From an uncultured Phycisphaerales bacterium (GTDB taxonomy: Bacteria; Planctomycetota; Phycisphaerae; Tepidisphaerales; Tepidisphaeraceae): DNA of 64,000 nucleotides. Shown one piece after another: positions 1 through 64,000 of this stretch (the first letter of the stretch is position 1; each line of letters starts with the position of its first letter). Where the stretch lies: NCBI GenBank assembly GCA_963844715.1, contig CAWJPJ010000006.1, forward strand, positions 1,056,001 to 1,120,000. The letters are read 5' to 3'. The translations under genes were made by a program, and so were the position numbers. The notes beneath the pieces were generated by a model, which saw only the letters and a list, made by a program, of their open reading frames with translations, was not told the DNA's origin and did no database searches.

Positions 1-1573
1 TTGCCGTCGAAGGAAACGATATCCGGCGGCTCGAGGATCAGCAGGCGCTGGGTGACTTTATCCAGGAAATAGCGATCGTGGCTGACGCAGACGACTGTAC
101 CGTCGAAATCATTCAGGGCACGCTCGAGGGCTTCGCAGGAATTGATATCGAGGTGGTTCGTCGGCTCGTCCATGACCAGGACGTTGGGGCGATCGATGAG
201 GAGCTGGGCGATGGCGACTCTGGCGCGTTCGCCGCCGCTGAGCATACGGATGGGTTTGTCAATGTCTTCGTTGCGGAAGAGCATGAGGGCCAGGACCGCG
301 CGAACGTCGGCGTCGTTGACATCGCGGCCGACGCGGACTTCCTCAGAAACGGTGTGATCGGGATTGAATTCGCCGAGGCGCTGATCGTAGTAGCCGAGTT
401 TGAGGCTCGCGCCCAGCGGACTTCGCCGGCGTCGAGTTCGCGCTTGCCAAGGAGGACTTCGAGGAGTGTAGTTTTTCCGGAGCCATTGGGGCCGATGATT
501 CCGATGCGCTCGCCGCGCGTGATATCGAGTTTGACGTCGGACCAGAGGGGTTTGTCGCCGTAGCGCTTGGTTAGTTCCTTGACGCGGAGCACGCGATCGC
601 CGGCGCGGAGATCGCTGTTCATGGAGACGCGGATTTTGCTCGTGGTCTCGACGCTTTTGATGAGGTCGTCGCTGGCGAGCAGGCGCTGGAGGCGTTTGTC
701 GCGGCCCTTGGCTTCCTTGCGCGCTGACCGGCGCCGAAGCGGCGGATGAATTCGGACTGCTTGGCGATATCCGCCTGCTGCTCTTCGTAAGCGCGCTGCT
801 GAGACAGTTCGTGCAATTTGCGCTGCTCGACGTAGGCGGAATAGTTGCCCGGATAACTTTTGAGCTTGGCGCCAGTGAGCCAGACGATGCGCGTGGCCAG
901 GCGATCGAGCAGATAGCGATCGTGACTGACGAGGAGCACGGCGCCCGGGAAACTCGCGAGATATTCCTCGAGCCAGGCGATGGCGGTCAGATCGAGGTGA
1001 TTGGTCGGCTCGTCTAGCAGGAGGAGATCACACTGGCCGGTGAGGAGTTTGGCCAGGGCGAGTCTGGATCTCTGGCCGCCGGAAAGAGTCGCGACGTTTT
1101 GTTCCCACGACTCCGGCGGCAGGCCGACGCCTTCGAGCATGGCTTCGAGTTTGTGTCGCCAGGCGTATCCGCCGGCGAGTTCGAAATCGTGCTGCGCTTC
1201 CTGATATTGGTGGAGAATTTTTTCGAGTTTCTCGCCGGTGACGTGGGCCATCTCGTGTTCCAACTTGCGCAGGCGATGGGATAGATCGTGAAGTGTCGAA
1301 AAGGCAAGTTCGGCCTCGTCCATGACGGTGTTGGCGGGATCAAAGACGGGGTCTTGCTCGAGATAGCCGAATTTGACGCCGTCGGCGATGGAGACAGTGC
1401 CGGCGTCGACGGGCAATTGTTTGGTAAGAACGCGGAAGAGCGTGGTTTTTCCGCTGCCATTGTCGCCGATGAGCCCGATGCGGCTCGCCGCGGTCGATGG
1501 AGAAGGCGAGCTTGTCGAACATGACGCGCCGGCCGAAGGTTTTTTCGATATCGAGTAGTGTTGCCAGTGCCAT
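1..1573 (-). CDS. ABC-F family ATP-binding cassette protein (3' end runs off the window; apparent frameshifts near 1490, 720 and 410)
   Basis: Consecutive ORF pieces 1340..1573, 1014..1610, 619..1416 and 113..622 carry LSGGQ signature, LLLLDEPTNHLD, VSHDRY and a second Walker A GPNGSGKTT; no TM segments. Confidence 0.9.
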
Positions 1574-1676
1574 AATGAAAATCCGATGAGTCGATGCGGG
1601 GACCGGTCATCGGGAAACCGGAGCCATTTGTATCAGGCGGATGACTGGTTTGAAATCTCGGCGAGCTGCAAGCAGC

Positions 1677-1898
1677 TTAAGGCCCATTAACCGCGGGTGT
1701 TTGTTGGACGGCGCGTTTGCCGGGTCTGAGGGAAAGATCGTCGGTCATCACATAGACCAGGATCATGGCGAGCATCAAGGCCACCGCGACCCAGACGCGC
1801 CAATCTTTATGGGCATGCTTCCAAAAATGATGGCGTTCGTGGACGTGATCCCGCGGTTTGGATCCCTCGCTCTCAACATTGTGCTTTTGGGCGGCCAT
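1677..1898 (-). CDS. Small hypothetical single-TM membrane protein with His-rich N-region
   Basis: 73-aa ORF with hydrophobic stretch VWVAVALMLAMILVYVM; co-oriented with neighbours. Confidence 0.6.
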   Translation of the reverse strand: MAAQKHNVESEGSKPRDHVHERHHFWKHAHKDWRVWVAVALMLAMILVYVMTDDLSLRPGKRAVQQTPAVNGP

Positions 1899-2012
1899 CT
1901 GCTTTCACCGTAAGGCGACTTCCAGACGAGGCGATCTTTGCCGCAGTTGGGGGAGAGACCCATCACCCATCCCGCGGAATCTAGCAGAGGAACGGGGCGA
2001 CGGGAATAAGAG

Positions 2013-2686
2013 CTACACGTTCGCCGTCTGCGAACTTGCCGCCGCCTTGGCGGCTTCCCTGGCGGCGGTGGATTGCTCCCTGTTGCGGTCGTGCTCTTCC
2101 TTTAAGGGGACCAGGATCTCGATCACCTGGCTGAGGACGCGGATTTGGGAGAGGGTGGCCTCTACGCGGATGACTTTTTCGGGGGGATATTTGCTCAAAA
2201 TCGGGCGGGTTTCACGTTCGTACACTTCCAGCCGTTTGCGGATGACGGCGTCGCTAGCGTCGTCGAAACGGTTTTCCTTCAATGCCCGGCGGCGCAGGCG
2301 CTCGACCATTTTGGTTTTGTCGGCGCAGACGAGGTGAATCACTTTCAGGACATTGATCGTTTCGTCGAGGAGTTCGGCCTGCTGGATATTTCTGGGGATG
2401 CCGTCGAGAACGAGAATTTCGCTGTCGGGGTGGAACTGATTGATCATTTCCATCCCCTTGATGTACTGCTTCCACAGACGAATGGTCAGTTCGTCGGGGA
2501 CGAGCTGGCCTTTGCCGGCGTATTCCCAGAAGACGCGGCCCATTTCGCTTTGAAGATCGAGGGAGCGGAAGATTTCGCCGGTGGCGGAATGATAGAAGCC
2601 GGGGATGGAGCCGAGGATTTTTCCCTGGGTTCCCTTTCCGCTGCCCGGGTGCCGAAGAGAAGGATGGCTTTGTAACGCATGTCCAT
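2013..2686 (-). CDS. adk: Adenylate/nucleoside monophosphate kinase (apparent frameshifts near 2645 and 2545)
   Basis: MRYKAILLFG start followed by a P-loop-like GKGTQG in the shifted frame; GQLVPDE, LVLDGIPRN, R.DD...VIRKRLEVY motifs in 2013..2543. Confidence 0.8.
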
Positions 2687-2715
2687 GGGGTATATCGGTA
2701 CGATTTTGAAGCGGC

Positions 2716-4347
2716 TCAATCGGACGCTTCGATGCCTAAATCTTTCACTTTTTTATTGAGCGTGTTGCGGTTGATTCCGAGAAAATCGGCGGCCTTGGTC
2801 TTGACCCCGCCGCATTTGGCCAGGGCGCGGTCGATGAGGGCGTGCTCGATTTGCTCGATCACCAGGGAGTATATCTCCCCTTCGCGCATTTCGTAATCGG
2901 CGATCGCCTGATCGGCGAGGCGGCGGGTGAGGGTTTCAATGGATTCGCTGGATTGGGCCTGGCGGCGCTGCTGGGCAAAAATGCGGACGCTCAGGGGGAG
3001 CAATTCCTCGTGGAAATCCTCATCCGTGCTGAGGACCACGGCGCGCTCGATGGTGTTTTCCAGTTCGCGGACGTTCCCGGGCCAGGGATAGCGGAGCAGG
3101 ACGTTGAGCATATCGCGGCTGATTCGCCGCAGCTTTCGCTCGTTTTGCGAATTGTATTTATCGAGGAAGAAGTCGATCAGGCGCGGGACGTCTTCGCGGC
3201 GATTGCGTAACGGAGGGAGATAGACGCTGACGACGTTGAGGCGGTAGAAAAGGTCCTCGCGGAAAGCGCCCTTGGCGACTTGTTCCTGGAGATCGACGTT
3301 GGTGGCGGCGATGACTCGGACGTCGACCTTGACGGTTTGCGTGTCGCCGACGCGCTCGAATTCGCGCTCCTGTAGAACGCGCAGAAGCTTGACCTGCAAC
3401 TGGGGCTCGAGGGTGCCGATTTCGTCGAGGAAAATCGTGCCGGCATCGGCGGCCTCGAAGCGGCCCTGTTTGTCGCGGATGGCGCCGGTGAAGGAGCCTT
3501 TGACGTGGCCGAAGAGTTCGCTTTCCAGAAGCGTGCCGCTGAGTGCGCCGCAGTTGACGCGGATGAAGCTTTTGTCCTTGCGGGGGGAGTTATAGTGAAT
3601 CGCCTTGGCGATCATTTCCTTTCCGGTGCCGGTTTCTCCCAAAAGTAAAACCGTCGCGCGGCTGTTGGCGACCTGGCCGACGGTAGCGAAGACTTCGTGC
3701 ATCGCGGGGGAGTCGCCGATGATGTTTTCGAAACGGTAGCGATCGCGCACCTGGGCGCGGAGCTGGGCGTTCTCCTCGAGGAGTTCTTCCTTCTGGCGCA
3801 TCATCATGCGGTTGATTTGAATGGCTTGCGCCAAAAAGGCGGAAATGATTTCCAGGAAAGTTTGATCGCCCTGCAGCGCTTCGGTCGTGGCCAGCGGTTT
3901 GTCGACGGAAAGGGCCCCGGCGGTGCGGCCTTCGATCTTAATGGGGATGCAGAGGAAGCTCATCGGGGTGCCGGAGTCGGGGGCGAGGCGGCCGGTTTTG
4001 TTGAGGAAATCGGGTTCCAAGCGGACGTCCTGAATAATCCGTGCCCGTCCGGTGGCGACTACGTTCCCGGTAATTCCTTCACCCAAGGCGTACTTGCCGC
4101 GTTCGATGTCTTCGGGGGGGATGCCGACTGCCGCCTCTGTGCGCAGTCGGCCGGAGGAATCATCGAGGAGGACGAGGGCGCCGCGCCGCATATCCAGCTT
4201 TTCTGAAATGATTTGCATCATCTTTCCGAACGCATCGCGGAGATCGAGCGTGGAGGAAAGAATGCGGCCGATCTCCATGAGAATGGCCAATTCCTGTTCA
4301 GAGGAAGCGCGGGGTGCTTGGGAATTAGGCGGCATGGACCCTTCCAT
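2716..4347 (-). CDS. GAF-domain sigma-54 enhancer-binding protein (NifA/FhlA-like architecture)
   Basis: N-terminal [41 protein letters not shown]-terminal Fis-type HTH ([12 protein letters not shown]). Confidence 0.93.
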
Positions 4348-4509
4348 GTCTATAATGTACGCAGGAGGAGCGGCGAGGGCAAATTTGCACCCATAAATCG
4401 ATGAAAAGTCTTGAGTAATCGAGATTTGAGTCGCCGCGACGGACTGTCGATAGGGATATTAACGATTTTTCCGCCTGTTAGAAGCGCCGCGGCGGTCGAG
4501 AGCGTGCAT

Positions 4510-5647
4510 ATGTGGTCGTTTTGGCTGATGGCGGCGGGGTTCGGGGCGCTGGGGGCGGCAGGGGCACTCTTTTACCTATTTCGTCAGGTCCGGAGTCAGA
4601 ACGCCGTTCAGCAATCCCTCGCCGAACGCACGGCGACGGTGAATCGGCTTCTAGAGTTTTCCCAAACCATCCAGGGCGCCGGCAAGCCGGATCAAATCTT
4701 TGCGTCTCTTACCCATTACTTGAAATCAGAACTTGGGCTTTGGGGGCTGGTGATCCTGACCAACGAGGCGGATGCCGTGCCGGCGATCGAACTGCGCGGC
4801 GTGGCCCGAGAATTTGATTTCAACAGCGGCGCTGGCGGAGATGGAACCGGCGCTATGCCCGTGCCTGCGTCAGAATCTGCCGCGCGTTTTTAAGCCGGAT
4901 AATTCACCGGTGCGGTGCGGCGTGGATTCGTGTTTGCACTTGCCGACGACTCACGCGGCGTATTGCATTCCGTTCACGATTGGGACGAAGGTTCAGGCCG
5001 TCGCCCACATGGTTCTGCCGGTGCGCATGGAGTGGAACGAGCAGCGCCAGCAACTGGCGCAAACATACATCAACAGCGCACAGTCGGTGCTGACATCGCT
5101 AAACCTGCTGGCGGAGGCCGAAAAACAGTCGATGACGGATGCGCTGACGGGACTGTACAACCGCCGATCAATGGATCAACTGCTTCAGCGCGAAGTGGCG
5201 ATGGCGGAACGATATGGGCATCCGATGTCGCTGGTGATGATCGACCTGGATTACTTCAAGGAGATCAACGACGCGCACGGGCACGCAGCGGGCGATCACA
5301 TGCTTCGCGCGTTTGCGGATTGCGTGCGGATCACGCTGCGGAAGACGGATCTGGCGTTTCGGTATGGGGGAGATGAGTTCGTCATTGCGCTGCCGCAGAC
5401 GCCGCTGTTTCAAGCGCAGCAGGTTGTGCAGAAGCTCCGGCAGGCGTTTTTGTCGGTCGACTTCTCGCACGCCATCACGCATCTGGACAAGAATCCGACC
5501 CTGAGCATTGGGGTCGCCGAGCGGAGCAAGACGGGGAACATATTGACGCTGGCGAGCCTTCTGTCCGCGGCTGATCAAGCGCTTTATAACGCCAAAAACA
5601 GCAATCGGAATTGCGTCCGTGTCTTCGAGCCTCCACAGGCTGCATAA
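4510..5647 (+). CDS. Membrane-anchored GAF-GGDEF diguanylate cyclase (frameshift near 4800)
   Basis: N-terminal TM helix; DALTGLYNRR, DLDYFKEIND, RKTD inhibitory site (RxxD) followed by intact GGDEF. Confidence 0.9.
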
Positions 5648-5820
5648 ACGGACCCGCCCAATATCACCTCAAATTGCACTGCAACTGCCGCTTGGCATTA
5701 ATCTTATCCGTCAAATTGAGGCGGATATTTTTGTGTTGCCCATGTAAATTGGTGTAGGATATAGGGCAAGCGTAACTCTTAAGTGGCGGCAGAAGTCCTG
5801 TGGAGACAGGGGGCTTTGCG

Positions 5821-6816
5821 ATGCAAATGGCAGTAGGGCAGGCAGTTTCAGATCGCCCGGTCATGGGCGCATTGCCGGAATTTGAATCGCGCTTCATCGT
5901 TCAATCGTCGGCGATGACCCGCGTTCAACAGGCGGCGAAGGCCGTGGCCACGCGCGCAAGCACCGTGATGCTTCTGGGGGAAACCGGCAGCGGCAAGGAG
6001 ATGCTGGCGCGGTTCGTTCACGAGAATTCCCCGCGGAAAAATCAGCCGTTTATTCCCGTCGACTGCTCGGCGTTGACCGAAACATTATTTGAAAGCCAGC
6101 TATTCGGGCACGTCAAAGGGGCATTCACCGGGGCTGTGCGCGATACCATGGGTTTCGTTCGCGCCGCCGACGGCGGGACGCTTTTTCTGGACGAAGTGGG
6201 CGAATTAACGCTGAATTTACAGGCAAAATTGCTGCGCGTGTTGCAGGAGCGCTGCGTCGTTCCGGTGGGCGGCACGCAGGCGTCTCCCGTTGACGTGCGC
6301 GTGGTCTGCGCCACGAATCGGGATTTGCAGGCGATGGTGGAACAAGAGACGTTTCGCCAGGATCTGTTTTTCCGAATCAACGTGGTGGTGCTGCGGGTTC
6401 CGCCGTTGCGCGAGCGCACGGAAGACATCGTGGCGTTGTCGGAATATTTCCTGGCGCGGCAGGCGGGGATGAGCCAGGAGCCGCGGAAATCTCTGCATCC
6501 CGACGCGGTGCAAAGCCTGATCAAATACAACTGGCCGGGGAACATCCGCGAGCTTTTCAATGTTTTGGAGCACGGGCACATCATGTCGCTGGGCCCGGTC
6601 GTTGAGTTAAGCGATTTGCCTCCCCCACTGAGCAATTCCGGGTTTGCGGGGCGCGTTCATGCGTCGGAGTTGAATCTCCAGCGGCTGGAGCGGAATGCGA
6701 TCATCGAAGCGTTGAAGCGCACGCGATTTAACCGCGCGGCGGCATGCCGTCTTTTGGGAATTGAGGCGCGTCGCTTGAATCGCCGAATTCTCGCCTTGCG
6801 CATCCCCCTGCCCTAG
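5821..6816 (+). CDS. Sigma-54 enhancer-binding protein lacking an N-terminal sensor/receiver domain
   Basis: GETGSGKE within ~60 aa of the start, GAFTGA, FLDEVG, WPGNIREL, C-terminal HTH. Confidence 0.92.
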   Translation: MQMAVGQAVSDRPVMGALPEFESRFIVQSSAMTRVQQAAKAVATRASTVMLLGETGSGKEMLARFVHENSPRKNQPFIPVDCSALTETLFESQLFGHVKGAFTGAVRDTMGFVRAADGGTLFLDEVGELTLNLQAKLLRVLQERCVVPVGGTQASPVDVRVVCATNRDLQAMVEQETFRQDLFFRINVVVLRVPPLRERTEDIVALSEYFLARQAGMSQEPRKSLHPDAVQSLIKYNWPGNIRELFNVLEHGHIMSLGPVVELSDLPPPLSNSGFAGRVHASELNLQRLERNAIIEALKRTRFNRAAACRLLGIEARRLNRRILALRIPLP

Positions 6817-6868
6817 CCCATCTTACTATTTCTCGCGTTTTCAATCAGGTTATAATACGAGGGCGCGG

Positions 6869-6951
6869 CCAAAATGGTATTTTTCCGCCATATCCATTTA
6901 TAATCAAACAAGTTACGCGATCATCATACCCCCCACCACCCACCATTATGG
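6869..6951 (+). promoter_or_regulatory. Paired CCA-N3-TGG palindromes, putative enhancer (UAS) of the sigma-54 promoter at 7056
   Basis: CCAAAATGG 6869-6877 and CCATTATGG 6943-6951, 74 bp apart; same spacing recurs at 8868/8942. Confidence 0.6.
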
Positions 6952-7053
6952 CCGGTCGCGGTGCTTTGTTTGAATTTGAATGCAAAGGGCAATGCCAGCC
7001 ATAACCGTATTTATTTAGGGCACTTAGCATCAGATCGACGGACCTAATTTTAG

Positions 7054-7071
7054 GCGGCACGCGGTTCGTTA
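7054..7071 (+). promoter_or_regulatory. Putative sigma-54 (-24/-12) promoter of the PEP-CTERM gene
   Basis: CGGCACGCGGTTCGTT (GG-N10-GT, one mismatch at -12); positionally equivalent to the canonical site at 9054. Confidence 0.6.
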
Positions 7072-7401
7072 TAGCTTCCCGCGTAAGGCAGCGCCCATGA
7101 GCTAGGGCCATAAGGCTCTGTCCCTGTTGGGTGCGGATGCTTGCTCGATGGTGAGCTGGCATCGGGTGCTGCGGTAAGTGGATGGGTCGATCGCCGTAGC
7201 AGTTTTGATCGAATCCCAATTTGTTGTTCAGCCGTGTTCAGGGAGTCCCCCGCTGCGCGAGCCGCATGCCTAGAGCAGTGGCTTCGTTGTGGGTGTTGTG
7301 TGTACCGCCGGGAATTGTGCGGGGTGAGGTCCCCGTGATTTTCGGCGGAATTCGGAGTGGTGAAATAAGACAAGTCCCCTAACGGGGCCGAGGAGAGAAT
7401 C

Positions 7402-8745
7402 ATGAGTATCGTGGAGTCAACGAAGTCGAAGACACCCCGTATTACGCGACTTGAAGCCGTTGCCGGCGGAGCAATCATTGCTGCCGCCGTTTTCGCGGCT
7501 GCTCCGAAGTTCGCGTCCGCTCAATCCATTCAAATGCAGGTTTCGGGCGGCACCACGACCGACCCCACGGCCGCTGGCGCACTGACTTGGTTCAATACCT
7601 CGAACTGGAATAATGCCGGTGTTACCGGGACCCTTCCGGAAAGCGACACGGGCTCGCTCACCGCGCAAAACATCGCACCGGATAACGCCACGATGCCATC
7701 GGTGGGCTTGGTGTTTGATCCGGTCAACGACCCCAACGCGGCAGGACTTGGCGGTAACGCATATGTGGCGAACTTGGACGAGATTTCCGGTTCGACCTAT
7801 ATCGCTTCGGTTGCAGGAACTTATGCCGCTCCGGCAAAGCTCACGATCGAAAGCGGCACCCTCATCGCCGGCACAGCCACGGTTGGGCGCGATAGTCAGG
7901 GAATCCTGGCTCTCAACGGCGGAGCGTTCCTCACCGTCGGCTCAATCAAAATCCAAGGCACAAACAAGGCCGTTACGGCTATTGGTACTGGGACCTTCGA
8001 ATATCACGGAGGAACATTAGATGCCGAACAGGGCATCCAGCTCGGCTCGGGCGCTTGCAGTACGGGTCTAACCAAGACTTCAGCCGGTGTCGGCTACTTC
8101 ACGGTCTACAACGATGGCCCCGCCGGCGCGATTCTCAGCCAGAACGGTTTCCAGATCGCCACCAACACCAACCAGGCGGGCACGATCGGAATTGTTGAAT
8201 TCCACTATGACATCAACACGGGTGGAATCGGCGGAACCCGCCCGATCCAAACCAACGTGGACCAGGGCAACGGCGAAACCGGTCAGGGCATCCTGCACAT
8301 CCAAAATAACACCAACAATTCGGCGCGATTGAACCTTGTTCTTGACGCGGCGCCGAGCGTCATCGGCGGCCTCGTGCAGAATCTGGGCCTGTTCGATGAC
8401 ACCGTCATCTCGGGCTCCGGCACGTATCCGAAGGCCTTCTATTCAGTGGATGGCACGACGGTATTCACGCAAGGCGCCACCATCACGGCGGCATACATGG
8501 GCACGTCGTATAGCTGGACGATCAGCTATAGCGGGCAGATCAACTTCACGAATACGGCCACGTCAGGCTACGACTCGTCGGGAATCGATGCGGTTGGCGG
8601 CAACGACGTGGTACTGATCGGATTGCCGTCGGGCGGCGCTCCGCCGATCCCGGAACCGACCAGCTTGGCGCTACTCGGTGGCGCGGGCGGGATGATTATG
8701 GCCCGTCGCAGAAACAGGAAAGAAAACCAGGCCCCCAAAGCGTAA
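7402..8745 (+). CDS. PEP-CTERM surface protein
   Basis: SD GAGGAG; signal peptide ending ASAQ; G/T/N-rich body; IPEPTSLALLGGAGGMIMARRRNRK sorting signal. Confidence 0.92.
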   Translation: MSIVESTKSKTPRITRLEAVAGGAIIAAAVFAAAPKFASAQSIQMQVSGGTTTDPTAAGALTWFNTSNWNNAGVTGTLPESDTGSLTAQNIAPDNATMPSVGLVFDPVNDPNAAGLGGNAYVANLDEISGSTYIASVAGTYAAPAKLTIESGTLIAGTATVGRDSQGILALNGGAFLTVGSIKIQGTNKAVTAIGTGTFEYHGGTLDAEQGIQLGSGACSTGLTKTSAGVGYFTVYNDGPAGAILSQNGFQIATNTNQAGTIGIVEFHYDINTGGIGGTRPIQTNVDQGNGETGQGILHIQNNTNNSARLNLVLDAAPSVIGGLVQNLGLFDDTVISGSGTYPKAFYSVDGTTVFTQGATITAAYMGTSYSWTISYSGQINFTNTATSGYDSSGIDAVGGNDVVLIGLPSGGAPPIPEPTSLALLGGAGGMIMARRRNRKENQAPKA

Positions 8746-8764
8746 AGCGCTGGCAGGTCTGAGC

Positions 8765-8826
8765 TAAAACTCTCCGCTACACCCCCGGCTCCTACCCTAC
8801 AATGCCCCGGGGGTTTTTTATGCGCC
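8765..8826 (+). repeat. Copy 1 of 62-bp direct repeat; includes an intrinsic terminator with an 18-nt C-rich loop
   Basis: taaaactctccgctacacccccggctcctaccctacaatgccccgggggttttttatgcgcc; stem acccccgg/ccgggggt plus T-run. Confidence 0.95.
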
Positions 8827-8867
8827 GAGTTCGCCCCAAGTTTGAAGGCGCTTATGGGACCGGGTTA

Positions 8868-8950
8868 CCAAAGTAGTATGCTATTCGTCTATCCATATTG
8901 ATAACAAGGACTTAAATATCAAAATCACATATGTCCACCTACCAAAATGG
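8868..8950 (+). promoter_or_regulatory. Paired CCA-N3-TGG-like sites, putative enhancer of the promoter at 9054
   Basis: CCAAAGTAG 8868-8876 and CCAAAATGG 8942-8950, 74 bp apart, in an AT-rich tract with IHF-like motifs. Confidence 0.55.
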
Positions 8951-9051
8951 CGGGTCTGGGCACGAGGTGAAGAATATAGAACCAGCAGTCTGATTGTTAT
9001 AACAGATGATTTGATAGGAAGTTAAAGAATTAATTGCCGATAGAAACAGCC

Positions 9052-9068
9052 GCGGCACGCAGTTAGCT
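9052..9068 (+). promoter_or_regulatory. Sigma-54 (-24/-12) promoter
   Basis: CGGCACGCAGTTAGCT = GG-N10-GC. Confidence 0.75.
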
Positions 9069-9078
9069 GTTCATCGGG

Positions 9079-9219
9079 TGACCTAGTGGCTGCGGTGTTC
9101 GAAAGGACCCGCAGATTTGAAGATGAAAGCCGTCGTTGCCGAGTAAGGTGGCCACCGGCAGTTTAAAACTCTCCGCTACACCCCCGGCTCCTACCCTACA
9201 ATGCCCCGGGGGTTTTTTT
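9079..9219 (+). ncRNA. Candidate sigma-54-dependent small RNA (~140 nt); 5' end approximate
   Basis: Bounded by a sigma-54 promoter and an intrinsic terminator; no substantial ORF; GAAA-tetraloop hairpin ctgcgg-tgttc-gaaa-ggac-ccgcag. Confidence 0.65.
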
Positions 9220-9226
9220 ATGCGCC
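9164..9226 (+). repeat. Copy 2 of the 62-bp direct repeat / intrinsic terminator
   Basis: Identical to 8765-8826 apart from one extra T in the T-run. Confidence 0.95.
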
Positions 9227-9248
9227 CGCCGAGAAGCAGCGCGAGGGT

Positions 9249-11441
9249 TTACTGGCCGATCTTGACGTAGTCTCTCCAAAACTCGCGATAGGCGCCCTCG
9301 ATGGCACGCACGAATCCAGGCACGTCCGTCAGGGGTGAGCTGCGCATTCTTTCCCGCAAGCTTGCGCGGAGGGCGGGAAGGCGCGGGAGGTCATTTGCCC
9401 AGGCGTCGGCGAGGCGGACGAACTCGGATTCGTCGGCAGCGGCCAGATCAGTCAGTTGCAAATTGCTCAATTGACTCAAGCCGGCACGCCCCACGCTGGT
9501 CTTGCCCACAAGCGTCAACACGGGGACGCCCATCCAATAAGAGTCGAGGCTCGTGGTATGACCGTTGTAAGGCAAGGTATCCAATCCGAGATCGATCCGC
9601 TGATAGGTCTGGAGGTATTGCCGGCGGGGCTGCTGAGGAACGAATTCGATGCGATCCTGGCCGAGCTGGCGAAGAACCGTCTCGCGCGCGGAACCGGGCG
9701 GGGCCATGAGGAGGATCCGCGAATCTGGAATTTGATCGAGAACGGTTTTCCACCTCCGCAGGGTTTCGGGTGTGACTTTGCAGAAGTTGTTCAGGCAGCC
9801 AAAAGTTAGGCGCCCGGATGAAATGGCCGGGAGGGGACCGACGTCCGGACCATCAAGCACGTCCATCGACTTGGGATCGTAACACCAAAAACTGTGTGGG
9901 AGCCGATGGACTTTTTCCGCGTAATGGCTGTCGGTTCGCCCGGCGGGATCGAGGTAGGGGTCGCTGAGGCGCCAGTCGATTGTTTCGAGGCCGGTGCCGC
10001 CGGGATAGCCGCCGAAGGTGACTTGGATTGGGGCGGGCTTGCGAGCGAAGAGAGGCAAGCGATTTCCCGCTGATTGCCCGGCCAGATCGACGAGAATATC
10101 GATCTTGTCGGCGCGGATCGTTCGTTCGGCGGTTTCGTCGTCCATCAGCTGGATATTCCGCCAGGCGACAGCAGCGGCGGAAACCTTTTGCGTGACGGAA
10201 TCGACTCTGGGGGAATTGGAATAGCAATAGGCCTGGATGGATAGGCGGTCGTGTCCGGTAATCAGCGGCAGGAGATTTCTTCCGACAGGATGGTCGCGGA
10301 AGTCGGCGGAGACGTAGCCGACGCGAAGGACCCGCTCGGGATGGCGATCGTTATCATGGGGGCGGGCCAGCGCCTTGAGCGGCGCGGCGTGCAGTTGAGA
10401 CCAGCGCTTGGCTTCGGCGAGAATCGCGGCGGGATCGTCGTGCGAATAATGCAGGGAAAAGACGAGATTGCCGTGGTACTCGGTGTCGGCGGGCGCAAGG
10501 GCCATGGCTCGGCGATAGCAATCTTCGGATTCGGCCAGGCGGCCGAGTTGTCGCAGGGCGTTGCCGAGATTATTGAATGCTGGGGCGAAATTTGGGCGGA
10601 GGTGGATCGCTTTGTTGCACGCCTCGACGGCGCCGTCGGGATCATTCTGATCGCATAGAGCATTTCCGAGATTGTTGAGGGCCTCGGGATAATCCGGGCG
10701 CACGCCGAGCGCTTTGCGATAGCTTTCGATGGCTTCGCGGACTTTGCCAATGGTGCGAAGGGCGATGCCGAGGTTGTAATGGGCGTCGGCCAGTTGAGGA
10801 TCGAGTTCAACGGCGCGGCGATACTCGGCAATGGCTTCGTCGAATTTGGCGGTGTTTCTCAGGGCTTCGCCCAGGTTGTTATGTCCGGCGGCGAAATTGG
10901 GGGCGATGGTGAGGAGCTTGCGGTAAGTTGAGATGGCGCGGGGGAGGTCTCCCTTGGACATCAGGGCGGCGGCGAGATTATTCAGGGCCTCGGGGTAATC
11001 CGGGCGGAGGGTGAGGGCCTGCTCGAATTCGGCGATGGCTTCATCGGGGTTCCCCGATGAGGCGAGGGCCACGCCGAGGTTGTACGCCAGTTGCGGGACG
11101 CGCGGGTGACGGACGATTGCCTTTCGCAAAACTTCGATTGCGCGGTCGAACTGACCGGTGGAGAGCAGGGCGTTGCCTAGATTGTTGCACGCCGAGGCGG
11201 ATGCGGGATCGATTGCCACGGCCCGCTCGAACTCGGCGACGGCGGCGGTTTTCTGGCCGGATTGAATCAGTAGAATCGCCAGTTCCTGAATGACGTCGGC
11301 ATCTCGCGGCTTGAGAGTCAGGGCCTGGCGGAAAAGTTGTTCCGCTTCGCGGATGCGCTCCCCCTGCTGAGCACGGCGGGCTCGCTGAAGAATTTCGTCA
11401 ATGTTGCCGAACGGTTTCAACGCGAAATTCCCTCTTGCCAT
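9249..11441 (-). CDS. TPR + GT41 (O-GlcNAc transferase/SPINDLY-like) glycosyltransferase, array 1 copy 4
   Basis: About 9 TPRs (NNLGNAL); RVGYVSADFRDHPVG, DKIDILVDLAG, KPAPIQV, LDTLPYNGHTT, WMGVPV. Confidence 0.93.
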   Translation of the reverse strand: MARGNFALKPFGNIDEILQRARRAQQGERIREAEQLFRQALTLKPRDADVIQELAILLIQSGQKTAAVAEFERAVAIDPASASACNNLGNALLSTGQFDRAIEVLRKAIVRHPRVPQLAYNLGVALASSGNPDEAIAEFEQALTLRPDYPEALNNLAAALMSKGDLPRAISTYRKLLTIAPNFAAGHNNLGEALRNTAKFDEAIAEYRRAVELDPQLADAHYNLGIALRTIGKVREAIESYRKALGVRPDYPEALNNLGNALCDQNDPDGAVEACNKAIHLRPNFAPAFNNLGNALRQLGRLAESEDCYRRAMALAPADTEYHGNLVFSLHYSHDDPAAILAEAKRWSQLHAAPLKALARPHDNDRHPERVLRVGYVSADFRDHPVGRNLLPLITGHDRLSIQAYCYSNSPRVDSVTQKVSAAAVAWRNIQLMDDETAERTIRADKIDILVDLAGQSAGNRLPLFARKPAPIQVTFGGYPGGTGLETIDWRLSDPYLDPAGRTDSHYAEKVHRLPHSFWCYDPKSMDVLDGPDVGPLPAISSGRLTFGCLNNFCKVTPETLRRWKTVLDQIPDSRILLMAPPGSARETVLRQLGQDRIEFVPQQPRRQYLQTYQRIDLGLDTLPYNGHTTSLDSYWMGVPVLTLVGKTSVGRAGLSQLSNLQLTDLAAADESEFVRLADAWANDLPRLPALRASLRERMRSSPLTDVPGFVRAIEGAYREFWRDYVKIGQ

Positions 11442-13452
11442 GCGCGGCGAAAGGCGGACTCAACATCGGCGGCAAAGGCGCGGGCGTCGAGCAACCGCGA
11501 GGCGCGCATTTTTTCTCGGAGCGAGGGACGCAACTCCTCCAGACCGGTCATGGCGGCGGCCTTTTTCACGTATTCATCTTCGGAGCCAGCGGCCAGTTCC
11601 GCTAGCCCGAGATTTGTCAGCAAGCTGAGTCCGACGCGGCTGGCGTGAGTTTTGCCGGTCAATGTTACGACGGGAACGCCCATCCAGATCGCCTCGCAGG
11701 TTGTGGTTGTGCCGTTATAAGGATAGGTATCCAGGGCGATGTCCATCTCGGCATAGGTTTGCAAATGCTGGTGAATGGATGGGGATTTGCCGCGGAGATC
11801 GATGCGCGCGGGGTTGATGCCGACGGATGTAAAACGATGGAGAAATTCCGCCCTTGCTTCCGAGTCGCTCAATCCGGCGTTCTTGATCAGCAAACGGCTG
11901 TTGGGAACGGACTGGAGAATCCGAATCCATAGATCTGTCACCTTTTGATTCATTTTGGCCAGGTTGTTGAATGAACCGAAGGTGATGAAGCCGTTGCGCT
12001 TGGCGGGTTGCGGTGAGACTTCCGGCGCATCGGATGGGGGTTGATAGCAGACAAAGCTGTGCGGCAATCGGAGGAGTTTCTCACTGTAATATCCCTCGGT
12101 CATTCCGGGGGGATCGGCGTGGAAGTCCGTGAGGCGGTAATCCATGACGGAGAGACCCGTCGTGTCGGGACAGCCGAGGTAGGTGAATTGAACGGGAGCG
12201 GGTTTGCGGGCGAAGACGAGGAGGCGGTTGCCTGCGGTGTGGCCGGCCAAATCAACGAGGATGTCGATCTTATCCGCGCGGATCATGTCGGAAAGATTTT
12301 GATCGGTGACTCCTGTCGTGTCGCGCCAGTGGTGGACGAGTTTTTTCAATCGCGCTGTCGTCGCGTCACCTTTTAGCAAATCGGCATAGGCAAAAGTCTC
12401 CACCTGGTTCCGATCGTGACCGGCGAGGAGGCTTTCGATGAAGAATCCTACGGAGTGCTCACGGAAATCGGGGGAAACATAGCCAACGCGCAATCTTCGG
12501 TTGGGATCGCGATCAACATCGTAGGGATTAATCTGAGTTGCCAAGGGTTTGGCAAAGCGATCATTCCATTTTTGATGCTCGGCGAAAATTTCGCCGGGTC
12601 GGGGTCGGGAAGAAAATGCAGGGCCCAGAGAAGATTGTCGGCGGCGGGTGGATAGTTTTCCGCGCCGGAACGAATCAATGGCCTCGGGGATGTGGTTCAT
12701 ACCGAGGAGGGCGTTTCCTAGATTTGAATAAGCCTCGGCAAAATCAGGTCGCAAGCTGATCGCGCCCGTGCACGCGGCCGCGGATTCATGGAAACGGGCG
12801 GCGATGGAGAGGCTGTTCCCGAGATTGCTAAACGCCTCGGCAAAATCCGGCTTGATGGCGATCGCCTGGCGGTAGATTTCGATGGCTTCTTCGGTTTTTC
12901 CCTGACGCTCCAGGGCGCCAGCGAGATTATTCAGGGCCTGGGGATGGGGGCCAATGGCGGCGGTTTTGCGGAAATTTTCGACGGCGCCGTCCCAGTCGCC
13001 GGTGGCCCGATAGGCATCGGCCAGATTGTAGTACGAACCCGCGTCGTCCTTGTTGTATTGGATCGCGCTGCGGTAGGCGGAAATTGCCCCTTTCCAATCG
13101 GTCATCGCGCCCAGGGCGCAGCCGAGGTTAAACCAGGCCTGGGACCAATCGGACCGAATGGCAATGGCGCGGCGGCATGCCGCTGCCGCCTCAGCGGGCG
13201 CGAGAGGGCAAGAAGCACGACCGCGAGATTCAACTGGAAATCGGCGCGGCGCGGATCGATTGATGCGGCCCGCTCGAGCGGAGGCAGGGCTTCTCGCGCT
13301 CGCGCGGTTTGAAAAAGGAGAGTCCCGAGGAGATGGAGAGCCTGCGGGTCGTTGGGTTTTTCGGAGATTGCTTTTCTATAAAGCGTCTCGGCCTGGTCGA
13401 GGCGTCCGGCCTGGTGATGGGCGGCGGCGAGGGTGAGTGATTCGCTGGTCAT
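11417..13452 (-). CDS. TPR + GT41 glycosyltransferase, array 1 copy 3 (indels near 13100-13200 and 12600-12660)
   Basis: ORFs 13102..13452 and 11417..13105; GYVSPDFREHSVG, LDTYPYNGTTT; start overlaps the upstream stop (ATGA). Confidence 0.9.
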
Positions 13453-15425
13453 CCCGGCGATTTGCAGTATTCGACCCAGATTCGGCGAAGAGCCGCTTCG
13501 AAGCCGCGGGCGAATTTTGCTCCGTCCATGAGGGCGGATTCCTGCATGCGCGGACGCAAGGATGCCCGCAGCTCCCCGAGGCGCGCGGTGTCTGCGGCAA
13601 GGTCGGCGGCAATTTTAGTAAATTCCTCGGGGGTTTGGGCCGCAAGATTCTGGAGATTCAGATTCGACAGGGCCGTGTAAGAAGCGCGTCCCATGACCGT
13701 TGGACTGACGAGAGTCACGACGGGAACCCCCATCCATAAGGAATCGAACGTGGTGGTATGCCCGCTGCACGGATAGGTGTCGAGGGCGACATCGATTCGG
13801 TTGAACACGCGCAGATATTTCGCACGGAGCAGGCGGTCCATGAATTCAACCCGCTCCATGCTGATCCCTTTTTGGACGAACCGATCGGTGACGCGCTGCC
13901 GAGCCGAGCCTGGGGGCGCGAGCATGATGAACCGGGACGAGGGAACGGCTGCAAGGACGTCGGCCCACATGTCGAGCGTTTCGTCGTTGATTTTCCCAAA
14001 CGTGTTGAGAGAGCCGAAGGTGATGAAGGCGGCGTTCTTCGCCGGGAGAGGACCGACGATCGGCTCCTTCGTCATCGGATCGTAACACCAGAAACAATCG
14101 GGAAGAGGCATGGCAAGCTCGTTTCCCGGTGCGGCCACGGTTGGCGGGCCGTCGGGCGGTTCGAGAAAGCGGTCGGTGAGCCGCCAGTCGATGGTGTCGA
14201 GGCCCGACGTTCCGGGGTATCCCAGCCAACTGACCTGCACGGGCGCGGGTTTTCGCGCGAATGCGAGAAGGCGATTCCCCAGGGTGTGAAGCTTCAAATC
14301 GACGAGAATGTCGATCCCATCTTTGCGAATCTGCTCGGCCAAGTCCTCATCGTGCCAGCCATGGGTGAAGCACCAAGTATCGGCGTAGGTTTGAAACCTT
14401 TTCGTGGAGTCATCCGGTTCGTCAACATCGGCGTAGCAAAAAATCTCATATTGGGCGTGATCGAGATGGCTTAGAAGCGGTTCCAGGAAGAACTCACTGG
14501 CGTGGGCGAAAAAATCGGAGGATGAATAGCCGATGCGCAGGCGGCGTGTGGGATCGCGATCATTCTCATGGGCGCGGAGTTGCGATTTGAGCGGCGCCGA
14601 ATGCAGCTCGTTCCAACGGCGCATTTCGTCGGCCAGGACGCGCAAATCCATTTCCCCATAGTTCACAGTGCCGATAAACGTGCTTCGGTATGCGGCGCTG
14701 TCCGGGCGCAATTCGACGGCTTTGCGATAACTGGCCAGAGCCTCGGGTATCTTTCCCAGATCCTTTTGAATGTTGCCTAGATTGTTGTGAACGTCGGCGC
14801 GGTCGGGATTGAGATAGAGGGCGCGGCGGCAGGCGGTGAGGGCCTCGTCGTATTTCCCCTGGGTCCAGAGGGAATGGCCGAGATTGTTGTAAGCGACGGC
14901 ATCATTGGGACGCGCGGCAATGACCTGGCGAAAGGCTGTTTCCGCGTCCTCCTGGCGACCCAGGGTGCCCAGGGCGCTGCCGAGGTTGTTCAGGGCGTCG
15001 ACAAAATCGGCGCGAATGGCGAGGGTCTGGCGGAACATGGCGATCGCCTCCGGCAGGCGATGCATGGTCGCCAGGGCGATGCCGATATCGTTGGACGCCT
15101 CGGCGTAGTCGGGCTTCAGCTCAAGCGCACGCATCAGGGGTGCAATCGCCTCATGGGGCTTGCCCGACGTGCGCAGGACCACGCCCATGGCGTAATGCAG
15201 ATCGGCGCGCTGATCGTTCTTGGCGACGGCAAGCTGAATATGCTCCAGGGCAGCCTGGGGTTTTCCCTGTCTATATTCGAGAACGGCAATGCGATAGAGC
15301 AAATCGGGGGAATCGGGTTCGTGTTCCAGGAGCTGCTGAAAATGAACGCGCGCCTGTTCGAGATCGCCCGCCTTCTCGTGCCGGAGCGCTTGTTCGAGAA
15401 TTTGTTCCGCCGTCATCTCCGCCAT
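13449..15425 (-). CDS. TPR + GT41 glycosyltransferase, array 1 copy 2
   Basis: TPRs; RIGYSSSDFFAHASE, KPAPVQVSWLGYPGTSG, LDTYPCSGHTT, WMGVPV. Confidence 0.92.
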   Translation of the reverse strand: MAEMTAEQILEQALRHEKAGDLEQARVHFQQLLEHEPDSPDLLYRIAVLEYRQGKPQAALEHIQLAVAKNDQRADLHYAMGVVLRTSGKPHEAIAPLMRALELKPDYAEASNDIGIALATMHRLPEAIAMFRQTLAIRADFVDALNNLGSALGTLGRQEDAETAFRQVIAARPNDAVAYNNLGHSLWTQGKYDEALTACRRALYLNPDRADVHNNLGNIQKDLGKIPEALASYRKAVELRPDSAAYRSTFIGTVNYGEMDLRVLADEMRRWNELHSAPLKSQLRAHENDRDPTRRLRIGYSSSDFFAHASEFFLEPLLSHLDHAQYEIFCYADVDEPDDSTKRFQTYADTWCFTHGWHDEDLAEQIRKDGIDILVDLKLHTLGNRLLAFARKPAPVQVSWLGYPGTSGLDTIDWRLTDRFLEPPDGPPTVAAPGNELAMPLPDCFWCYDPMTKEPIVGPLPAKNAAFITFGSLNTFGKINDETLDMWADVLAAVPSSRFIMLAPPGSARQRVTDRFVQKGISMERVEFMDRLLRAKYLRVFNRIDVALDTYPCSGHTTTFDSLWMGVPVVTLVSPTVMGRASYTALSNLNLQNLAAQTPEEFTKIAADLAADTARLGELRASLRPRMQESALMDGAKFARGFEAALRRIWVEYCKSPG

Positions 15426-15436
15426 CGCCAAACTTC

Positions 15437-17510
15437 CTACACGACAGGGCCGTTTGGGGCAACTGCCTGGCGCCACATGCGGCGGTAGGCCGCTTCAATA
15501 TTTCGCGCAAACCGCTTCGCGTCGGTCAGGGGGCACGCCTGCATCTTTTGGCGCAACTGGGCCCGAAGATCTGCCAGGCGAGTCAAATCTCGGGTCCAAT
15601 CGACGGCAATTTGAACGAATTGCGCTTCGTCGCGGGCGGCGAGTTCCGACAGATTCAGATTGGACAACTGGCTCCATCCGGCGCGGCCGACGCTCGTTTC
15701 GCCGATCAGTGTCACGACCGGCACGCCCATCCAAAAGGAATCGAGACCGGTGGTGTGGCCGTTATACGGAAGCGTATCCAGACCGAGATCGATGCGGTGA
15801 TACGTGTTCAAATAGTCATCACGCGGCTGCTGCGCGACGAATTCGATTCGGGCGGGATCGACGTTCAAAGTTTTTAGGACCCAATCGCGCGCGGAGCCTT
15901 GGGGGGCGAGAAGGACCAGCCGACTCTGCGGCACGGCCGCCAGAACCTGGGACCAAAGATTGAGCGTCTTGGCGTTGATCTTACAGAAGTTGTTGAGGCA
16001 ACCGAAGGTGACGAATCCATTAGTAATCGCCGGCAGAGGATTGACTTCGAAATTCCGGACATCCATCGCATCAGGATCGTAACACCAGAAACTGTCGGGG
16101 AGGCGAGCGAGTCGCTCGGTGTAAAGATTGTCGCCGAGTTCGGGTGGATCCAGATAGGGGTCGGTGATTCGCCAATCCATGGTTTCCAAACCTGTGCCGC
16201 CGGGATATCCGCCGAAGGTCGCCTGGATGGGGGCGGGCTTGAGCGCGAAGAGCGGGAGGCGATTGCCGGCGGTATGGCCGGATAGATCGACGAGGATATC
16301 GATTTGGTCCGCGACGATGGCGTCGGCGGCCTGGATGTCGCCGAGTAATCCGATCGGCCTCCATCCGTCTGATGCAGCGCGAAACTTTTCGGTGATCGAA
16401 TCGACGGTGCGCGAAGTGGGGTAGCAGAATATTTCGAAATTGGCGCGGTCGTGATTCAAAACGAGGGGGAGAATATTTTTCCCGACGGGATGGATGCGCA
16501 GATCGAATGAGACGTAGCCGATGCGCAGGCGGCGGTCCGGATTGCGATCGTTTTTGAGCGTGCGGCGCAGCGGGCGAAGGGGTTTGGCGTAGCGGTCGTT
16601 CCATGCGCGGCATGTGCTGGAGGAGGGTCTGGGCGGACTGCTGGGGATCGTAGAGCCCCAAGAAAACCAGATTGCTGCCGAATACCGGGTCGCCGGGGCA
16701 CAGATCGACGGCGCGGCGGTAATAAACCATGGCTTCGTCCATGCGTCCGACGGCGCGGAGAGCATTGCCGAGATTATTCAGGGCGGGAGGCGCGCTGGGA
16801 GCCAGCTCGACGGCGCGGCGGGCCTCGGCGATGGCGTCATCGAGCCGATTCGCGGACATCAAGGCGTTGGCGAGATTGTGGTGAGCCGGCGCGAAATCGG
16901 GACGAATCTGAATCGCCCGGCGGGCGGCGGTTATGGCCTCCTCGTTTCGATCCACCATCCAGAGGGCATCGCTAAGATTGCTCCATGCCTCGACATAATC
17001 CGCGCGAATCTCGACGGCGCGGCGGAAAAGATCGATCGCGTCGTCGAATCGGCCCTGCAATTTCCGGGCATTTCCGAGATTGTTATGCGCTGGCGCAAAA
17101 TCCGGGCTGGCGGCTATCGCCAAATTGACTTGGGAGATTCCGTCACCGATCCGGCCCAATTGGCAGAGGAGAACACCCAGATCGTTGTGGGCCTGGGGAA
17201 CCCCTGGCCGCAAATCGACAGAGGATTGCAGGGAGGCGATGGCTTCCTCCAATCGACCCTGTGCTTTGAGGGCGTAGGCGAGGTGCTGGTGATATTCCGC
17301 CTTGCGGAAATTCGCGGCGATCGCCTGGCGGAAATAATTTTCGGCCTCCTGCGGACGTCCGGAGCGCAAGAGCAGCTTGGCGAGATCGTGGAGGGCGTCT
17401 TCCCGCTGGGGCTGGCGCTGAAGAATTTGGCGATAGGTTGATTCGGCCTCGCCGATTCGCCCGGCCTGCTCGTGCTTCCTGGCGAGGTCGAGGGTCTGCT
17501 GGATATTCAT
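15437..17510 (-). CDS. TPR + GT41 glycosyltransferase, array 1 copy 1 (frameshift near 16610)
   Basis: TPR ORF 16071..17525 plus catalytic ORF 15437..16765 (GYVSFDLRIHPVG, LDTLPYNGHTT); ATG overlaps the dapF stop. Confidence 0.9.
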
Positions 17511-18356
17511 CGGGCGTCGGGCCATTCCCCGCTGAAGACTTCGGTTGCCGGTCCCGTCATGTAGACGTTGTCATCGGTTTGGCGCCAGTCGAGTTGCAAA
17601 TCGCCGCCGGGAAGATGTCCGAGTATTTTGCGATTCGTTCGGCCGGTTAAAGCGCCGGTGACGCAAACGGCGCAGGCGCCGGTTCCGCAGGCGAGGGTGA
17701 TGCCGCTGCCCCGCTCCCAGTGGCGCATGACGACCTCGTCGGGGTTATTCACTTGCACCCAATGTACGTTGATGCGGCGCGGAAACGCCGCGGCGTTCTC
17801 GATCTTGGGGCCCAGAGCGCTGCACGTCGACCCCGGCGGGATCGTCGGTGAAGATCACCAAGTGCGGATTTCCCATGGAGACGAACGTGGCGCGGAATTC
17901 CTCGCCGTCGATGGTGAAATCGTATTCGTGCTCCCCGACTTTTTTCATTTTTTCGGGATCGACGGGGATTTTGGGAAGGTCCAGGACCGGGCGGCCCATG
18001 TTTACGGTCACGTCGGTGACCCGCTGTTCGCGAAGATGCAAGTCGAGGGTCAGGACGCCGCGGCCGGTTTCGACGGTGAGCGGATTTTTATCGCTGAGAT
18101 TGCGCTCGTGGGCATATTTCGCCAGGCCGCGGATTCCGTTTCCGCACATTTCCGCCTCGCTGCCGTCGGCGTTGAACATGCGCATTTTCAGGTCAGCCTT
18201 CTGGGAGGGGAGAACGAGAATCAGCCCGTCGGCGCCGACGCCGAAATGGCGATCGGAGATGGTTTTCGCCAGTTGCGCGGGATCAGCGACCGTCTCGGCG
18301 AATCCGTTGACGTAAATGTAATCGTTGCCGATGCCGTGCATCTTCGTGAACTTCAT
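17507..18356 (-). CDS. dapF: Diaminopimelate epimerase (frameshifts near 17760-17820)
   Basis: MKFTKMHGIGNDY, NADGSEAEMCGNG, VSMGNPH, WERGSGITLACGTGACA. Confidence 0.95.
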
Positions 18357-18416
18357 CGAGGAAAGTTTAGTCTCAATGGGGGATCAGAGCCAAAACGCTC
18401 AATTGCGGAGGGCTCA

Positions 18417-20147
18417 ATGTCCGATAATCTCCAAGTGCTACACGAAATATTGAGCATTGGACGGATTTTGGACGGCGAACCAGTGCAGCTCGAATTGCCG
18501 CCGCCAGGCGTGGCGGAGGCCCAGGCATTGAAGAATTGGGCGCTCAATCTGGATGCCATCCAAATCCTGCAACCGAAGCTGGAACAATGGGTTAGGGATA
18601 TTCATACGCCCTTTCACTGGGCGCTGGCGCGGGATGGATATCTGACGGCGAAGGATGGAGAAAGCTGGTGGCGCGGGTGCTCCGTGCCGCTGCTGGCCGG
18701 GCGGGAGATGCTCAAGAAGCTGGAACTGGGCGGGTCGGTCGGGTGCTTTGTTTGCCCGTCCCATGCGGGGGAAATCCGGGCGTGCTTCGAGCGGCTGGCG
18801 GCGAATCAGGCCTTTGTGGCTGTGGTTCCGGACCCGCTGACCCTGGCCGTCATGCTCCATTGTGATGACTTCTCATCGGAAATTCGGGGCGGGCGACTGA
18901 TGTTTGTCGGGGGGTGGGATTGGGCGGATCAACTCAACGAGCTTTTCGAATCCCAGCCCGGGCTGGCGCTGCCGCAGACGTTCATCCGCACGGTGCTGAC
19001 AGACGACGACGAATTGAATCGGTTCGCGGCTGAGGCGCAGGCGGTCATCTCCGATCTCAACGCGCGGCGTGCGCAGCGAATCGCCCTGGCGCGCGAGTCG
19101 GCGGAGCGAACCCAGCGGCGCACGGGCCCGGTTCTGGTGGTTGCTTCGGGGTTTCTGCGCGTTTCGGATTTATCGGGGATCACTCTGTCAGCGGCCCTGT
19201 GTGACGAGCAGCGCACGGGCGGTTCGTTTGTTCGGCTCGATCCGGATTATCCTCTTTCCGGCTCGCCGGTTGCCGTGGCGATGAAGGCTGTGGAATGCGA
19301 TGCGATCATAACGGCCAACGCTTTTCGGGCGGGATTGCCTGGGATCGTGCCGGCGAATCGCCCGTGGATCACTTGGGTGACAAAGGGCCCCCACTGCATC
19401 TTGCCGCCGGACGACGCCGCTCCGTTGGATCGCGTGATGCTGGCTGATCCTGAATGGACGCCTGCCGCGCGGCGGTTGGGCTGGCGCGAGGATCAAATTG
19501 AAATTGCTGCGTGGCCTGACCGGCTGGGGTTGTTCGCCGGTTCGGCGTCACCGTCGGGAAAATCGCTGGGTCTACTGGCGGACGTCAGGTCCATCGAAAT
19601 GCCGGATCAGCTCAAAGAGGTCTCGAGTCACCGGTTGTTGTGGGAATCGATCGCGGACGAACTGGCCAACGACCCGCCGGCGCTGGGGATTGATCCAAGG
19701 AAATATCTGGAAAATCGGATGGCGAAAATGGGCGTGACGGCGGAAAGATTCGATTTTGGGCTGTTTTTCGAGCGGCTGATCATGCCGGCGTATTGGGCGG
19801 GATTGACTGACGCGGCCCTGAAGGCGGGATTGCCTGTCTCAATCATCGGGCGCGATTGCACGGGCACGCCGGGCGATCTGGTCGAGCGCATCCTGGATTG
19901 CGGGGCGATGATTCATCCGATGCCCGGGAAAGATGCACATCCGGTCGATGTGCTGGGAATCCCGGTGATTCAGCCGGCGGGACTAAGTTTGAATCAGTTC
20001 ATTTTTGCGGCCAAACGCGTGCTGGCGGGCGAGACGCCGATTCGGCGCCGGGCAATTCCGCCGCTTTCGATTGGGCGCGTTTTGAGTTTGATTCCATCGA
20101 TGCGATGGACGGTGACCGATGAGGTTGTGGACAAATGCTCCGATTGA
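18417..20147 (+). CDS. Hypothetical protein with Maf-like N-terminal region and probable degenerate glycosyltransferase C-terminal region
   Basis: SD GGAGG before MSDNLQ; segment VVPDPLTLAVMLHCDDFSSEIRGGRLMFVGG resembles the N-domain of motility-associated-factor glycosyltransferases (recognised by eye). Confidence 0.5.
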   Translation: MSDNLQVLHEILSIGRILDGEPVQLELPPPGVAEAQALKNWALNLDAIQILQPKLEQWVRDIHTPFHWALARDGYLTAKDGESWWRGCSVPLLAGREMLKKLELGGSVGCFVCPSHAGEIRACFERLAANQAFVAVVPDPLTLAVMLHCDDFSSEIRGGRLMFVGGWDWADQLNELFESQPGLALPQTFIRTVLTDDDELNRFAAEAQAVISDLNARRAQRIALARESAERTQRRTGPVLVVASGFLRVSDLSGITLSAALCDEQRTGGSFVRLDPDYPLSGSPVAVAMKAVECDAIITANAFRAGLPGIVPANRPWITWVTKGPHCILPPDDAAPLDRVMLADPEWTPAARRLGWREDQIEIAAWPDRLGLFAGSASPSGKSLGLLADVRSIEMPDQLKEVSSHRLLWESIADELANDPPALGIDPRKYLENRMAKMGVTAERFDFGLFFERLIMPAYWAGLTDAALKAGLPVSIIGRDCTGTPGDLVERILDCGAMIHPMPGKDAHPVDVLGIPVIQPAGLSLNQFIFAAKRVLAGETPIRRRAIPPLSIGRVLSLIPSMRWTVTDEVVDKCSD

Positions 20148-20165
20148 GCAAAAGGGGATTTCCCT

Positions 20166-21730
20166 ATGCCGTCTCTCTTGCAATTAGTTGAGCGTGTGAA
20201 CAAGTCGCTGCCAGTGGAACCGGTCCGGCTTGAGATTTACGAAAAGTCGGACAACGCCGCGGAGGCGTTTCTTTCCAATCGCGCTTCGGCGACGTTGAAG
20301 CTCCGGCAAGCGCAGGGATACCTCAGAAAGTGCCTCGAAGCCATCGACTTTGCCGACAGCAAAGTCCTGCTGGACTACCTTTCCGTCTGCGGACTTCTGG
20401 ACGAAAGCACCCCTCAGGTTGAGCCGGCCGCGCGATTCGGCGCGGCGAGAATCGCGCGAAAGGATTATTCTCTTGGGATCGAAGCGATCCAAAGCGCCGC
20501 GGCGCGGGATTTGGCGGAGGGGGGGAAATTCCTGGCTGGCCTGGAGAATTGTCTGTGGGTGGCGTCGCAATATCAGTACGTCGCGGAAGAGATGGGATGG
20601 AGCACGCCGGAGGGGCATGACTGGGAAAACGGGGTGATTCGGCTGGGATTCGTGGTTTCGAAGATCGACGACCGGGATTCGGCGTCGCAGATGCTGGTGG
20701 CGCTGGCGGAAAATCTTCATCCCGCCGCGCTGCGAGTTTTACGTTTACAGCACCGAGGCGGCACGTCCGCCATGCCGACGAGCGGTTTGCGCAGCCGTCT
20801 TATGTGGAGTCGAGCCAGAGCCGGGGGAGCAAAACGATCGAGCAACTGGAGAGGGCGGGGGCAGGCGTATGGCTGGCGCCGGCGGACTGCGACGCCCTGG
20901 CTGACGCCGGGGCGCTGGCGGAAAAAATGATCTTCGACCGCATTGACGCCGTCATTTATGACACGACGCAGGCGGACGCCGCCGCCGCGCTCACGGCTTG
21001 CTGGCCCGTTGCCCGGGCCAAGATCAACTTATGCAGAACCACTCCGCTTTATGCCGGGGATATCTCGACAATCCTTTATTCCGACGCCAGTCGTCACGCG
21101 GCGTCCAAGAACTTCTGGAACGAGCGGAACGTACAGAGCCGGTATCTGTTCGAAGGCGCTGCGACGCCGCGTTCAGCGCAAAGCCGCCCCGACTGGGGAA
21201 TTCCTGCCGGCGCCGCCGTGCTGGCGGCTGCGGGAAATTTTCTGGATGAGGAATTCGTTGAGGTCGTCATCGAAACGCTTACGTCACATCGGCAGGCCAT
21301 TTTCCTTGTCATCGGGGCCGGGGACTTTTCGCGGCAAAAGCAAAGATTTGAGCGAGCGGGAGTGAGCGGGCGGGTCGGATACACCGCGGACTTTGACGTG
21401 CTGAGCATCTGCGACGTTTATCTGGCGAGCGACCAGGAGGCCAGGTCGGATGGAATTCTGGCGGCGATGGCGCTGGCGAAGCCCGTGCTCATCGGGCGGC
21501 CCGGGGAGGTTTATGCGCGGCGACTGGCAAAACTGATCCGCAATCCCCAGCAGCGGCGGACGCTGGGGCAGACGATGCAGCAGGAATTCCAGAAGAACTA
21601 TTCCGCACGTCACATGGCGCAGCAGATCGAGCAATTGTGCGAAGCTCTGCTGCATAAACCCCAGGCAAGCGCTCCGCCAAGGCAGCGTAGGCGGGGTCTG
21701 GCGAAAGCCGCACGGTTCAAAGTACCATAA
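20166..21730 (+). CDS. Divergent GT-B fold glycosyltransferase-like protein (frameshift near 20740-20800)
   Basis: RLGFVVS, DRIDAVI, FLVIGAG, CDVYLAS, AMALAKPV, RRTLGQ motifs typical of GT-B C-terminal lobes. Confidence 0.6.
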
Positions 21731-21737
21731 TCGCACA

Positions 21738-23231
21738 ATGGACAACCGCCTGATCCAGATCGTGCAGTCGTTGCCGCCCAGTCCGGTGCTGCTTCTGGGC
21801 GACATGATGCTGGATAAATATCTCTACGGGAACGCCGAGCGGGTTTCGCCCAAAGCGCCGGTGCTGGTGCTTCATTATCAGTCCGAGGAATTGCGGCTCG
21901 GGGGCGCGGCGAACGTGGCGTCGATGCTGGCGGCGCTGAATGCGCGGGTGAAGGCGATCGGAGCCATAGGCAATGACGCGGCGGCGCAGGACGTGCGCCG
22001 TCTGATGAAACAAGCCGGCATTGAGCCGGATTATCTGGTCGCGTGCGACGACCGCCCGACCACGTGCAAGCTTCGGCTCGTTGGGGCTGCGCAGCATCGG
22101 CACGCGCAGCAGCTCATGCGGCTGGATTATGAAAATCCGCGGGCGGTTCCGGATTCGATTGTGAATCAGCTCGTTGCTCACGCCCAGGCCGCGCTCGAGG
22201 GATGCGCGGCGGTTTGCATCGAAGATTATAACAAGGGGGCCGTTTGCGAGCCGGTCTGCAAGCAAATCATCGCGGCGGCGCGGAAACGGGATATCCCGGT
22301 GCTGGTCGATCCGGCTTCGGCGGGAGATTACTCAAAGTACCGCGGCGCGACGGCGGTAAAGCTGAATCGCTCGGAGGCCGGAAGAGCAACGGGAATTAAT
22401 CTGGACGGACCGGATCAATATCGGGCGGCGGCGGAAAAGTTGCTCTCGATGCTCGATCTGGAGGCGGCGGTCGTCACGCTGGATCGCAACGGCGCTTACC
22501 TGGCGACGCGGGATGGGGAGCGGCGATGGTTGAAGCATGCCAGGCCGCGTCAGGTTTTCGATGCCACGGGCGCGGGGGACATGGTGCTGGCAATGCTGGC
22601 CGCGGCTCGGGCGGCGGGGGCGAGTTGGGTCGAAGCCGTTGCGCTGGGAAACGTGGCGGCGGGCCTGGAGGTGGAGCGATTTGGGACCGTCCCCATCCGG
22701 CCGGAAGAAATCGTCCAGGAACTGCGGGCCGAGGCGCACGAAAGATTAACCAAGGATCGCACTTGCGATCAGCTCATCGGGGAATTGGCGAGGCATCGCT
22801 CCAGCGGAAAGCGCATCGTCTTCACCAACGGATGCTTCGATCTGATCCACCTTGGCCACGTCAAATATTTTCAATTCGTGCGCAAGCAGGGAGATCTGTT
22901 GGTTGTGGGGGTCAATACCGACGCGAGCGTGCGGCGGTTAAAGGGGGACAAGCGGCCGATCATTTCCGAGACGGATCGACTGGGCGTGCTGGAGGAATTG
23001 GAGAGCATCGATTACCTGGTTCGATTCGACGAGGACACGCCGTTGGAGTTAATTCAGCGGATTCGCCCCGATGTGCTGGTAAAAGGCGCGGATTACGGGA
23101 AAGAGGAGGTCGTGGGATGGGATTTTGTGGAGTCGTACGGGGGCTGCGTGGCGTTGGCGCCGCTGGTGGATGGGAAAAGCACGTCCGCGCTCATCCAGCG
23201 CATACTCGATACGCATAGCCGCGGGGCTTAA
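21738..23231 (+). CDS. hldE: Bifunctional heptose-7-phosphate kinase / heptose-1-phosphate adenylyltransferase
   Basis: GDMMLDKY, GGAANVA, DYNKG, DATGAGD; C-terminal TNGCFDLIHLGH, VKGADY. Confidence 0.95.
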   Translation: MDNRLIQIVQSLPPSPVLLLGDMMLDKYLYGNAERVSPKAPVLVLHYQSEELRLGGAANVASMLAALNARVKAIGAIGNDAAAQDVRRLMKQAGIEPDYLVACDDRPTTCKLRLVGAAQHRHAQQLMRLDYENPRAVPDSIVNQLVAHAQAALEGCAAVCIEDYNKGAVCEPVCKQIIAAARKRDIPVLVDPASAGDYSKYRGATAVKLNRSEAGRATGINLDGPDQYRAAAEKLLSMLDLEAAVVTLDRNGAYLATRDGERRWLKHARPRQVFDATGAGDMVLAMLAAARAAGASWVEAVALGNVAAGLEVERFGTVPIRPEEIVQELRAEAHERLTKDRTCDQLIGELARHRSSGKRIVFTNGCFDLIHLGHVKYFQFVRKQGDLLVVGVNTDASVRRLKGDKRPIISETDRLGVLEELESIDYLVRFDEDTPLELIQRIRPDVLVKGADYGKEEVVGWDFVESYGGCVALAPLVDGKSTSALIQRILDTHSRGA

Positions 23232-23254
23232 AAGTCACGGGAGAAGGCCAATCC

Positions 23255-23749
23255 CTACTGCCCCGGCGTCGGTACGCCTGGAATAATTTGCAATGCTGGA
23301 CCGGTCTCGCCAGATGGGATCTGAATATTTTTTATGATTTGCGAGCCTGCGTGTGAGCCCATCATCACCCAATCGGTGTCGCCGGGACGCTTGACCTGAG
23401 TGCCGGTATTCGGATCAACATCATCTCCAGCAATAGGATGCGCTAACCGCTCACGCATATCGTCGGTGTACTTTTGAAGGAACCCGACAAACGGCGGATT
23501 TGACCCGCAATGGTAAACATGCGCGAGCACAGCTTGCTTACCATCATGGTCATATGGCGGAAGATTCGACATTGAGTCAATATAAAACGTTTTGCCGTCG
23601 TCATCACTGTAATAAACGCCGGTCCTTAACGGAGCCGCCCCCTTCGGGCTCAGTTCGTAGACGACCAAAGCCAAGGCCAACACGATGATAGCGATGACAA
23701 TCCCGCTAGTCAGACCCGGCTTCTTGTTCATTGTTTCGCGGATTCCCAC
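23255..23749 (-). CDS. Hypothetical protein with N-terminal membrane anchor
   Basis: SD GGAGG plus GTG start; TM IVIAIIVLALALVV. Confidence 0.7.
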   Translation of the reverse strand: MGIRETMNKKPGLTSGIVIAIIVLALALVVYELSPKGAAPLRTGVYYSDDDGKTFYIDSMSNLPPYDHDGKQAVLAHVYHCGSNPPFVGFLQKYTDDMRERLAHPIAGDDVDPNTGTQVKRPGDTDWVMMGSHAGSQIIKNIQIPSGETGPALQIIPGVPTPGQ

Positions 23750-24169
23750 GGGTTGAACCTCCGTTAAATATCCTCGTTTCCAAGCGGACCGCGGGGGGAA
23801 GAGTCGCGGTTACGCCGCCCGGAGTTCATTTTAGGTAATGAATGCTAAATGATCCACGCATTCCTCGCAAGAATGGATGCCCCAACCCCACATTGGGACC
23901 CGGTCGCCAATCCTCGGCAGATTCACGAATTGCAGGCGAGCCCGCCCCGGCTCCGACGTGGCGGACTCCCGGGTTTTGCGAAAGTTGAGCGGGGCGGGCG
24001 GAGTTACCCTCAAGCCCTATAAAGGTTGCCCGAATTGCCATGATCCAGCCGCCTCAGCCTGCGCAAGCCCATTTTTTAGTTGGAGGAAGCGGGAATTAGG
24101 GATACCTTGAGGCTCAGTTGGAACACCCGCCGTGTCGGGGGGTTTGCCGTGTTTTCTTCCTGTGCCAAT

Positions 24170-24352
24170 ATGATCCGCCGCGTTTTTACGTGGGTTCTCT
24201 GTTTCGGTCTGCTCGTGGCGGGCTCGGGTGTCTCGAGCGCGGCTGCCGCGCCGACAAAGGTTGCCGACCTATCAGACGTGCATCTCCGCCGGATACACCT
24301 GGTTCGCCCGGATTTGATCCCTTACCCGATCGCCTATTCGGCCCTCTGCTGA
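24170..24352 (+). CDS. Small secreted hypothetical peptide (60 aa)
   Basis: Classic signal peptide MIRRVFTWVLCFGLLVAGSGVSSAAAA followed by a ~33-aa mature part. Confidence 0.5.
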   Translation: MIRRVFTWVLCFGLLVAGSGVSSAAAAPTKVADLSDVHLRRIHLVRPDLIPYPIAYSALC

Positions 24353-25582
24353 GCCGAACCCGCCGCGATCGCGGGCTTTCCACCATCCATCGATCCCGCT
24401 ATGTCCGCCAGGGCATCGGCTGCGTATTGCACGTCCTGCACGCTCAGGAATGGGCCAAAGCTGAAGCGCGTTGTGCCGCCGGCGGCGAGAGTGCCGATCG
24501 CCTCATGCGCGAGGGGTGCGCAATGAATTCCCGAGCGGGTGAGAATGCCGTAATGCGTTTCGAGAACGGCGGACAATTCATGCGGCGAGAGCCCCTCGAC
24601 GGCGACGGAAAACACGCCGACCCGATGCGCCACGCCTGCGCGGACCGAAATATCGCAGGCCCGGGACATCGGAAATTCCGTCCAAAAACGTCCCGACCAA
24701 CTCGCTTTCGTGGCGCGCGATCTCTTCAATTCCTTTAGTGAGAACCCATTGCACGCCTTGCGATAGGCCGATGATGCCAATGGCGTTGTGGCTCCCGGCT
24801 TCGTACTTATCAGGCAGAAAATCCGGCTGGCGATCCTGCTCGCTAACCGAGCCGGTGCCCCCCTCGCGAATGGGGCGAAGAGCCTTTTCCAGCCCGGGGC
24901 GAATGTACAGGAATCCGGTCCCCAGGGGACCGAGCAAACCCTTATGTCCCGGAGCGGCCAGCAGATCGATGCCATCAGCCTGGAGGTCGATCGGCAGATG
25001 GCCGGCCGACTGCGCGGCGTCGACGATGAGCGGAATATTTCGCTCTCGCGCGATCGCACCGATTTCCCGGATGGGCTGCACCGTGCCCGTCACATTGCTT
25101 GCGTGCGTGACGGCGATTAAGCGCGTGTCGCTCCGAATCGCCTTGGCAATATCGCGCGGATCGACCAGGCCGGTTTGCCCATCCACCGCGATGCGCGTTT
25201 GCTCGATCAACCCGGCATCAGCCAGTGCGTTCAGCGGCCGCAAGATTGAATTGTGATCGATGTGCGTGCAGATCGCGTGCCCTTTTTTGGACGGATCGAT
25301 GAGTCCCTTGATCGCAAGGTTCAGCGCATCAGTGCAATTGAGGGTGAAGATGAAATTTTCGGGCGCTTCCCCATGGAAGAGGCGCTGGAGACGGCGGCGG
25401 CATTCGGTCATCAGGCGGCCGGTTTCCATCGCCTCGCGATAAGCGCCGCGGCCGGCGCTGGCGCCCAGGTCGGTCGCGTAGCGGACCATCGCCTCGATGA
25501 CGGCCGGAGGCTTGGGGAAACTCGTCGCCGCATTATCCAGATAAAGCCGGCGAGGTTCGGGTTGATTGGGTGAACGATGCAT
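24334..25582 (-). CDS. Cysteine desulfurase-like aminotransferase class V (frameshift near 24640)
   Basis: YLDNAATSFPKP, HASNVTG, DAAQSAG, PGHKGLLGP, GIHCAPLAH, RFSFG. Confidence 0.92.
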
Positions 25583-25604
25583 TCGACACTGCTGAAGATT
25601 TTTT

Positions 25605-25744
25605 TCCCTCTCCCTGGTACTCCGGGGAGAGCACTCCCTGTCCTCTTCTGCTAGTTTCGGCACGATGGGTGAGGGGCAGTCTTTCGACGTTCGAAAAACG
25701 CCCCTCGCCCTGGCCCTCTCCCCATGATTACATGGGGAGAGGGA
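25605..25744. repeat. REP-like palindromic doublet (CCCTCTCCC...GGGAGAGGG family) with a ~35-bp internal cassette
   Basis: ccctctccctggtactccggggagag[cactccctgtcctcttctgctagtttcggcacgat]gggtgagggg ... cccctcgccctggccctctcccc...ggggagaggg. Confidence 0.8.
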
Positions 25745-25777
25745 AAATTATGATAGGAAACGCCCGCCCCCCTGTCA

Positions 25778-26476
25778 TCACCAGAACCACCAATCATGCG
25801 TGTGGAGGACGTAAATGCCCAGTAGGAGATTGGTAACCCCATGCGCCACAATGCACGCCCCTAGGCTGCGGGTTCGCACCAGCAAGTATCCGATCATGAT
25901 GGCCCAGACGATCGCGGTGATCCATTGGACGTGCTCGGAGGCGAACAAAATGACGATGGTCCAGAAGACCTTGGTATCCCACTCCCCCACCGCCGCGAGT
26001 TTGAAGTCGATCGGAGCGATCAGGGTCCGCCAGAGAAAATCGCGCCAGAAATATTCTTCCATGAACGGGACGACCAGCGCCGGTCCGAGCAATCGGAAAA
26101 CCAGGAAGACCATCAGCCAGGGTCGCGGCGAAACTTCTTTGAAAGGATCGAAAACCTCGCGGCTGAGAGTCGGATAGTTGGGCCAAAAATGCAGGAGCGC
26201 CTTTTCCATCCCGACCCATTGAATCGCGCCGAGGATGCCGACGGCGATGCCAAGCTGCCAATAACGCCAGGAAATTTTGGTGAAGTGCCGCCGCAGGAGG
26301 ATGAGCAGAACGCCGGCGACGATGGTTTTGGCCACATATCCGGCTGGTAGGAGGGAGGGCCAGGTGCTACCAATCAGGGTGATGCCGAGAAACGCCGCCA
26401 TGGGGAGGACGTACGCGACGTCATCGCGGACCCAGCGATCGAGGGAAAGGAGCCCGACGGGCGGGGAATCAGCCAT
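25778..26476 (-). CDS. CAAX prenyl protease-related protein of the type associated with PEP-CTERM systems
   Basis: VVPFMEEYFWRDFLWR, LFASEH, CIVAHGVTNLLLG, terminal WWFW. Confidence 0.85.
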   Translation of the reverse strand: MADSPPVGLLSLDRWVRDDVAYVLPMAAFLGITLIGSTWPSLLPAGYVAKTIVAGVLLILLRRHFTKISWRYWQLGIAVGILGAIQWVGMEKALLHFWPNYPTLSREVFDPFKEVSPRPWLMVFLVFRLLGPALVVPFMEEYFWRDFLWRTLIAPIDFKLAAVGEWDTKVFWTIVILFASEHVQWITAIVWAIMIGYLLVRTRSLGACIVAHGVTNLLLGIYVLHTHDWWFW

Positions 26477-26500
26477 GCGAATCTGATTGTGTCCGGCGAT

Positions 26501-27145
26501 TCATGTCGACGCAAATGCGGATGTGAGTTGATCGACCAGAATGCGCTGCATGGCTTCGATCGAGGGGGCCGAATCACCGAGGATTTTTTGAACGGTGGTC
26601 ACGGGGCGGCCGGCCAAGCCGCATGGATTGATCAGCGCAAAGCCGGACAGATCCGCCACCACGTTCAAAGCCAAACCGTGCAAGGTCGCCCCGCGGCGGA
26701 TGCGGACGCCGATGGCGCAAATCTTGGCCAACTGCCCGCGATCGTCCGTCCAGACACCGATGGCGGCAGGGTCGGTCTTGCCTTCGATCCCGACTTTCGC
26801 GAGGGCGGAAATGACGATTGATTCGAGTCGATGGACATACCCGCCGACGCTTAGCTTGTGATCAATGAGACGAATGATTGGATAAGCGACGATCTGGCCG
26901 GGGCCGTGAAAGGTGATGTCACCGCCGCGATCGCTGTGGACGAGTTCGACGCCGAGTTGGTTTAGTTCGTCGCGGGATCGGAGCAGGTTCCCGGCGTCGT
27001 CGCCGCGGCGGCCGAAGGTGATGACCGGTGGATGCTGAACGATGAAGATTTGCTCTTCGCCGCCATCGGCAACAGTCTCCAGGGCGCGCTCTTGAATCTG
27101 CCACGCCTGGCGATAGGGCATCAAACCGAGATCGGTGACTTTCAT
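26501..27145 (-). CDS. lipB: Lipoyl(octanoyl) transferase
   Basis: HPPVITFGR, DRGGDITFHGPGQ, KICAIG, HGLALNV, INPCG. Confidence 0.95.
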   Translation of the reverse strand: MKVTDLGLMPYRQAWQIQERALETVADGGEEQIFIVQHPPVITFGRRGDDAGNLLRSRDELNQLGVELVHSDRGGDITFHGPGQIVAYPIIRLIDHKLSVGGYVHRLESIVISALAKVGIEGKTDPAAIGVWTDDRGQLAKICAIGVRIRRGATLHGLALNVVADLSGFALINPCGLAGRPVTTVQKILGDSAPSIEAMQRILVDQLTSAFAST

Positions 27146-27188
27146 CTGGGGGAAGATTATACGGGTGGCAGGTGAATCGCGCGTTCAA

Positions 27189-27228
27189 CCCCCTCCGCAG
27201 CCCTCCCCCTGAGTACAGGGAGAGGGGG
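27189..27228. repeat. REP-like half element
   Basis: ccccctccgcagccctccccctgagtacagggagaggggg. Confidence 0.65.
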
Positions 27229-27261
27229 AAAAAGTGCGCGGATCGCAAAGCTACAAATAGA

Positions 27262-28673
27262 TTAGGCGGCAACCAGATAGGTTGCCACCGGGGTGCGATA
27301 GGCTTTGATGGCGGGGACCAGGCCGGCGACGACTGCCAGAATGACGACGCCGAAGACGTAGAGAATCTCCAGCGGCGATACGCCCATCCAATTGAGCGAT
27401 TCGCCAAATGTGCTTTGCATGTACGCGGAGCCGATGCCGCTTACGGCGTGGCCGGCAACGAGACCTAGCAGGGAGCCGATCAGGGCTATCGTTCCGGCTT
27501 CGAGACAGATCAATGTCAGGACGGTTTGGCGGGTGCGCCGAGGCGGCGCAGGATCGCGATTTCGCGCAGTCTCGCCGAGACGGAGTTGTAGATGCTGACG
27601 AGAATTCCCACGGCGGCGACGATAGTTACCAGGGAGCAGATGAGGAGGAGCATTTGGCGCGTGGGTTTGAGAAAGACGTCGAAAAATCCTCGCATGACGT
27701 CCGCGGGGTTGCAGGCCATCACGTCGGTGCCGTTGTTGAGGTCGTAAGCCAGGCTCTGTTCGGTGACGCCGCCGCGGGACTGAACGAGAATCGCCGAGAC
27801 CGCCCAGGCCTCGGGCGGGATGGTGATTTTCAGGGTTTGGTCGTGGGTGTTGAAATCGTAATTACGCCAGTGTTCGATGCCGTTGGCGTCGGGTGGAGGT
27901 TCGATCGTCTCCGGCCCCTGGGGCACCTGGAACATGGTCAGTCCCTCGCGGAGTTTTTCCTGCACGATCAAACCCGCGCCGTGCTCGGCGATGGTATAAA
28001 AGCTGAGGAGCGGGATGTAGAGCACGCGGTCGTTGGCCGTGTGGGTCGGGGCGAGAATTCCGACGACGGTCCATTTTTGCAGGTGGAGATTTGGCGCCTG
28101 GCCGGGCGTGGGAGTGCCGTGCGTGGCCTGGAATTGATCGCCGATTTTCAATCCCGTCAGGCGCGCTATATCACTCCCTATGACGGCCTCGAATTTGTTG
28201 GCGGCGAAAACCCTGCCCTCGGCAATGCGCATGTGCCGGCCGGGGCGATAGTCCATGATTTCATCTTCCGGCAACGGATTTTCCAGATCGTCGTACCCAA
28301 ACAGCTTCGCAAGCGTTCCCACGATCCGATATTTCCCCTGATAGGTGTCGCCTACCACGGTCGGCACGGCCAATCTCACGAACGGATACAAATCTCCGCC
28401 TTTGAGCAGCCGTCCATAGACGGTGAACGGAATATTTCCGGGGCTAACGTCCATGTGATAGATGGTATTCAGCACCAACTGCAATTGCGATCCCTTTTTC
28501 CCGATAATCGCGTCGTAGCCGTAATCGTTTTGACCGAAGAGATTTTCCGTCTCGCGCCCCATAACGAGGATGGCGATCGCCAAGCCTACGCCGAGCATGA
28601 CGGAGAGCGTGGTCAGCCAGGTGGAAAGGGCCCGCTGGCGCATCTGCTTGAGGACGAGCTGGAAGTAATTCAC
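27262..28673 (-). CDS. ABC transporter permease, FtsX/MacB family (frameshift near 27530)
   Basis: N-terminal TM, large periplasmic loop, RLREIAILR.LGA, C-terminal TMs ending PAIKAYRTPVA. Confidence 0.9.
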
Positions 28674-29398
28674 GGTTGGGCCGCCCCTACCGCGGTCATC
28701 GCGCGGTTGACTTCGGTGAGCTTCAGGACCCTGGAAAATTCTCCGGCGATATCCAGATCGTGAGTCACCAGGAGCAGCGAGGCGCTGACCTCGCCGCAGA
28801 GTTTTCGGATCAGATCGAGAACCTGACGGGCATTCCCGGCGTCGAGGGCGCCGGTGGGCTCGTCGGCCAGAACCAGACGCGGGCGATTCGCCAGCGCCCG
28901 CGCGACGGCAACACGCTGCTGTTGCCCGACGGACAATTTCTGCGGGCGGTAATTCAGGCGATCCGCCAACCCCACTTCCTTCAGCAAATGCTCCGTCCAG
29001 GCCTTGTCGCGCGACCGCCCGGTAAAGCTCATCCCGAGGAGGACGTTTTCCAGGGCGGTGAATCCGTTCAGAAGATGGTGGGTTTGAAAAATGTAACCGA
29101 CGTATCGCCCGCGAAATTCATCGCGTTGCGCTTCGGTAAGGAGAGTGAGATCGACGACGCCTTCGGCGGTGCCGGCCATGGGGCGGGCCGGATCGTAACC
29201 GAACAGAACCCCGCCGGAATCGGGCCCGAGAATACCGGCGATAAGATGGAGAAGCGTGGTCTTGCCCGAACCGCTGGCGCCGATGAGGGCGGCTTGCTCG
29301 CCGTCGGGGATGAACAGCTCGGCGACATCGATGACCCGCACGACGCTTCCGTCGGGGCCGGTGTAATTCTTTTTCAGATTCCTGAGCAGCAGACCCAT
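28670..29398 (-). CDS. ABC transporter ATP-binding protein (LolD/MacB-like)
   Basis: GASGSGKTT, LSVGQQQRVAVARAL, ADEPTGALD, VTHD. Confidence 0.93.
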   Translation of the reverse strand: MGLLLRNLKKNYTGPDGSVVRVIDVAELFIPDGEQAALIGASGSGKTTLLHLIAGILGPDSGGVLFGYDPARPMAGTAEGVVDLTLLTEAQRDEFRGRYVGYIFQTHHLLNGFTALENVLLGMSFTGRSRDKAWTEHLLKEVGLADRLNYRPQKLSVGQQQRVAVARALANRPRLVLADEPTGALDAGNARQVLDLIRKLCGEVSASLLLVTHDLDIAGEFSRVLKLTEVNRAMTAVGAAQP

Positions 29399-29496
29399 GG
29401 GGTTGTTTAACTTGTAGAAGCGGAACCGCGCTGCGTCAACTTTCTAAATCCGCCGTTAACGGGGTATATTACCCGCATCGGAAAGGAAGAGCCGCC

Positions 29497-29694
29497 ATGA
29501 CCGAATCCCAAATCCAGGCGTCGGTCCTTGATCGCTATGGATTGCGAATTCAAATTCCCATGGCGCGATTCGCCATTGGGCAAATTCAGACGTCGCCGGA
29601 GGTCGCTTTGATCGGCGTGGACGCACGGACCGGGGTGCCCCGGCGGGTAATTGTCGCGCGGGACGCCGTTCTTCAAACGATTCGACATCAATAA
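29497..29694 (+). CDS. Small hypothetical protein
   Basis: Purine-rich SD, 65 aa, ends 5 bp before the GHMP kinase start. Confidence 0.55.
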
Positions 29695-29699
29695 ATGCC

Positions 29700-30700
29700 A
29701 TGATTCATACCTCGCACGCCTTCGCTCGCGCCGGACTGGTGGGGAACCCGTCCGATGGGTATTTCGGGAAGACGATCTCGTTTGTCATTCGAAATTTCAA
29801 GACGACTGTCCGCCTCTGGGAAAGCCCGCATCTGGAGATTCTGCCGACGCACGGCGATCTGACCAAATTTGGAACGCTGGATGATTTTTTGCGGGATGTC
29901 CGCCTCAACGGGTATTACGGCGGCATGCGGCTGATCAAGGCGGCCGTCAAGCGATTCAGCGATTACTGCAACCAGATGGGGCGCGAACTTCACCGCCGGA
30001 ACTTCACGATCGACTTTCAAACCAATATTCCGCGGCTGGTGGGGCTGGCGGGGAGCAGCGCCATCGTGACGGCCACAATGCGCGTGCTGATGCAATTTTT
30101 CGAAGTTGATATCCCGATTCATTACCTGCCTACGCTGAGCCTTTCGGTCGAGCGGGACGAATTGGGGCTGAACGCCGGATTGCAGGACCGGGTCATCCAG
30201 ACTTACGAGGGGATGGTTTTTATGGACTTCGACCGCGCGCTGATGGAATGCGCGGGTATGGGAACTACGAGGTGTTGCGGCCCGATCCGATGCCGCCGCT
30301 GTACGTCGCTTATGACCCGGACCGGGCGGAGATCAGCGATGTGCCGCATCGAAATCTCCGCGCGCTGTTCAACGCGGGCGATAAGACGATCGTCGGCGCA
30401 ATGCAGAAATACCGCGAACTGACCGATCGCGGCAAGGCGGCGCTGATGAGCGGCAACTGGGCCGAACTGGACAAGGTGATGAACGAGAATTTCGACTTGC
30501 GGCGCACGATCATGAACATCGCCCCGGAAAATCTTCGCATGGTGGAAGCGGCACGAAGCGTCGGCGCCAGCGCGAAGTTCGCCGGAAGCGGCGGCACGAT
30601 CCTCGGCCTCTATCACAGCGGACGGCAATACCAGGAACTCGTCGATGCGCTGGGAAAAGTGCGCTGCACGGTCCTGCGCCCGCTGATTTTTGAGGCGTGA
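29700..30700 (+). CDS. GHMP kinase, glucuronokinase-like (frameshift near 30250)
   Basis: [49 protein letters not shown]. Confidence 0.85.
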
Positions 30701-30713
30701 TCAACTTAAATGC

Positions 30714-30838
30714 AACCGCGGTCGCTGAGGCGCGGAGACAGACGCGGAGAAGACGCATTCTTTTTTTCAAAACAAGAATTCAGTTCTCCGCGTCCGGAGT
30801 TTGCCCGCCGCGTCGGGCGCCTCCGCGTCTCCGCGGTT
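30714..30838. repeat. Palindromic repeat pair (AACCGCGG...CCGCGGTT type)
   Basis: aaccgcggtcgctgaggcgcggag ... ctccgcgtctccgcggtt. Confidence 0.6.
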
Positions 30839-30859
30839 GCTTTTTTTTCGTAAAAACTA

Positions 30860-30888
30860 TTGACGTGCGCCATGCGGCGCGTTATCTT
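30860..30888 (+). promoter_or_regulatory. Sigma-70 promoter
   Basis: TTGACG-17 bp-TATCTT with an A/T-rich UP-like tract upstream. Confidence 0.65.
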
Positions 30889-30894
30889 CTCTAC

Positions 30895-30959
30895 GTTGTT
30901 CTGGTGAAAATCATTTGACGCGGACCGAAGTTGGTGGCTCCTCTTCGGTCCGCTTTTTT
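30895..30959 (+). ncRNA. Candidate ~65-nt small RNA ending in an intrinsic terminator
   Basis: Directly after the promoter; perfect 11-bp stem gcggaccgaag/cttcggtccgc, loop ttggtggctcct, T6. Confidence 0.55.
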
Positions 30960-30962
30960 ATT

Positions 30963-32744
30963 TCACTTCCGTTTTTTCTTCACGAACGATCGAAGCTGAG
31001 CGAGAGACATGCAGTTGATGACGTCGCCGGCGCTTGCCCAGGCGCGCCGGGCCACGAAGAGGCCGAACTGCATCGCGGATAATCCCTCGACGCTGTGGGC
31101 ATCGGTGTCGATGGCAAGCTTCACGCCCGCCGAGAGCGCGGCCTTGGCGTTCACGTCGTTCAAATCCAGTCGCGGCCAGCTACCGTTAATCTCCATCGCC
31201 GTGCCGGAATCCGCGGCGGCTTTGAAAATCCTTTCGAAATCGAACGTCAGGCCCTCGCGCTCGAAAATCAATCTGCCGGTGGGGTGACCGATGATGTTGA
31301 CGTACGGATTCCCTATGGCGCGCAGCAGTCGATCGGTAGCCTTATCGGCCGGCTGCTTGAGGGCGACGTGGGGGCTGGCGACGACGAAATCCAATTCGGC
31401 CAGAACCGAATCCTCGAAATCGAGATGGCCGTCGGCGAGGATGTCCACCTCGCAACCGGCCAGGAGCGTGATGCCCTTGAGACGGTCAGAAACGCGGCGA
31501 ATTTCGGCGGCGTGTTTCAGCAGGCGCTCGGCGGACAGCCCGTTGGCGATCACCTGCGTTTTGGAATGATCCGTGATGGCGAGGAATTCATAGCCGAGCT
31601 TGAGGGCGGCCTCGGCCATCTGCTCGATCGTCGCCTGCCCGTCGGAGGCGGTCGTGTGGCAATGCAAATCGCCGCGAATTTCCGAGAGTTTTATGAGTTT
31701 CGGGAGCTTTCCGGCGGCGGCCGCTTCGACCTCGCCGCGATCCTCGCGCAGCTCGGGGTCGATCCATTCGAGGTCTAGTTTTTTGTAAACCTCGTCCTCG
31801 GTTTTGGCCGCGACGGGTTTGATCGACGGCGCTTCGCCCGGCTCTTTTTTTGATTTCTCGTATTCGGACAGCTTGTACAGACCCCATTCGTTCAGCGTCA
31901 TCTTCATGGATAGCGCCAGGCCGCGCAGGCGAACATTGTGCTCCTTCGATCCGGTGAAGTGGAGGAGGGTCGCGCCGAAATTCGCCGGGGGGACGATCCG
32001 CAGATCGACCTGGGCGTCGCCCGTGACGATGCTGGCCTTTGCGATTCCCTGGGCGAGGATGCGCTTCACTTCCGGGAATTTCACGAAAGCATCGGAGACG
32101 ACCTTGGCGGCAGATTCATCGCGGACGGCGCAGACGAGATCGAGATCGCCCACGGTTTCGCGGCGCCGCCGGAGACTTCCGGCGGCCTCGGCGGCCAGCA
32201 CGCCTGGTAAACTCCGCAGGCGCTCGACGAAATTCTGGGCGATCGCCATCGCGGCGACGAGCCCGATTCGCTTCCCCGCCTCGGCGCGCAGAGCCAGGCC
32301 CTGTCGTATGAGATCGATTTTCTTCTCCCCCATTTTCGGCAGACCCGCCAATCGCCCGGCCTCGATCGCCTTGGCGAGGTCGTCGCATGACGTGACCTTC
32401 AATTCTTTCCACAGCAGCGCGATAGTCTTGGGCCCCAGATTCGGAATCGAGAGCATCGGAATCAGCCCCTCGGGAACCCCGGCGGCGACTTCCTCAAAAT
32501 CCTTGCTGCGGCCGGTGCGGATAAAATCCTCGATGATGCGCTGGCTCGAGGGGCCGATCCCATCGATGTCTTTGAGGGTCCCATCTTCGACGGCCTTGCG
32601 AAGATCGATGGTGCTGTCCTTGATGATGCGGGAGACTTTGGAGAAGGCGATCGCCTTGAAGACGTTTTCCCCTTTGATGTCCATCAGAGCCGCGAACGTG
32701 CGGAAGAGTTCGGAGAGATCGCCGTTGAGGGACATGGCGGACAA
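30963..32744 (-). CDS. polX: DNA polymerase X / PHP 3'-5' exonuclease
   Basis: HhH motifs, AGSLRRRRETVGDLD, HFTGSKEHN, GDLHCHT, TDHS, HPTGR, DTDAH. Confidence 0.95.
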   Translation of the reverse strand: MSAMSLNGDLSELFRTFAALMDIKGENVFKAIAFSKVSRIIKDSTIDLRKAVEDGTLKDIDGIGPSSQRIIEDFIRTGRSKDFEEVAAGVPEGLIPMLSIPNLGPKTIALLWKELKVTSCDDLAKAIEAGRLAGLPKMGEKKIDLIRQGLALRAEAGKRIGLVAAMAIAQNFVERLRSLPGVLAAEAAGSLRRRRETVGDLDLVCAVRDESAAKVVSDAFVKFPEVKRILAQGIAKASIVTGDAQVDLRIVPPANFGATLLHFTGSKEHNVRLRGLALSMKMTLNEWGLYKLSEYEKSKKEPGEAPSIKPVAAKTEDEVYKKLDLEWIDPELREDRGEVEAAAAGKLPKLIKLSEIRGDLHCHTTASDGQATIEQMAEAALKLGYEFLAITDHSKTQVIANGLSAERLLKHAAEIRRVSDRLKGITLLAGCEVDILADGHLDFEDSVLAELDFVVASPHVALKQPADKATDRLLRAIGNPYVNIIGHPTGRLIFEREGLTFDFERIFKAAADSGTAMEINGSWPRLDLNDVNAKAALSAGVKLAIDTDAHSVEGLSAMQFGLFVARRAWASAGDVINCMSLAQLRSFVKKKRK

Positions 32745-32859
32745 CTTAACTGCCGACGCGGAAATCGGAAAGAAAAATGAACCCCTCCCTGCTTCCGTTT
32801 GACGGGAGAGGGAGGGGTCACCTTACCACTTTCGGACGATCGTGTAGAGTTATTATCGA

Positions 32860-33837
32860 TTACAATTGCGCATCGGCGCCGCGTCGGCGCGGGCGGCGCA
32901 GGCCGCACATCGTCGCCAGTCCCATGACCGCCACGCTTACCGAGGCCGGCTCGGGGACGTCCTCGAGCGTCCAGTTCAAGCTGAGCGATTCGGAGGAGCC
33001 GGATTGCCCGCAAGGCGCCAGAGTCGTGTCCCATTCGAATGCGTAGGTGACGTTGCCCTGCGTCGACGGATTGGGCTGGAAGTCGCTCAGATGCCCGAAT
33101 GACGGGCTCGTTATTTCGTTGAGAATCGTCGAATTGCTCAATTCTCCCTCGTAAGACGACGGATTCGGAGTCGAGGGTTGATTCTGAAACGTGACGCCGG
33201 TGCCGCCGTCGGTCTGTGTCGCCGTGTTGATCGGCGAGCCGGAGAAGGCAATCGTATCGTTGTTCGGCGTGTTGTTCAGATCGAAATCGCAGTATTCAAC
33301 CAGGGTCAGCGGAATCGACGTCGACGACTTGTTCGCCGCCGTGACCGTGAAGCTCATTCCGGCCCCGTTGGTCTGGCTGTTCAGGTCGTACACATTTTCG
33401 ATAGTGAACTGATTTGTGGACAAATACTCGCCCGTATAGGTGACATCCAGGGTGCTTGTCGAACTGGTGAGGCTCGTTTGCGAAAGCGTCGAGACCGACG
33501 CCGTGGCGCCCGAGGTCGCGCTCGTGCGGAAATAAACCTGCTGCTGGTTGACCTGTTGCGTGCCGTTAATGATCAGGCTGTCCAAACCCACGCTCGATCC
33601 GGTATTGATCTGCGCTGTGACGGTAGGACTCGAAGCGGACAGGTTGACGACATCCCCCTGCGCCGGGAGGGAAGTAAGAGTGAACGCCGCGGCGGCGGCC
33701 GTGGCCGATGCCACGGCGGCCGCACGCCGCAAGGCGTCTCTTCGCTCTCCTACCAACCCTAAGTAGCTCGGTAAGCAAATCAGCTTTCGCGTGGCATCCA
33801 CGAAGCCGTTATCTGACTTTTTAATGACGACGGGCAT
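32860..33837 (-). CDS. PEP-CTERM surface protein (start uncertain)
   Basis: SD GAGGAG; Ala-rich signal ending AQG; VPEPASVSVAVMGLATMCGLRRPRRR. Confidence 0.9.
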   Translation of the reverse strand: MPVVIKKSDNGFVDATRKLICLPSYLGLVGERRDALRRAAAVASATAAAAAFTLTSLPAQGDVVNLSASSPTVTAQINTGSSVGLDSLIINGTQQVNQQQVYFRTSATSGATASVSTLSQTSLTSSTSTLDVTYTGEYLSTNQFTIENVYDLNSQTNGAGMSFTVTAANKSSTSIPLTLVEYCDFDLNNTPNNDTIAFSGSPINTATQTDGGTGVTFQNQPSTPNPSSYEGELSNSTILNEITSPSFGHLSDFQPNPSTQGNVTYAFEWDTTLAPCGQSGSSESLSLNWTLEDVPEPASVSVAVMGLATMCGLRRPRRRGADAQL

Positions 33838-33839
33838 GA

Positions 33840-34235
33840 TCTCTCCTCAATACACCGACTCCAGAATCATCCTGCGCCGGCCTGATACTCAGACGAGCGC
33901 GCCTTTCCGATCGGCGCGGACATTCCCTGCGCCTTTACCGGCGCCTTTCGAAGCCACGCTTACTTCGGAATTTCTTTCCGTCGGCTGGCTCGTCGCGCCC
34001 ACACGAACGCCTACGCCCTTGCCGCACGCCCGGCCTCTTCGTTCCCGCGCCTTCTTGATCCAGGCGCGTTCGGCCGAGATTCACTTTTATGCCTCCCCGA
34101 CAGCTTTCGCCGCCGCGGAAGTCTTTATCTTCCATGTCGAATTGCGCACTCCTGCGCCATCCGTTACAAATCGCCATCCATGGCTACTCTCGTTTACACC
34201 CGCCGAAGTGCTACGCTTCGGCAATGTTGATATTC
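33840..34235 (-). ncRNA. GGA-rich structured intergenic RNA / leader (CsrB/RsmZ-like candidate)
   Basis: About 13 GGA motifs on the transcribed strand against 3 on the other, several in hairpin loops. Confidence 0.45.
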
Positions 34236-34239
34236 ATTC

Positions 34240-35201
34240 TTATGCTTCGGCGACCTGGGCCGTGCGCGGATCAGGGTCTTCGTCGCGGCGACGCGGCCGA
34301 GAGAAGAATATTCCGCCCAAGCCAAGGAGCGCCATCGCGCTGGTCGGTTCGGGAACCGACCGGACCTGCTTATCGACGGTGACCAGATAAGACTGACCCG
34401 GCACAAGTTCACGTCCCATTGGAACGCCCACTCGGCGTCGACATCGCTTAGACTGGTCGGACCGCTCAAATTCAGATTTGATGTTCCTTCGAGGGCGCTC
34501 AGCAGGCTCGTGGCGTTGCCTGCGGCATATTCGGATGCCTTCCCACTGACCACCGTCTGGCTCAATTCGCCTGGCGCGGAAACCGTCGCGGTATTGTTAC
34601 CGGTGAGACTCACTGACTCACCCAACGCTTTCCCGCCAAGGGTCAAATTCGCATAATCGAACAAGTGATAGTTCAGGCTATTTGTCGTTGACGTATTGAT
34701 CACTTTCATGGTTTCGCTGATGTCCGAAACGCCGGAGCCGGTTTGACCGCCGGTGACCATATAGGTGATGCTCAGTTGGAAGGCCTGGGCGACATCCGTA
34801 TAGGTTGCGTTCAGCCAGTTATCGCTCCCGCCGTTGGTGGACATTTCTGTCACCGAGGAGAGGGGGACGTTGTTGATTTCAGACTGCGCGCCGGTGCCGA
34901 CGCGATACCACCACGACTGTTGTTGCAACTGGTTCGTGCCATCGACGGTCCAGTTGTACATGCCGTCGGAATTGGTGGGATCGATCGAGACTGACGTGTT
35001 TCCGTTGGTGAGTGTGTACCCTGTTGGGACAGCGATGGCCGGTACGGCCGCGGCTCCAAGGAGCGAGGCAACTGCGGTAGCGGCCGCCAACATGATCTGT
35101 TTGCTCTTCGTCATGATTGCTCCCCGTCGCTCTGGAACAGTGAGCGCGCTGGACCCAAGCCCGTTGCACCCTAAATCACATTTAGAATTGAAGGTCTTCA
35201 C
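34240..35201 (-). CDS. PEP-CTERM surface protein, paralog of 32860..33837 (frameshift near 34405)
   Basis: Signal peptide; shared motifs (GTNQLQQQSWWYR vs GTQQVNQQQVYFR; WAFQWD vs YAFEWD); VPEPTSAMALLGLGGIFFSRPRRR. Confidence 0.9.
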
Positions 35202-35295
35202 AGCACTTCTCCCTAAAAGCTTCGGCTTGGGCCCAGCGGCCCCTGACTCTCGCTACAACCGATCTCAACCATTCACACAAACCAACCAATTCGGA

Positions 35296-35739
35296 TTACA
35301 TGCCTGCCGTTCGGTTACGCCCGAACTGCGGCTGCTCGGCGCCGTCGAACTTGCCATTCAGGACGTTGGCGATGGCATGTTCGCGCAAACGAGCGGTCAG
35401 ATTCAGCAATTCGCCGGTCGTGGGCGTGGTGTCGAAGAGCGTTGTCGCTCCGAACATCCGCGCCGTGACTTCCTGCTGTTCCGAAACCGGTCCGCCGACA
35501 AGCGCCCACTTCTGATGGGGCCATGCCGTCTTCAGGTGACGCAGGAAATCCCACGCCGCCATATCCGGCAGCTTCAGTCCGACCATCAGGAAGTCGAAGC
35601 TGAGCATGCGAAGCATGTCGATGGCGCGGTGCCCACTGTGCACCGACTGGAAGTTGAGCAACGCGGAACGACCCACTTTCGCGGGCGGATCCACGCAGAT
35701 GCCCAACACGGCAACTTGATCCTCTTGACTCTTGAACAT
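35296..35739 (-). CDS. Stand-alone atypical receiver (CheY-like) domain protein
   Basis: SGHRAIDMLR...FDFLMVGLKLPDM..WDFLRHLK; phospho-acceptor position is Gly; SD GAGG. Confidence 0.75.
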   Translation of the reverse strand: MFKSQEDQVAVLGICVDPPAKVGRSALLNFQSVHSGHRAIDMLRMLSFDFLMVGLKLPDMAAWDFLRHLKTAWPHQKWALVGGPVSEQQEVTARMFGATTLFDTTPTTGELLNLTARLREHAIANVLNGKFDGAEQPQFGRNRTAGM

Positions 35740-35820
35740 GACGAACCTCTTTGGTTGGCAGTGAGACGGCATCGATCGCTAACACAGCGCTCTTACCCGT
35801 CCCGTGATTCCGCCATGCCC

Positions 35821-35840
35821 TAAAGCGAGCCGCGTGCCGA
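35821..35840 (-). promoter_or_regulatory. Sigma-54 promoter
   Basis: Minus strand TCGGCACGCGGCTCGCTTTA (GG-N10-GC). Confidence 0.75.
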
Positions 35841-35948
35841 GTTGCCTTTTCGGAAAAAAGATTTTCACAACTCGTTGCGCGACACATGGATGGAACCTCG
35901 CCAGGCCAAGTCATGTTCAGAGACCACAAAAGTGGAAAAATGTTTATT

Positions 35949-36494
35949 TTAAACTGCGGCAAACGGGGCTTTTTTGCCGTAACTCGATTGCGCGCCGTGA
36001 GCAGGGCGCGATCGGGTTATTTCGAACTGGGGTGCTCGTTTTAACCGGTCGAAATTCGTGCCGGCGGCGGGCTCGGGGATATCGATTTCCGTCGAGACCG
36101 TTTCCGGCGCTGGCGTTTTTTGCGCACTGGCTTTGACGTCCGATAAAGTCTCCCAGCCGCAGACCTCCTGGATCGAGGGAGCAACATCAAAGAATGTGCA
36201 TGGGTTGAACATTCGCGCGGTGATCTCCTGATCCGTCGAAAGCGGGCTGCCGACGAGCGCCCACTTTTGCTGCGGCCAATTCGTCTTGATGTGACGGAGG
36301 AAATTCCAGATGGATATGTCAGGCAGGTTCAGGTTCACGAGCAGGAGGTCGCAGCGAACCAGGCGGAGCATGTCGATAGCCCGGCGGCCACTATCCACGG
36401 CGCGATAATCGAGGGCGCCGGATTGTCCCGTGAACGAAGCGGGCGTCACGCAAACACCTAAAACCGTGCCTCGCTCCTGTTGCTTCTTAAACAT
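35949..36494 (-). CDS. Stand-alone atypical receiver domain protein, paralog of 35296..35739
   Basis: SGRRAIDMLR...CDLLLVNLNLPDI; acceptor position is Asn; shared WPxQKWALVG and QExTARMF. Confidence 0.75.
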   Translation of the reverse strand: MFKKQQERGTVLGVCVTPASFTGQSGALDYRAVDSGRRAIDMLRLVRCDLLLVNLNLPDISIWNFLRHIKTNWPQQKWALVGSPLSTDQEITARMFNPCTFFDVAPSIQEVCGWETLSDVKASAQKTPAPETVSTEIDIPEPAAGTNFDRLKRAPQFEITRSRPAHGAQSSYGKKAPFAAV

Positions 36495-36574
36495 GTGAAC
36501 CTCGCGTCGAAATTTCCCCGAGTTAACCTCATTGCCGCGTGGCATTCGGCGTCACTCGTCGTTACGGGATACCC

Positions 36575-36594
36575 TAAAGCGACGCGCATGCCGA
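36575..36594 (-). promoter_or_regulatory. Sigma-54 promoter
   Basis: Minus strand TCGGCATGCGCGTCGCTTTA (GG-N10-GC); IHF-like TAACTATCTGATT at 36622. Confidence 0.72.
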
Positions 36595-36898
36595 CGCTTT
36601 CAGCGCCGAAAATATTTCAACTAACTATCTGATTTAAATAGAGTTAAGAATTTAAGGCGGGAGGCTCGCCGCGCTCCGAAATGGGCTCGATCAGGTTATT
36701 TTAACCGCCCGATAATGGTCGATGCATTACGTAACCATATGTCCACATTGATCTTACACTGAATAGTTTATTTTGACCTGTGGGGTTTGTTTTGATCCGC
36801 AAAGATCGGACCAAAGGATTCGCTCGGAAAAATGGGGCGAAACGGCGCACGGTTGAGATCGTGTTTGATGAATATCGAACTAACCCGAAACCTGGCAA

Positions 36899-36927
36899 TT
36901 GACGAAATCCGTATGGCATCGTATACC
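36899..36927 (+). promoter_or_regulatory. Putative sigma-70 promoter of imuABC
   Basis: TTGACG-17 bp-TATACC upstream of SD GAGG and the ATG at 36959. Confidence 0.5.
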
Positions 36928-36958
36928 CTAACTTATACCGAACATATGAGGTTTGCCC

Positions 36959-37682
36959 ATGCAGTTTGTATCGACTGCCGACGGCGCGCTGCGCATACAA
37001 AAAATGAGTTTGACGATTCCCGCTCGCCCGCCGGTGTGGAAGGAAAATTTATCGGCGCTGGCGGATCTTTTGCCGTGCGACGGGCTGCGCTGCGGGGCGG
37101 TGCATGAAATTCTGGGCGCGGCAGGAGCGTCGCCGTGGTCGTTTGCGCTCCTGCTGGCGCACGCCGCCGCGAACACCTCGGCGCGGCGGCGCGCGGTGGT
37201 GTGGTGCGATGCGCGCGGGGAATTGTTCCCCCCCGCCGTCGCGACGGCGCTGCCGCCGAGCCAGCTTTTTCTTTTGCGCGCTGCGCGATCCGCGGGATGA
37301 ATTATGGGCGATCGTGCAATCGCTACGCTGCCCCGCCGTCGCGGCGGCGGTCGCGTCGCCGATGCGCCTGGCGGACATCGAAGCGCGGCGGCTTCAGCTG
37401 GCCGCCGAGCAGGGAGGGGGTGTCGGCATCCTCCTGCGCCGCGACGATGATTCCTCCCGCGCACACTACGCCGCCGCCACGCGCTGGCTCGTCCGCCCGG
37501 CTCCCGGGGACGAATTTGTCCAGCGTTGGAGCGTCCAACTCATCCATGGTCACGGAGGACAAGTCGGAAAGACTATTTTTCTGGAGATTCCCCGTGACCT
37601 CTTCCGCCCAGATCATGTGCGCGCGGTTGGTTCATTGGCCGATCGATCGAGTGCTGCGTCGACGGCCCGAGCTTCAGCATGA
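36959..37682 (+). CDS. imuA: ImuA / RecA-like mutagenesis protein (frameshift near 37290)
   Basis: GLRCGAVHEI, VVWCD..GELFPPA, LWAIVQSLRCPAVAA, ARRLQLAAEQG; upstream of imuB and dnaE2. Confidence 0.88.
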
Positions 37683-39201
37683 GCCGCTGGCTCTGATCCA
37701 AACCGTCGCGTCGCGGCAGACCATCGCCGATCTTTGCCCACTGGCCGCATCGTCCGGTGTGGGCGTGGGCATGACCCTTGCCGAGGCTCGCGCCCTTTGC
37801 CCTCCCTTGCAAATTCTTCCCCGTGATCCGCAGCGAGATCATCATCAGCTCCTGGCGCTGGGGCGATGGCTGATCCGCTATGCGCCGGTTGTTTCGCCCT
37901 CGCCACCCGATGCGATTTTTATCGATTGCACAGGCTGCCGGCGGCTTTATGGGGATTGGAATGTCCTGCTGTCGCGCGTGGCCGGCGCGATGCGGCATCT
38001 GAATCTCCGCGCTCGCCTGGCGATGGCGCCTACTCCGGGCGCGGCGTGGGCGATCGCTTCTTACGGAAAATCCGGCAGTATCGTCCCATCGGAAAACCTG
38101 CGAGAAACTCTCTCGCCCCTCCCCCCCGCCGCTTTGCGAATCGATGCCGATTGCGCGGCGCTGCTGTCCGATTTGGGTGTCCAATCCATCGGACAATTGC
38201 GGAATCTTCCCCGGCAATCTCTCCCCGCGCGATTCGGAAGGGACTTGCTTCTCAAGCTCGACGCTGCCCTGGGCGAAATTCCCGAGCCGCTGAACGCTTT
38301 GCCTCACGACGGGCCCATCGCGGCGCATATCCGGTTCCCCGCGCCGATCGAAAATCTGGAAATCCTGGAACAGGCGCTGCGATTGCTCGTCAGCGGATTG
38401 ATCAAACAACTGGCGCATCGCGGCCTGGGGGCGCGGTCGCTCCGCGCCGATTTCCGGCCGGCGCACGCCCCGGCGATCGTCAAAACCATTCGCCTCTCCG
38501 CCCCCTCTCGCAACGCGCGGACCATGATGAATCTTCTCCGCTGCGTTTTGGAAACGGTTAAAAGCGAGGAGGGATTTATCGCGCTGGTCCTGGGGGCGCC
38601 GGTTTTCGAGCGGCTGTCCGATCCGCAGCTAACGCTGATGGATCACGAAGCACAGATCGCCGGAGACGAACTCGGGCGGTTGATCGAAATGCTCTGTGCG
38701 CGGCTTGGGCCGCAGGCAATCGTGCAGCCGGAGTTGATCGAATCGCATCTTCCCGAGCGGAGTTTCCGCCGCGTGGAAGCCAGGATCGAGACCAGCGCCG
38801 GTTCGGCGATCGCCGTGCGGGCCGCGCCGCTACGGCCGTTGCGTTTGTTTACACGTCCGTCGCCGATCGCGACGGTGGTGCGGCCGTGCGACGACGGCGC
38901 GGGGACGCCGGTGGCTTTCACGCATCAGGGTCAGGTGCATCGCCTGCGATATGCGGACGGGCCGGAGCACATCTGCGGGCTCTGGTGGGAGGGTAGCGAA
39001 AAGATGCGAGATTATTTCGACGTGGAAGACGAAAGCGGGCGAAGGTTTTGGATGTTCAGAATCTTCCCAGGCGGCCAGTGGTTTTTGCATGGGATTTTTT
39101 CAGTCGGCACACCCCCGCGCAGCTTTTTATTTAGCGGGCGTGCGCAGCACGCCGTGCGAATGACAATCGGCGTTCCCCCGCGTGCTACGCACACCCGCTA
39201 A
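37594..39201 (+). CDS. imuB: ImuB, inactive Y-family polymerase
   Basis: GMTLAEARALCP, YAPVVS, APTPGAAWA, SHLPER, GPEHICGLWW, RDYFDVEDESGRRFWMFR, WFLHG. Confidence 0.9.
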   Translation: MTSSAQIMCARLVHWPIDRVLRRRPELQHEPLALIQTVASRQTIADLCPLAASSGVGVGMTLAEARALCPPLQILPRDPQRDHHQLLALGRWLIRYAPVVSPSPPDAIFIDCTGCRRLYGDWNVLLSRVAGAMRHLNLRARLAMAPTPGAAWAIASYGKSGSIVPSENLRETLSPLPPAALRIDADCAALLSDLGVQSIGQLRNLPRQSLPARFGRDLLLKLDAALGEIPEPLNALPHDGPIAAHIRFPAPIENLEILEQALRLLVSGLIKQLAHRGLGARSLRADFRPAHAPAIVKTIRLSAPSRNARTMMNLLRCVLETVKSEEGFIALVLGAPVFERLSDPQLTLMDHEAQIAGDELGRLIEMLCARLGPQAIVQPELIESHLPERSFRRVEARIETSAGSAIAVRAAPLRPLRLFTRPSPIATVVRPCDDGAGTPVAFTHQGQVHRLRYADGPEHICGLWWEGSEKMRDYFDVEDESGRRFWMFRIFPGGQWFLHGIFSVGTPPRSFLFSGRAQHAVRMTIGVPPRATHTR

Positions 39202-39220
39202 ATAGATGTAAGGAACAAAA

Positions 39221-42200
39221 ATGCCTGAAACAGCGAATCCCAAACTTCGGTTGATCCCGCCTCCGGGAGTTCCGCGCATCGCGTCGTTTCCGGGCTACGC
39301 GGAACTGGCCGTCACGACGAATTTCTCATTTTTGCGCGGGGCGTCCCATGCGGATGAGCTGGTTTATCGAGCCGCGGAATTGGGATATCGGGCGATTGCC
39401 GTGACCGATCGGGATACTCTTGCCGGAGCCGTGCGGATGCATCAGGCGGCCAAGCAAACGGGATTGAAGTTGCTCATTGGGTCGCGGCTGACTTTCACGG
39501 ACGGACCGGATGTTCTTGTCTGGGTCACGGATCGCGCCGCGTACGGGCGGCTTTGCCGGCTGCTCACACTCGGGCGACGCCGCGCGGAAAAGGGGGAATG
39601 CAAACTTTCCCTCGCCGATTTGCTGGAGCATCAGGAGGGGATGTTTCTGGCTATTGTTCCGCCGGATGACATGCAGAAAATCCGCCCCTTCTCCCCCTCC
39701 CCCGGTACTCCGGGGGAGGGTTGGGGTGGGGGTCAGCAGCCAACGTTCACACAGAACCCCCTCCCGTCGTGCCGAAACTAGCGGAAGGGGACAGGGAGTG
39801 CTCCCCTGGAGTACCGGGGGAGGGGAGAAAAAGAGCGCGTCGTCGGGCAACGCATGCCGGATGAAGAGAAAGACGCGTGGACGACTTCTCTACGGCTGCT
39901 TCGTCATGTCGTCGGGAAACGCCTCTCGCTGGCAATTCATTGTCTGCACGGCCCGCGCGATCGGCGGCGGCTGGCGGAGCTGGCGGGCATCGCCGCGGAT
40001 GCGAATGTTCCGCTTTTGGCGATCAATGATGTGCATTATCACGATCCTTCCCGCCGGCGCTTCAGGATGTGCTGACGTGCATCCGCCATGGTTGCGCGAT
40101 CCACGATGCCGGTTGGCGCCTGCTCGCCAATGCCGAGCGATATCTCAAACCGCCGGAGCAGATGCATCGTCTGCTGGCGGATTATCCGCAGGCCGTCGGC
40201 CGAACGCTGCACATTGCCGAGCAATGCACGTTTTCGCTTGATGAGCTTCGCTACGAATATCCCGACGAATTGATGGAGAAAAACCAGACCCCGCTGACTA
40301 CATTGAGGGACCTGACCTGCCGCGGCGCGGAAAAGCGTTATCCGCAGGGCGTCCCCGAAGCCGTCGGGCGGCAGATCGAACACGAACTCCAGCTCATCTC
40401 CCAGCTTCGCTACGAAGCCTATTTCCTGACGGTTTATGACTTGGTGATCTTCGCCCGCTCGCGCGGGATTTTGTGCCAGGGCGCGGGTCGGCGGCGAACT
40501 CCGCCGTCTGCTATTGCCTGGGCGTCACCAGCATCGATCCCGTCCAGGGCGACCTGCTTTTCGAACGGTTTCTCAGCGCCGCGCGGAACGAGCCGCCTGA
40601 CATCGACATCGACTTTGAGCACGAGCGGCGCGAGGAGGTGATCCAGTACGTCTACGAAAAATACGGCCGCGAGCGCGCCGGAATGACGGCGACGGTCATC
40701 ACCTACCGCCCGCGCAGCGCCATCCGCGACGTCGGCAAAGCGATGGGGCTCAGCCTCGACCTGGTCGACGCGATGGCAAAAAAAATAGACTGGTGGGACC
40801 AGGGCCCCATCGCCAACGAACGCCTCCGCCAAATCGGAATCGACCCGGATGATCCGACGATCAAACTGATCATGGGATTAACAGCTCAGTTGCTCGGGTT
40901 CCCGAGGCATCTCAGTCAGCATGTGGGGGGAATCGTGATGACGCGCGGGCCGCTAAGTGAAATGGTCCCCATCGAAAATGCATCGATGGAAGATCGAACG
41001 GTCATTCAATGGGATAAAGACGATATTGATGCCTTGGGAATTCTGAAAGTCGATGTGCTCGCGCTCGGAATGCTCACCTGCATCAGCAAATGTTTTAAGC
41101 TCCTTAACCCCCTCTCCCCATGTCCTCCGCTAGTTTCCCCAGGACGGGTGAGGGGCGAGCCTTCGGCAACCGAAAAATTGCCCCTCACCATAACCCTCTC
41201 CCCGGAGTACCAGGGAGAGGGGAAAATGGAGCACCAGGGAGAGGGGAAAAAAATCGAACTTCATACGGTCCCCCCCGACGACCCCGTCGTTTACGACATG
41301 ATCTGCAACGCTGACACCATCGGCGTCTTTCAGATCGAAAGCCGGGCGCAGATGACCATGTTGCCCCGCCTCAAACCGCGGAACTTTTACGATCTGGTGA
41401 TCGAAGTGGCGATCGTGCGGCCGGGGCCGATTCAGGGGGATATGGTGCACCCCTATCTCCGGCGCCGCCGTGGGGAGGAAAAGGTGGAATATCCGAGCGA
41501 AGCGCTGCGGGGGATTTTGCAGAAGACGCTGGGAGTGCCGCTGTTTCAGGAGCAGGCGATGAAGATCGCGATGGTGGCGGCGGGATTCAGCGCGGAGGAA
41601 GCCGACCAGCTCCGCCGCGCCATGGCGGCGTGGCGATATACCGGGCATATCGAAAAATTCCACCGCAAAATCGTCGATGGAATGGTCGCCAACGGCTACA
41701 CGCCGGAATTTGCCCAGCGATGTTTCGATCAGATCAAGGGCTTCGGCGAATACGGATTTCCGGAGAGTCACGCGGCGAGCTTTGCGCTGCTGGCGTACGC
41801 CAGCGCGTGGTTGAAATGCCATTACCCGGCGGCGTTCGCCTGCGCTGCTCAACAGCCAGCCGATGGGATTTTACGCCCCCGCGCAGATCGTCCGCGACGC
41901 GCGCGAGCATGGCGTGGAGGTCCGCCACATGGATGTGAACCAAAGTTTGTGGGATTGCACGCTGGAAGACGCGGGAGATTGGCCGGCGCTGCGATTGGGA
42001 TTCCGGCAGATCAAGGGTTTGTCCCAGGCCGACGGCGAGCGCATCGCCGCGGCGCGGCAAGCCCACGGTCTTTTCCGCTCGGTCGCGGAATTTCAGCAGA
42101 TCACGCAGCTCTCCCGCCAGGCGATCCGCCGGCTGGCGCACGCGGACGCGTTTGGATCGATAAACTTGTCGCGCCGGCCGGCGCTGTGGCAATCGCTGGC

Positions 42201-42730
42201 TCTCAGCGATGCGCCGGCCCCGCTGTTTGATTGTTGCCCGGATGAACGCGCCTCCGCCGGGCGATCTGCCGAAGATGCCGATCCGGCGCGAGGTTTTGGC
42301 CGACTATGCGACGGCCGGATTATCCCTGAAGCGGCATCCCGTCTCGCTTGTCCGCCCGCAACTGATCGAGCGCCGAATCGTCCCCGCAAAAGAATTGAAG
42401 CAAATCGATAATGGCCGATGGATTAAAGTCGCCGGATTGGTTCTCTGCCGCCAGCACCCGGGCACCGCTAACGGAATCGTCTTCGTCACGCTCGAAGACG
42501 AAACCGGCGTCGCCAATCTGATCATCCGACCGCAAATTTACGATCACTATCGCCTGGCCGCACGTCACGCGACGCTCCTGCAAGCCGACGGATATTTGCA
42601 GCGTGAAGGGAAAGTGATCCATCTCCTGGCCCTGCGACTGCACGATCTGACGGATTTATTGCTGTGGCGAAGAACCCGCGGAGATGCCGAAGTCGCGGGA
42701 TTTTCATTGAAAAATGAAAGGCAAAATTAG
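39221..42730 (+). CDS. dnaE2: Error-prone DNA polymerase III alpha with two repeat insertions, an in-frame TAG at 39779-39781 and indels near 40060, 40480, 41845 and 42250
   Basis: [80 protein letters not shown]. Confidence 0.93.
39685..39826. repeat. REP-like palindromic doublet inside the dnaE2 PHP domain
   Basis: ccctcccccggtactccgggggaggg ... cccctggagtaccgggggagggg; carries the reverse complement of the cassette at 25631-25665. Confidence 0.85.
41108..41250. repeat. REP-like palindromic doublet in frame inside dnaE2
   Basis: gggtgaggggc ... gcccctcacc..accctctccccggagtaccagggagagggg plus a 24-bp tandem duplication. Confidence 0.85.
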
Positions 42731-42811
42731 CCACAGATAAAAATCAGATGGACACAGATGTTAATGCAAATTCATTTCTTATCTGTGTTCATCTGATTTT
42801 CATCTGTGGCT
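42729..42811. repeat. Long inverted repeat between convergent dnaE2 and queD (CACAGAT type)
   Basis: agccacagataaaaatcagatggacacagat / atctgtgttcatctgattttcatctgtggct. Confidence 0.85.
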
Positions 42812-43178
42812 AATTCTCTTCTCCCCGATATTCGCAGCCTGACGTGCAAGTTTCCCTGACGACGATTGCCGAGAGGATCGGCAGTCTTGGCTTGATGCGG
42901 CGCCAGAGCCAGCCGGCAAGCATTTCCGCCGTCGGATTTTCCAGCCCTTCGATTTCGTTCAGATAATAATGATCGAGCAGCTTCACCACGGGCTCGACGA
43001 TTTTTGCGATTTCGCCGTAGTCGATCAGGTATCCCCTGGCCGGCTCGACTTCACCCTCGACGACGACGTCGAAATGAAACGAATGGCCGTGCAGGCGGCG
43101 GCATTTGTGGCCGTCCGGAAAAGTCGGGAGGCTATGCGCGGCCTCGAAACCGAAGGATTTGGTCAATTTGCTTCGCAT
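42810..43178 (-). CDS. queD: 6-carboxytetrahydropterin synthase
   Basis: FEAAHSL, CRRLHGHS, LDHYYLN, LENPTAE. Confidence 0.93.
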   Translation of the reverse strand: MRSKLTKSFGFEAAHSLPTFPDGHKCRRLHGHSFHFDVVVEGEVEPARGYLIDYGEIAKIVEPVVKLLDHYYLNEIEGLENPTAEMLAGWLWRRIKPRLPILSAIVVRETCTSGCEYRGEEN

Positions 43179-43235
43179 CGGGAAGATTGGATCGTAACAA
43201 CCGAGGAAATGAAATCCAGCGGCGGGAGCAGGCGC

Positions 43236-46200
43236 CTAGTGGAGCAGCGTGGATGTGGGAACTGTCAGCGAAATAGAGGGACTCGAGGCACCCGAATCCG
43301 CAACACGATCGGCGGCCGCGGCGACGTCGACAGTTTGCGCCTGCGCGGACTGCGTGGGCGTGGATGCCGATATTTCGGGCGAAGAAAGCGTCGACGATGC
43401 CGGCGTTGAAATTGCCAGCGCAATATACGTTGAAACTGGGGCGGAATCCTGCGGCGATGTATCCGCGGCCACGGGCGTTGAAACCGCCGGGGCAGTTTGG
43501 GTCAGCACGATGCTCGGTGCGGCCGAAGTTGCGGTCGAGCCGGCCGGCGCGAGATTGGTTTGCGTCGGAGCGGCCAGGGCGGCCTGCAAAAGAACGGTGG
43601 ACGATACCGGCGTCGAAACCACGGGGATCGTCTGCGTCACGAGGCTCGGCGCCGACTGGGTGATCAACGTCGGCGCTCCCTGCCCCGCGATAATCGGGGT
43701 CTGGGTGAGCGTGAAGACCTCCATGGTGCCGGAAGTCGCCGGGTTGGCGTCGATAACGAGGTGGCCGCCCAGCGGGGGCTGGCCGAGGAGGGTGGTCCCG
43801 AGATAGAGGAGTTCGCCGCCGTCGTACGTCGCGTTGCTGGAGGTAACGGTCTGCGTAGTGAAGACGGTGTCGGCGGCGGTTCCGAGATTAAACGACTGGC
43901 CGCTGAAGACCGCCCCGCCGCCGTTGCCCGGCGTGACCTGGTCGATGGTTTTGGAAACCCCCGTGAAAGTCGATTGGGTGACGTTCGTGAGCGACTCGCT
44001 CACGATCGAGATAATCGAACTGGCATTATAGCTTTCCTGCGTGAAGGTGACGACCGACGGACTCGTGGACGTATAGACGGACGATTCGCTGACTGCCAGG
44101 CCCGCCCCGTTATCGCGCGACATCATATCCGACGGGGCGAACGTGATCAGCCAGCCGTCCATCGTCAGCGTGCGGGTGTTGGCGGCCGTGACGTTGACGG
44201 TAATCGTCGCGTTGTTGCTGGTCATTCCCAGGCTATCTTTGACATTGAAGGTGATCGCATCGGCGCCGGTATAGCCGGTCGCGGGGGTGTAGAGAATCGA
44301 CCCGGTCTGGGCGTTGACGCTGGCCGAGCCGTTAGTTGGGCCGGTGACGATGGCGACTGTCGCCGGCTCGAGTTCGCGCCGGAATTTGGATCAGTGACGT
44401 CCGCCAGTTCGTCGATGGTGACCGCCGTGTTGACCGGAGTGGCGATCTGCTCGCCCGTTGCCACAGGCGGCTGCGGCGTCGTGGTTTGCGTTGTGATGTT
44501 GAACGATGCGGAAGTCGCGGAAGCCAGCTTGCCGTCGGTGGCAATGAGCGTGTAGCCGCCGGCCGTCGAGAGCGCGAAGTTGTTGAACGTGGCGACGCCG
44601 CTGGAGGCACCGGTGCTGGTCGTTCCGCTCAAGGTCCCTGGCCCGGTATTGACGGCAAGGGAGATGGTCGACGTATCGTCGGAGACGACGTTTCCGAATT
44701 GGTCTTCAACGGTCACCGCGGCGGCGGGCAACGTCTCGCCGGCCACACCGCCGGTGGGCTCGGTCGTGAAGGCAAGCTGCGAAGCCGCCGCCGGGCTGAT
44801 GTTGATTGTCTGCGTCGTGGCGGAGGCGAGTGTCCCATCCGTGGCTTTGAGGGTGTACGCGCCGGATTTATCCAGAGTGAGATCGGCGAACGTCGCCGTG
44901 CCGGCCGAGGCGGCCTGCGTGGCGGTTCCGGACAGAGTCGCCCCCGCCGGTCCGCTGAAAATCGCGAAGCTGACGTTGGAGAAATCCCCGGCGATGATGT
45001 CGCCGAAGGCGTCCTCCACGTCCACCTCGAAACTCGGCGAAAGCGCCGTGCCGGCGGCGCCGCTGGTCGGCTGCTGGACGATGACGAGCTTCGAGGCCGC
45101 CGCCGCGGCAATCGAGAAGGACGTTGAAACGGCGCTCAGATCGCCGTCGGTTGCCTTGAGCGTGAACGACCCCGCCGGAGAGATCGAGACGTTATTAAAT
45201 GTCGCCACGCCGTTGCTGGCGGCTATGCTGGCCGTTCCGGCGAGGCTCCCGGTTCCGGAGTTGATCGATAGCGTGACGGTTGAAGTGTCGCCCGAGAGCA
45301 CGTCGCCGGAGGAATCCTCAACGGAGACTGCGAACGCCGGCAAAGTTGTGCCGGCGGTCCCACCGCTCGGCTCGGTCGTAAACACGAGCTTCGCCGCGGC
45401 GGAGGCGTTGATGGAGATGTTTTGCGTAGTCGCGGCGGTGAGCTTTCCATCGGTGGCTTGAAGGGTGTAGGTGCCGGCCTTGTCGAGGGAAAGCCCGGAC
45501 AACGTCGCCACGCCCGCCGAGGCCGCCTGGGTCGCTGTTCCCCCCAGCGTCGCCCCGGTCGGGCCGCTGAGGATCGACAGCGAGACGCCGGAAAAGTCTC
45601 CCGCGACGATGTCGCCAAAGCCGTCTTCGACATCAACGACAAAATTCGGCGAAAGAGCCGTCCCCACGGTGCCGCCGGTCGGCTGCCGGACGATGACCAG
45701 CTGTGACGCGGGCCCGGCGGCGATGTTGATGTCCTGCGTTATCGCCGAGCTCAGTTTCCCGTCCGTCGCTTGAAGCGTGTACGTTCCCGATCTGTTCAAA
45801 GAGAGCCCGGCGAACATTGCCACGCCGCTCGACGCCGCCTGCGTCGTAGTCCCCGAAAGTCCGGCCCCCGCCGGACCGGTCAAAATGGTGAATGACACAT
45901 TTGACGAATCGCCCGCAACCACATCGCCCTGGGCATCTTCCACGTCCACGGCAAAATTCGGCGCGAGCGCCACACCCGCTGTTCCGCCGGTCGGCTGCTG
46001 GACGATGACGAGCTTTGTCGCCGCCGCGGCGGAGATGTTGAAGGAAGTCGAAACCGCGGACGTCAAACCCCCATCGGTCGCACTGAGGCTGTAGGTTCCG
46101 CCCTGCGAAAAGATGAGATTGGTAAACTTCGCGACGCCGCTCGACACCGTGGCGGAAGTCGTTCCGCTTAACGAACCGGGGCCGCTGTTCAGGGAGATCG

Positions 46201-48915
46201 TCACCTGCGACGTATCGCCGGTCACCAGGTTGTTGAATTGATCCTCGACCGAGACATCGACGGCCGAAATCGCCGCCCCGGCGACACCGCCGCTCGGTTC
46301 GCCGATGAAGACGAGCTGACTTGCCGCCGCCGCGACAACCGAGAAGCTGTTCGACTTCGCACCAGTCAGCGCCCCGTCGGCGGCGTTGAAAGAATATTGT
46401 CCCGCCGTAGTCAGAATGAGATTGTCGAACGTGGCAATTCCGCCGCTGGCTTGTTCGGAAACTGTCCCGCCGAGAGTCCCCGGACCGGACGCGAGCGTTA
46501 GCGTGACGGTCGAATCGTCGGCGGTGACAACTTGCCCACTGGCATCTTCGACTTCAACCGTCACGCTCGGATTGATGGCAAGGCCGGCTGTTGTCTGCGT
46601 CGGCTGCTGATCGAAAACCAGATGCGTTGCGGATTGCGCGGGCGCCGTCAGGATTTCGAACACCGTTCCAGAATTCGACAGCCCGCCAACCGACGCGGTT
46701 CCCCAGAGATTGCCGTGCGAGTCCAGAACAATTCCCGAAACAGGCACGTTTCCATTCGGGCCGGTGAAGGTGACGAGACTCATCTCGCTCCCGCCGCCTT
46801 TGGGGATTTCGAAAACCAACCCGCCCAATTTACCGTTGACGTCCTCCGCCGTTCCATAAACGTTGCCGGAAGAATCGACGGCCAGATTGCCGTTCTCGTA
46901 TGGCATCGCGCCATCGATGTCGTCGGTAAAGTCGTAGAGCGTGTCAATCGTGGTCGTGCCCGCCGGAATTTCGAACACCGTTCCCGACCCGGAAACGTAG
47001 GCGCCGTCGAAGCCGGTTCCCCCGTAGTGGGTGGCTCCGTAAAGATTCCCCTGGGCGTCGGCGATCAAACCTGTCGAGGGGGCCGTACCGTCGGTTCCGT
47101 CGAAGGAAATGAGCGGCGTGACCGTGGATGAGCCCTTTGCCAGTTCGAAGATCGTGCCGAAACTGCTGGCGCCGCCCGAGGCCGCCCCTCCGATCAGATC
47201 GCCGCTGCCGTCGAGATAAAGGGCGTGAGGCGAGCCGTATCCCGACGCAGTGGTAAATGCCGCCAGCGGCGTGATCGCGCTGCTCCCCTTCGCTACCTCG
47301 AAGATGCCGCCGAGATTGTTGCTAAATCCAAAAGTCGTGGCTCCGAACAGATTGCCGTTCCCGTCCATGATCAATTGCCCCGGATCGGAGCCGTTCATGC
47401 CGTCGAACGAGGCGAGCGTTGTTATCGTGGTCGAACCGCTGACGACTTCGAACACCGTTCCAAATCCGCTTGCCCCGCCCGCCGTAGTCGTTCCGAAAAG
47501 ATCGCCCGCGCTGTCGAGGACAAGTTGGCTTTGGGGCTTGGACCCATTTGCGCCGGTGAACGATGCGATCGTGGTTGGAAGGCTGCCGCCGGCGGTAATT
47601 TCGTAAACCGTGCCAAGATCGGCCGATCCACCGCCGTTGGTGACCCCGAAAGCGTCGCCGTTCCCTTCGACGACGACATCGCTCAATGGATCCGCGCCGC
47701 CGTCCTGGTTGAACGAGGCCAGCGTCGTGGCGGTGCTCGCCCCGCTGACCAACTCGAACGCGGTGCCGAGATTTTCCGTGCCGCCGAGACTTGTCGTTCC
47801 AAACAGGTCTCCGCTGCCGTCGCGGATGACCCCGCCAAGAGGATCGGCGCCGTTGGCACCCGTAAATTGGGTCAGCGTGTTGAGCGAACTGGTGGATTGA
47901 TTGTATTCGAATATGGTCCCGGTGTTCGAAGAGCCGTTAAATTCTGCGCTCGTTCCGTAAACGTTCCCGGCCCCGTCGATGGCGACGGGTCCGACCGGAT
48001 CGCCGGGCCCGCTGGTGGAGAACGAAGCCAGCACGTTCACCGCAGTTCCACCGGCGGGCAGTTCGTAGAGTGCGCCTGCGCTGCTCGATCCACCATTGCC
48101 GCTGACGCCATAGATATCCCCACTCGCGTCCATGGTGAGATTGCTGTACTGATTTCCGGGCAGTGCGCTCGACCAGGTGAGGCGCTCGCTCCGGCGGTCA
48201 GTTCCCAGAGCCCGCCGTTCTCGCTCGTCGTGCCGAAAAGATCCCCGTTTTTATCGATAACCACGCCGGTAGTTGGAAATGTGCCGGTGGTGACGCCATC
48301 GAAACTCGGGAGGGTAAGAATCGTGGTGCTCCCGGCGGGGAGTTCGAAAATCGATCCAAAGTCACCGACGCCGGATGGCTGGTTCGTCGTACCAAAGAGA
48401 TTTCCGTGGGAGTCCATGACGACGCCGCCCATCGGAGTCTGTCCGGTTGTGGCGGTGTTGAACGAAGCCAACGTGGTGATCGTGCTGCTTCCGGCGGCCA
48501 CCTCAAAAATCGTTCCGTTGTTGTGCGCCCCACCCGCTTCGGTCGTTCCGAAAAGATTTCCGTGGCTGTCGATGAAGAGGCCGCCCTGCGGATTCTGGCC
48601 GTTGGCATTATCGAAGATCGCGCGGACGCTGACGGTGCTCGATCCAGCGGCAATCTCAAACAGCTCGCCGTCGCCGGTCGTCCCGCCGCTGCTCGATTCG
48701 CCGAACAAATTCCCGGCCCCATCCATCACCAGCGGCGAACTCGGATTGACCCCCCCGATGGACGGAATGAACGACGCCACCGTCTGGAATGTGCTGAGAA
48801 GCAGCCGCTGTTCCAGGGGATCGACGCTATAGATCGCGGAACGGATCCGTTGCGCTCGCTCTTTGGAAAAACGTGTTTTGACTCTTGATCTCTGGCGCTG
48901 AGCACCGACGTACAT
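43236..48915 (-). CDS. Very large extracellular repeat protein (~1,900 aa; indels near 48140-48190 and 44370)
   Basis: PLEQRLLLS (LEPR-XLL-like) motif; ~14 repeats D..GNLFGTT..GG....GTVFE; seven ~103-aa Ig-like repeats (LV...QP...V.VED..G); S/T/A/P-rich tail. Confidence 0.85.
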
Positions 48916-49110
48916 ACGGACTCCTCCCACACCCGACCGATCCTGCGCGAAGCTTCAGACGCTAGCGCAGCGACCCACCCACAATGCGGCATTTAGTGTA
49001 GCAAGGCGGCGCACCGCCACAACAGATAAATTAGAGGGGTATTGACACAGTAAATCTGGGTAAAATCGGACCTTAGAGGGATTCTATATTGACGTCGGCA
49101 CACCGCCTTA

Positions 49111-49183
49111 ACCCCTCCCCCGGCATTACTGGGGAGCACTCCCCGTCCCCTTCCGCTGGTTTCGCCACGACAGGGGCAGGCGG
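49111..49183. repeat. Degenerate REP-like element with the same internal cassette
   Basis: ggggag[cactccccgtccccttccgctggtttcgccacgac]. Confidence 0.7.
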
Positions 49184-49294
49184 GCATGCGATTCAACTAT
49201 GTTTCGTATTATTAATTGGCGGCGGAAAGCTGGCGAAGATCGGTCTACATCCGGTTTTAAGCGTTGAGTTTGGGGAGAAATTCTCCTCGCAAGG

Positions 49295-50212
49295 TCAATC
49301 AATTTTCGCCAGGGGCGCCAATCGCGATTCGATCTCCGACAAATCGGTGGCGCGCCGCTTCGCCAAATCGCGGTTGAGCCGATAGACAGCGCGATCCACG
49401 GGCTTACGCTGATTCCATTGACGGAGGATCTGCCAATATCCCATCGCCAGCCCCCGCACCATTCTCACCGGGCGGCGGACGCGCACGCCGTGGACCAGAC
49501 CCAAGACCGTCGTCGCCAGCAGATGTCCCGGAAAATAGGGCATGGGAACATTGCACCAAGCAAATAAGACATTGTTGCGCCGGCCGTACAAATCCCAGCG
49601 GCGGAAATCGCGGCGCGGGGATTCAAAATGGTGGATCGGATCGGAGCGCCCCAGACGGACAACGTAACCAGCCGCGAGCATGCGGATGCAATAGTCCTCC
49701 TCTTCCCCCTGGTGGAAAAGGAATTCGCGATACCCTCCGAGCTCCAGAAAAATGTCGCGCCGCAGCGCATGGGCCGTACCGATATAGGTGGCGTGAATTT
49801 CCACTCCGGTTTCTTTTTGGTGGCGCTGCCGGATCGTCTGATCCTGATTGACGTTGATGAAAGGGATCGCCACCGCCCCAACGCGCGGATGATCCAGCTC
49901 GGCAAGCGTTTGCGAGATCACCCGGGGGGAGGAAAAAATCGCGTCGTCATCCATTGAGAAAATGTATCGCGTGCAGCACAGGCGCGCTCTGCGATTGCGC
50001 TGCACAATATAACCCAGCGATTGTTCGACGCGATCCAACTGAACCTGGGGAAACTCGCCGCGGACCATTTCGCTGGTGCCGTCGGTGGAACCGTCGTCTA
50101 TCACGAGCACGCGCGGCGCTGCGTCTTGATCCAGCGCGGATGCGATCGCCTTGCGCAATTCATCCTTGCGATTTTTACTCGTGATGAGGACGGTCGCTTC
50201 GGCGGATTCCAA
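49295..50212 (-). CDS. Glycosyltransferase family 2
   Basis: VIDDGSTDGT, SMDDDA, EEEDYCIR. Confidence 0.9.
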   Translation of the reverse strand: MESAEATVLITSKNRKDELRKAIASALDQDAAPRVLVIDDGSTDGTSEMVRGEFPQVQLDRVEQSLGYIVQRNRRARLCCTRYIFSMDDDAIFSSPRVISQTLAELDHPRVGAVAIPFINVNQDQTIRQRHQKETGVEIHATYIGTAHALRRDIFLELGGYREFLFHQGEEEDYCIRMLAAGYVVRLGRSDPIHHFESPRRDFRRWDLYGRRNNVLFAWCNVPMPYFPGHLLATTVLGLVHGVRVRRPVRMVRGLAMGYWQILRQWNQRKPVDRAVYRLNRDLAKRRATDLSEIESRLAPLAKID

Positions 50213-50288
50213 TAAGGCTCCAAGTCGGTTCGCAATGACGCGCGGGAATTATAGATAAAGCCGGCCCCAAGGCGATGTCCGAACCAAA

Positions 50289-50375
50289 CGGAGGAGGTGA
50301 GATTCGAACTCACGAGACCCTTGCGGGCCTACCGGTTTTCAAGACCGGCGCATTCGACCACTCTGCCACTCCTCC
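50289..50375 (-). tRNA. tRNA-Ser (anticodon UGA)
   Basis: GGAGGAG acceptor stem, CCGGT-CT-TGA-AA-ACCGG anticodon arm, long variable arm, GTTCGAATC; upstream TTGACC-17-TAGGGT promoter (50389-50417). Confidence 0.97.
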
Positions 50376-50608
50376 CGTGCATCGCAAAACCCTATCTCGG
50401 GGCCGAAAATGGGTCAAATGCGCATTCCTGACGAACGCACAACCAATCACGATGCAACGATTGCGCGACCGGCCTTATGGATTATTTCGGAATGCCCGAT
50501 ATCTGTAGACGGCAATCGGAAGAAATGTGTTTTCAGCCGGGCGGTCACAAAGCTCGGCGACACAATGCAGGTATTTTCCGACCCCGCCTCATCGTCAAAA
50601 TGATTCAC

Positions 50609-50651
50609 AAAAAAAGGGCTCCGGCATCACCCACGATCCGCCGGAACCCTT
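50609..50651 (-). terminator. Intrinsic terminator on the minus strand
   Basis: aagggttccggc...gccggagccc followed by T7. Confidence 0.75.
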
Positions 50652-51019
50652 GTGATTTACGTCCTGTTTTGGTCTCAGGACTCTTCTGTTTTTTGCGAGC
50701 CGGCGCCTTCCCTCGCGTGCCTGCCCGCGGTCGAACCGAACCTTCGCACCCCGTACTATTTCCGCCGGCAATTCGATCGCCCGGACGGGCGATGCCTAAC
50801 TCGTGTGGGGAGTATCACAATCAGCGCCGACTCACACAATGGTAAAATAGCACCAGAGGCTCAATTATTGGCCCTTAAAACAAGCCCCCCGGCAAGAATT
50901 GCTTTGCTATGCGGGAATCGCGATAAACTGGGGAAACTTTGCGCCGTAATTCGCGATTCCGCAAATCCCTTTACTCTTCCCCAACTTCACAATCCCCCGT
51001 TTGCCGCAACCAAAGTCTG

Positions 51020-51438
51020 TTACGCCCGTTGCGCGATTCCCGACGCCACTTCGAACGTGACGCCGGGGAAAATCGTCGCATTCACGAGCAACCCCACGGT
51101 GATCGGCCCGTCTCCCAAATCAATTGCATCATCGTTTTGCGGAATCCCGACGATGATCGGCAAACCCGCTCGGATCACTATCGTCGTATCATTCGCAAAC
51201 AGCGCCCGCCCCTGCACAATTCGAGGCGGTCCAAAAATCGGCGCAACAAATCCCCCGCCGCTCGGCACCGTGTACACCTTGCGGGCTTGGCCCCGTACAA
51301 ACGCGTGAATCATCTGCCCGACTGGCCCATCGTATGGGACGGCGGTTTGAAGCAGCAATTCGTAATTCGTATTCGCCGGAGCGAACACGACTGAATTGGA
51401 ATTCACACTTGTGACTTTGCCCCGTGCCGGAAAATCAT
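51020..51438 (-). CDS. Hypothetical protein (probable indel just after the start)
   Basis: ORF 51020..51406 with protein-like composition, extendable to an ATG at 51438 with one indel. Confidence 0.6.
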
Positions 51439-51502
51439 TTGCGCCTTGGCATGCTGCTCCTGAAATAACGTGCTGGAAATGTAACCGCGAGCCGGCCTCG
51501 TC

Positions 51503-53059
51503 TCAACCACTCGGCTCCGCGGAGCGAATCCACTGGGCCCACATCCGGCGATAGGCCGACTCGACGTTCCGCGCGAACCGTGGGCCGTCCATCAGGGGCG
51601 ATTTCTCGATGCGCCGCCGTAAGCCCGACCGCAGCTCGGCGAGTTTTGACAAATTCCCGGCCAGGCTCACCGCAATATCGATGAACTCCCGATCCGACCT
51701 TGCCGCCAATTCGGCCAGACCCAGATTGTTCAACTGGCTCCAACCCGCGCGTCCCACCACGGTTTCGCCCACGCGAGTCACAACCGGAACGCCCATCCAA
51801 AAGGCGTCCAGGCTGGTTGTGTGCCCGTTATAGGGAAGCGTATCAAGCCCGATGTCGATTCGATGATAAGTTTGGCGATATTGGAGAGCTTCCTGAAACG
51901 GGACAAACTCCACGCGCTCAGCGGACACGCCAAGCCGGCTTAAAATTCGCTTTCGAGTTTCGCCCGGCGGATAAAGCATGACCAGACGTGATCCGCTGAC
52001 GGCTGCAAGAACCGGCGCCCAAAGCTCCAGCGTGCGATCGGTGATTTTCCGCGATATGTTCAAACATCCGAACGTCACAAACCCGCTCTTCAGCGCCGGC
52101 AGCTCATTCACCGGCGGCTCAAATCGAAGGGGATGGTAGCACCAGAAGGTTTCGGGAAGGCGAACCGATCTTTCAGAGTAATAGTCGTCCCCTTCCCCGG
52201 GCGGATCAAGAAAAGGATCGGTGAGCCGGTAGTCGATCGCGCTCTAAGCCGGTGGTTCCCGGGTAAGCCAACCAGGAGACTTGCACCGGGGCCGGACGGT
52301 GCGCAAACAGAAAGGGCCGCGCTGCGGCCATGTGCATTGTCAAATCCACCAGGATGTCGATTCCGTCATCGCGAATTATCCTTGCGACTTCCGCGTCGCT
52401 TTTACCGAGGCAATCGCGCCAAACATCGGCGAGCCGGCGAAATTGCAGCGTGTTGTGGTCCGGATTCAACACGCTCGCATAACAATGAATCTCAAATGAC
52501 TCGCGAGAGTGATTCGATAGGAGCGGAGAGGTGAAATAGGCCTGGCAGTGCCGCCGAAAATCGGGCGAAACGTAACCCACGCGCAAACGGCGATCCTCCG
52601 AGCGATCGTTGGAATAAGGCGGCGATGATTGCGTCAGCGGCGCGGCGAAGCGCTCGTTCCAGCGAGCGTGCTCGCGCGGATCGAGGCCATGTCCTGTTTC
52701 GGATCGAAATAGAGATGGAAAAGCCGGTTCGATTGAACGATTTGATTGTTCGGGGCCGATTCCAACAGCGGGCGCTCGAAGCGCTCCGCCTCGTCGAATC
52801 GTGCCAAGTCCCGCAGGCAAACGGTCAGACCGATGGGCGCCTCGACGGAATTCGAATCGAATTTAAGCGCCTGTTGAAAGCAGGCAATGGCTTCCTCGGG
52901 CCGGCCTTTGCCGCGCATCGCCAGGCCCAGGCCGACATTCGCCGAAGGCAAATCGGGGCGCAACTTCAACGCCTGCCGCAAATGGGGAATCGCCTCATCC
53001 CATTTTTGCGACTTGAGCAAGGCCTCGGCGGATGCCAATTCGTCGTTGACCATATTCAT
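51503..53059 (-). CDS. Short-TPR + GT41 glycosyltransferase, array 2 copy 3 (several indels)
   Basis: ORFs 52634..53089, 52206..52820, 51503..52111; SPDFRRHCQA, LDTLPYNGHTT; ATGA coupling. Confidence 0.88.
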
Positions 53060-55107
53060 GGCTTGCCGGTCCGGCACCAGTCCACCCACATCCGCCGATA
53101 GGCGGCTTCCATGTTCCGCGCGAACCGTGGGCCGTCCATCAGGGGCGACTTTTCCATCCGCCCGCGCATAGTCGCCCGTAGATGCGCCGGTCGCGGGATA
53201 TCACCGGCCAAATTTGCCGCAATATGGACGAACTCTTCATCCGTCCTGCCCGCCAATTCGGTCAGGCCCAAATTGTTTAGTTGACTCCACCCCGCGCGCC
53301 CCACCACGGTGTCGCCCACGCGCGTCACCACGGGTACGCCCATCCAGAACGAATCGAGACTCGTGGTGTGTCCGTTATAGGGAAGGGTATCCAATCCCAC
53401 GTCGATTCGGTGATACATATCCCGGTAATCCTGCCGCGTCTGGAACGGGACGAAGTCGACGCGATCGGCGGGCACGCCGAGCTTTTCCAAAACCCGTCCC
53501 CTGCCTTCGCCCGGCGCATACATCATGATTAGCCGAGAATTGCCGACCGCTGCCAGAACCTTCGACCATAATTTCAACGTCCGATCGTTGATCTTGCGCG
53601 TCGCGTTCAAGCACCCGAATGTTACAAACCCATTTTGCGACGCTGGCGACGCCTTCACCGCGGGGTTTCGCTCCAACGGGTCATAGCACCAGAACGTATC
53701 CGGGAGCCGAATAGACTTCTCGCTATAGAATTCATCCCCCACCCCCGGCGGATCCAGATAAGGATCGGTGATTCGATAATCGATCGCCGTCAGCCCCGTC
53801 GTCCCGGGATACGCCAGCCAGGTGACCTGAACCGGCGCCGGCTTGCGCACAAAAAGCAGCGGACGCCCGAACGCCATGTGCATCGTTAAATCAACCAGCA
53901 CGTCGATGCCATCGGCTCGCACCATCTCCGCGATTTCCTCATCCGATTTGGTGACGCAATCGCGCCAAACATCGGCATAGGTCCTAAAATTCGCGGTATT
54001 CTGATCCGGATCCAGCACGCTCGCGTAGCAAAAAATCTCAAACGCCTTGTGGTCGTGGTTCGATAGGAGCGGAACCGTGAAATAAGTCTGACAATGCCGC
54101 CGAAAATCGGGTGAAACATATCCGATCCTCAGGCGGCGGGTGGGCGTTGGATCGTTGGCGTGAGGTTTGGCCGCTCGTGTTAGCTCCGCCGCGAATCGCT
54201 CGTTCCAACGCGCGTGCTCTTGGTAAATGGATCGCGCAGTCCTGACCAGGATCGAAATAAAGATGAAACAGACGATTCCCGTAAAGCGTCTGATTTTCGG
54301 GCTCGACGTTTAGGACGAATTGCTCGATCTCCGCCGCCTCTTCGGGTCTGCCGACATCCCGAAGGCAAACAACCAGACTGATGGCCGCGCTGGCCAATTG
54401 CGGATTGATTCGCATCGCTTCTTTATACGAAGCGATCGCCTCGTCCGGCCGCCCTCCCCGCGGAAGGCGCCGCCTAAATTCATATGCGCATTGGCCAGAT
54501 CAGGCTTCAACTCGATGGCTCGCCGGGCGTGGGGAATCGCCTTGTCCCAGCGCCTCAGTTCGATGAGCGCGTTGGCAAGATTGTTTTGGCAATCGGCGCG
54601 ATCCGGGGCGATCTCGACAGCTCGGGTCAGATAACGGATCGCCTCTTGCACCCGCTTCTGTAACGCCAGCGTGACCCCCAGTTCGTTATATGCGTCGCAA
54701 TAATCCGCCTGGAGGTCGATCGCTTTTTTGAGCGAGTCGGTGGCGCCGATGGGGTCGCCGCTGATCCTCAGGGTCAGCCCAAGCAAATACCACGACGGCG
54801 CGAAATCCGGTCGAACCGCCAGGGACTCCCGCAGCGCCCTGGCGGCATCGCCCCACCGGCCCAGCCCATTGAACGCGACACCCAGATTGTAAAGCGCATC
54901 GTGCGCGTTGGGATCGGCCTTGGCCGCTCGCTCCAACCACCCAACCGCCTCTTGCGGTCGCCCGGCCTGAAAAGCCGCGACCCCCGCGAAAAGGAGCCGG
55001 CGCAATCTCGCCGTGCTCTGCCACGACGCGCCGCGCAACCGCCTCCCCCTCGCCCAGCGCCCGGCGGTCAGATGCGTCCTGGCCAGTTCCAAATCATCTT
55101 GAATCAT
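53056..55107 (-). CDS. TPR + GT41 glycosyltransferase, array 2 copy 2 (several indels)
   Basis: ORFs 54310..55143, 54038..54415, 53056..54018; KPAPVQVTWLAYPGTTG, LDTLPYNGHTT. Confidence 0.88.
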
Positions 55108-55109
55108 GT

Positions 55110-56955
55110 TCAGGCCCGCCCCGAGCGGCACCAGTTCGCCCACATCTGCCGATACGCAGCCTCGACATTTTTCGCGAATCGCGCCGCATCCATCAGTGGC
55201 GATTTTTCCATCCGGTTCCTCAGCGTCGCCCGAAGCTCCGACAATCGCGGCAGGTCCCGCGCCAAATCTGCCGCGATCTTCGCAAACTCCGCGTCGGTCT
55301 TGGCGGCCAGCTCGGTCAATTTCAGATTATTCAACTGGCTCCAACCCGCCCCCGACAATCGTCTCCCCCATCCTCGTCACCACCGGCACGCCCATCCAAA
55401 ACGAATCCAAACTTGTCGTATGTCCGTTGTAAGGCAGCGTATCCAACCCGATATCGATGCGCCGGTAAGTCAGGAAGTACAGATTGCGCAGTTGATACGC
55501 CACGAATTCCACTCTCTGCGGCTCGACTCCCAACCGCTCGACGATCCGATCGCGCCCGTCCCAGGCGGAAAGAGCATTAATAAATGCGAATCCGGAACCG
55601 CCGCCAGCACCGATTTCCAAAGGTCCAGCGTTCGTTCGGTGATCTTTCGCGAAGCGTTCAGACATCCAAACGTGACATAGCCGCGCAATAGCGCCGGCAA
55701 CGGATCGACGGCCGGCTCGCGCCGAGCGGATCGTAACACCAAAACGTATCGGCGAGCCGAACCGATTTCTCGCTATAGTTTTCATCCCCCTGCCCCGGCG
55801 GATCGAGATAGGGATCGGTCAGCCGATAGTCAATCGCGGTCTGCCCGGTCGTTCCGGGGTAGGCCAGCCAGGCTACTTGAATGGGGGCGGGTTTACGGGC
55901 AAAAAGAAGGGGACGCCCGTTGGCCATGTGCTGGGTCAAATCGACCAAAATATCGATCCCGTCGGCGCGGACCATCGCGGCCACCTCCGCGTCGGATTTG
56001 CCGAGGCAATCCCGCCACACGTCCGCATGCTGCTGAATCCGCCGCGTGTTTTCATCCCGCTCGATTACGCTCGAATAGCAGTAAATCTCAAACGCCGCGC
56101 GATCGTGATTCGACAGAAGCGGAATCGTGAAAAAGGCCTGGCAGTGCCTGTGAAAATCGGGCGAGACGTACCCGATCTTCAGCCGCCGCGTCCCCGATCG
56201 ATCGTTCCCCGGCGGCGGCATCGAGCCATGTAATGGCGCGGCGAATTTCTTGTTCCACTGCGCATGTTCCCGATAGATCGACCTGCCGTCCTGATTCGGC
56301 TCGAAATAAAGATTGAAGAGGCGATTGGCATTGGCAATCGACGGATTCCACCCCTGCGCGATGAGTTGATCTTCGATTTCCTTCGCCTCCTCGCGCTGCC
56401 CAACCTCGCGAAGCGAGACGATCATATTCATGGCCGAATCCATTAATCCCGGATTCAGTTTCAGCGCCATTCGATAATGCTCGGCCGCCTTTTCCGGTTC
56501 ACCCTTGCCTTGATAGGCATTGCCCAAATTCCCGTGCACTGGGCAAGATCGGATCGCAGTTCCAGCGCCCGCCGCAGGTACGGAATCGCTTCGTCCCACC
56601 TCCGCAACTCAACCAGGGCATTGGCAAGATTATTGTGCGCCTCGGCCCGGCCTGGATGGAGTTCCACGACGCGCCGCAACGTCTCAACCGCCTCGGCCAG
56701 ACGCCGCTGCATCGCCAGCGTCACGCCCAAATCGTTCAGCGGCTCAAAGGAATCGGCGTTCTGCTCAACCGCGCGCCTCGGCGCTTCGACCGCCCCAGCA
56801 AGGTCTCCCAACGAGCGCAATGCGATCCCGAACAAATACCACGCCACCGGATTCTGCGGCTTGGCCAGCACGATCTCGCGGAGCTTGACCGCCGCCTCCC
56901 GCGTTCGGCCCGCGGCCCAATATTCCTGCGCGACCTGTAATTCCCGGTCCACCAT
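55110..56955 (-). CDS. TPR + GT41 glycosyltransferase, array 2 copy 1 (several indels)
   Basis: ORFs 56461..56955, 55658..56599, 55327..55785, 55110..55358; SPDFHRHCQA, LDTLPYNGHTT. Confidence 0.88.
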
Positions 56956-57085
56956 GGCGACAAGCTCATCTTAGCATTCGTCCCGCATCGGGTCGAAAGC
57001 GCAAGATCGGCGCGGAAGCCTCCGCGCCATCTTTGGATTGTTGATGGAATACCCGGAAATGACCGACAGGCCCGCGGACGATAGC

Positions 57086-57874
57086 TCACACCGGCGCGGC
57101 CTGCTGAAATTCCTTGCGGCGATCGGCCATCTGCGCCTTCAGCCGCGCCAGGATCGAGCTGTGCATCTGGCTCACGCGCGATTCGCTCAAATCCAGCGTC
57201 GCGCCGATCTCCTTCATGGTCATCTCCTCGAAGTAATAGAGGATGATGATCAATCGCTCCGCGCGCGACAATCCCTTGGTGATCAGCTCCTTGAGATCCT
57301 TCCGCTGAATCTCGCGCACCGGGTCGGCCCCGCGCTTGTCTTCCAAGACATCGATCTCACGCACGTCCTTGTTACTGTCCGTTTCGAACCACTTGCGCGA
57401 CAGCGAGACCAATCCCACCGCGCTGGCGTCCTTGGCCATTTTTTCGAACTCGGCCAGGGAAACCTGTAGCCGACCGGCGATCTCGACATTCGTTGGAATC
57501 CGCCCCAGCTCGGTCTCCAGCGCCTTGGTCGCCGTATCCAGGCGATGCGCTCTCGACCTGACCAGGCGCGGGACCCAGTCCATCGAGCGCAATTCGTCCA
57601 GTATCGCCCCACGAATGCGCGGCGCGCAATACGTCTCGAATTTCACGCCGCGGTTCAGATCGAACGCGTTGATGGCGTCCATCAGCCCGAAGATGCCGGC
57701 CGACATCAGGTCGTCCAGCTCGACTTCATCGGGAAGCTTGATGTGAATCCGCTCGGCGTTGTAGCGCACGAGATGGAGGTAATGCTCCATCAGCGTGTTT
57801 CGCAACGCCTCGGTTTTGTGCTTCTTGTAATCGGTCCATACCTGTTTGATGTCCTTGACCGTCGACTTGGCCAT
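57086..57874 (-). CDS. fliA: FliA/WhiG-family sigma-28 factor
   Basis: DDLMSAGIFGL, RIRGAILDELRSMDWVPR, LSESRVSQMH. Confidence 0.95.
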   Translation of the reverse strand: MAKSTVKDIKQVWTDYKKHKTEALRNTLMEHYLHLVRYNAERIHIKLPDEVELDDLMSAGIFGLMDAINAFDLNRGVKFETYCAPRIRGAILDELRSMDWVPRLVRSRAHRLDTATKALETELGRIPTNVEIAGRLQVSLAEFEKMAKDASAVGLVSLSRKWFETDSNKDVREIDVLEDKRGADPVREIQRKDLKELITKGLSRAERLIIILYYFEEMTMKEIGATLDLSESRVSQMHSSILARLKAQMADRRKEFQQAAPV

Positions 57875-57967
57875 GAGACCTCCCGTTCCATGGGTCCTGA
57901 ACGTGGTTGGCATTTTCGTCGCGCGCTCCTATGTAAAAATGCGGTCTAGGGATTGAGCCAATTTTCT

Positions 57968-58213
57968 TTATCGGTCACCCGGCGTCGGGTGGGATGAGCT
58001 TTTCTTTAGTTTTTCCGCCTCCTGACGAAGATTTTCATCGAGCATTTTGCGGGCCATGCTGCCGACGACAAGTCCGATAACCAGGGTCGCCAGCATTGCC
58101 ACTACCGCCCGCCCAACCGTCGTGGCAAACGAGTTCCCGGCCTCGAGGCCTCCGACCACCAGGCAAACGGCAAAGGCAAGGAACGCCATCGAGCAGGCAA
58201 TTCTTTGTGTCAT
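57968..58213 (-). CDS. Small two-TM protein in the flagellar operon
   Basis: Two hydrophobic helices; lies between flhG and fliA. Confidence 0.7.
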   Translation of the reverse strand: MTQRIACSMAFLAFAVCLVVGGLEAGNSFATTVGRAVVAMLATLVIGLVVGSMARKMLDENLRQEAEKLKKSSSHPTPGDR

Positions 58214-58223
58214 GGGTCTCCTG

Positions 58224-59075
58224 TCACTTTCTGAACCATCGGCTCATCCGATTAAAGAACCCGCCGGGCACCGCCGGACCGATCCCGCGCTGCAAGCGCA
58301 TCGCCAATTGACCGATCCCCTGGCTCGCCGGGCACCTGGGGCTGGCGAGCAAAAACGGCGTCCGCCGCCGCACCGCGGCCGGAACCTCGGGGTCGGTCGG
58401 CACATATCCAGCATCCTGCACGGCAACGCCGAGGAATTGCTTGGCAACCTTGGCGATTCGCTCGTAAACCAGCCGGCCCTCGTCCGGTCTCTGCACTTGA
58501 TTCACCAGCAGACTCAGCGGCCGATCCGGCGCATCCCGGCTGATAACCTTGATTACTGCATAGGCGTCCGTGATGGCCGTCGGCTCGGGGGTCGTCACGA
58601 CCAAAATCTCATCGGCGCAGCGCGTAAAACTCAGCACATTGGGACTGATCCCCGCGCCGGTATCGATGAGAATCACATCCGTGCGCGATTCCAATTCCGC
58701 CAGCGAATCGACCAGCTTCTGGCGGTCCTGATCCGTCAGATCCGCCATCCGCGCCAGCCCCGATGCGCCGCCGATCAACCGGAATCCGCCGGGCGCTTCG
58801 ACCATGACTTCCGCCAGCTCCTTGCGTCGCGCGATAACGTGCGAAAGATTCGATGGCAAGTCGATGTTGCACAGCACGTCCGCGTTCGCCAACCCCAGAT
58901 CGGCATCCATCAGCACGACTTCCTTGCCGGCCGACGCTAATTTGATCGCCAGATTCACGGCGATGTTGCTCTTTCCGACGCCCCCTTTGCCGCTGGTGAC
59001 GGCGATCACGGTAGCGCCCGTGTTCTGCCGCGCCAGCCGCCGAAGCTGCGTTGCTTGATCCACGGCCATAGTCAT
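58224..59075 (-). CDS. flhG: MinD/ParA-family flagellar number regulator FlhG/FleN
   Basis: DQATQLR, SGKGGVGKS, DADLGLAN, PEPTAITDAY. Confidence 0.93.
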   Translation of the reverse strand: MTMAVDQATQLRRLARQNTGATVIAVTSGKGGVGKSNIAVNLAIKLASAGKEVVLMDADLGLANADVLCNIDLPSNLSHVIARRKELAEVMVEAPGGFRLIGGASGLARMADLTDQDRQKLVDSLAELESRTDVILIDTGAGISPNVLSFTRCADEILVVTTPEPTAITDAYAVIKVISRDAPDRPLSLLVNQVQRPDEGRLVYERIAKVAKQFLGVAVQDAGYVPTDPEVPAAVRRRTPFLLASPRCPASQGIGQLAMRLQRGIGPAVPGGFFNRMSRWFRK

Positions 59076-60231
59076 CGTCCGGCCATCCTTTCCAATCCCA
59101 GGATCAACTCCGCCAGCTTGCGGCCCCGCCCCACTTCGATGTCGTCAGGCACGTCTTGGCCGGTCGTGACATACGAAATGCTCTTGTTCACCTTTCGCAC
59201 AACGTTGAGCACCGTCCCGACGTGGGCCGCCTCATCGAGCTTGGTGAAAATGATCTTGTCGGCGCGAACGTCTGAAAAACGGTTGATCGCCAGTTCCACG
59301 CACGGCTGGCTTGCCGTCGTCGACAGCACCAGATGCACTTCATCGGGCCGGGCGGCGGCGAGGAAGCCTTTTAGTTCGCTCAGCTTGAGCGCATCGTTCG
59401 GGCTGCGCCCGGCGGTGTCGATCAAGATGAAATCGCAATCCCGCATCGACGCCACGGCTTTGCGCAATTCCTCGGGCGAATTGGTCACGCTCAATGGCGA
59501 ATCGATGATGTCCGCATATTTCCGAAGCTGGTCGATCGCGGCGATGCGATAAGTATCAATTGTGATCAGCCCGACGCGCCGATGATCGCGCAATTTCAAA
59601 TTCGCGGCCAGCTTCGCAATCGTCGTCGTCTTTCCCACCCCGGTTGGCCCGATGAGCGCGACCACGTGCGGCCCGGCGGCTTTGTTTCGCACGATCGGCC
59701 CCGCCGAGGGAAGCAGCCGCTCGATGTGCTCCGCCATGCGGCTGAGAACGAGTTCCTTCTGCCGCGCCTGGTCCGGCCTGATCTGCCGCCCGACTTGCTT
59801 GACGATCTCAGATGCCAGTTCCGCGCTGACCTGATTATCCACCAGATGGGTGTAATATTCCGCGAATTCCTCGGGAATCTGCGGGCAACGCTGGGCCCGG
59901 GTCTGATCGACCAGGCCCTTCACCATCGCCTTGAGGCTGCTCATCTCCTGGCTTAAGCCGACCATGGCCGCCCCCTGAACCGCAGGCGATTCCAAAAGCT
60001 TGCGCCCGGCATTTCAGATCGCATGGGAGCGGGTTGCGGTCGCCGCGCCGCTCGGGAACCTGAAGCCCGCGGCCGGCCGTCACCTCGACGACATCCCGGC
60101 GCCGCAAGCCCATCCAGTGCCGCCGCTGATAGGTGCCGCGTGTGCAGGATCACCGCGCCGGAGCCCATCGACGACTTCACCTGCTCCAGCGCCTCTTTCA
60201 TTGACGCAGCCTGAAACGTTTTCAAATCCAT
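59072..60231 (-). CDS. flhF: Flagellar SRP-type GTPase (indels in the N-terminal region)
   Basis: MDLKTFQA...GAVILHTR; GPTGVGKTTTIAKLAA, DTYRIAA, DTAGR, TKLDE, GQDVPDD. Confidence 0.93.
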
Positions 60232-60247
60232 GGCATCTTCACCCGAT

Positions 60248-62353
60248 CTATCCGTTGACACCAACCATGGCGACGGCTTCCACCGTCACCTCGGTAACAA
60301 TTTCGTTGAATCCCAAAACCGCCATCTGCGGAATCGTATTTTCGATCATCCTTCGCATCGCCGCCCGAATCTGCGGACCGCACAAAATCACCGCCGATCG
60401 CCCCGCCTGCGTGAGTTCCGCTGCCTTGGCGGCGACCTGTTGGACGATCTTCTGCACCGTCACCGGCGGCATCGTGTTGTTCGTCCCGCGATCGGATCGC
60501 TCAAGATGACCGTTGATTAATTCCTCCAGCGCCGGGTCGAGCGTCAGGCACCAGAGCCGGTCCTTCTCGTCCACATATTGCTTGCAGATCGTTCGCGCCA
60601 AGGCGTGCCGGACGTATTCGGTCAGAACTTCCAAATCCTTGGTGCGCGTTGCGTAGTCGCCGATGGTTTCGAGAATCGTTTCCAAATCGCGCACCGGGAC
60701 GCGCTCGCGCAGGAGATTCTGCATCACCTTCTGCAATTCGCCGGGCTTGACCTGCGTGGGAATCAATTCCTCGATCAGCGCCGGCACGCGCACCTTGAGA
60801 TGATCCAGCAGGTTCTTCACATCCTGCCGGGAGAGCAATTCATTGGCATGGCTCTTGATGACTTCGGTCAGGTGCGTCGCGATGACTGCCGTGGCCTCGA
60901 CGACTGTATAGTTGAGTAGTTCCGCCTGCTGCCTCTGCGGCTCGGTGATCCAATACGCCGGCAAGCCAAACGCCGGCTCAATCGTCTGCACCGCGCCGGG
61001 GATTTTTCCGGATGTCGCCCCATTATCCATCGCCAAAAATTGCTCCGGATAGGCGACGCCCTTGCCCACTCCTTGACCCTTCAATCGCACGACATAGTCA
61101 TTGGCTCCAAGCTGCATGTTGTCGCGAATGCGCACCGGCGGGACAACGATCCCCAGATCGATGGCGATCTGCCTGCGGATTAGCCCGATCCGATCCAGCA
61201 AATCCCCGCCCTTGCTGGCATCGACGAGCCTGACCAGCCCGTACCCCACTTCCAATTCCATGGCGTCCAGATCAAGCAGTTTTTCGACCTTTTCCGGCTC
61301 CTTCTTGGCGGCTTTTTCTTTTTCCTTCGCCACGGCAACTTTCGTCGCGCGATTTTGCCCGCGCGACATCGTCAGCGCCAGCCCGGCGCAGCCCCCTCCC
61401 AACGCCAGCAGCGGAATCTTCGGCAGGCCCGTGAAAAGCAGCAGACCGAGAAACGCCGCGGAGATCACCAGCGCTTTGGGCTTTGAGAAGAGCTGTGCGA
61501 GAATCTCGTCGCCAAGGTTCGATTTGCTGCTCGTCCGGGTGACCACCAAACCCGCCGCCAGGGAGATGATGAACGCGGGAATCTGGCTGACCAGGCCGTC
61601 GCCGATGGTCAATTTTGTGTAGAGGGAAAGGCAATCCGTCAATGCCCAGCCGTGCTCGAACATGCCGACGTACAAACCGCCCAGGACGTTTACAAAAACG
61701 ATGATGATTCCCGCGATGGCGTCGCCGCGCACGAATTTGCTGGCACCGTCCATGGCCCCGTAAAAGTCGGCTTCTTGCGAGATGTCCGCCCGGCGCTTTC
61801 TGGCCTCAGCCTCGTTGATGTTCCCGGCGTTCAGATCGGCGTCGATCGCCATCTGCTTGCCGGGCATGGCGTCCAATGTGAATCGCGCGGCCACTTCCGA
61901 AATACGCGTCGCGCCTTTGGTGATCACCACGAACTGAATCACCACGATGATAATGAAGATGATGATCCCGACGGCCAGCGACCCCTTGGTGACGAAATCG
62001 GCGAACGCGAAAATCACCTGCCCAGCGCTGGAGAGAGCCGATTGGGCATCGGCCGCGCGATCCCCGGCCGTGAGAACGAGACGCACCGTCGCGACGTTCA
62101 ATACCAGCCTGAACAGCGTCGCCGAGAGGAGTAACGAAGGAAACACCGAAAATTCGAGCGGGCTGGTCACATAAATCGTCGTCACCAGCACAATGACGGA
62201 AAGCGTCAGGTTGAACGTAAGCAGCACATCCATGACGCCCGGCGGCAGCGGAATCAGGATCACCAGCAGCAAACTCACAAACGCCAGCGGGAAAATCATC
62301 CCGCGGTTTTGGTGCAGCTTGACGAGCAGAGGATTGGACGGGATCGCGGCCAT
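60248..62353 (-). CDS. flhA: Flagellar export protein FlhA
   Basis: EVAARFTLDAMPGKQMAIDADL, FYGAMDGASKFVRGD. Confidence 0.97.
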   Translation of the reverse strand: MAAIPSNPLLVKLHQNRGMIFPLAFVSLLLVILIPLPPGVMDVLLTFNLTLSVIVLVTTIYVTSPLEFSVFPSLLLSATLFRLVLNVATVRLVLTAGDRAADAQSALSSAGQVIFAFADFVTKGSLAVGIIIFIIIVVIQFVVITKGATRISEVAARFTLDAMPGKQMAIDADLNAGNINEAEARKRRADISQEADFYGAMDGASKFVRGDAIAGIIIVFVNVLGGLYVGMFEHGWALTDCLSLYTKLTIGDGLVSQIPAFIISLAAGLVVTRTSSKSNLGDEILAQLFSKPKALVISAAFLGLLLFTGLPKIPLLALGGGCAGLALTMSRGQNRATKVAVAKEKEKAAKKEPEKVEKLLDLDAMELEVGYGLVRLVDASKGGDLLDRIGLIRRQIAIDLGIVVPPVRIRDNMQLGANDYVVRLKGQGVGKGVAYPEQFLAMDNGATSGKIPGAVQTIEPAFGLPAYWITEPQRQQAELLNYTVVEATAVIATHLTEVIKSHANELLSRQDVKNLLDHLKVRVPALIEELIPTQVKPGELQKVMQNLLRERVPVRDLETILETIGDYATRTKDLEVLTEYVRHALARTICKQYVDEKDRLWCLTLDPALEELINGHLERSDRGTNNTMPPVTVQKIVQQVAAKAAELTQAGRSAVILCGPQIRAAMRRMIENTIPQMAVLGFNEIVTEVTVEAVAMVGVNG

Positions 62354-62371
62354 GATTCGTTACTGATCGCC

Positions 62372-63460
62372 TTAAACGGCGACCGCGCCCCTCCTGATCT
62401 TGCCGGTTAGTTCGTAGACATACGCCAGAATTTCGGCCACCGCCGCGTAGAACTGCTCCGGAATCTCCTCGCCGACATCGACCATGCGGTAAATGGCGCG
62501 AGCCAACGGCGCTCTTTCGACGATCGGCACGCCCGCCTCGGCGGCCAATTCGCGAATCCGCTGCGCCATGTAATCCGCCCCCTTGGCGATCACCCTGGGG
62601 GCGCGCATGGCGTTCTGCTCGTACTTCAGCGCCACCGCCACGTGCGTCGGATTGGTCACCACCACGTCCGCCTTCGGGACGTCTTTCTTCAGTTTCTGCA
62701 TCGCCCGCTGGATCGCGATCTGTCGGCGCCGGCGTTTCACCAGCGGATCGCCTTCCATGCTCCGCATTTCATCTTTCACTTCCTGCTTGGTCATTTTGAG
62801 CTGCTGTTCGTTGCGATAGCGCTGTTGCGCGTAGTCGAGGATCGCCAGAACGAGCAGCAGCACCCCGATGCGGATGCCGATTTGATAAACCAGATCGCAC
62901 CCGATCCCGAAAATCTGGGTAAAAGTAAATTGCTGCACGGAAACGATCTGCGCCAGCCGGTTTCCAATCGCCGAATAGGCGACCATCCCCACCAAAACAA
63001 CCTTGAGCAGATTCATGAGCAGATGCATGCCGCCCTGGCCCATGCTGAAGATTCGTCCCAGCCCGCGCGTGGGGTTGAGAGCCGCGAAATTCGGCGTCAA
63101 TCTCGCCGTGTTAAAGTAAATTCCGGTTTGCGCCAGATTCGTCGCAATGACGAGAAGGCAAATCCCGCCCAGAATCGGAACCAGCGAAATCCCCACCACG
63201 CCGAAGCAATAAACCGCCTGCTCCGCCAATCGCGCCGGCGACTGATCCGCCATCGAGGGGCCGGACAACATTTCCGTCACCACCGTGTCCATGGCCATGA
63301 TGACTTTTTCGCCGAACCATTTCAGAAGCAGCAAGCCGCCAATGAGAAGCACCGCGGCGGTCAGATCGGGGCTGCGCGCGACGTTCCCCTGGTCGCGCGC
63401 TTCCTGGCGGCGGCGGGCCGTCGGGGCTTCTGTTTTATCTCCACCTGCATCTTCTGCCAT
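62372..63460 (-). CDS. flhB: Flagellar export protein FlhB
   Basis: KTEAPT, KMTKQEVKDE, NPTH autocleavage motif. Confidence 0.97.
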   Translation of the reverse strand: MAEDAGGDKTEAPTARRRQEARDQGNVARSPDLTAAVLLIGGLLLLKWFGEKVIMAMDTVVTEMLSGPSMADQSPARLAEQAVYCFGVVGISLVPILGGICLLVIATNLAQTGIYFNTARLTPNFAALNPTRGLGRIFSMGQGGMHLLMNLLKVVLVGMVAYSAIGNRLAQIVSVQQFTFTQIFGIGCDLVYQIGIRIGVLLLVLAILDYAQQRYRNEQQLKMTKQEVKDEMRSMEGDPLVKRRRRQIAIQRAMQKLKKDVPKADVVVTNPTHVAVALKYEQNAMRAPRVIAKGADYMAQRIRELAAEAGVPIVERAPLARAIYRMVDVGEEIPEQFYAAVAEILAYVYELTGKIRRGAVAV

Positions 63461-63530
63461 AAACTGCTTCTCTTTTTCCCGTGCTCATGCCTTCTACTAC
63501 GGCACATGAGTCAGGGGACTATCTCGGCCC

Positions 63531-64000
63531 TCACCGCGTCGTATACCCGGCGTACATGGACTTCATCGCCTCGAACATCGCATCGCGAATCACCGAACTC
63601 GTCAGGCTCAACCCGACGATGATCACAACCGTTCCGATCAATCCGCGCAGAGCGATTCCCGCGGTCATGATGTTCAACTGCGGCACGGTCTTTCCGACAA
63701 ATCCAAGAATGAGATCGACCACCAGCATCGTCACCAGCACCGGCGCGGCCAGTTGCATCGCCAGCTTCGTGGCCCCGCCGAACAGCCCGATCATCGTCGC
63801 GAAAACCGGCCGATTGATTCCAACTGAAAGCAGCGGCAGGGACGTAAAGCTGTCGTGCACGCCGCGCAGCATGGCGCGGTCTCCGTCGATCGCGATGAAG
63901 ATCATCAAAGTCAGGAAGTAATAGACGTCGCCGATCATCGACCCGTGCGCCCCGAATTGCGGATCGAACGTCTCGCCGAGATTCAGCCCCATTTGCTGTC
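63531..64000 (-). CDS. fliR: Flagellar export protein FliR (5' part outside the window)
   Basis: QMGLN..FDP, LAAPV, KTVPQLNI; directly upstream of flhB. Confidence 0.9.
   Translation of the reverse strand, partial: QQMGLNLGETFDPQFGAHGSMIGDVYYFLTLMIFIAIDGDRAMLRGVHDSFTSLPLLSVGINRPVFATMIGLFGGATKLAMQLAAPVLVTMLVVDLILGFVGKTVPQLNIMTAGIALRGLIGTVVIIVGLSLTSSVIRDAMFEAMKSMYAGYTTR

Follow-up and report, generated by a model that had tools for sequence, protein, structure and literature searches.

The window analysed here, a 64,000-nt stretch of the 4.55-Mb genome of an uncultured Phycisphaerales bacterium (G000), contains a gene for a sensor-less enhancer-binding protein, a PEP-CTERM gene that we call the host gene and, behind it, a short predicted transcription unit, the RNA gene, whose 3' end repeats that of the host message (Table 1). 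The PEP-CTERM domain of the host protein scores 25.6 bits against TIGR02595 (cut-off 16). We compared the locus with two other members of the genus: the sister species, G001, which carries the repeated element, and G002 (95% complete), which does not. In both G000 and G001 a GGDEF gene precedes the sensor-less activator, and a NifA-like activator lies nearby (4772-6816 and 2716-4347); c-di-GMP input to the host and RNA unit is a possibility.

Table 1. Features of the host gene and RNA gene, in window coordinates.
Feature	Position	Strand	Remarks
Enhancer-binding protein, AAA+ and HTH, without sensor domain	5863..6816	+	Pfam Sigma54_activat and HTH_8 only
Host promoter, distal enhancer-like site (predicted)	6869..6877	+	CCAAAATGG
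Host promoter, proximal enhancer-like site (predicted)	6943..6951	+	CCATTATGG; ~112 nt before -24 box
Host sigma54-type -24/-12 promoter (predicted)	7055..7070	+	GGCAC-N5-TCGT lineage form
Host PEP-CTERM gene	7402..8745	+	447 aa; member of a paralogue family
Module copy 1, host 3' UTR	8765..8826	+	starts 19 nt past the PEP-CTERM stop codon
Copy 1 seed A	8769..8780	+	
Copy 1 stem	8782..8788/8807..8813	+	
Copy 1 loop	8789..8806	+	
Copy 1 U-tract	8814..8819	+	
RNA gene, distal enhancer-like site (predicted)	8868..8876	+	degenerate; aligns with 6869-6877
RNA gene, proximal enhancer-like site (predicted)	8942..8950	+	CCAAAATGG; 111 nt before -24 box; conserved in G001
RNA-gene sigma54-type -24/-12 promoter (predicted)	9053..9068	+	GG 9054-9055, GC 9066-9067
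Predicted ~140-nt RNA	9079..9219	+	start placed by promoter spacing
First hairpin of predicted RNA	9090..9114	+	followed by A-rich linker
Second hairpin of predicted RNA	9129..9159	+	followed by shared module
Module copy 2, end of RNA gene	9164..9226	+	
Copy 2 seed A	9168..9179	+	
Copy 2 stem	9181..9187/9206..9212	+	
Copy 2 loop	9188..9205	+	5' patch CUCCUACCCUA, 3' patch CUACAAUGC
Copy 2 U-tract	9213..9219	+	
Convergent TPR and glycosyltransferase-41 gene	9249..11441	-	bounds the unit, outside it

A preliminary description of this DNA had claimed that the two 3' ends are near-identical and share an unusually large, C-rich terminator loop, and both claims hold. Only a single T of the U-tract distinguishes the first copy (62 nt) from the second (63 nt); without gaps they repeat exactly over 55 nt, which we call the module, at a spacing of 399. 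In each copy an A-rich lead is followed by ACTCTCCGCTAC, then by a stem of 7 bp around a loop of 18 nt, and then by six or seven T; seed A is ACUCUCCGCUAC. Among 66 intergenic terminator-like hairpins in G000, 30 of which have 4-nt loops, these two have the largest loops, and a stock terminator scan misses both because it allows only loops of 3-8 nt. Given that several genes in the G000 assembly are split (RNase E/G, for example, is in two pieces), this single T may reflect a homopolymer error.

The same description had placed a sigma54-type promoter ahead of a unit without an open reading frame, and this too is borne out. The GG-N10-GC motif at 9054-9067 is conserved in G001, where the -12 form TTAGCT is also kept, and no reading frame is common to G000 and G001 between the promoter and the terminator. 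We therefore rejected a conserved peptide; a riboswitch was rejected because the next gene is convergent. Five promoter regions, those of the host and the RNA gene in G000 and G001 and of the host in G002, align box for box, with CCAWWATGG-like boxes near -190 and -112 in addition to the -24/-12 box. When we scanned all of G000 for a strict enhancer-like box combined with a sigma54-type promoter, we recovered these two promoters only. The host promoter has homologues in G001 and G002 and agrees with the consensus at 23 of 29 loci of a wider RNA family described below. Since both units lie behind collinear sigma54-type promoters, the RNA gene looks like a duplicated unit; this common layout suggests a tandem copy of the host unit minus its coding sequence. 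Synteny makes the neighbouring activator the likely driver of both promoters: the same promoter type follows five of eight close activator homologues in G000-G002, and RpoN is present in all three genomes.

Two further observations concern the sequence around these promoters. The host leader (7079-7401, 323 nt) is 70% conserved in G001 over its first 170 nt, and G002 has a small ORF at that position. The first hairpin of the G001 RNA (L002:1537-1560) resembles the host -12 region, a resemblance absent from G000; this stretch is possibly a duplication remnant, or chance.

The module is rare. BLASTN and nhmmer over G000 returned the two copies and no others, which disposes of the concern that the 62-mer might be a high-copy repeat. 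Among 60 relatives searched, the only strong match was in G001. We ran both a pattern allowing up to three mismatches and a covariance model, R1, over a family-wide set of 141 Tepidisphaeraceae genomes; the pattern matched 2 of the 141, and R1 gave five strong matches (81-98 bits) with the next at 31 bits or less. Together they find these five copies only, two in G000 and three in G001, all of them 3' of PEP-CTERM genes. Given this low copy number and constant context, we rejected a dispersed REP-like repeat. In Rfam 15, which had been proposed as a check, no family reached its gathering threshold (best E 0.2; ErsA 17 of 50 bits).

In G001 both copies are kept along with both promoters, and the two differ from each other by a 3-nt loop insertion that leaves seed A and both loop patches in place. 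The third copy lies ~225 nt past an unrelated PEP-CTERM gene, preceded in turn by an activator paralogue and a sigma54-type promoter; this copy keeps seed A and the loop 5' patch and has lost the loop 3' patch alone. A metagenome scan gave six loci, two of which (L029 and L030) are G001-like; four (L031-L034) were rejected because they have no terminator. A genome scan gave three loci, two being the G001 copies, and L207 was rejected for the same reason. Because G001 and L029, a metagenome contig of a G001-like organism, each show both copies with different flanks, an assembly artefact, the other concern raised at the outset, is unlikely. The G001 host contig bears the leader of another paralogue and the sigma54 leader ends a different contig, so that paralogues may be collapsed at the host gene in that assembly.

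Conservation is concentrated in the module. Between G000 and G001 it is identical at 54 of 55 positions, compared with 63/96 for the 5' part of the RNA gene and 138/281 for the spacer; in the neighbouring activator gene 42/94 four-fold sites are identical, synonymous sites being near saturation. By this comparison with four-fold sites, the unpaired bases of the module are under purifying selection, as had been proposed from the G000 copies. In G001 the gene with copy 1 is retained, as are the spacer boxes, the promoter, two hairpins and copy 2, so the claim that two sources carry one RNA module stands at the level of sequence in both species. The syntenic G002 locus has the activator, the promoter, the gene and a short-loop terminator; the module was not found there. 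The folding z-score of the RNA is only -1.8, and no two-sided base-pair changes separate G000 from G001 among its pairs. We conclude that the module is a real, selected element, and very probably a functional RNA.

We looked for its targets among PEP-CTERM messages. The set comprised TIGR02595 matches of G000, G001 and G002 (150 of 156 listed, 147 used), of which 14 were left out as open-ended, short, unfetched or start-less. Genes with a Shine-Dalgarno (SD)-like start were kept: 25 of 40 in G000, 31 of 34 in G001 and 53 of 59 in G002. Gene starts are heuristic and some G000 genes are frameshifted. The resulting 56 carrier leaders were compared with those of G002, with 895 non-PEP G000 genes and with 24 leaders from two further non-carrier genomes, G062 and G063, kept out of 50 loci (30 of 129 G062 matches and 20 of 20 from G063).

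The most enriched 8-mer in the carrier PEP-CTERM leaders is GCGGAGAG, the exact complement of the seed. It ranks first among 60 8-mers seen at least three times (10/56 against 4/895 non-PEP leaders) and first again when set against G002 leaders (10/56 against 1/53). Complements of seed A of at least 8 nt occur between -100 and -1 in 6/25 G000 and 10/31 G001 leaders (16/56 carriers), compared with 1/53 in G002, 1/24 in G062 and G063 and 17/895 among non-PEP genes; Fisher values overstate these differences because the carriers, two sister species of one clade, form a single evolutionary contrast and the targets include paralogues. With the SD region masked (-100 to -21), the counts are 11/56, 1/53, 1/24 and 6/895, and the opposite-strand control gives 0/56. 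The sites are spread over several unrelated protein clusters.

Other controls bear on how specific this match is. When the flanks of the seed were varied around a constant CUCUCC core, 62 of the 1024 variants matched as many carrier leaders as the real seed does, and the real seed is 18th among these variants for the contrast with G002. Genome-wide, GCGGAGAG occurs 93 times in G002 against 270 and 206 times in the carriers, making it ~2.4-fold rarer per Mb in G002; its reversed control occurs 82 times against 171 and 124. Ranking G000 start regions on duplex energy alone was abandoned, being dominated by G-rich noise. Elsewhere in the window, the leader at 35100-35260 (-) has a 12-nt match to seed A with one bulge and resembles PEP-CTERM leaders of G001 and G002. 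Two non-PEP genes of G000 have a 10-nt seed-A match at the ribosome-binding site (RBS): C5:321946-323673 (-), which we take to be a probable sensor protein, and C4:129507-130619, presumably an ABC permease.

The loop provides separate matches. Its 5' patch is not enriched overall (3/56 carriers, 1/53 in G002) and finds 11- and 9-nt sites at the starts of two other PEP-CTERM genes. The 3' patch matches the first 15 coding nucleotides over at least 7 nt in 6/56 carriers, 1/53 G002 genes and 0/895 others, and four of the six matching genes belong to the host's own family. In the carriers, five of seven non-host paralogues match the loop at codons 2-4 over 8-9 nt, the remaining two having no match there, and a seed-A site of 7-9 nt lies within 200 nt in every one of the seven. 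The G000 host itself does not match: its best matches are 4 nt and 6 nt, seed A reaches at most 6 nt in the 323-nt leader, and the identical Ser-Ile-Val is encoded by synonymous codons other than those of the paralogues. The host orthologue in G002 has an 8-nt seed-A match and a 7-nt loop match, and the SD duplex energy of another G002 paralogue equals that of its G001 counterpart; on these matches, some of the complementarity is older than the RNA. Taken together, these alignments indicate that the module probably pairs with PEP-CTERM mRNAs.

Structure prediction partly buries seed A in the long G000 forms, at an opening cost of 3.3-4.3 kcal/mol; opening costs 0-1.5 kcal/mol in G001, and in the short form of the module the seed would be open. 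Twelve of the 16 leader sites end upstream of -16 and are not unusually open; four overlap the RBS. Occupying the twelve upstream sites in silico leaves the RBS unclosed (median -0.5 kcal/mol). With most sites upstream and not unusually open, and RBS access hardly changed, these calculations point to no clear direction of regulation. We favour repression of PEP-CTERM mRNAs, which we consider moderately probable, because of the sites at the RBS and start codon, the escape of the host gene and the precedent of GlnZ, which represses from upstream.

Pairing with the same leaders might instead activate or stabilise them, for instance if it shielded sites for a nuclease or CsrA that lie upstream of the RBS. 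This would suit the 12 sites upstream of the SD, the slight opening of the RBS predicted for 8 of those 12 and the GGA contained in the sites, CsrA homologues being present. Positions at the RBS and codons 2-4 normally block initiation when paired, and it is here that four of the 16 sites and the loop matches fall; a host gene that avoids the sites is also better explained by repression. Among precedents, NrsZ is a sigma54-driven, processed sRNA that activates (PMC4253122), while GlnZ represses from far upstream (PMC9731577). On balance we think activation unlikely.

About equally unlikely, in our estimation, is that the module binds a protein or sponges G-rich RNA and that the leader motif is an independent protein site, the complementarity arising as a by-product. 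C-rich motifs readily match SD-like sequence, as the 62 of 1024 equivalent control seeds illustrate; partial matches are present in G002, and the LhrC paper raises possible protein binding for such motifs (PMC4132741). Against this, the specificity reaches past the SD core and persists when the SD is masked, and two separate patches match the same mRNAs. The RNA contains one GGA in G000 and none in G001, which also led us to reject a CsrB/RsmZ-type sponge for CsrA.

Less probable still is that one source alone matters, with the stand-alone gene as regulator and the UTR copy just a terminator whose identity gene conversion maintains, or with the roles exchanged. In favour are the identity of the two G000 copies and the resemblance of their stem to the short-loop terminators of the host paralogues. 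The two G001 copies, however, differ by their 3-nt insertion and yet keep all three patches, the unlinked UTR-type third copy keeps two, and the wider family has both UTR and stand-alone forms. Finally, a recent neutral duplication or assembly artefact serving termination only, for which the narrow distribution (2/141 genomes) and modest folding score might speak, is highly improbable in view of 54/55 identity where synonymous sites are near saturation, independent assemblies with both copies, and conserved promoter and enhancer-like boxes.

The module also has possible relatives. A third large-loop element in G000, C6:834602-834674 (-), lies in the 3' UTR of a small CBM48-type gene, and a pattern built from it and the module matches 80 of the 141 genomes (including G000, G004 and a few evident non-members), compared with nine matches in seven genomes for the reversed control. 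We examined 29 loci, with L226 and the G004 locus left out; a sigma54-type box lies upstream in 23 of the 29, by a promoter pattern refined after viewing, and none lies downstream or antisense. In an alignment of 31 members, 99.4% of cells are paired, and two-sided changes are seen at 8 of the 11 pairs, in part between two subtypes. The family occurs as UTR elements in G000 and G001 and as a stand-alone form in G002, and Rfam gave no hits for ten of these loci. The module shares the sigma54-type promoter, CUCCGC(C/U)A directly before the stem and ACCCU in an enlarged loop; it differs in not having the members' longer seed, CCUCGUUUCCUC. A covariance model built without it, R2, scores the module at 18-25 bits against 58-92 for members. 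The two copies are the top R2 matches in the 64-kb window (19.2 and 17.8 bits; E 0.003 and 0.006; genome-level E 0.007-0.45), a first rank that is weak in score, so homology is suggestive only. Run on 120 further genomes from the phylum, R2 returned four weak matches (28-38 bits), which we rejected for want of the family seed. The family seed finds few 8-nt matches in carrier PEP-CTERM leaders (2/25 and 1/31). Because G002, G062 and G063 carry the wider family but have no leader sites, the PEP-CTERM match goes with the derived seed.

Several features of this family are of separate note. Its loci (C6:834602-834674 (-), L209/L240, L210-L239, L241-L244 and L248; up to five per genome) have a long C-rich seed, a covarying terminator stem and an ACCCUCC loop, in the UTR of a CBM48-type gene or stand-alone. 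A second subtype (L054, L064, L065, L210, L225, L248) has the seed ACAAUCCUCCUCCUCCGCCAC and the stem closest to the module; three of its copies are divergent from one gene type, which we take to resemble an HrpA-type helicase, and tblastn for this hrpA-linked subtype gave no match in G000. Five loci (L222, L223, L224, L228, L234) have in common an extra internal element, which includes a long inverted repeat, between promoter and seed. In L069 (G113) and L077 (G118), possibly a further sRNA family, a canonical sigma54 box lies 72 nt ahead of a different C-rich seed with its terminator, and the short unit contains no ORF. Two weak R2 matches in G000 (27 bits; C8:569298-569361 and C7:617619-617683) have C-rich leads and loops and are possible further siblings.

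Our preferred reading, to which we give a probability of about 0.65, is that the two loci encode sibling base-pairing sRNAs that act independently of Hfq and likely lower other PEP-CTERM mRNAs while sparing the host, given that the exposed bases match the starts of related PEP-CTERM messages and not that of the host. The RNA gene has a predicted promoter and intrinsic terminator, no conserved ORF, an unpaired seed and complementary sites in two carrier species. Copy 1, for its part, places a conserved seed between stop codon and terminator, as in sRNAs derived from 3' UTRs. RNase E/G and CsrA are present in all three genomes, and Hfq (PF17209) was found in none of them (85-95% complete), which does not fit an Hfq-dependent sRNA of the GlnZ or Qrr type.

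In the sibling-sRNA model, the sensor-less activator would turn on both promoters, and the host mRNA and the RNA gene would both be transcribed to the module hairpin. A cut within the A/U-rich lead, for which RNase E/G is a plausible enzyme, would then free seed A. The presence of this lead in all five known copies and the better seed access predicted for the short form fit such release; that both loci are cut to one short species is, to us, nearly an even bet. Seed A would bind GCGGAGAG-type sites and the loop the SD region or codons 2-4, so that initiation is blocked or the mRNA decays and the surface-protein set shifts to the sigma54-driven paralogue. The RNA gene itself would descend from a tandem copy of the host unit whose coding sequence was lost.

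A fuller history is possible but doubtful: an old, family-wide sigma54 sRNA scaffold may have been recruited to one PEP-CTERM 3' end, retuned to match sister genes in their leaders and first codons, and multiplied when the whole unit was duplicated and the copy lost its coding sequence, the host escaping through synonymous codons. If so, an Hfq-free RNA would enforce paralogue exchange at the cell surface. What this analysis adds to the preliminary description is the likely targets, the promoter type shared with the host, the third G001 copy and the wider family. PEP-CTERM proteins are numerous, and their long leaders have been noted, in the part of the report available, without a post-transcriptional explanation (PMC1569441). 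Our literature searches, over sources available in part, returned neither sRNA control of PEP-CTERM genes nor such an sRNA in planctomycetes. If the sibling-sRNA model is right, it supplies a regulator, a seed and a target list for surface remodelling in a lineage without detected Hfq, and a recent case in which the 3' end of an mRNA gave rise to an sRNA gene. The mechanism is testable in cultured relatives because the wider family is present in many Tepidisphaeraceae.

Known systems share parts of this arrangement; the published accounts were available in part, and we compare with what those parts describe. The PrsR/PEP-CTERM-box regulon has the sigma54 link to PEP-CTERM genes in common (PMC1569441), but the activator here scores 306 bits against TIGR02915 (PrsR; cut-off 503) and has no receiver domain, which places the host unit outside that regulon. 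NrsZ (PMC4253122) and Qrr1-5 are likewise sigma54-driven sRNA genes with repeated or sibling modules; they belong to another phylum, with other activators and seeds, and as far as seen have no copy at an mRNA 3' end. The available part of one review (PMC9438474) makes no mention of duplicated or sibling sRNA copies, and its UTR and own-promoter forms of MalH/MicX occur in different species, not together.

Three systems come closer. LhrC1-5 of Listeria monocytogenes is an sRNA in several copies whose C/U-rich patches lie in loops and in a single-stranded stretch; the copies are co-regulated, act on the mRNA of a surface protein and do not need Hfq. LhrC differs in having redundant UCCC patches for one SD site and in depending on a two-component system (PMC4132741). 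The module has patches that are unlike each other, one of them complementary to coding sequence; one of its copies forms the 3' end of an mRNA, its promoters are of sigma54 type, and no sequence relation to LhrC is apparent. In Streptomyces coelicolor, s-SodF is an RNA from a 3' UTR that matches the leader of a message for a functionally alternative protein and thereby represses it (PMC3919588), and it is called Hfq-independent (PMC9438474). It has one source, one target and a 19-nt match (PMC3919588), whereas the module has two or three sources and 8-11-nt matches to about a third of a gene family. Enterobacterial GlnZ comes from the 3' UTR of a sigma54-driven mRNA, with its seed by the terminator, as a ~50-nt RNase E product, and its binding sites lie well upstream of the SD or in the first codons; it differs in its dependence on Hfq and its metabolic targets, and no stand-alone twin with its own promoter is apparent in the available text (PMC9731577). 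The module would work like LhrC, s-SodF and GlnZ but belongs to none of them.

Follow-up and report, generated by a model that had tools for sequence, protein, structure and literature searches.

PEP-CTERM proteins form a large class of surface proteins tied to exopolysaccharide and floc formation, whose control, so far as the available text of two studies describes it, is transcriptional and proteobacterial (PMC1569441, PMC9850573). The 64,000-nt window analysed here, from the 4.55-Mb genome of an uncultured Phycisphaerales bacterium of the Tepidisphaeraceae (G000), contains two minus-strand PEP-CTERM genes whose leaders or ribosome-binding sites (RBSs) were said in an earlier note to carry complements of a repeat RNA encoded elsewhere in the window. 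The locus raises the question of whether the repeat is a small RNA (sRNA) acting on PEP-CTERM messages, or whether the matches merely reflect generic anti-Shine-Dalgarno (SD) complementarity. On the sequence evidence assembled below, we consider the repeat to be probably an sRNA, conserved in a sister genome, with a computationally supported PEP-CTERM target class.

Genomes, samples and definitions

G000 was compared with a sister genome of the same genus (G001) and with a further genome that lacks the element (G002). By identity of the sigma54 activator discussed below, G000 and G001 (86%) stand nearer to one another than to G002 (70%), and since they are sisters, every comparison with G002 counts as a single phylogenetic contrast. 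RpoN and the exosortase PF09721 are present in all three genomes. A profile search of G000 returned 44 matches to PF07589 at E ≤ 1, and G000 accordingly has both the sorting signal and the exosortase of a PEP-CTERM/exosortase system. Hfq (PF17209) turned up neither in one genome searched singly nor in any of 61 genomes of the family, and the control was matched in 5 of 14.

The 45 PEP-CTERM starts of G000 were hand-picked among 72 motif matches that included false positives, with some seed matches already seen. The starts of G001 (n = 30, of which 29 have a full leader; 7 motifs yielded none) and of G002 (n = 50; 2 motifs yielded none) were taken by an RNA-blind rule. Only 6 leaders were usable from G034. 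Genes came from a purpose-written gene caller, duplex energies from RNA.duplexfold and opening energies from a constraint-based calculation. A strong seed site was defined as one of ≤ -18 kcal/mol with a 17-nt seed in the interval -200 to +30 around the start, a cut-off that was picked on these data; cut-offs from -17 to -20 and rank tests agree with the result at -18. An unpublished genome, G004, is included in the tallies of 61 and 141 genomes, and no claim depends on it.

A conserved repeat with the features of a small RNA

Over its 61 nt, the repeat runs from a C-rich tract through a 7-bp stem that closes an 18-nt C-rich loop to a U tract. G000 carries two copies, one directly after the stop codon of a PEP-CTERM gene (7402..8745, + strand) and the other 399 nt further on. 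Copy 1 (8766..8826, +), comprising the seed and the terminator with its C-rich loop of 18 nt, forms part of this host gene's 3' UTR, occupies the same place in G001 and is a candidate 3'-UTR-derived sRNA. Copy 2 belongs to a predicted sRNA of ~140 nt (9079..9222, +) made up of two 5' hairpins, an A-rich linker, the seed and the terminator, its start being placed from the promoter. The 5' seed, ACTCTCCGCTACACCC, lies at 9168..9183 (+), its last three C forming the stem base. The stem pairs 9181-9187 with 9206-9212 around the terminator loop (9188..9205, +), which would serve as a second pairing region, and the U tract follows at 9213-9219. All five element copies (2 in G000, 3 in G001) have ACTCTCCGCTAC unchanged.

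Upstream of the sRNA lies a predicted sigma54 -24/-12 promoter for a stand-alone transcript (9054..9067, +), whose GGCAC-N5-TAGC sequence we take to fit the sigma54 promoter consensus, preceded at 8942..8950 (+) by a candidate upstream activator site, CCAAAATGG; both are conserved in G001. Indeed, the upstream parts of copy 2 (two hairpins, A-rich linker and promoter) are all kept in G001 while the flanks diverge, and the sRNA unit as a whole is 78% identical. The consensus fold was derived from 2 sequences and includes no two-sided compensatory change. Covariation counts from one alignment (A4) were kept out of the evidence because that alignment had been fitted to the structure.

The element has a narrow distribution. 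A DNA search of 61 genomes returned strong matches only in G001, in the form of the same tandem pair plus a third copy behind another PEP-CTERM gene, and a covariance model built from the 5 copies gave strong matches among 141 family genomes only in G000 and G001, the element being absent from G002 by covariance search. When the exact string TAGGGTAGGAG was searched in the 61 genomes, G001 contained it only in the element itself and in no target copy. The syntenic G002 locus (activator, MSIV-type PEP-CTERM gene, short spacer and convergent downstream gene) holds a plain terminator and no element, and because this locus is assembled, the missing element is not a gap. At the gathering threshold of Rfam the window matched nothing but a tRNA; at the E-value threshold it gave weak matches to unrelated families only, and 9 related loci gave none. 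Membership of the element in an Rfam family, with the LhrC and AbcR1/alpha-r15 models included, was rejected for want of a match at either threshold.

Candidate pairing sites in the two flagged genes

Every string listed in the earlier note is found where it was placed, and both flagged genes do code for PEP-CTERM proteins by profile matches to PF07589/TIGR02595. Gene 1, a candidate target (32860..33837, -; PF07589; protein MPVVIK...), shares its start with its orthologues in G001 and G002. TTG 33733, which would place the loop octamer on the SD, was rejected as an alternative start, since the longer N-terminus is conserved in both orthologues. Gene 2, also a candidate target (34240..35201, -), is split by a 1-nt frameshift near 34400 that we infer to be an assembly error, because the G001 and G002 orthologues are intact. 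It starts at GTG 35201 or ATG 35116; the SD and frame of GTG 35201 are kept in both orthologues.

Only one of the four proposed sites is at an RBS. As had been suggested, the site at 33841..33856 (-) covers the GAGGAG SD of ATG 33837, but its ungapped match is just 11/16 (register 33840), the seed pairing as 6+6 bp around an internal loop over GAGGAGAG at -18.6 kcal/mol. This SD site is conserved in G001 and also in G002 (-17.6), and therefore does not discriminate between the genomes. The site at 34186..34201 (-), proposed as lying in a leader or RBS, is instead intercistronic: it lies just past gene 2, ~40-55 nt beyond that gene's true stop at 34240, and ~350 nt before ATG 33837. A conserved GAAA hairpin is found near 34186. 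The match at 35246-35257, part of a site at 35246..35262 (-), belongs to the 5' leader of gene 2; GTG 35201, the probable start, follows ~45-56 nt further on, and the match does not cover the RBS. Finally, the octamer match at 33747..33754 (-) falls not in a leader but in the coding region, at +84 to +91 from the conserved ATG 33837. It is the weakest of the four; it is kept in G001 and changed in G002, where this site is lost, as is a double site in the MSIVESG leader that G001 likewise keeps.

Duplex energies of the 17-nt seed at the four sites range from -18.6 to -19.8 kcal/mol. After target opening, they rank among 150 background leaders at percentile 1.3 (34186), 3.3 (35246), 6.0 (33841) and 15.3 (33747). 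With a 16-nt seed and the interval -30 to +6, the two flagged genes reach only the 28th-30th percentile. Genome-wide match counts indicate that no single site beats chance by identity: G000 has 34 seed matches of at least 13/16 (0.48 per 64 kb), of which 2 are the repeat copies themselves and 32 are non-self, and 60 shuffled seeds reached a median count of 44.5, while the loop octamer occurs 39 times (0.55 per 64 kb) and one-bulge 12-mers of the seed 10 times (0.14 per 64 kb).

Conservation sets two of the sites apart. At 34186 and 35246, pairing is kept in G001 via different sequences, with counterparts of -24.4 and -20.8 kcal/mol, respectively, and is lost in G002, where the 34186 segment is missing and the aligned positions give -7.0 and -6.0. 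The G001 energies were matched by 0/450 (34186) and 1/450 (35246) shuffled seeds, and by 0/30 and 0/7 of those shuffles that had a comparable G000 site.

Seed complementarity across PEP-CTERM leaders

Strong seed sites occur in 16/45 PEP-CTERM leaders of G000 and 10/29 of G001, compared to 5/50 in G002 and 41/620 in the background; two other backgrounds gave 44/758 (intergenic-led genes) and 8/158 (signal-peptide genes). On the opposite strand the corresponding counts are 0/45, 0/29, 1/50 and 26/620. For the contrast of G000 plus G001 minus G002, the real seed was better than 60/60 fully shuffled seeds and 60/60 shuffles that kept the CTCTCC core, and against 43 leaders of G138 it was better than 45/45 shuffles of either kind. 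Cognate leaders carried strong sites in 26/74 cases versus 13/119 for non-cognate leaders of six genomes without the element (p = 6e-5). The G-rich leaders of G118 (n = 15) match the seed as well as cognate leaders do.

A reverse scan of 2,033,882 intergenic 17-mers ranked the seed 5th for complementarity to G000 leaders and 35th when both G000 and G001 were required, mostly behind REP-like palindromes; against G002 leaders its rank was about 160,000-200,000. Likewise, 6 of the top 14 7-mers complement the element in G000 and G001 leaders and 0 do so in G002 leaders, with the element-specific 7-mers CGGAGAG, AGCGGAG, TGTAGCG and GCATTGT topping the list only in the former two. Taken together, the shuffles, the opposite strand and the reverse scan support an excess of seed complements in PEP-CTERM leaders over what generic anti-SD pairing would give, chiefly in the two element-bearing genomes. 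The matter of generic expectation is thus divided: the individual sites are near chance by identity, and the class exceeds anti-SD pairing. The element is predicted to pair with about a third of G000 PEP-CTERM mRNAs, including those of the two flagged genes.

We next considered the strongest competing account, in which the matches stem from open, purine-rich leaders together with GGAGAG kept for some other reason, such as an older element (type C) present in G000 and G002, and the repeat itself is either a terminator that was duplicated or an sRNA whose targets lie elsewhere. GGAGAG is found in PEP-CTERM RBSs of G000 (14/45), G001 (12/30) and, even though it lacks the element, G002 (13/50), compared to 26/620 background RBSs. 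At the RBS alone, 8/40 core-kept shuffles were as good as the real seed, and since such shuffles nearly match it there, the RBS part of the signal is common to G002 and is accounted for by the CTCTCC core. Relative to background, core-kept shuffles equalled the real seed in 4/60 cases for G000, 9/60 for G001 and 51/60 for G002. Collapsing paralogs to families left 13/43 versus 4/31 in G002, a difference at p = 0.07 that also speaks for generic matching, with 6/9 shared families in the expected direction. When opening energies were included, G002 leaders beat background too (p = 3.5e-4), and cognate leaders differed from those of G002 at p = 0.03. What this account fails to reproduce is the lineage-specific excess, which no core-kept shuffle attained (0/60 against G002, 0/45 against G138), and the lead of element-specific 7-mers in G000 and G001 only. 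Moreover, a conserved promoter, 5' hairpins and an invariant loop of 18 nt are features that a plain terminator can do without, and G002 has just such a plain one at this place. We therefore regard generic complementarity as unlikely, albeit the most serious of the alternatives.

The type C element belongs to a wider set. A broadened model matched 85/141 family genomes at E ≤ 0.001, many of the matches being probably plain terminators, and among 30 loci inspected there were three recurring anti-SD modules. Type C, syntenic at C6:144495 in G000 and C39:1127 in G002, bears a TCTCTCCCC tract and is complementary to PEP-CTERM leaders to much the same degree in each of the three genomes; on G002 PEP-CTERM leaders it was better than 50/50 shuffles, and it may be the reason why the GGAGAG variant is seen across the genus. 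In type A, TGGCAY-N5-TTGC is usually present, 136-199 nt before the end of the module, and the type A seed matched its own PEP-CTERM leaders, the 43 from G138, only weakly (4/45 full and 2/45 core-kept shuffles were as good). The type B seed had no match in its own PEP-CTERM leaders (17 from G062 and 16 from G006), indicating that the modules are not all directed at the PEP-CTERM class.

Predicted contribution of the terminator loop

Seed and loop differ in their best targets. As a class-wide seed the loop showed no excess over shuffles, and its strong targets are individual ones. Perfect 11-nt loop complements number only two in G000, both at PEP-CTERM RBSs (C6:419043 and C8:275513), and at C8:275513 a seed complement stands beside the loop complement. 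A 10-nt seed complement is present at C4:239740; better RBS targets than the flagged genes thus lie outside the window. The 3' part of the loop pairs with codons 2-4 of MSIV paralogs.

The host gene and its candidate sigma54 module

The gene ahead of copy 1 (7402..8745, +; TIGR02595, PF07589) is a PEP-CTERM gene of the MSIV family. It is preceded by a gene for a sigma54 enhancer-binding protein (5800..6816, +; PF00158, PF25601, PF02954) with AAA+ and HTH domains and no receiver or GAF domain, the likely activator of both host gene and sRNA. In G002 its orthologue stands directly before the same kind of PEP-CTERM gene, and in G001 the same promoter comes after it, where the contig ends. A candidate upstream activator site, again CCAAAATGG, is located at 6869..6877 (+), conserved in G001 and reading CCAAAATAG in G002. 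The predicted sigma54-like -24/-12 promoter of the host gene (7056..7069, +) is a GGCAC-N4-TTCGT variant, with GGCAY-N4-TTCGTTATA aligned in all three genomes. CCAAAAT[GA]G occurs 43 times in the genome, and a sigma54-like motif comes after only two of these copies, at 6869 and 8942; at random, such a succession arose at a rate of 57/5000, for a motif that was defined from this locus. Before PEP-CTERM genes, the sigma54 motif was found in 0/45 cases under a strict and 1/45 under a relaxed definition, the one being the host gene.

Host gene and paralog differ at the predicted pairing sites. The paralog at C7:598877, 80% identical to the host gene, carries a double seed site in its upstream region, and its codons 2-4 pair with the loop (-17.6), whereas the host gene is without upstream seed sites and has synonymous codons 2-4 that do not pair with the loop (-8.1). 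Some weak pairing of the host SD with the seed persists, and a site of -20.1 lies at -244. The G001 gene assembled before the element carries both kinds of site, upstream and start-codon. Its 5' flank is syntenic with the C7 paralog of G000, and the activator-led leader of G001 stops at a contig break; the contig may be a chimera that joins two paralogs. Given the matching flank and the break, G001 is ambiguous as a test of host immunity. The differences between host and paralog fit a scheme of one gene on and the others down, and mutual exclusion would be a guess. Support for the switch proposed in the earlier note is circumstantial, coming from the common sigma54-type promoter, the shared CCAAAATGG and the loss of host sites.

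A model for sRNA action on PEP-CTERM messages

These observations lead us to favor, with fair though by no means full confidence, a trans-acting small RNA that would dampen PEP-CTERM messages by pairing with their leaders. The neighbouring sigma54 activator would switch on the host gene and the RNA jointly via the shared CCAAAATGG site. Two pairing regions, the ACUCUCCGCUAC seed and the CUCCUACCCUACAAUGC loop, would act without Hfq, and by occluding GGAGAG-type RBSs or start codons the RNA would lower translation of PEP-CTERM mRNAs. At upstream and intercistronic sites such as 35246 and 34186, it may interfere with ribosome standby or direct how the mRNA is processed. The host protein would, on balance, be favored over other surface proteins.

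Pairing might instead activate or stabilise some of the mRNAs, through intercistronic protection or the opening of inhibitory leader structure. Strong sites lie upstream of the ribosome footprint in 7/16 cases in G000 and 5/10 in G001, and 34186, just past a stop codon with the conserved GAAA hairpin nearby, would suit such a role. In all other cases the strong sites overlie the SD or start codon, as do the best loop sites; this is the repressive geometry known for LhrC and AbcR1, and we accordingly hold activation to be improbable. Still less probable is that a protein binds to the C-rich loop and tract, or that these titrate G-rich RNA, with incidental mRNA matches. Single-stranded motifs repeated in a multicopy RNA, and the lack of Hfq among the 61 family genomes, would agree with this, and the authors of the LhrC study suggest the same possibility for LhrC (PMC4132741); it nonetheless leaves the strand- and lineage-specific complements in one gene class unexplained. 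That the shared string is a DNA-level motif, serving a regulator or recombination, or that the element arose from an inverted PEP-CTERM leader fragment and the string is a relic of this, is very improbable, for although the 34186 and 35246 sites of G000 and G001 each deviate from a near-perfect seed complement, sites in these two genomes are antisense only, bulges are tolerated, and the element sits in a terminator downstream of its own promoter.

Discussion

Repression of PEP-CTERM messages by leader pairing, the reading we prefer, has parallels in two described systems. LhrC1-5 of Listeria monocytogenes are multicopy sRNAs with CU-rich motifs in loops and in a single-stranded stretch that block lapB translation with no need for Hfq (PMC4132741). 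The element is similar in having several copies (2 in G000, 3 in G001), a CUCUCC tract with a CUCCUACCC loop, and predicted surface-protein targets. It differs in occurring in another phylum, in matching no Rfam family, in having one copy in the 3' UTR of a surface-protein gene and in its predicted targets, which make up a whole sorting-signal class; LhrC expression, moreover, depends on the LisRK two-component system (PMC4132741), whereas a sigma54 promoter and activator are predicted here.

In Sinorhizobium meliloti, AbcR1/AbcR2 and NfeR1 carry two anti-SD motifs that act on independent sets of targets, the first located in a loop and the second between stems, and repress a large class of exported-protein mRNAs (PMC8844928). 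The element is comparable to AbcR1/2 in its exported-protein class of predicted targets and may be so in its two candidate anti-SD motifs, whose best targets differ although the loop shows no class-wide excess over shuffles. AbcR1 and AbcR2 act in an Hfq-dependent manner. They are alphaproteobacterial, target transport and metabolism mRNAs and are driven by LsrB/RpoH1 (PMC8844928), in contrast to the Tepidisphaeraceae host of the element. By analogy, then, the element would work like LhrC and AbcR1/2 yet belong to neither family.

At the transcriptional level, the closest precedent is the PrsK/PrsR regulon with its PEP-CTERM box, in which a sigma54 promoter and an upstream activator site precede a PEP-CTERM gene; the available text of PMC1569441 describes it only in Proteobacteria and as purely transcriptional. 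Similarly, pepA is RpoN-dependent (PMC9850573). The activator at 5800..6816, the only one scored, differs from PrsR in reaching 306 against the 502.6-bit cut-off of TIGR02915 and in having no receiver domain. Also unlike PrsK/PrsR, the sigma54 motif is found at only 1/45 PEP-CTERM genes, and a layer of RNA control would be added. In the literature, covered for the most part outside subscription journals, we found no sRNA described as targeting PEP-CTERM genes, nor any characterised sRNA from this group.

A more far-reaching scheme, which we put forward tentatively and regard as possible but doubtful, is an RNA-based coat switch in planctomycetes. Here the sigma54 activator would turn on one PEP-CTERM gene along with two Hfq-independent RNA copies that silence its competitors, the host escaping through synonymous changes in codons 2-4 and lost leader sites, and the related anti-SD modules of the Tepidisphaeraceae would amount to a lineage-specific code of co-worn surface proteins.

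Should the proposed regulation be real, sRNA control in this family, for which the Hfq search came back empty, would have a named RNA with a promoter, an activator and a ranking of targets. It would also offer a testable answer to how a choice is made among dozens of PEP-CTERM genes in one cell.

Related anti-SD modules in the genus and family

The source genome (G000) carries a second element, at C8:569300-569360, composed of a TTTCTTCCCTCCTTA anti-SD tract and a terminator. This TTTCTTCCCTCCTTA element sits 3' of a conserved gene close to rplM, and ~50 nt of it are identical across all 3 genus genomes, namely G000, its sister genome G001 (L137) and their congener G002 (L125). Upstream lies an ECF-like promoter motif. 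Rfam returned no match for the G002 copy.

Three further types of anti-SD module were found in the family. Type A, represented by L092, L094, L099, L168, L169, L172, L174, L176, L177 and L178, consists of a sigma54-type motif, a variable body and an anti-SD 3' module that is near-invariant across several genera; we regard it as a candidate undescribed sRNA family. Type B (L163, L164, L165, L167, L108 and L088) bears a CCTCCTCCGCCAC tract and a CCTCCGCA loop, and failed to match the PEP-CTERM leaders of the genomes carrying it. Type C, defined by a TCTCTCCCC tract and a hairpin with a TTCCCC loop, is syntenic between G000 (C6:144495-144549) and G002 (L357:1127-1184), with related elements in no fewer than 8 further genomes of the family.

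Other leader motifs and repeats

The PEP-CTERM leaders of another family genome, G138, were strongly enriched for GAGGGCA/GAGGGCT (L311-L328 and other G138 loci), with GAGGGCA present in 11 of 43 such leaders compared to 6 of 758 background leaders of G000. This is a different, lineage-specific motif. REP-like palindromes (CCCTCTCCC...GGGAGAGGG) are abundant in G000, including at window positions 25600-25680, 39690-39830, 41120-41250 and 49110-49175; their arms are also complementary to PEP-CTERM leaders, yet are stem-paired.

Surroundings of the PEP-CTERM gene pair

Upstream of the PEP-CTERM pair 32860..33837 and 34240..35201, both on the minus strand, lie two paralogous degenerate receiver-domain genes of the same strand (35296..35772 and 35949..36545), the former conserved in G002. 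Between the two PEP-CTERM genes, a GC-rich GAAA-tetraloop hairpin (~34090-34120, minus strand) is kept in G000, G001 and G002, and is possibly a processing or stability element. Single-base frameshifts break several G000 PEP-CTERM genes, including one near 34400, and apparently also split one exosortase; these are probably assembly indels.

Activator-promoter-surface-gene cassettes

Paralogs of the sigma54 activator (5800..6816, plus strand) were found in G001 (C8:23635-25930; L332, L048), G002 (C13; L333) and G000 (C7:703665; L334), where a GGCAY-N4-TTC variant motif likewise lies 3' of the paralog. In G001 the activator paralog is followed by the variant motif, then a PEP-CTERM gene, then a third copy of the 61-nt repeat element. 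The activator-promoter-surface-gene arrangement is a repeated cassette. Adjoining the element in the window are clusters of TPR and glycosyltransferase-41 genes (9249-17525 and 51500-56600), whose products, we infer, could glycosylate surface proteins.
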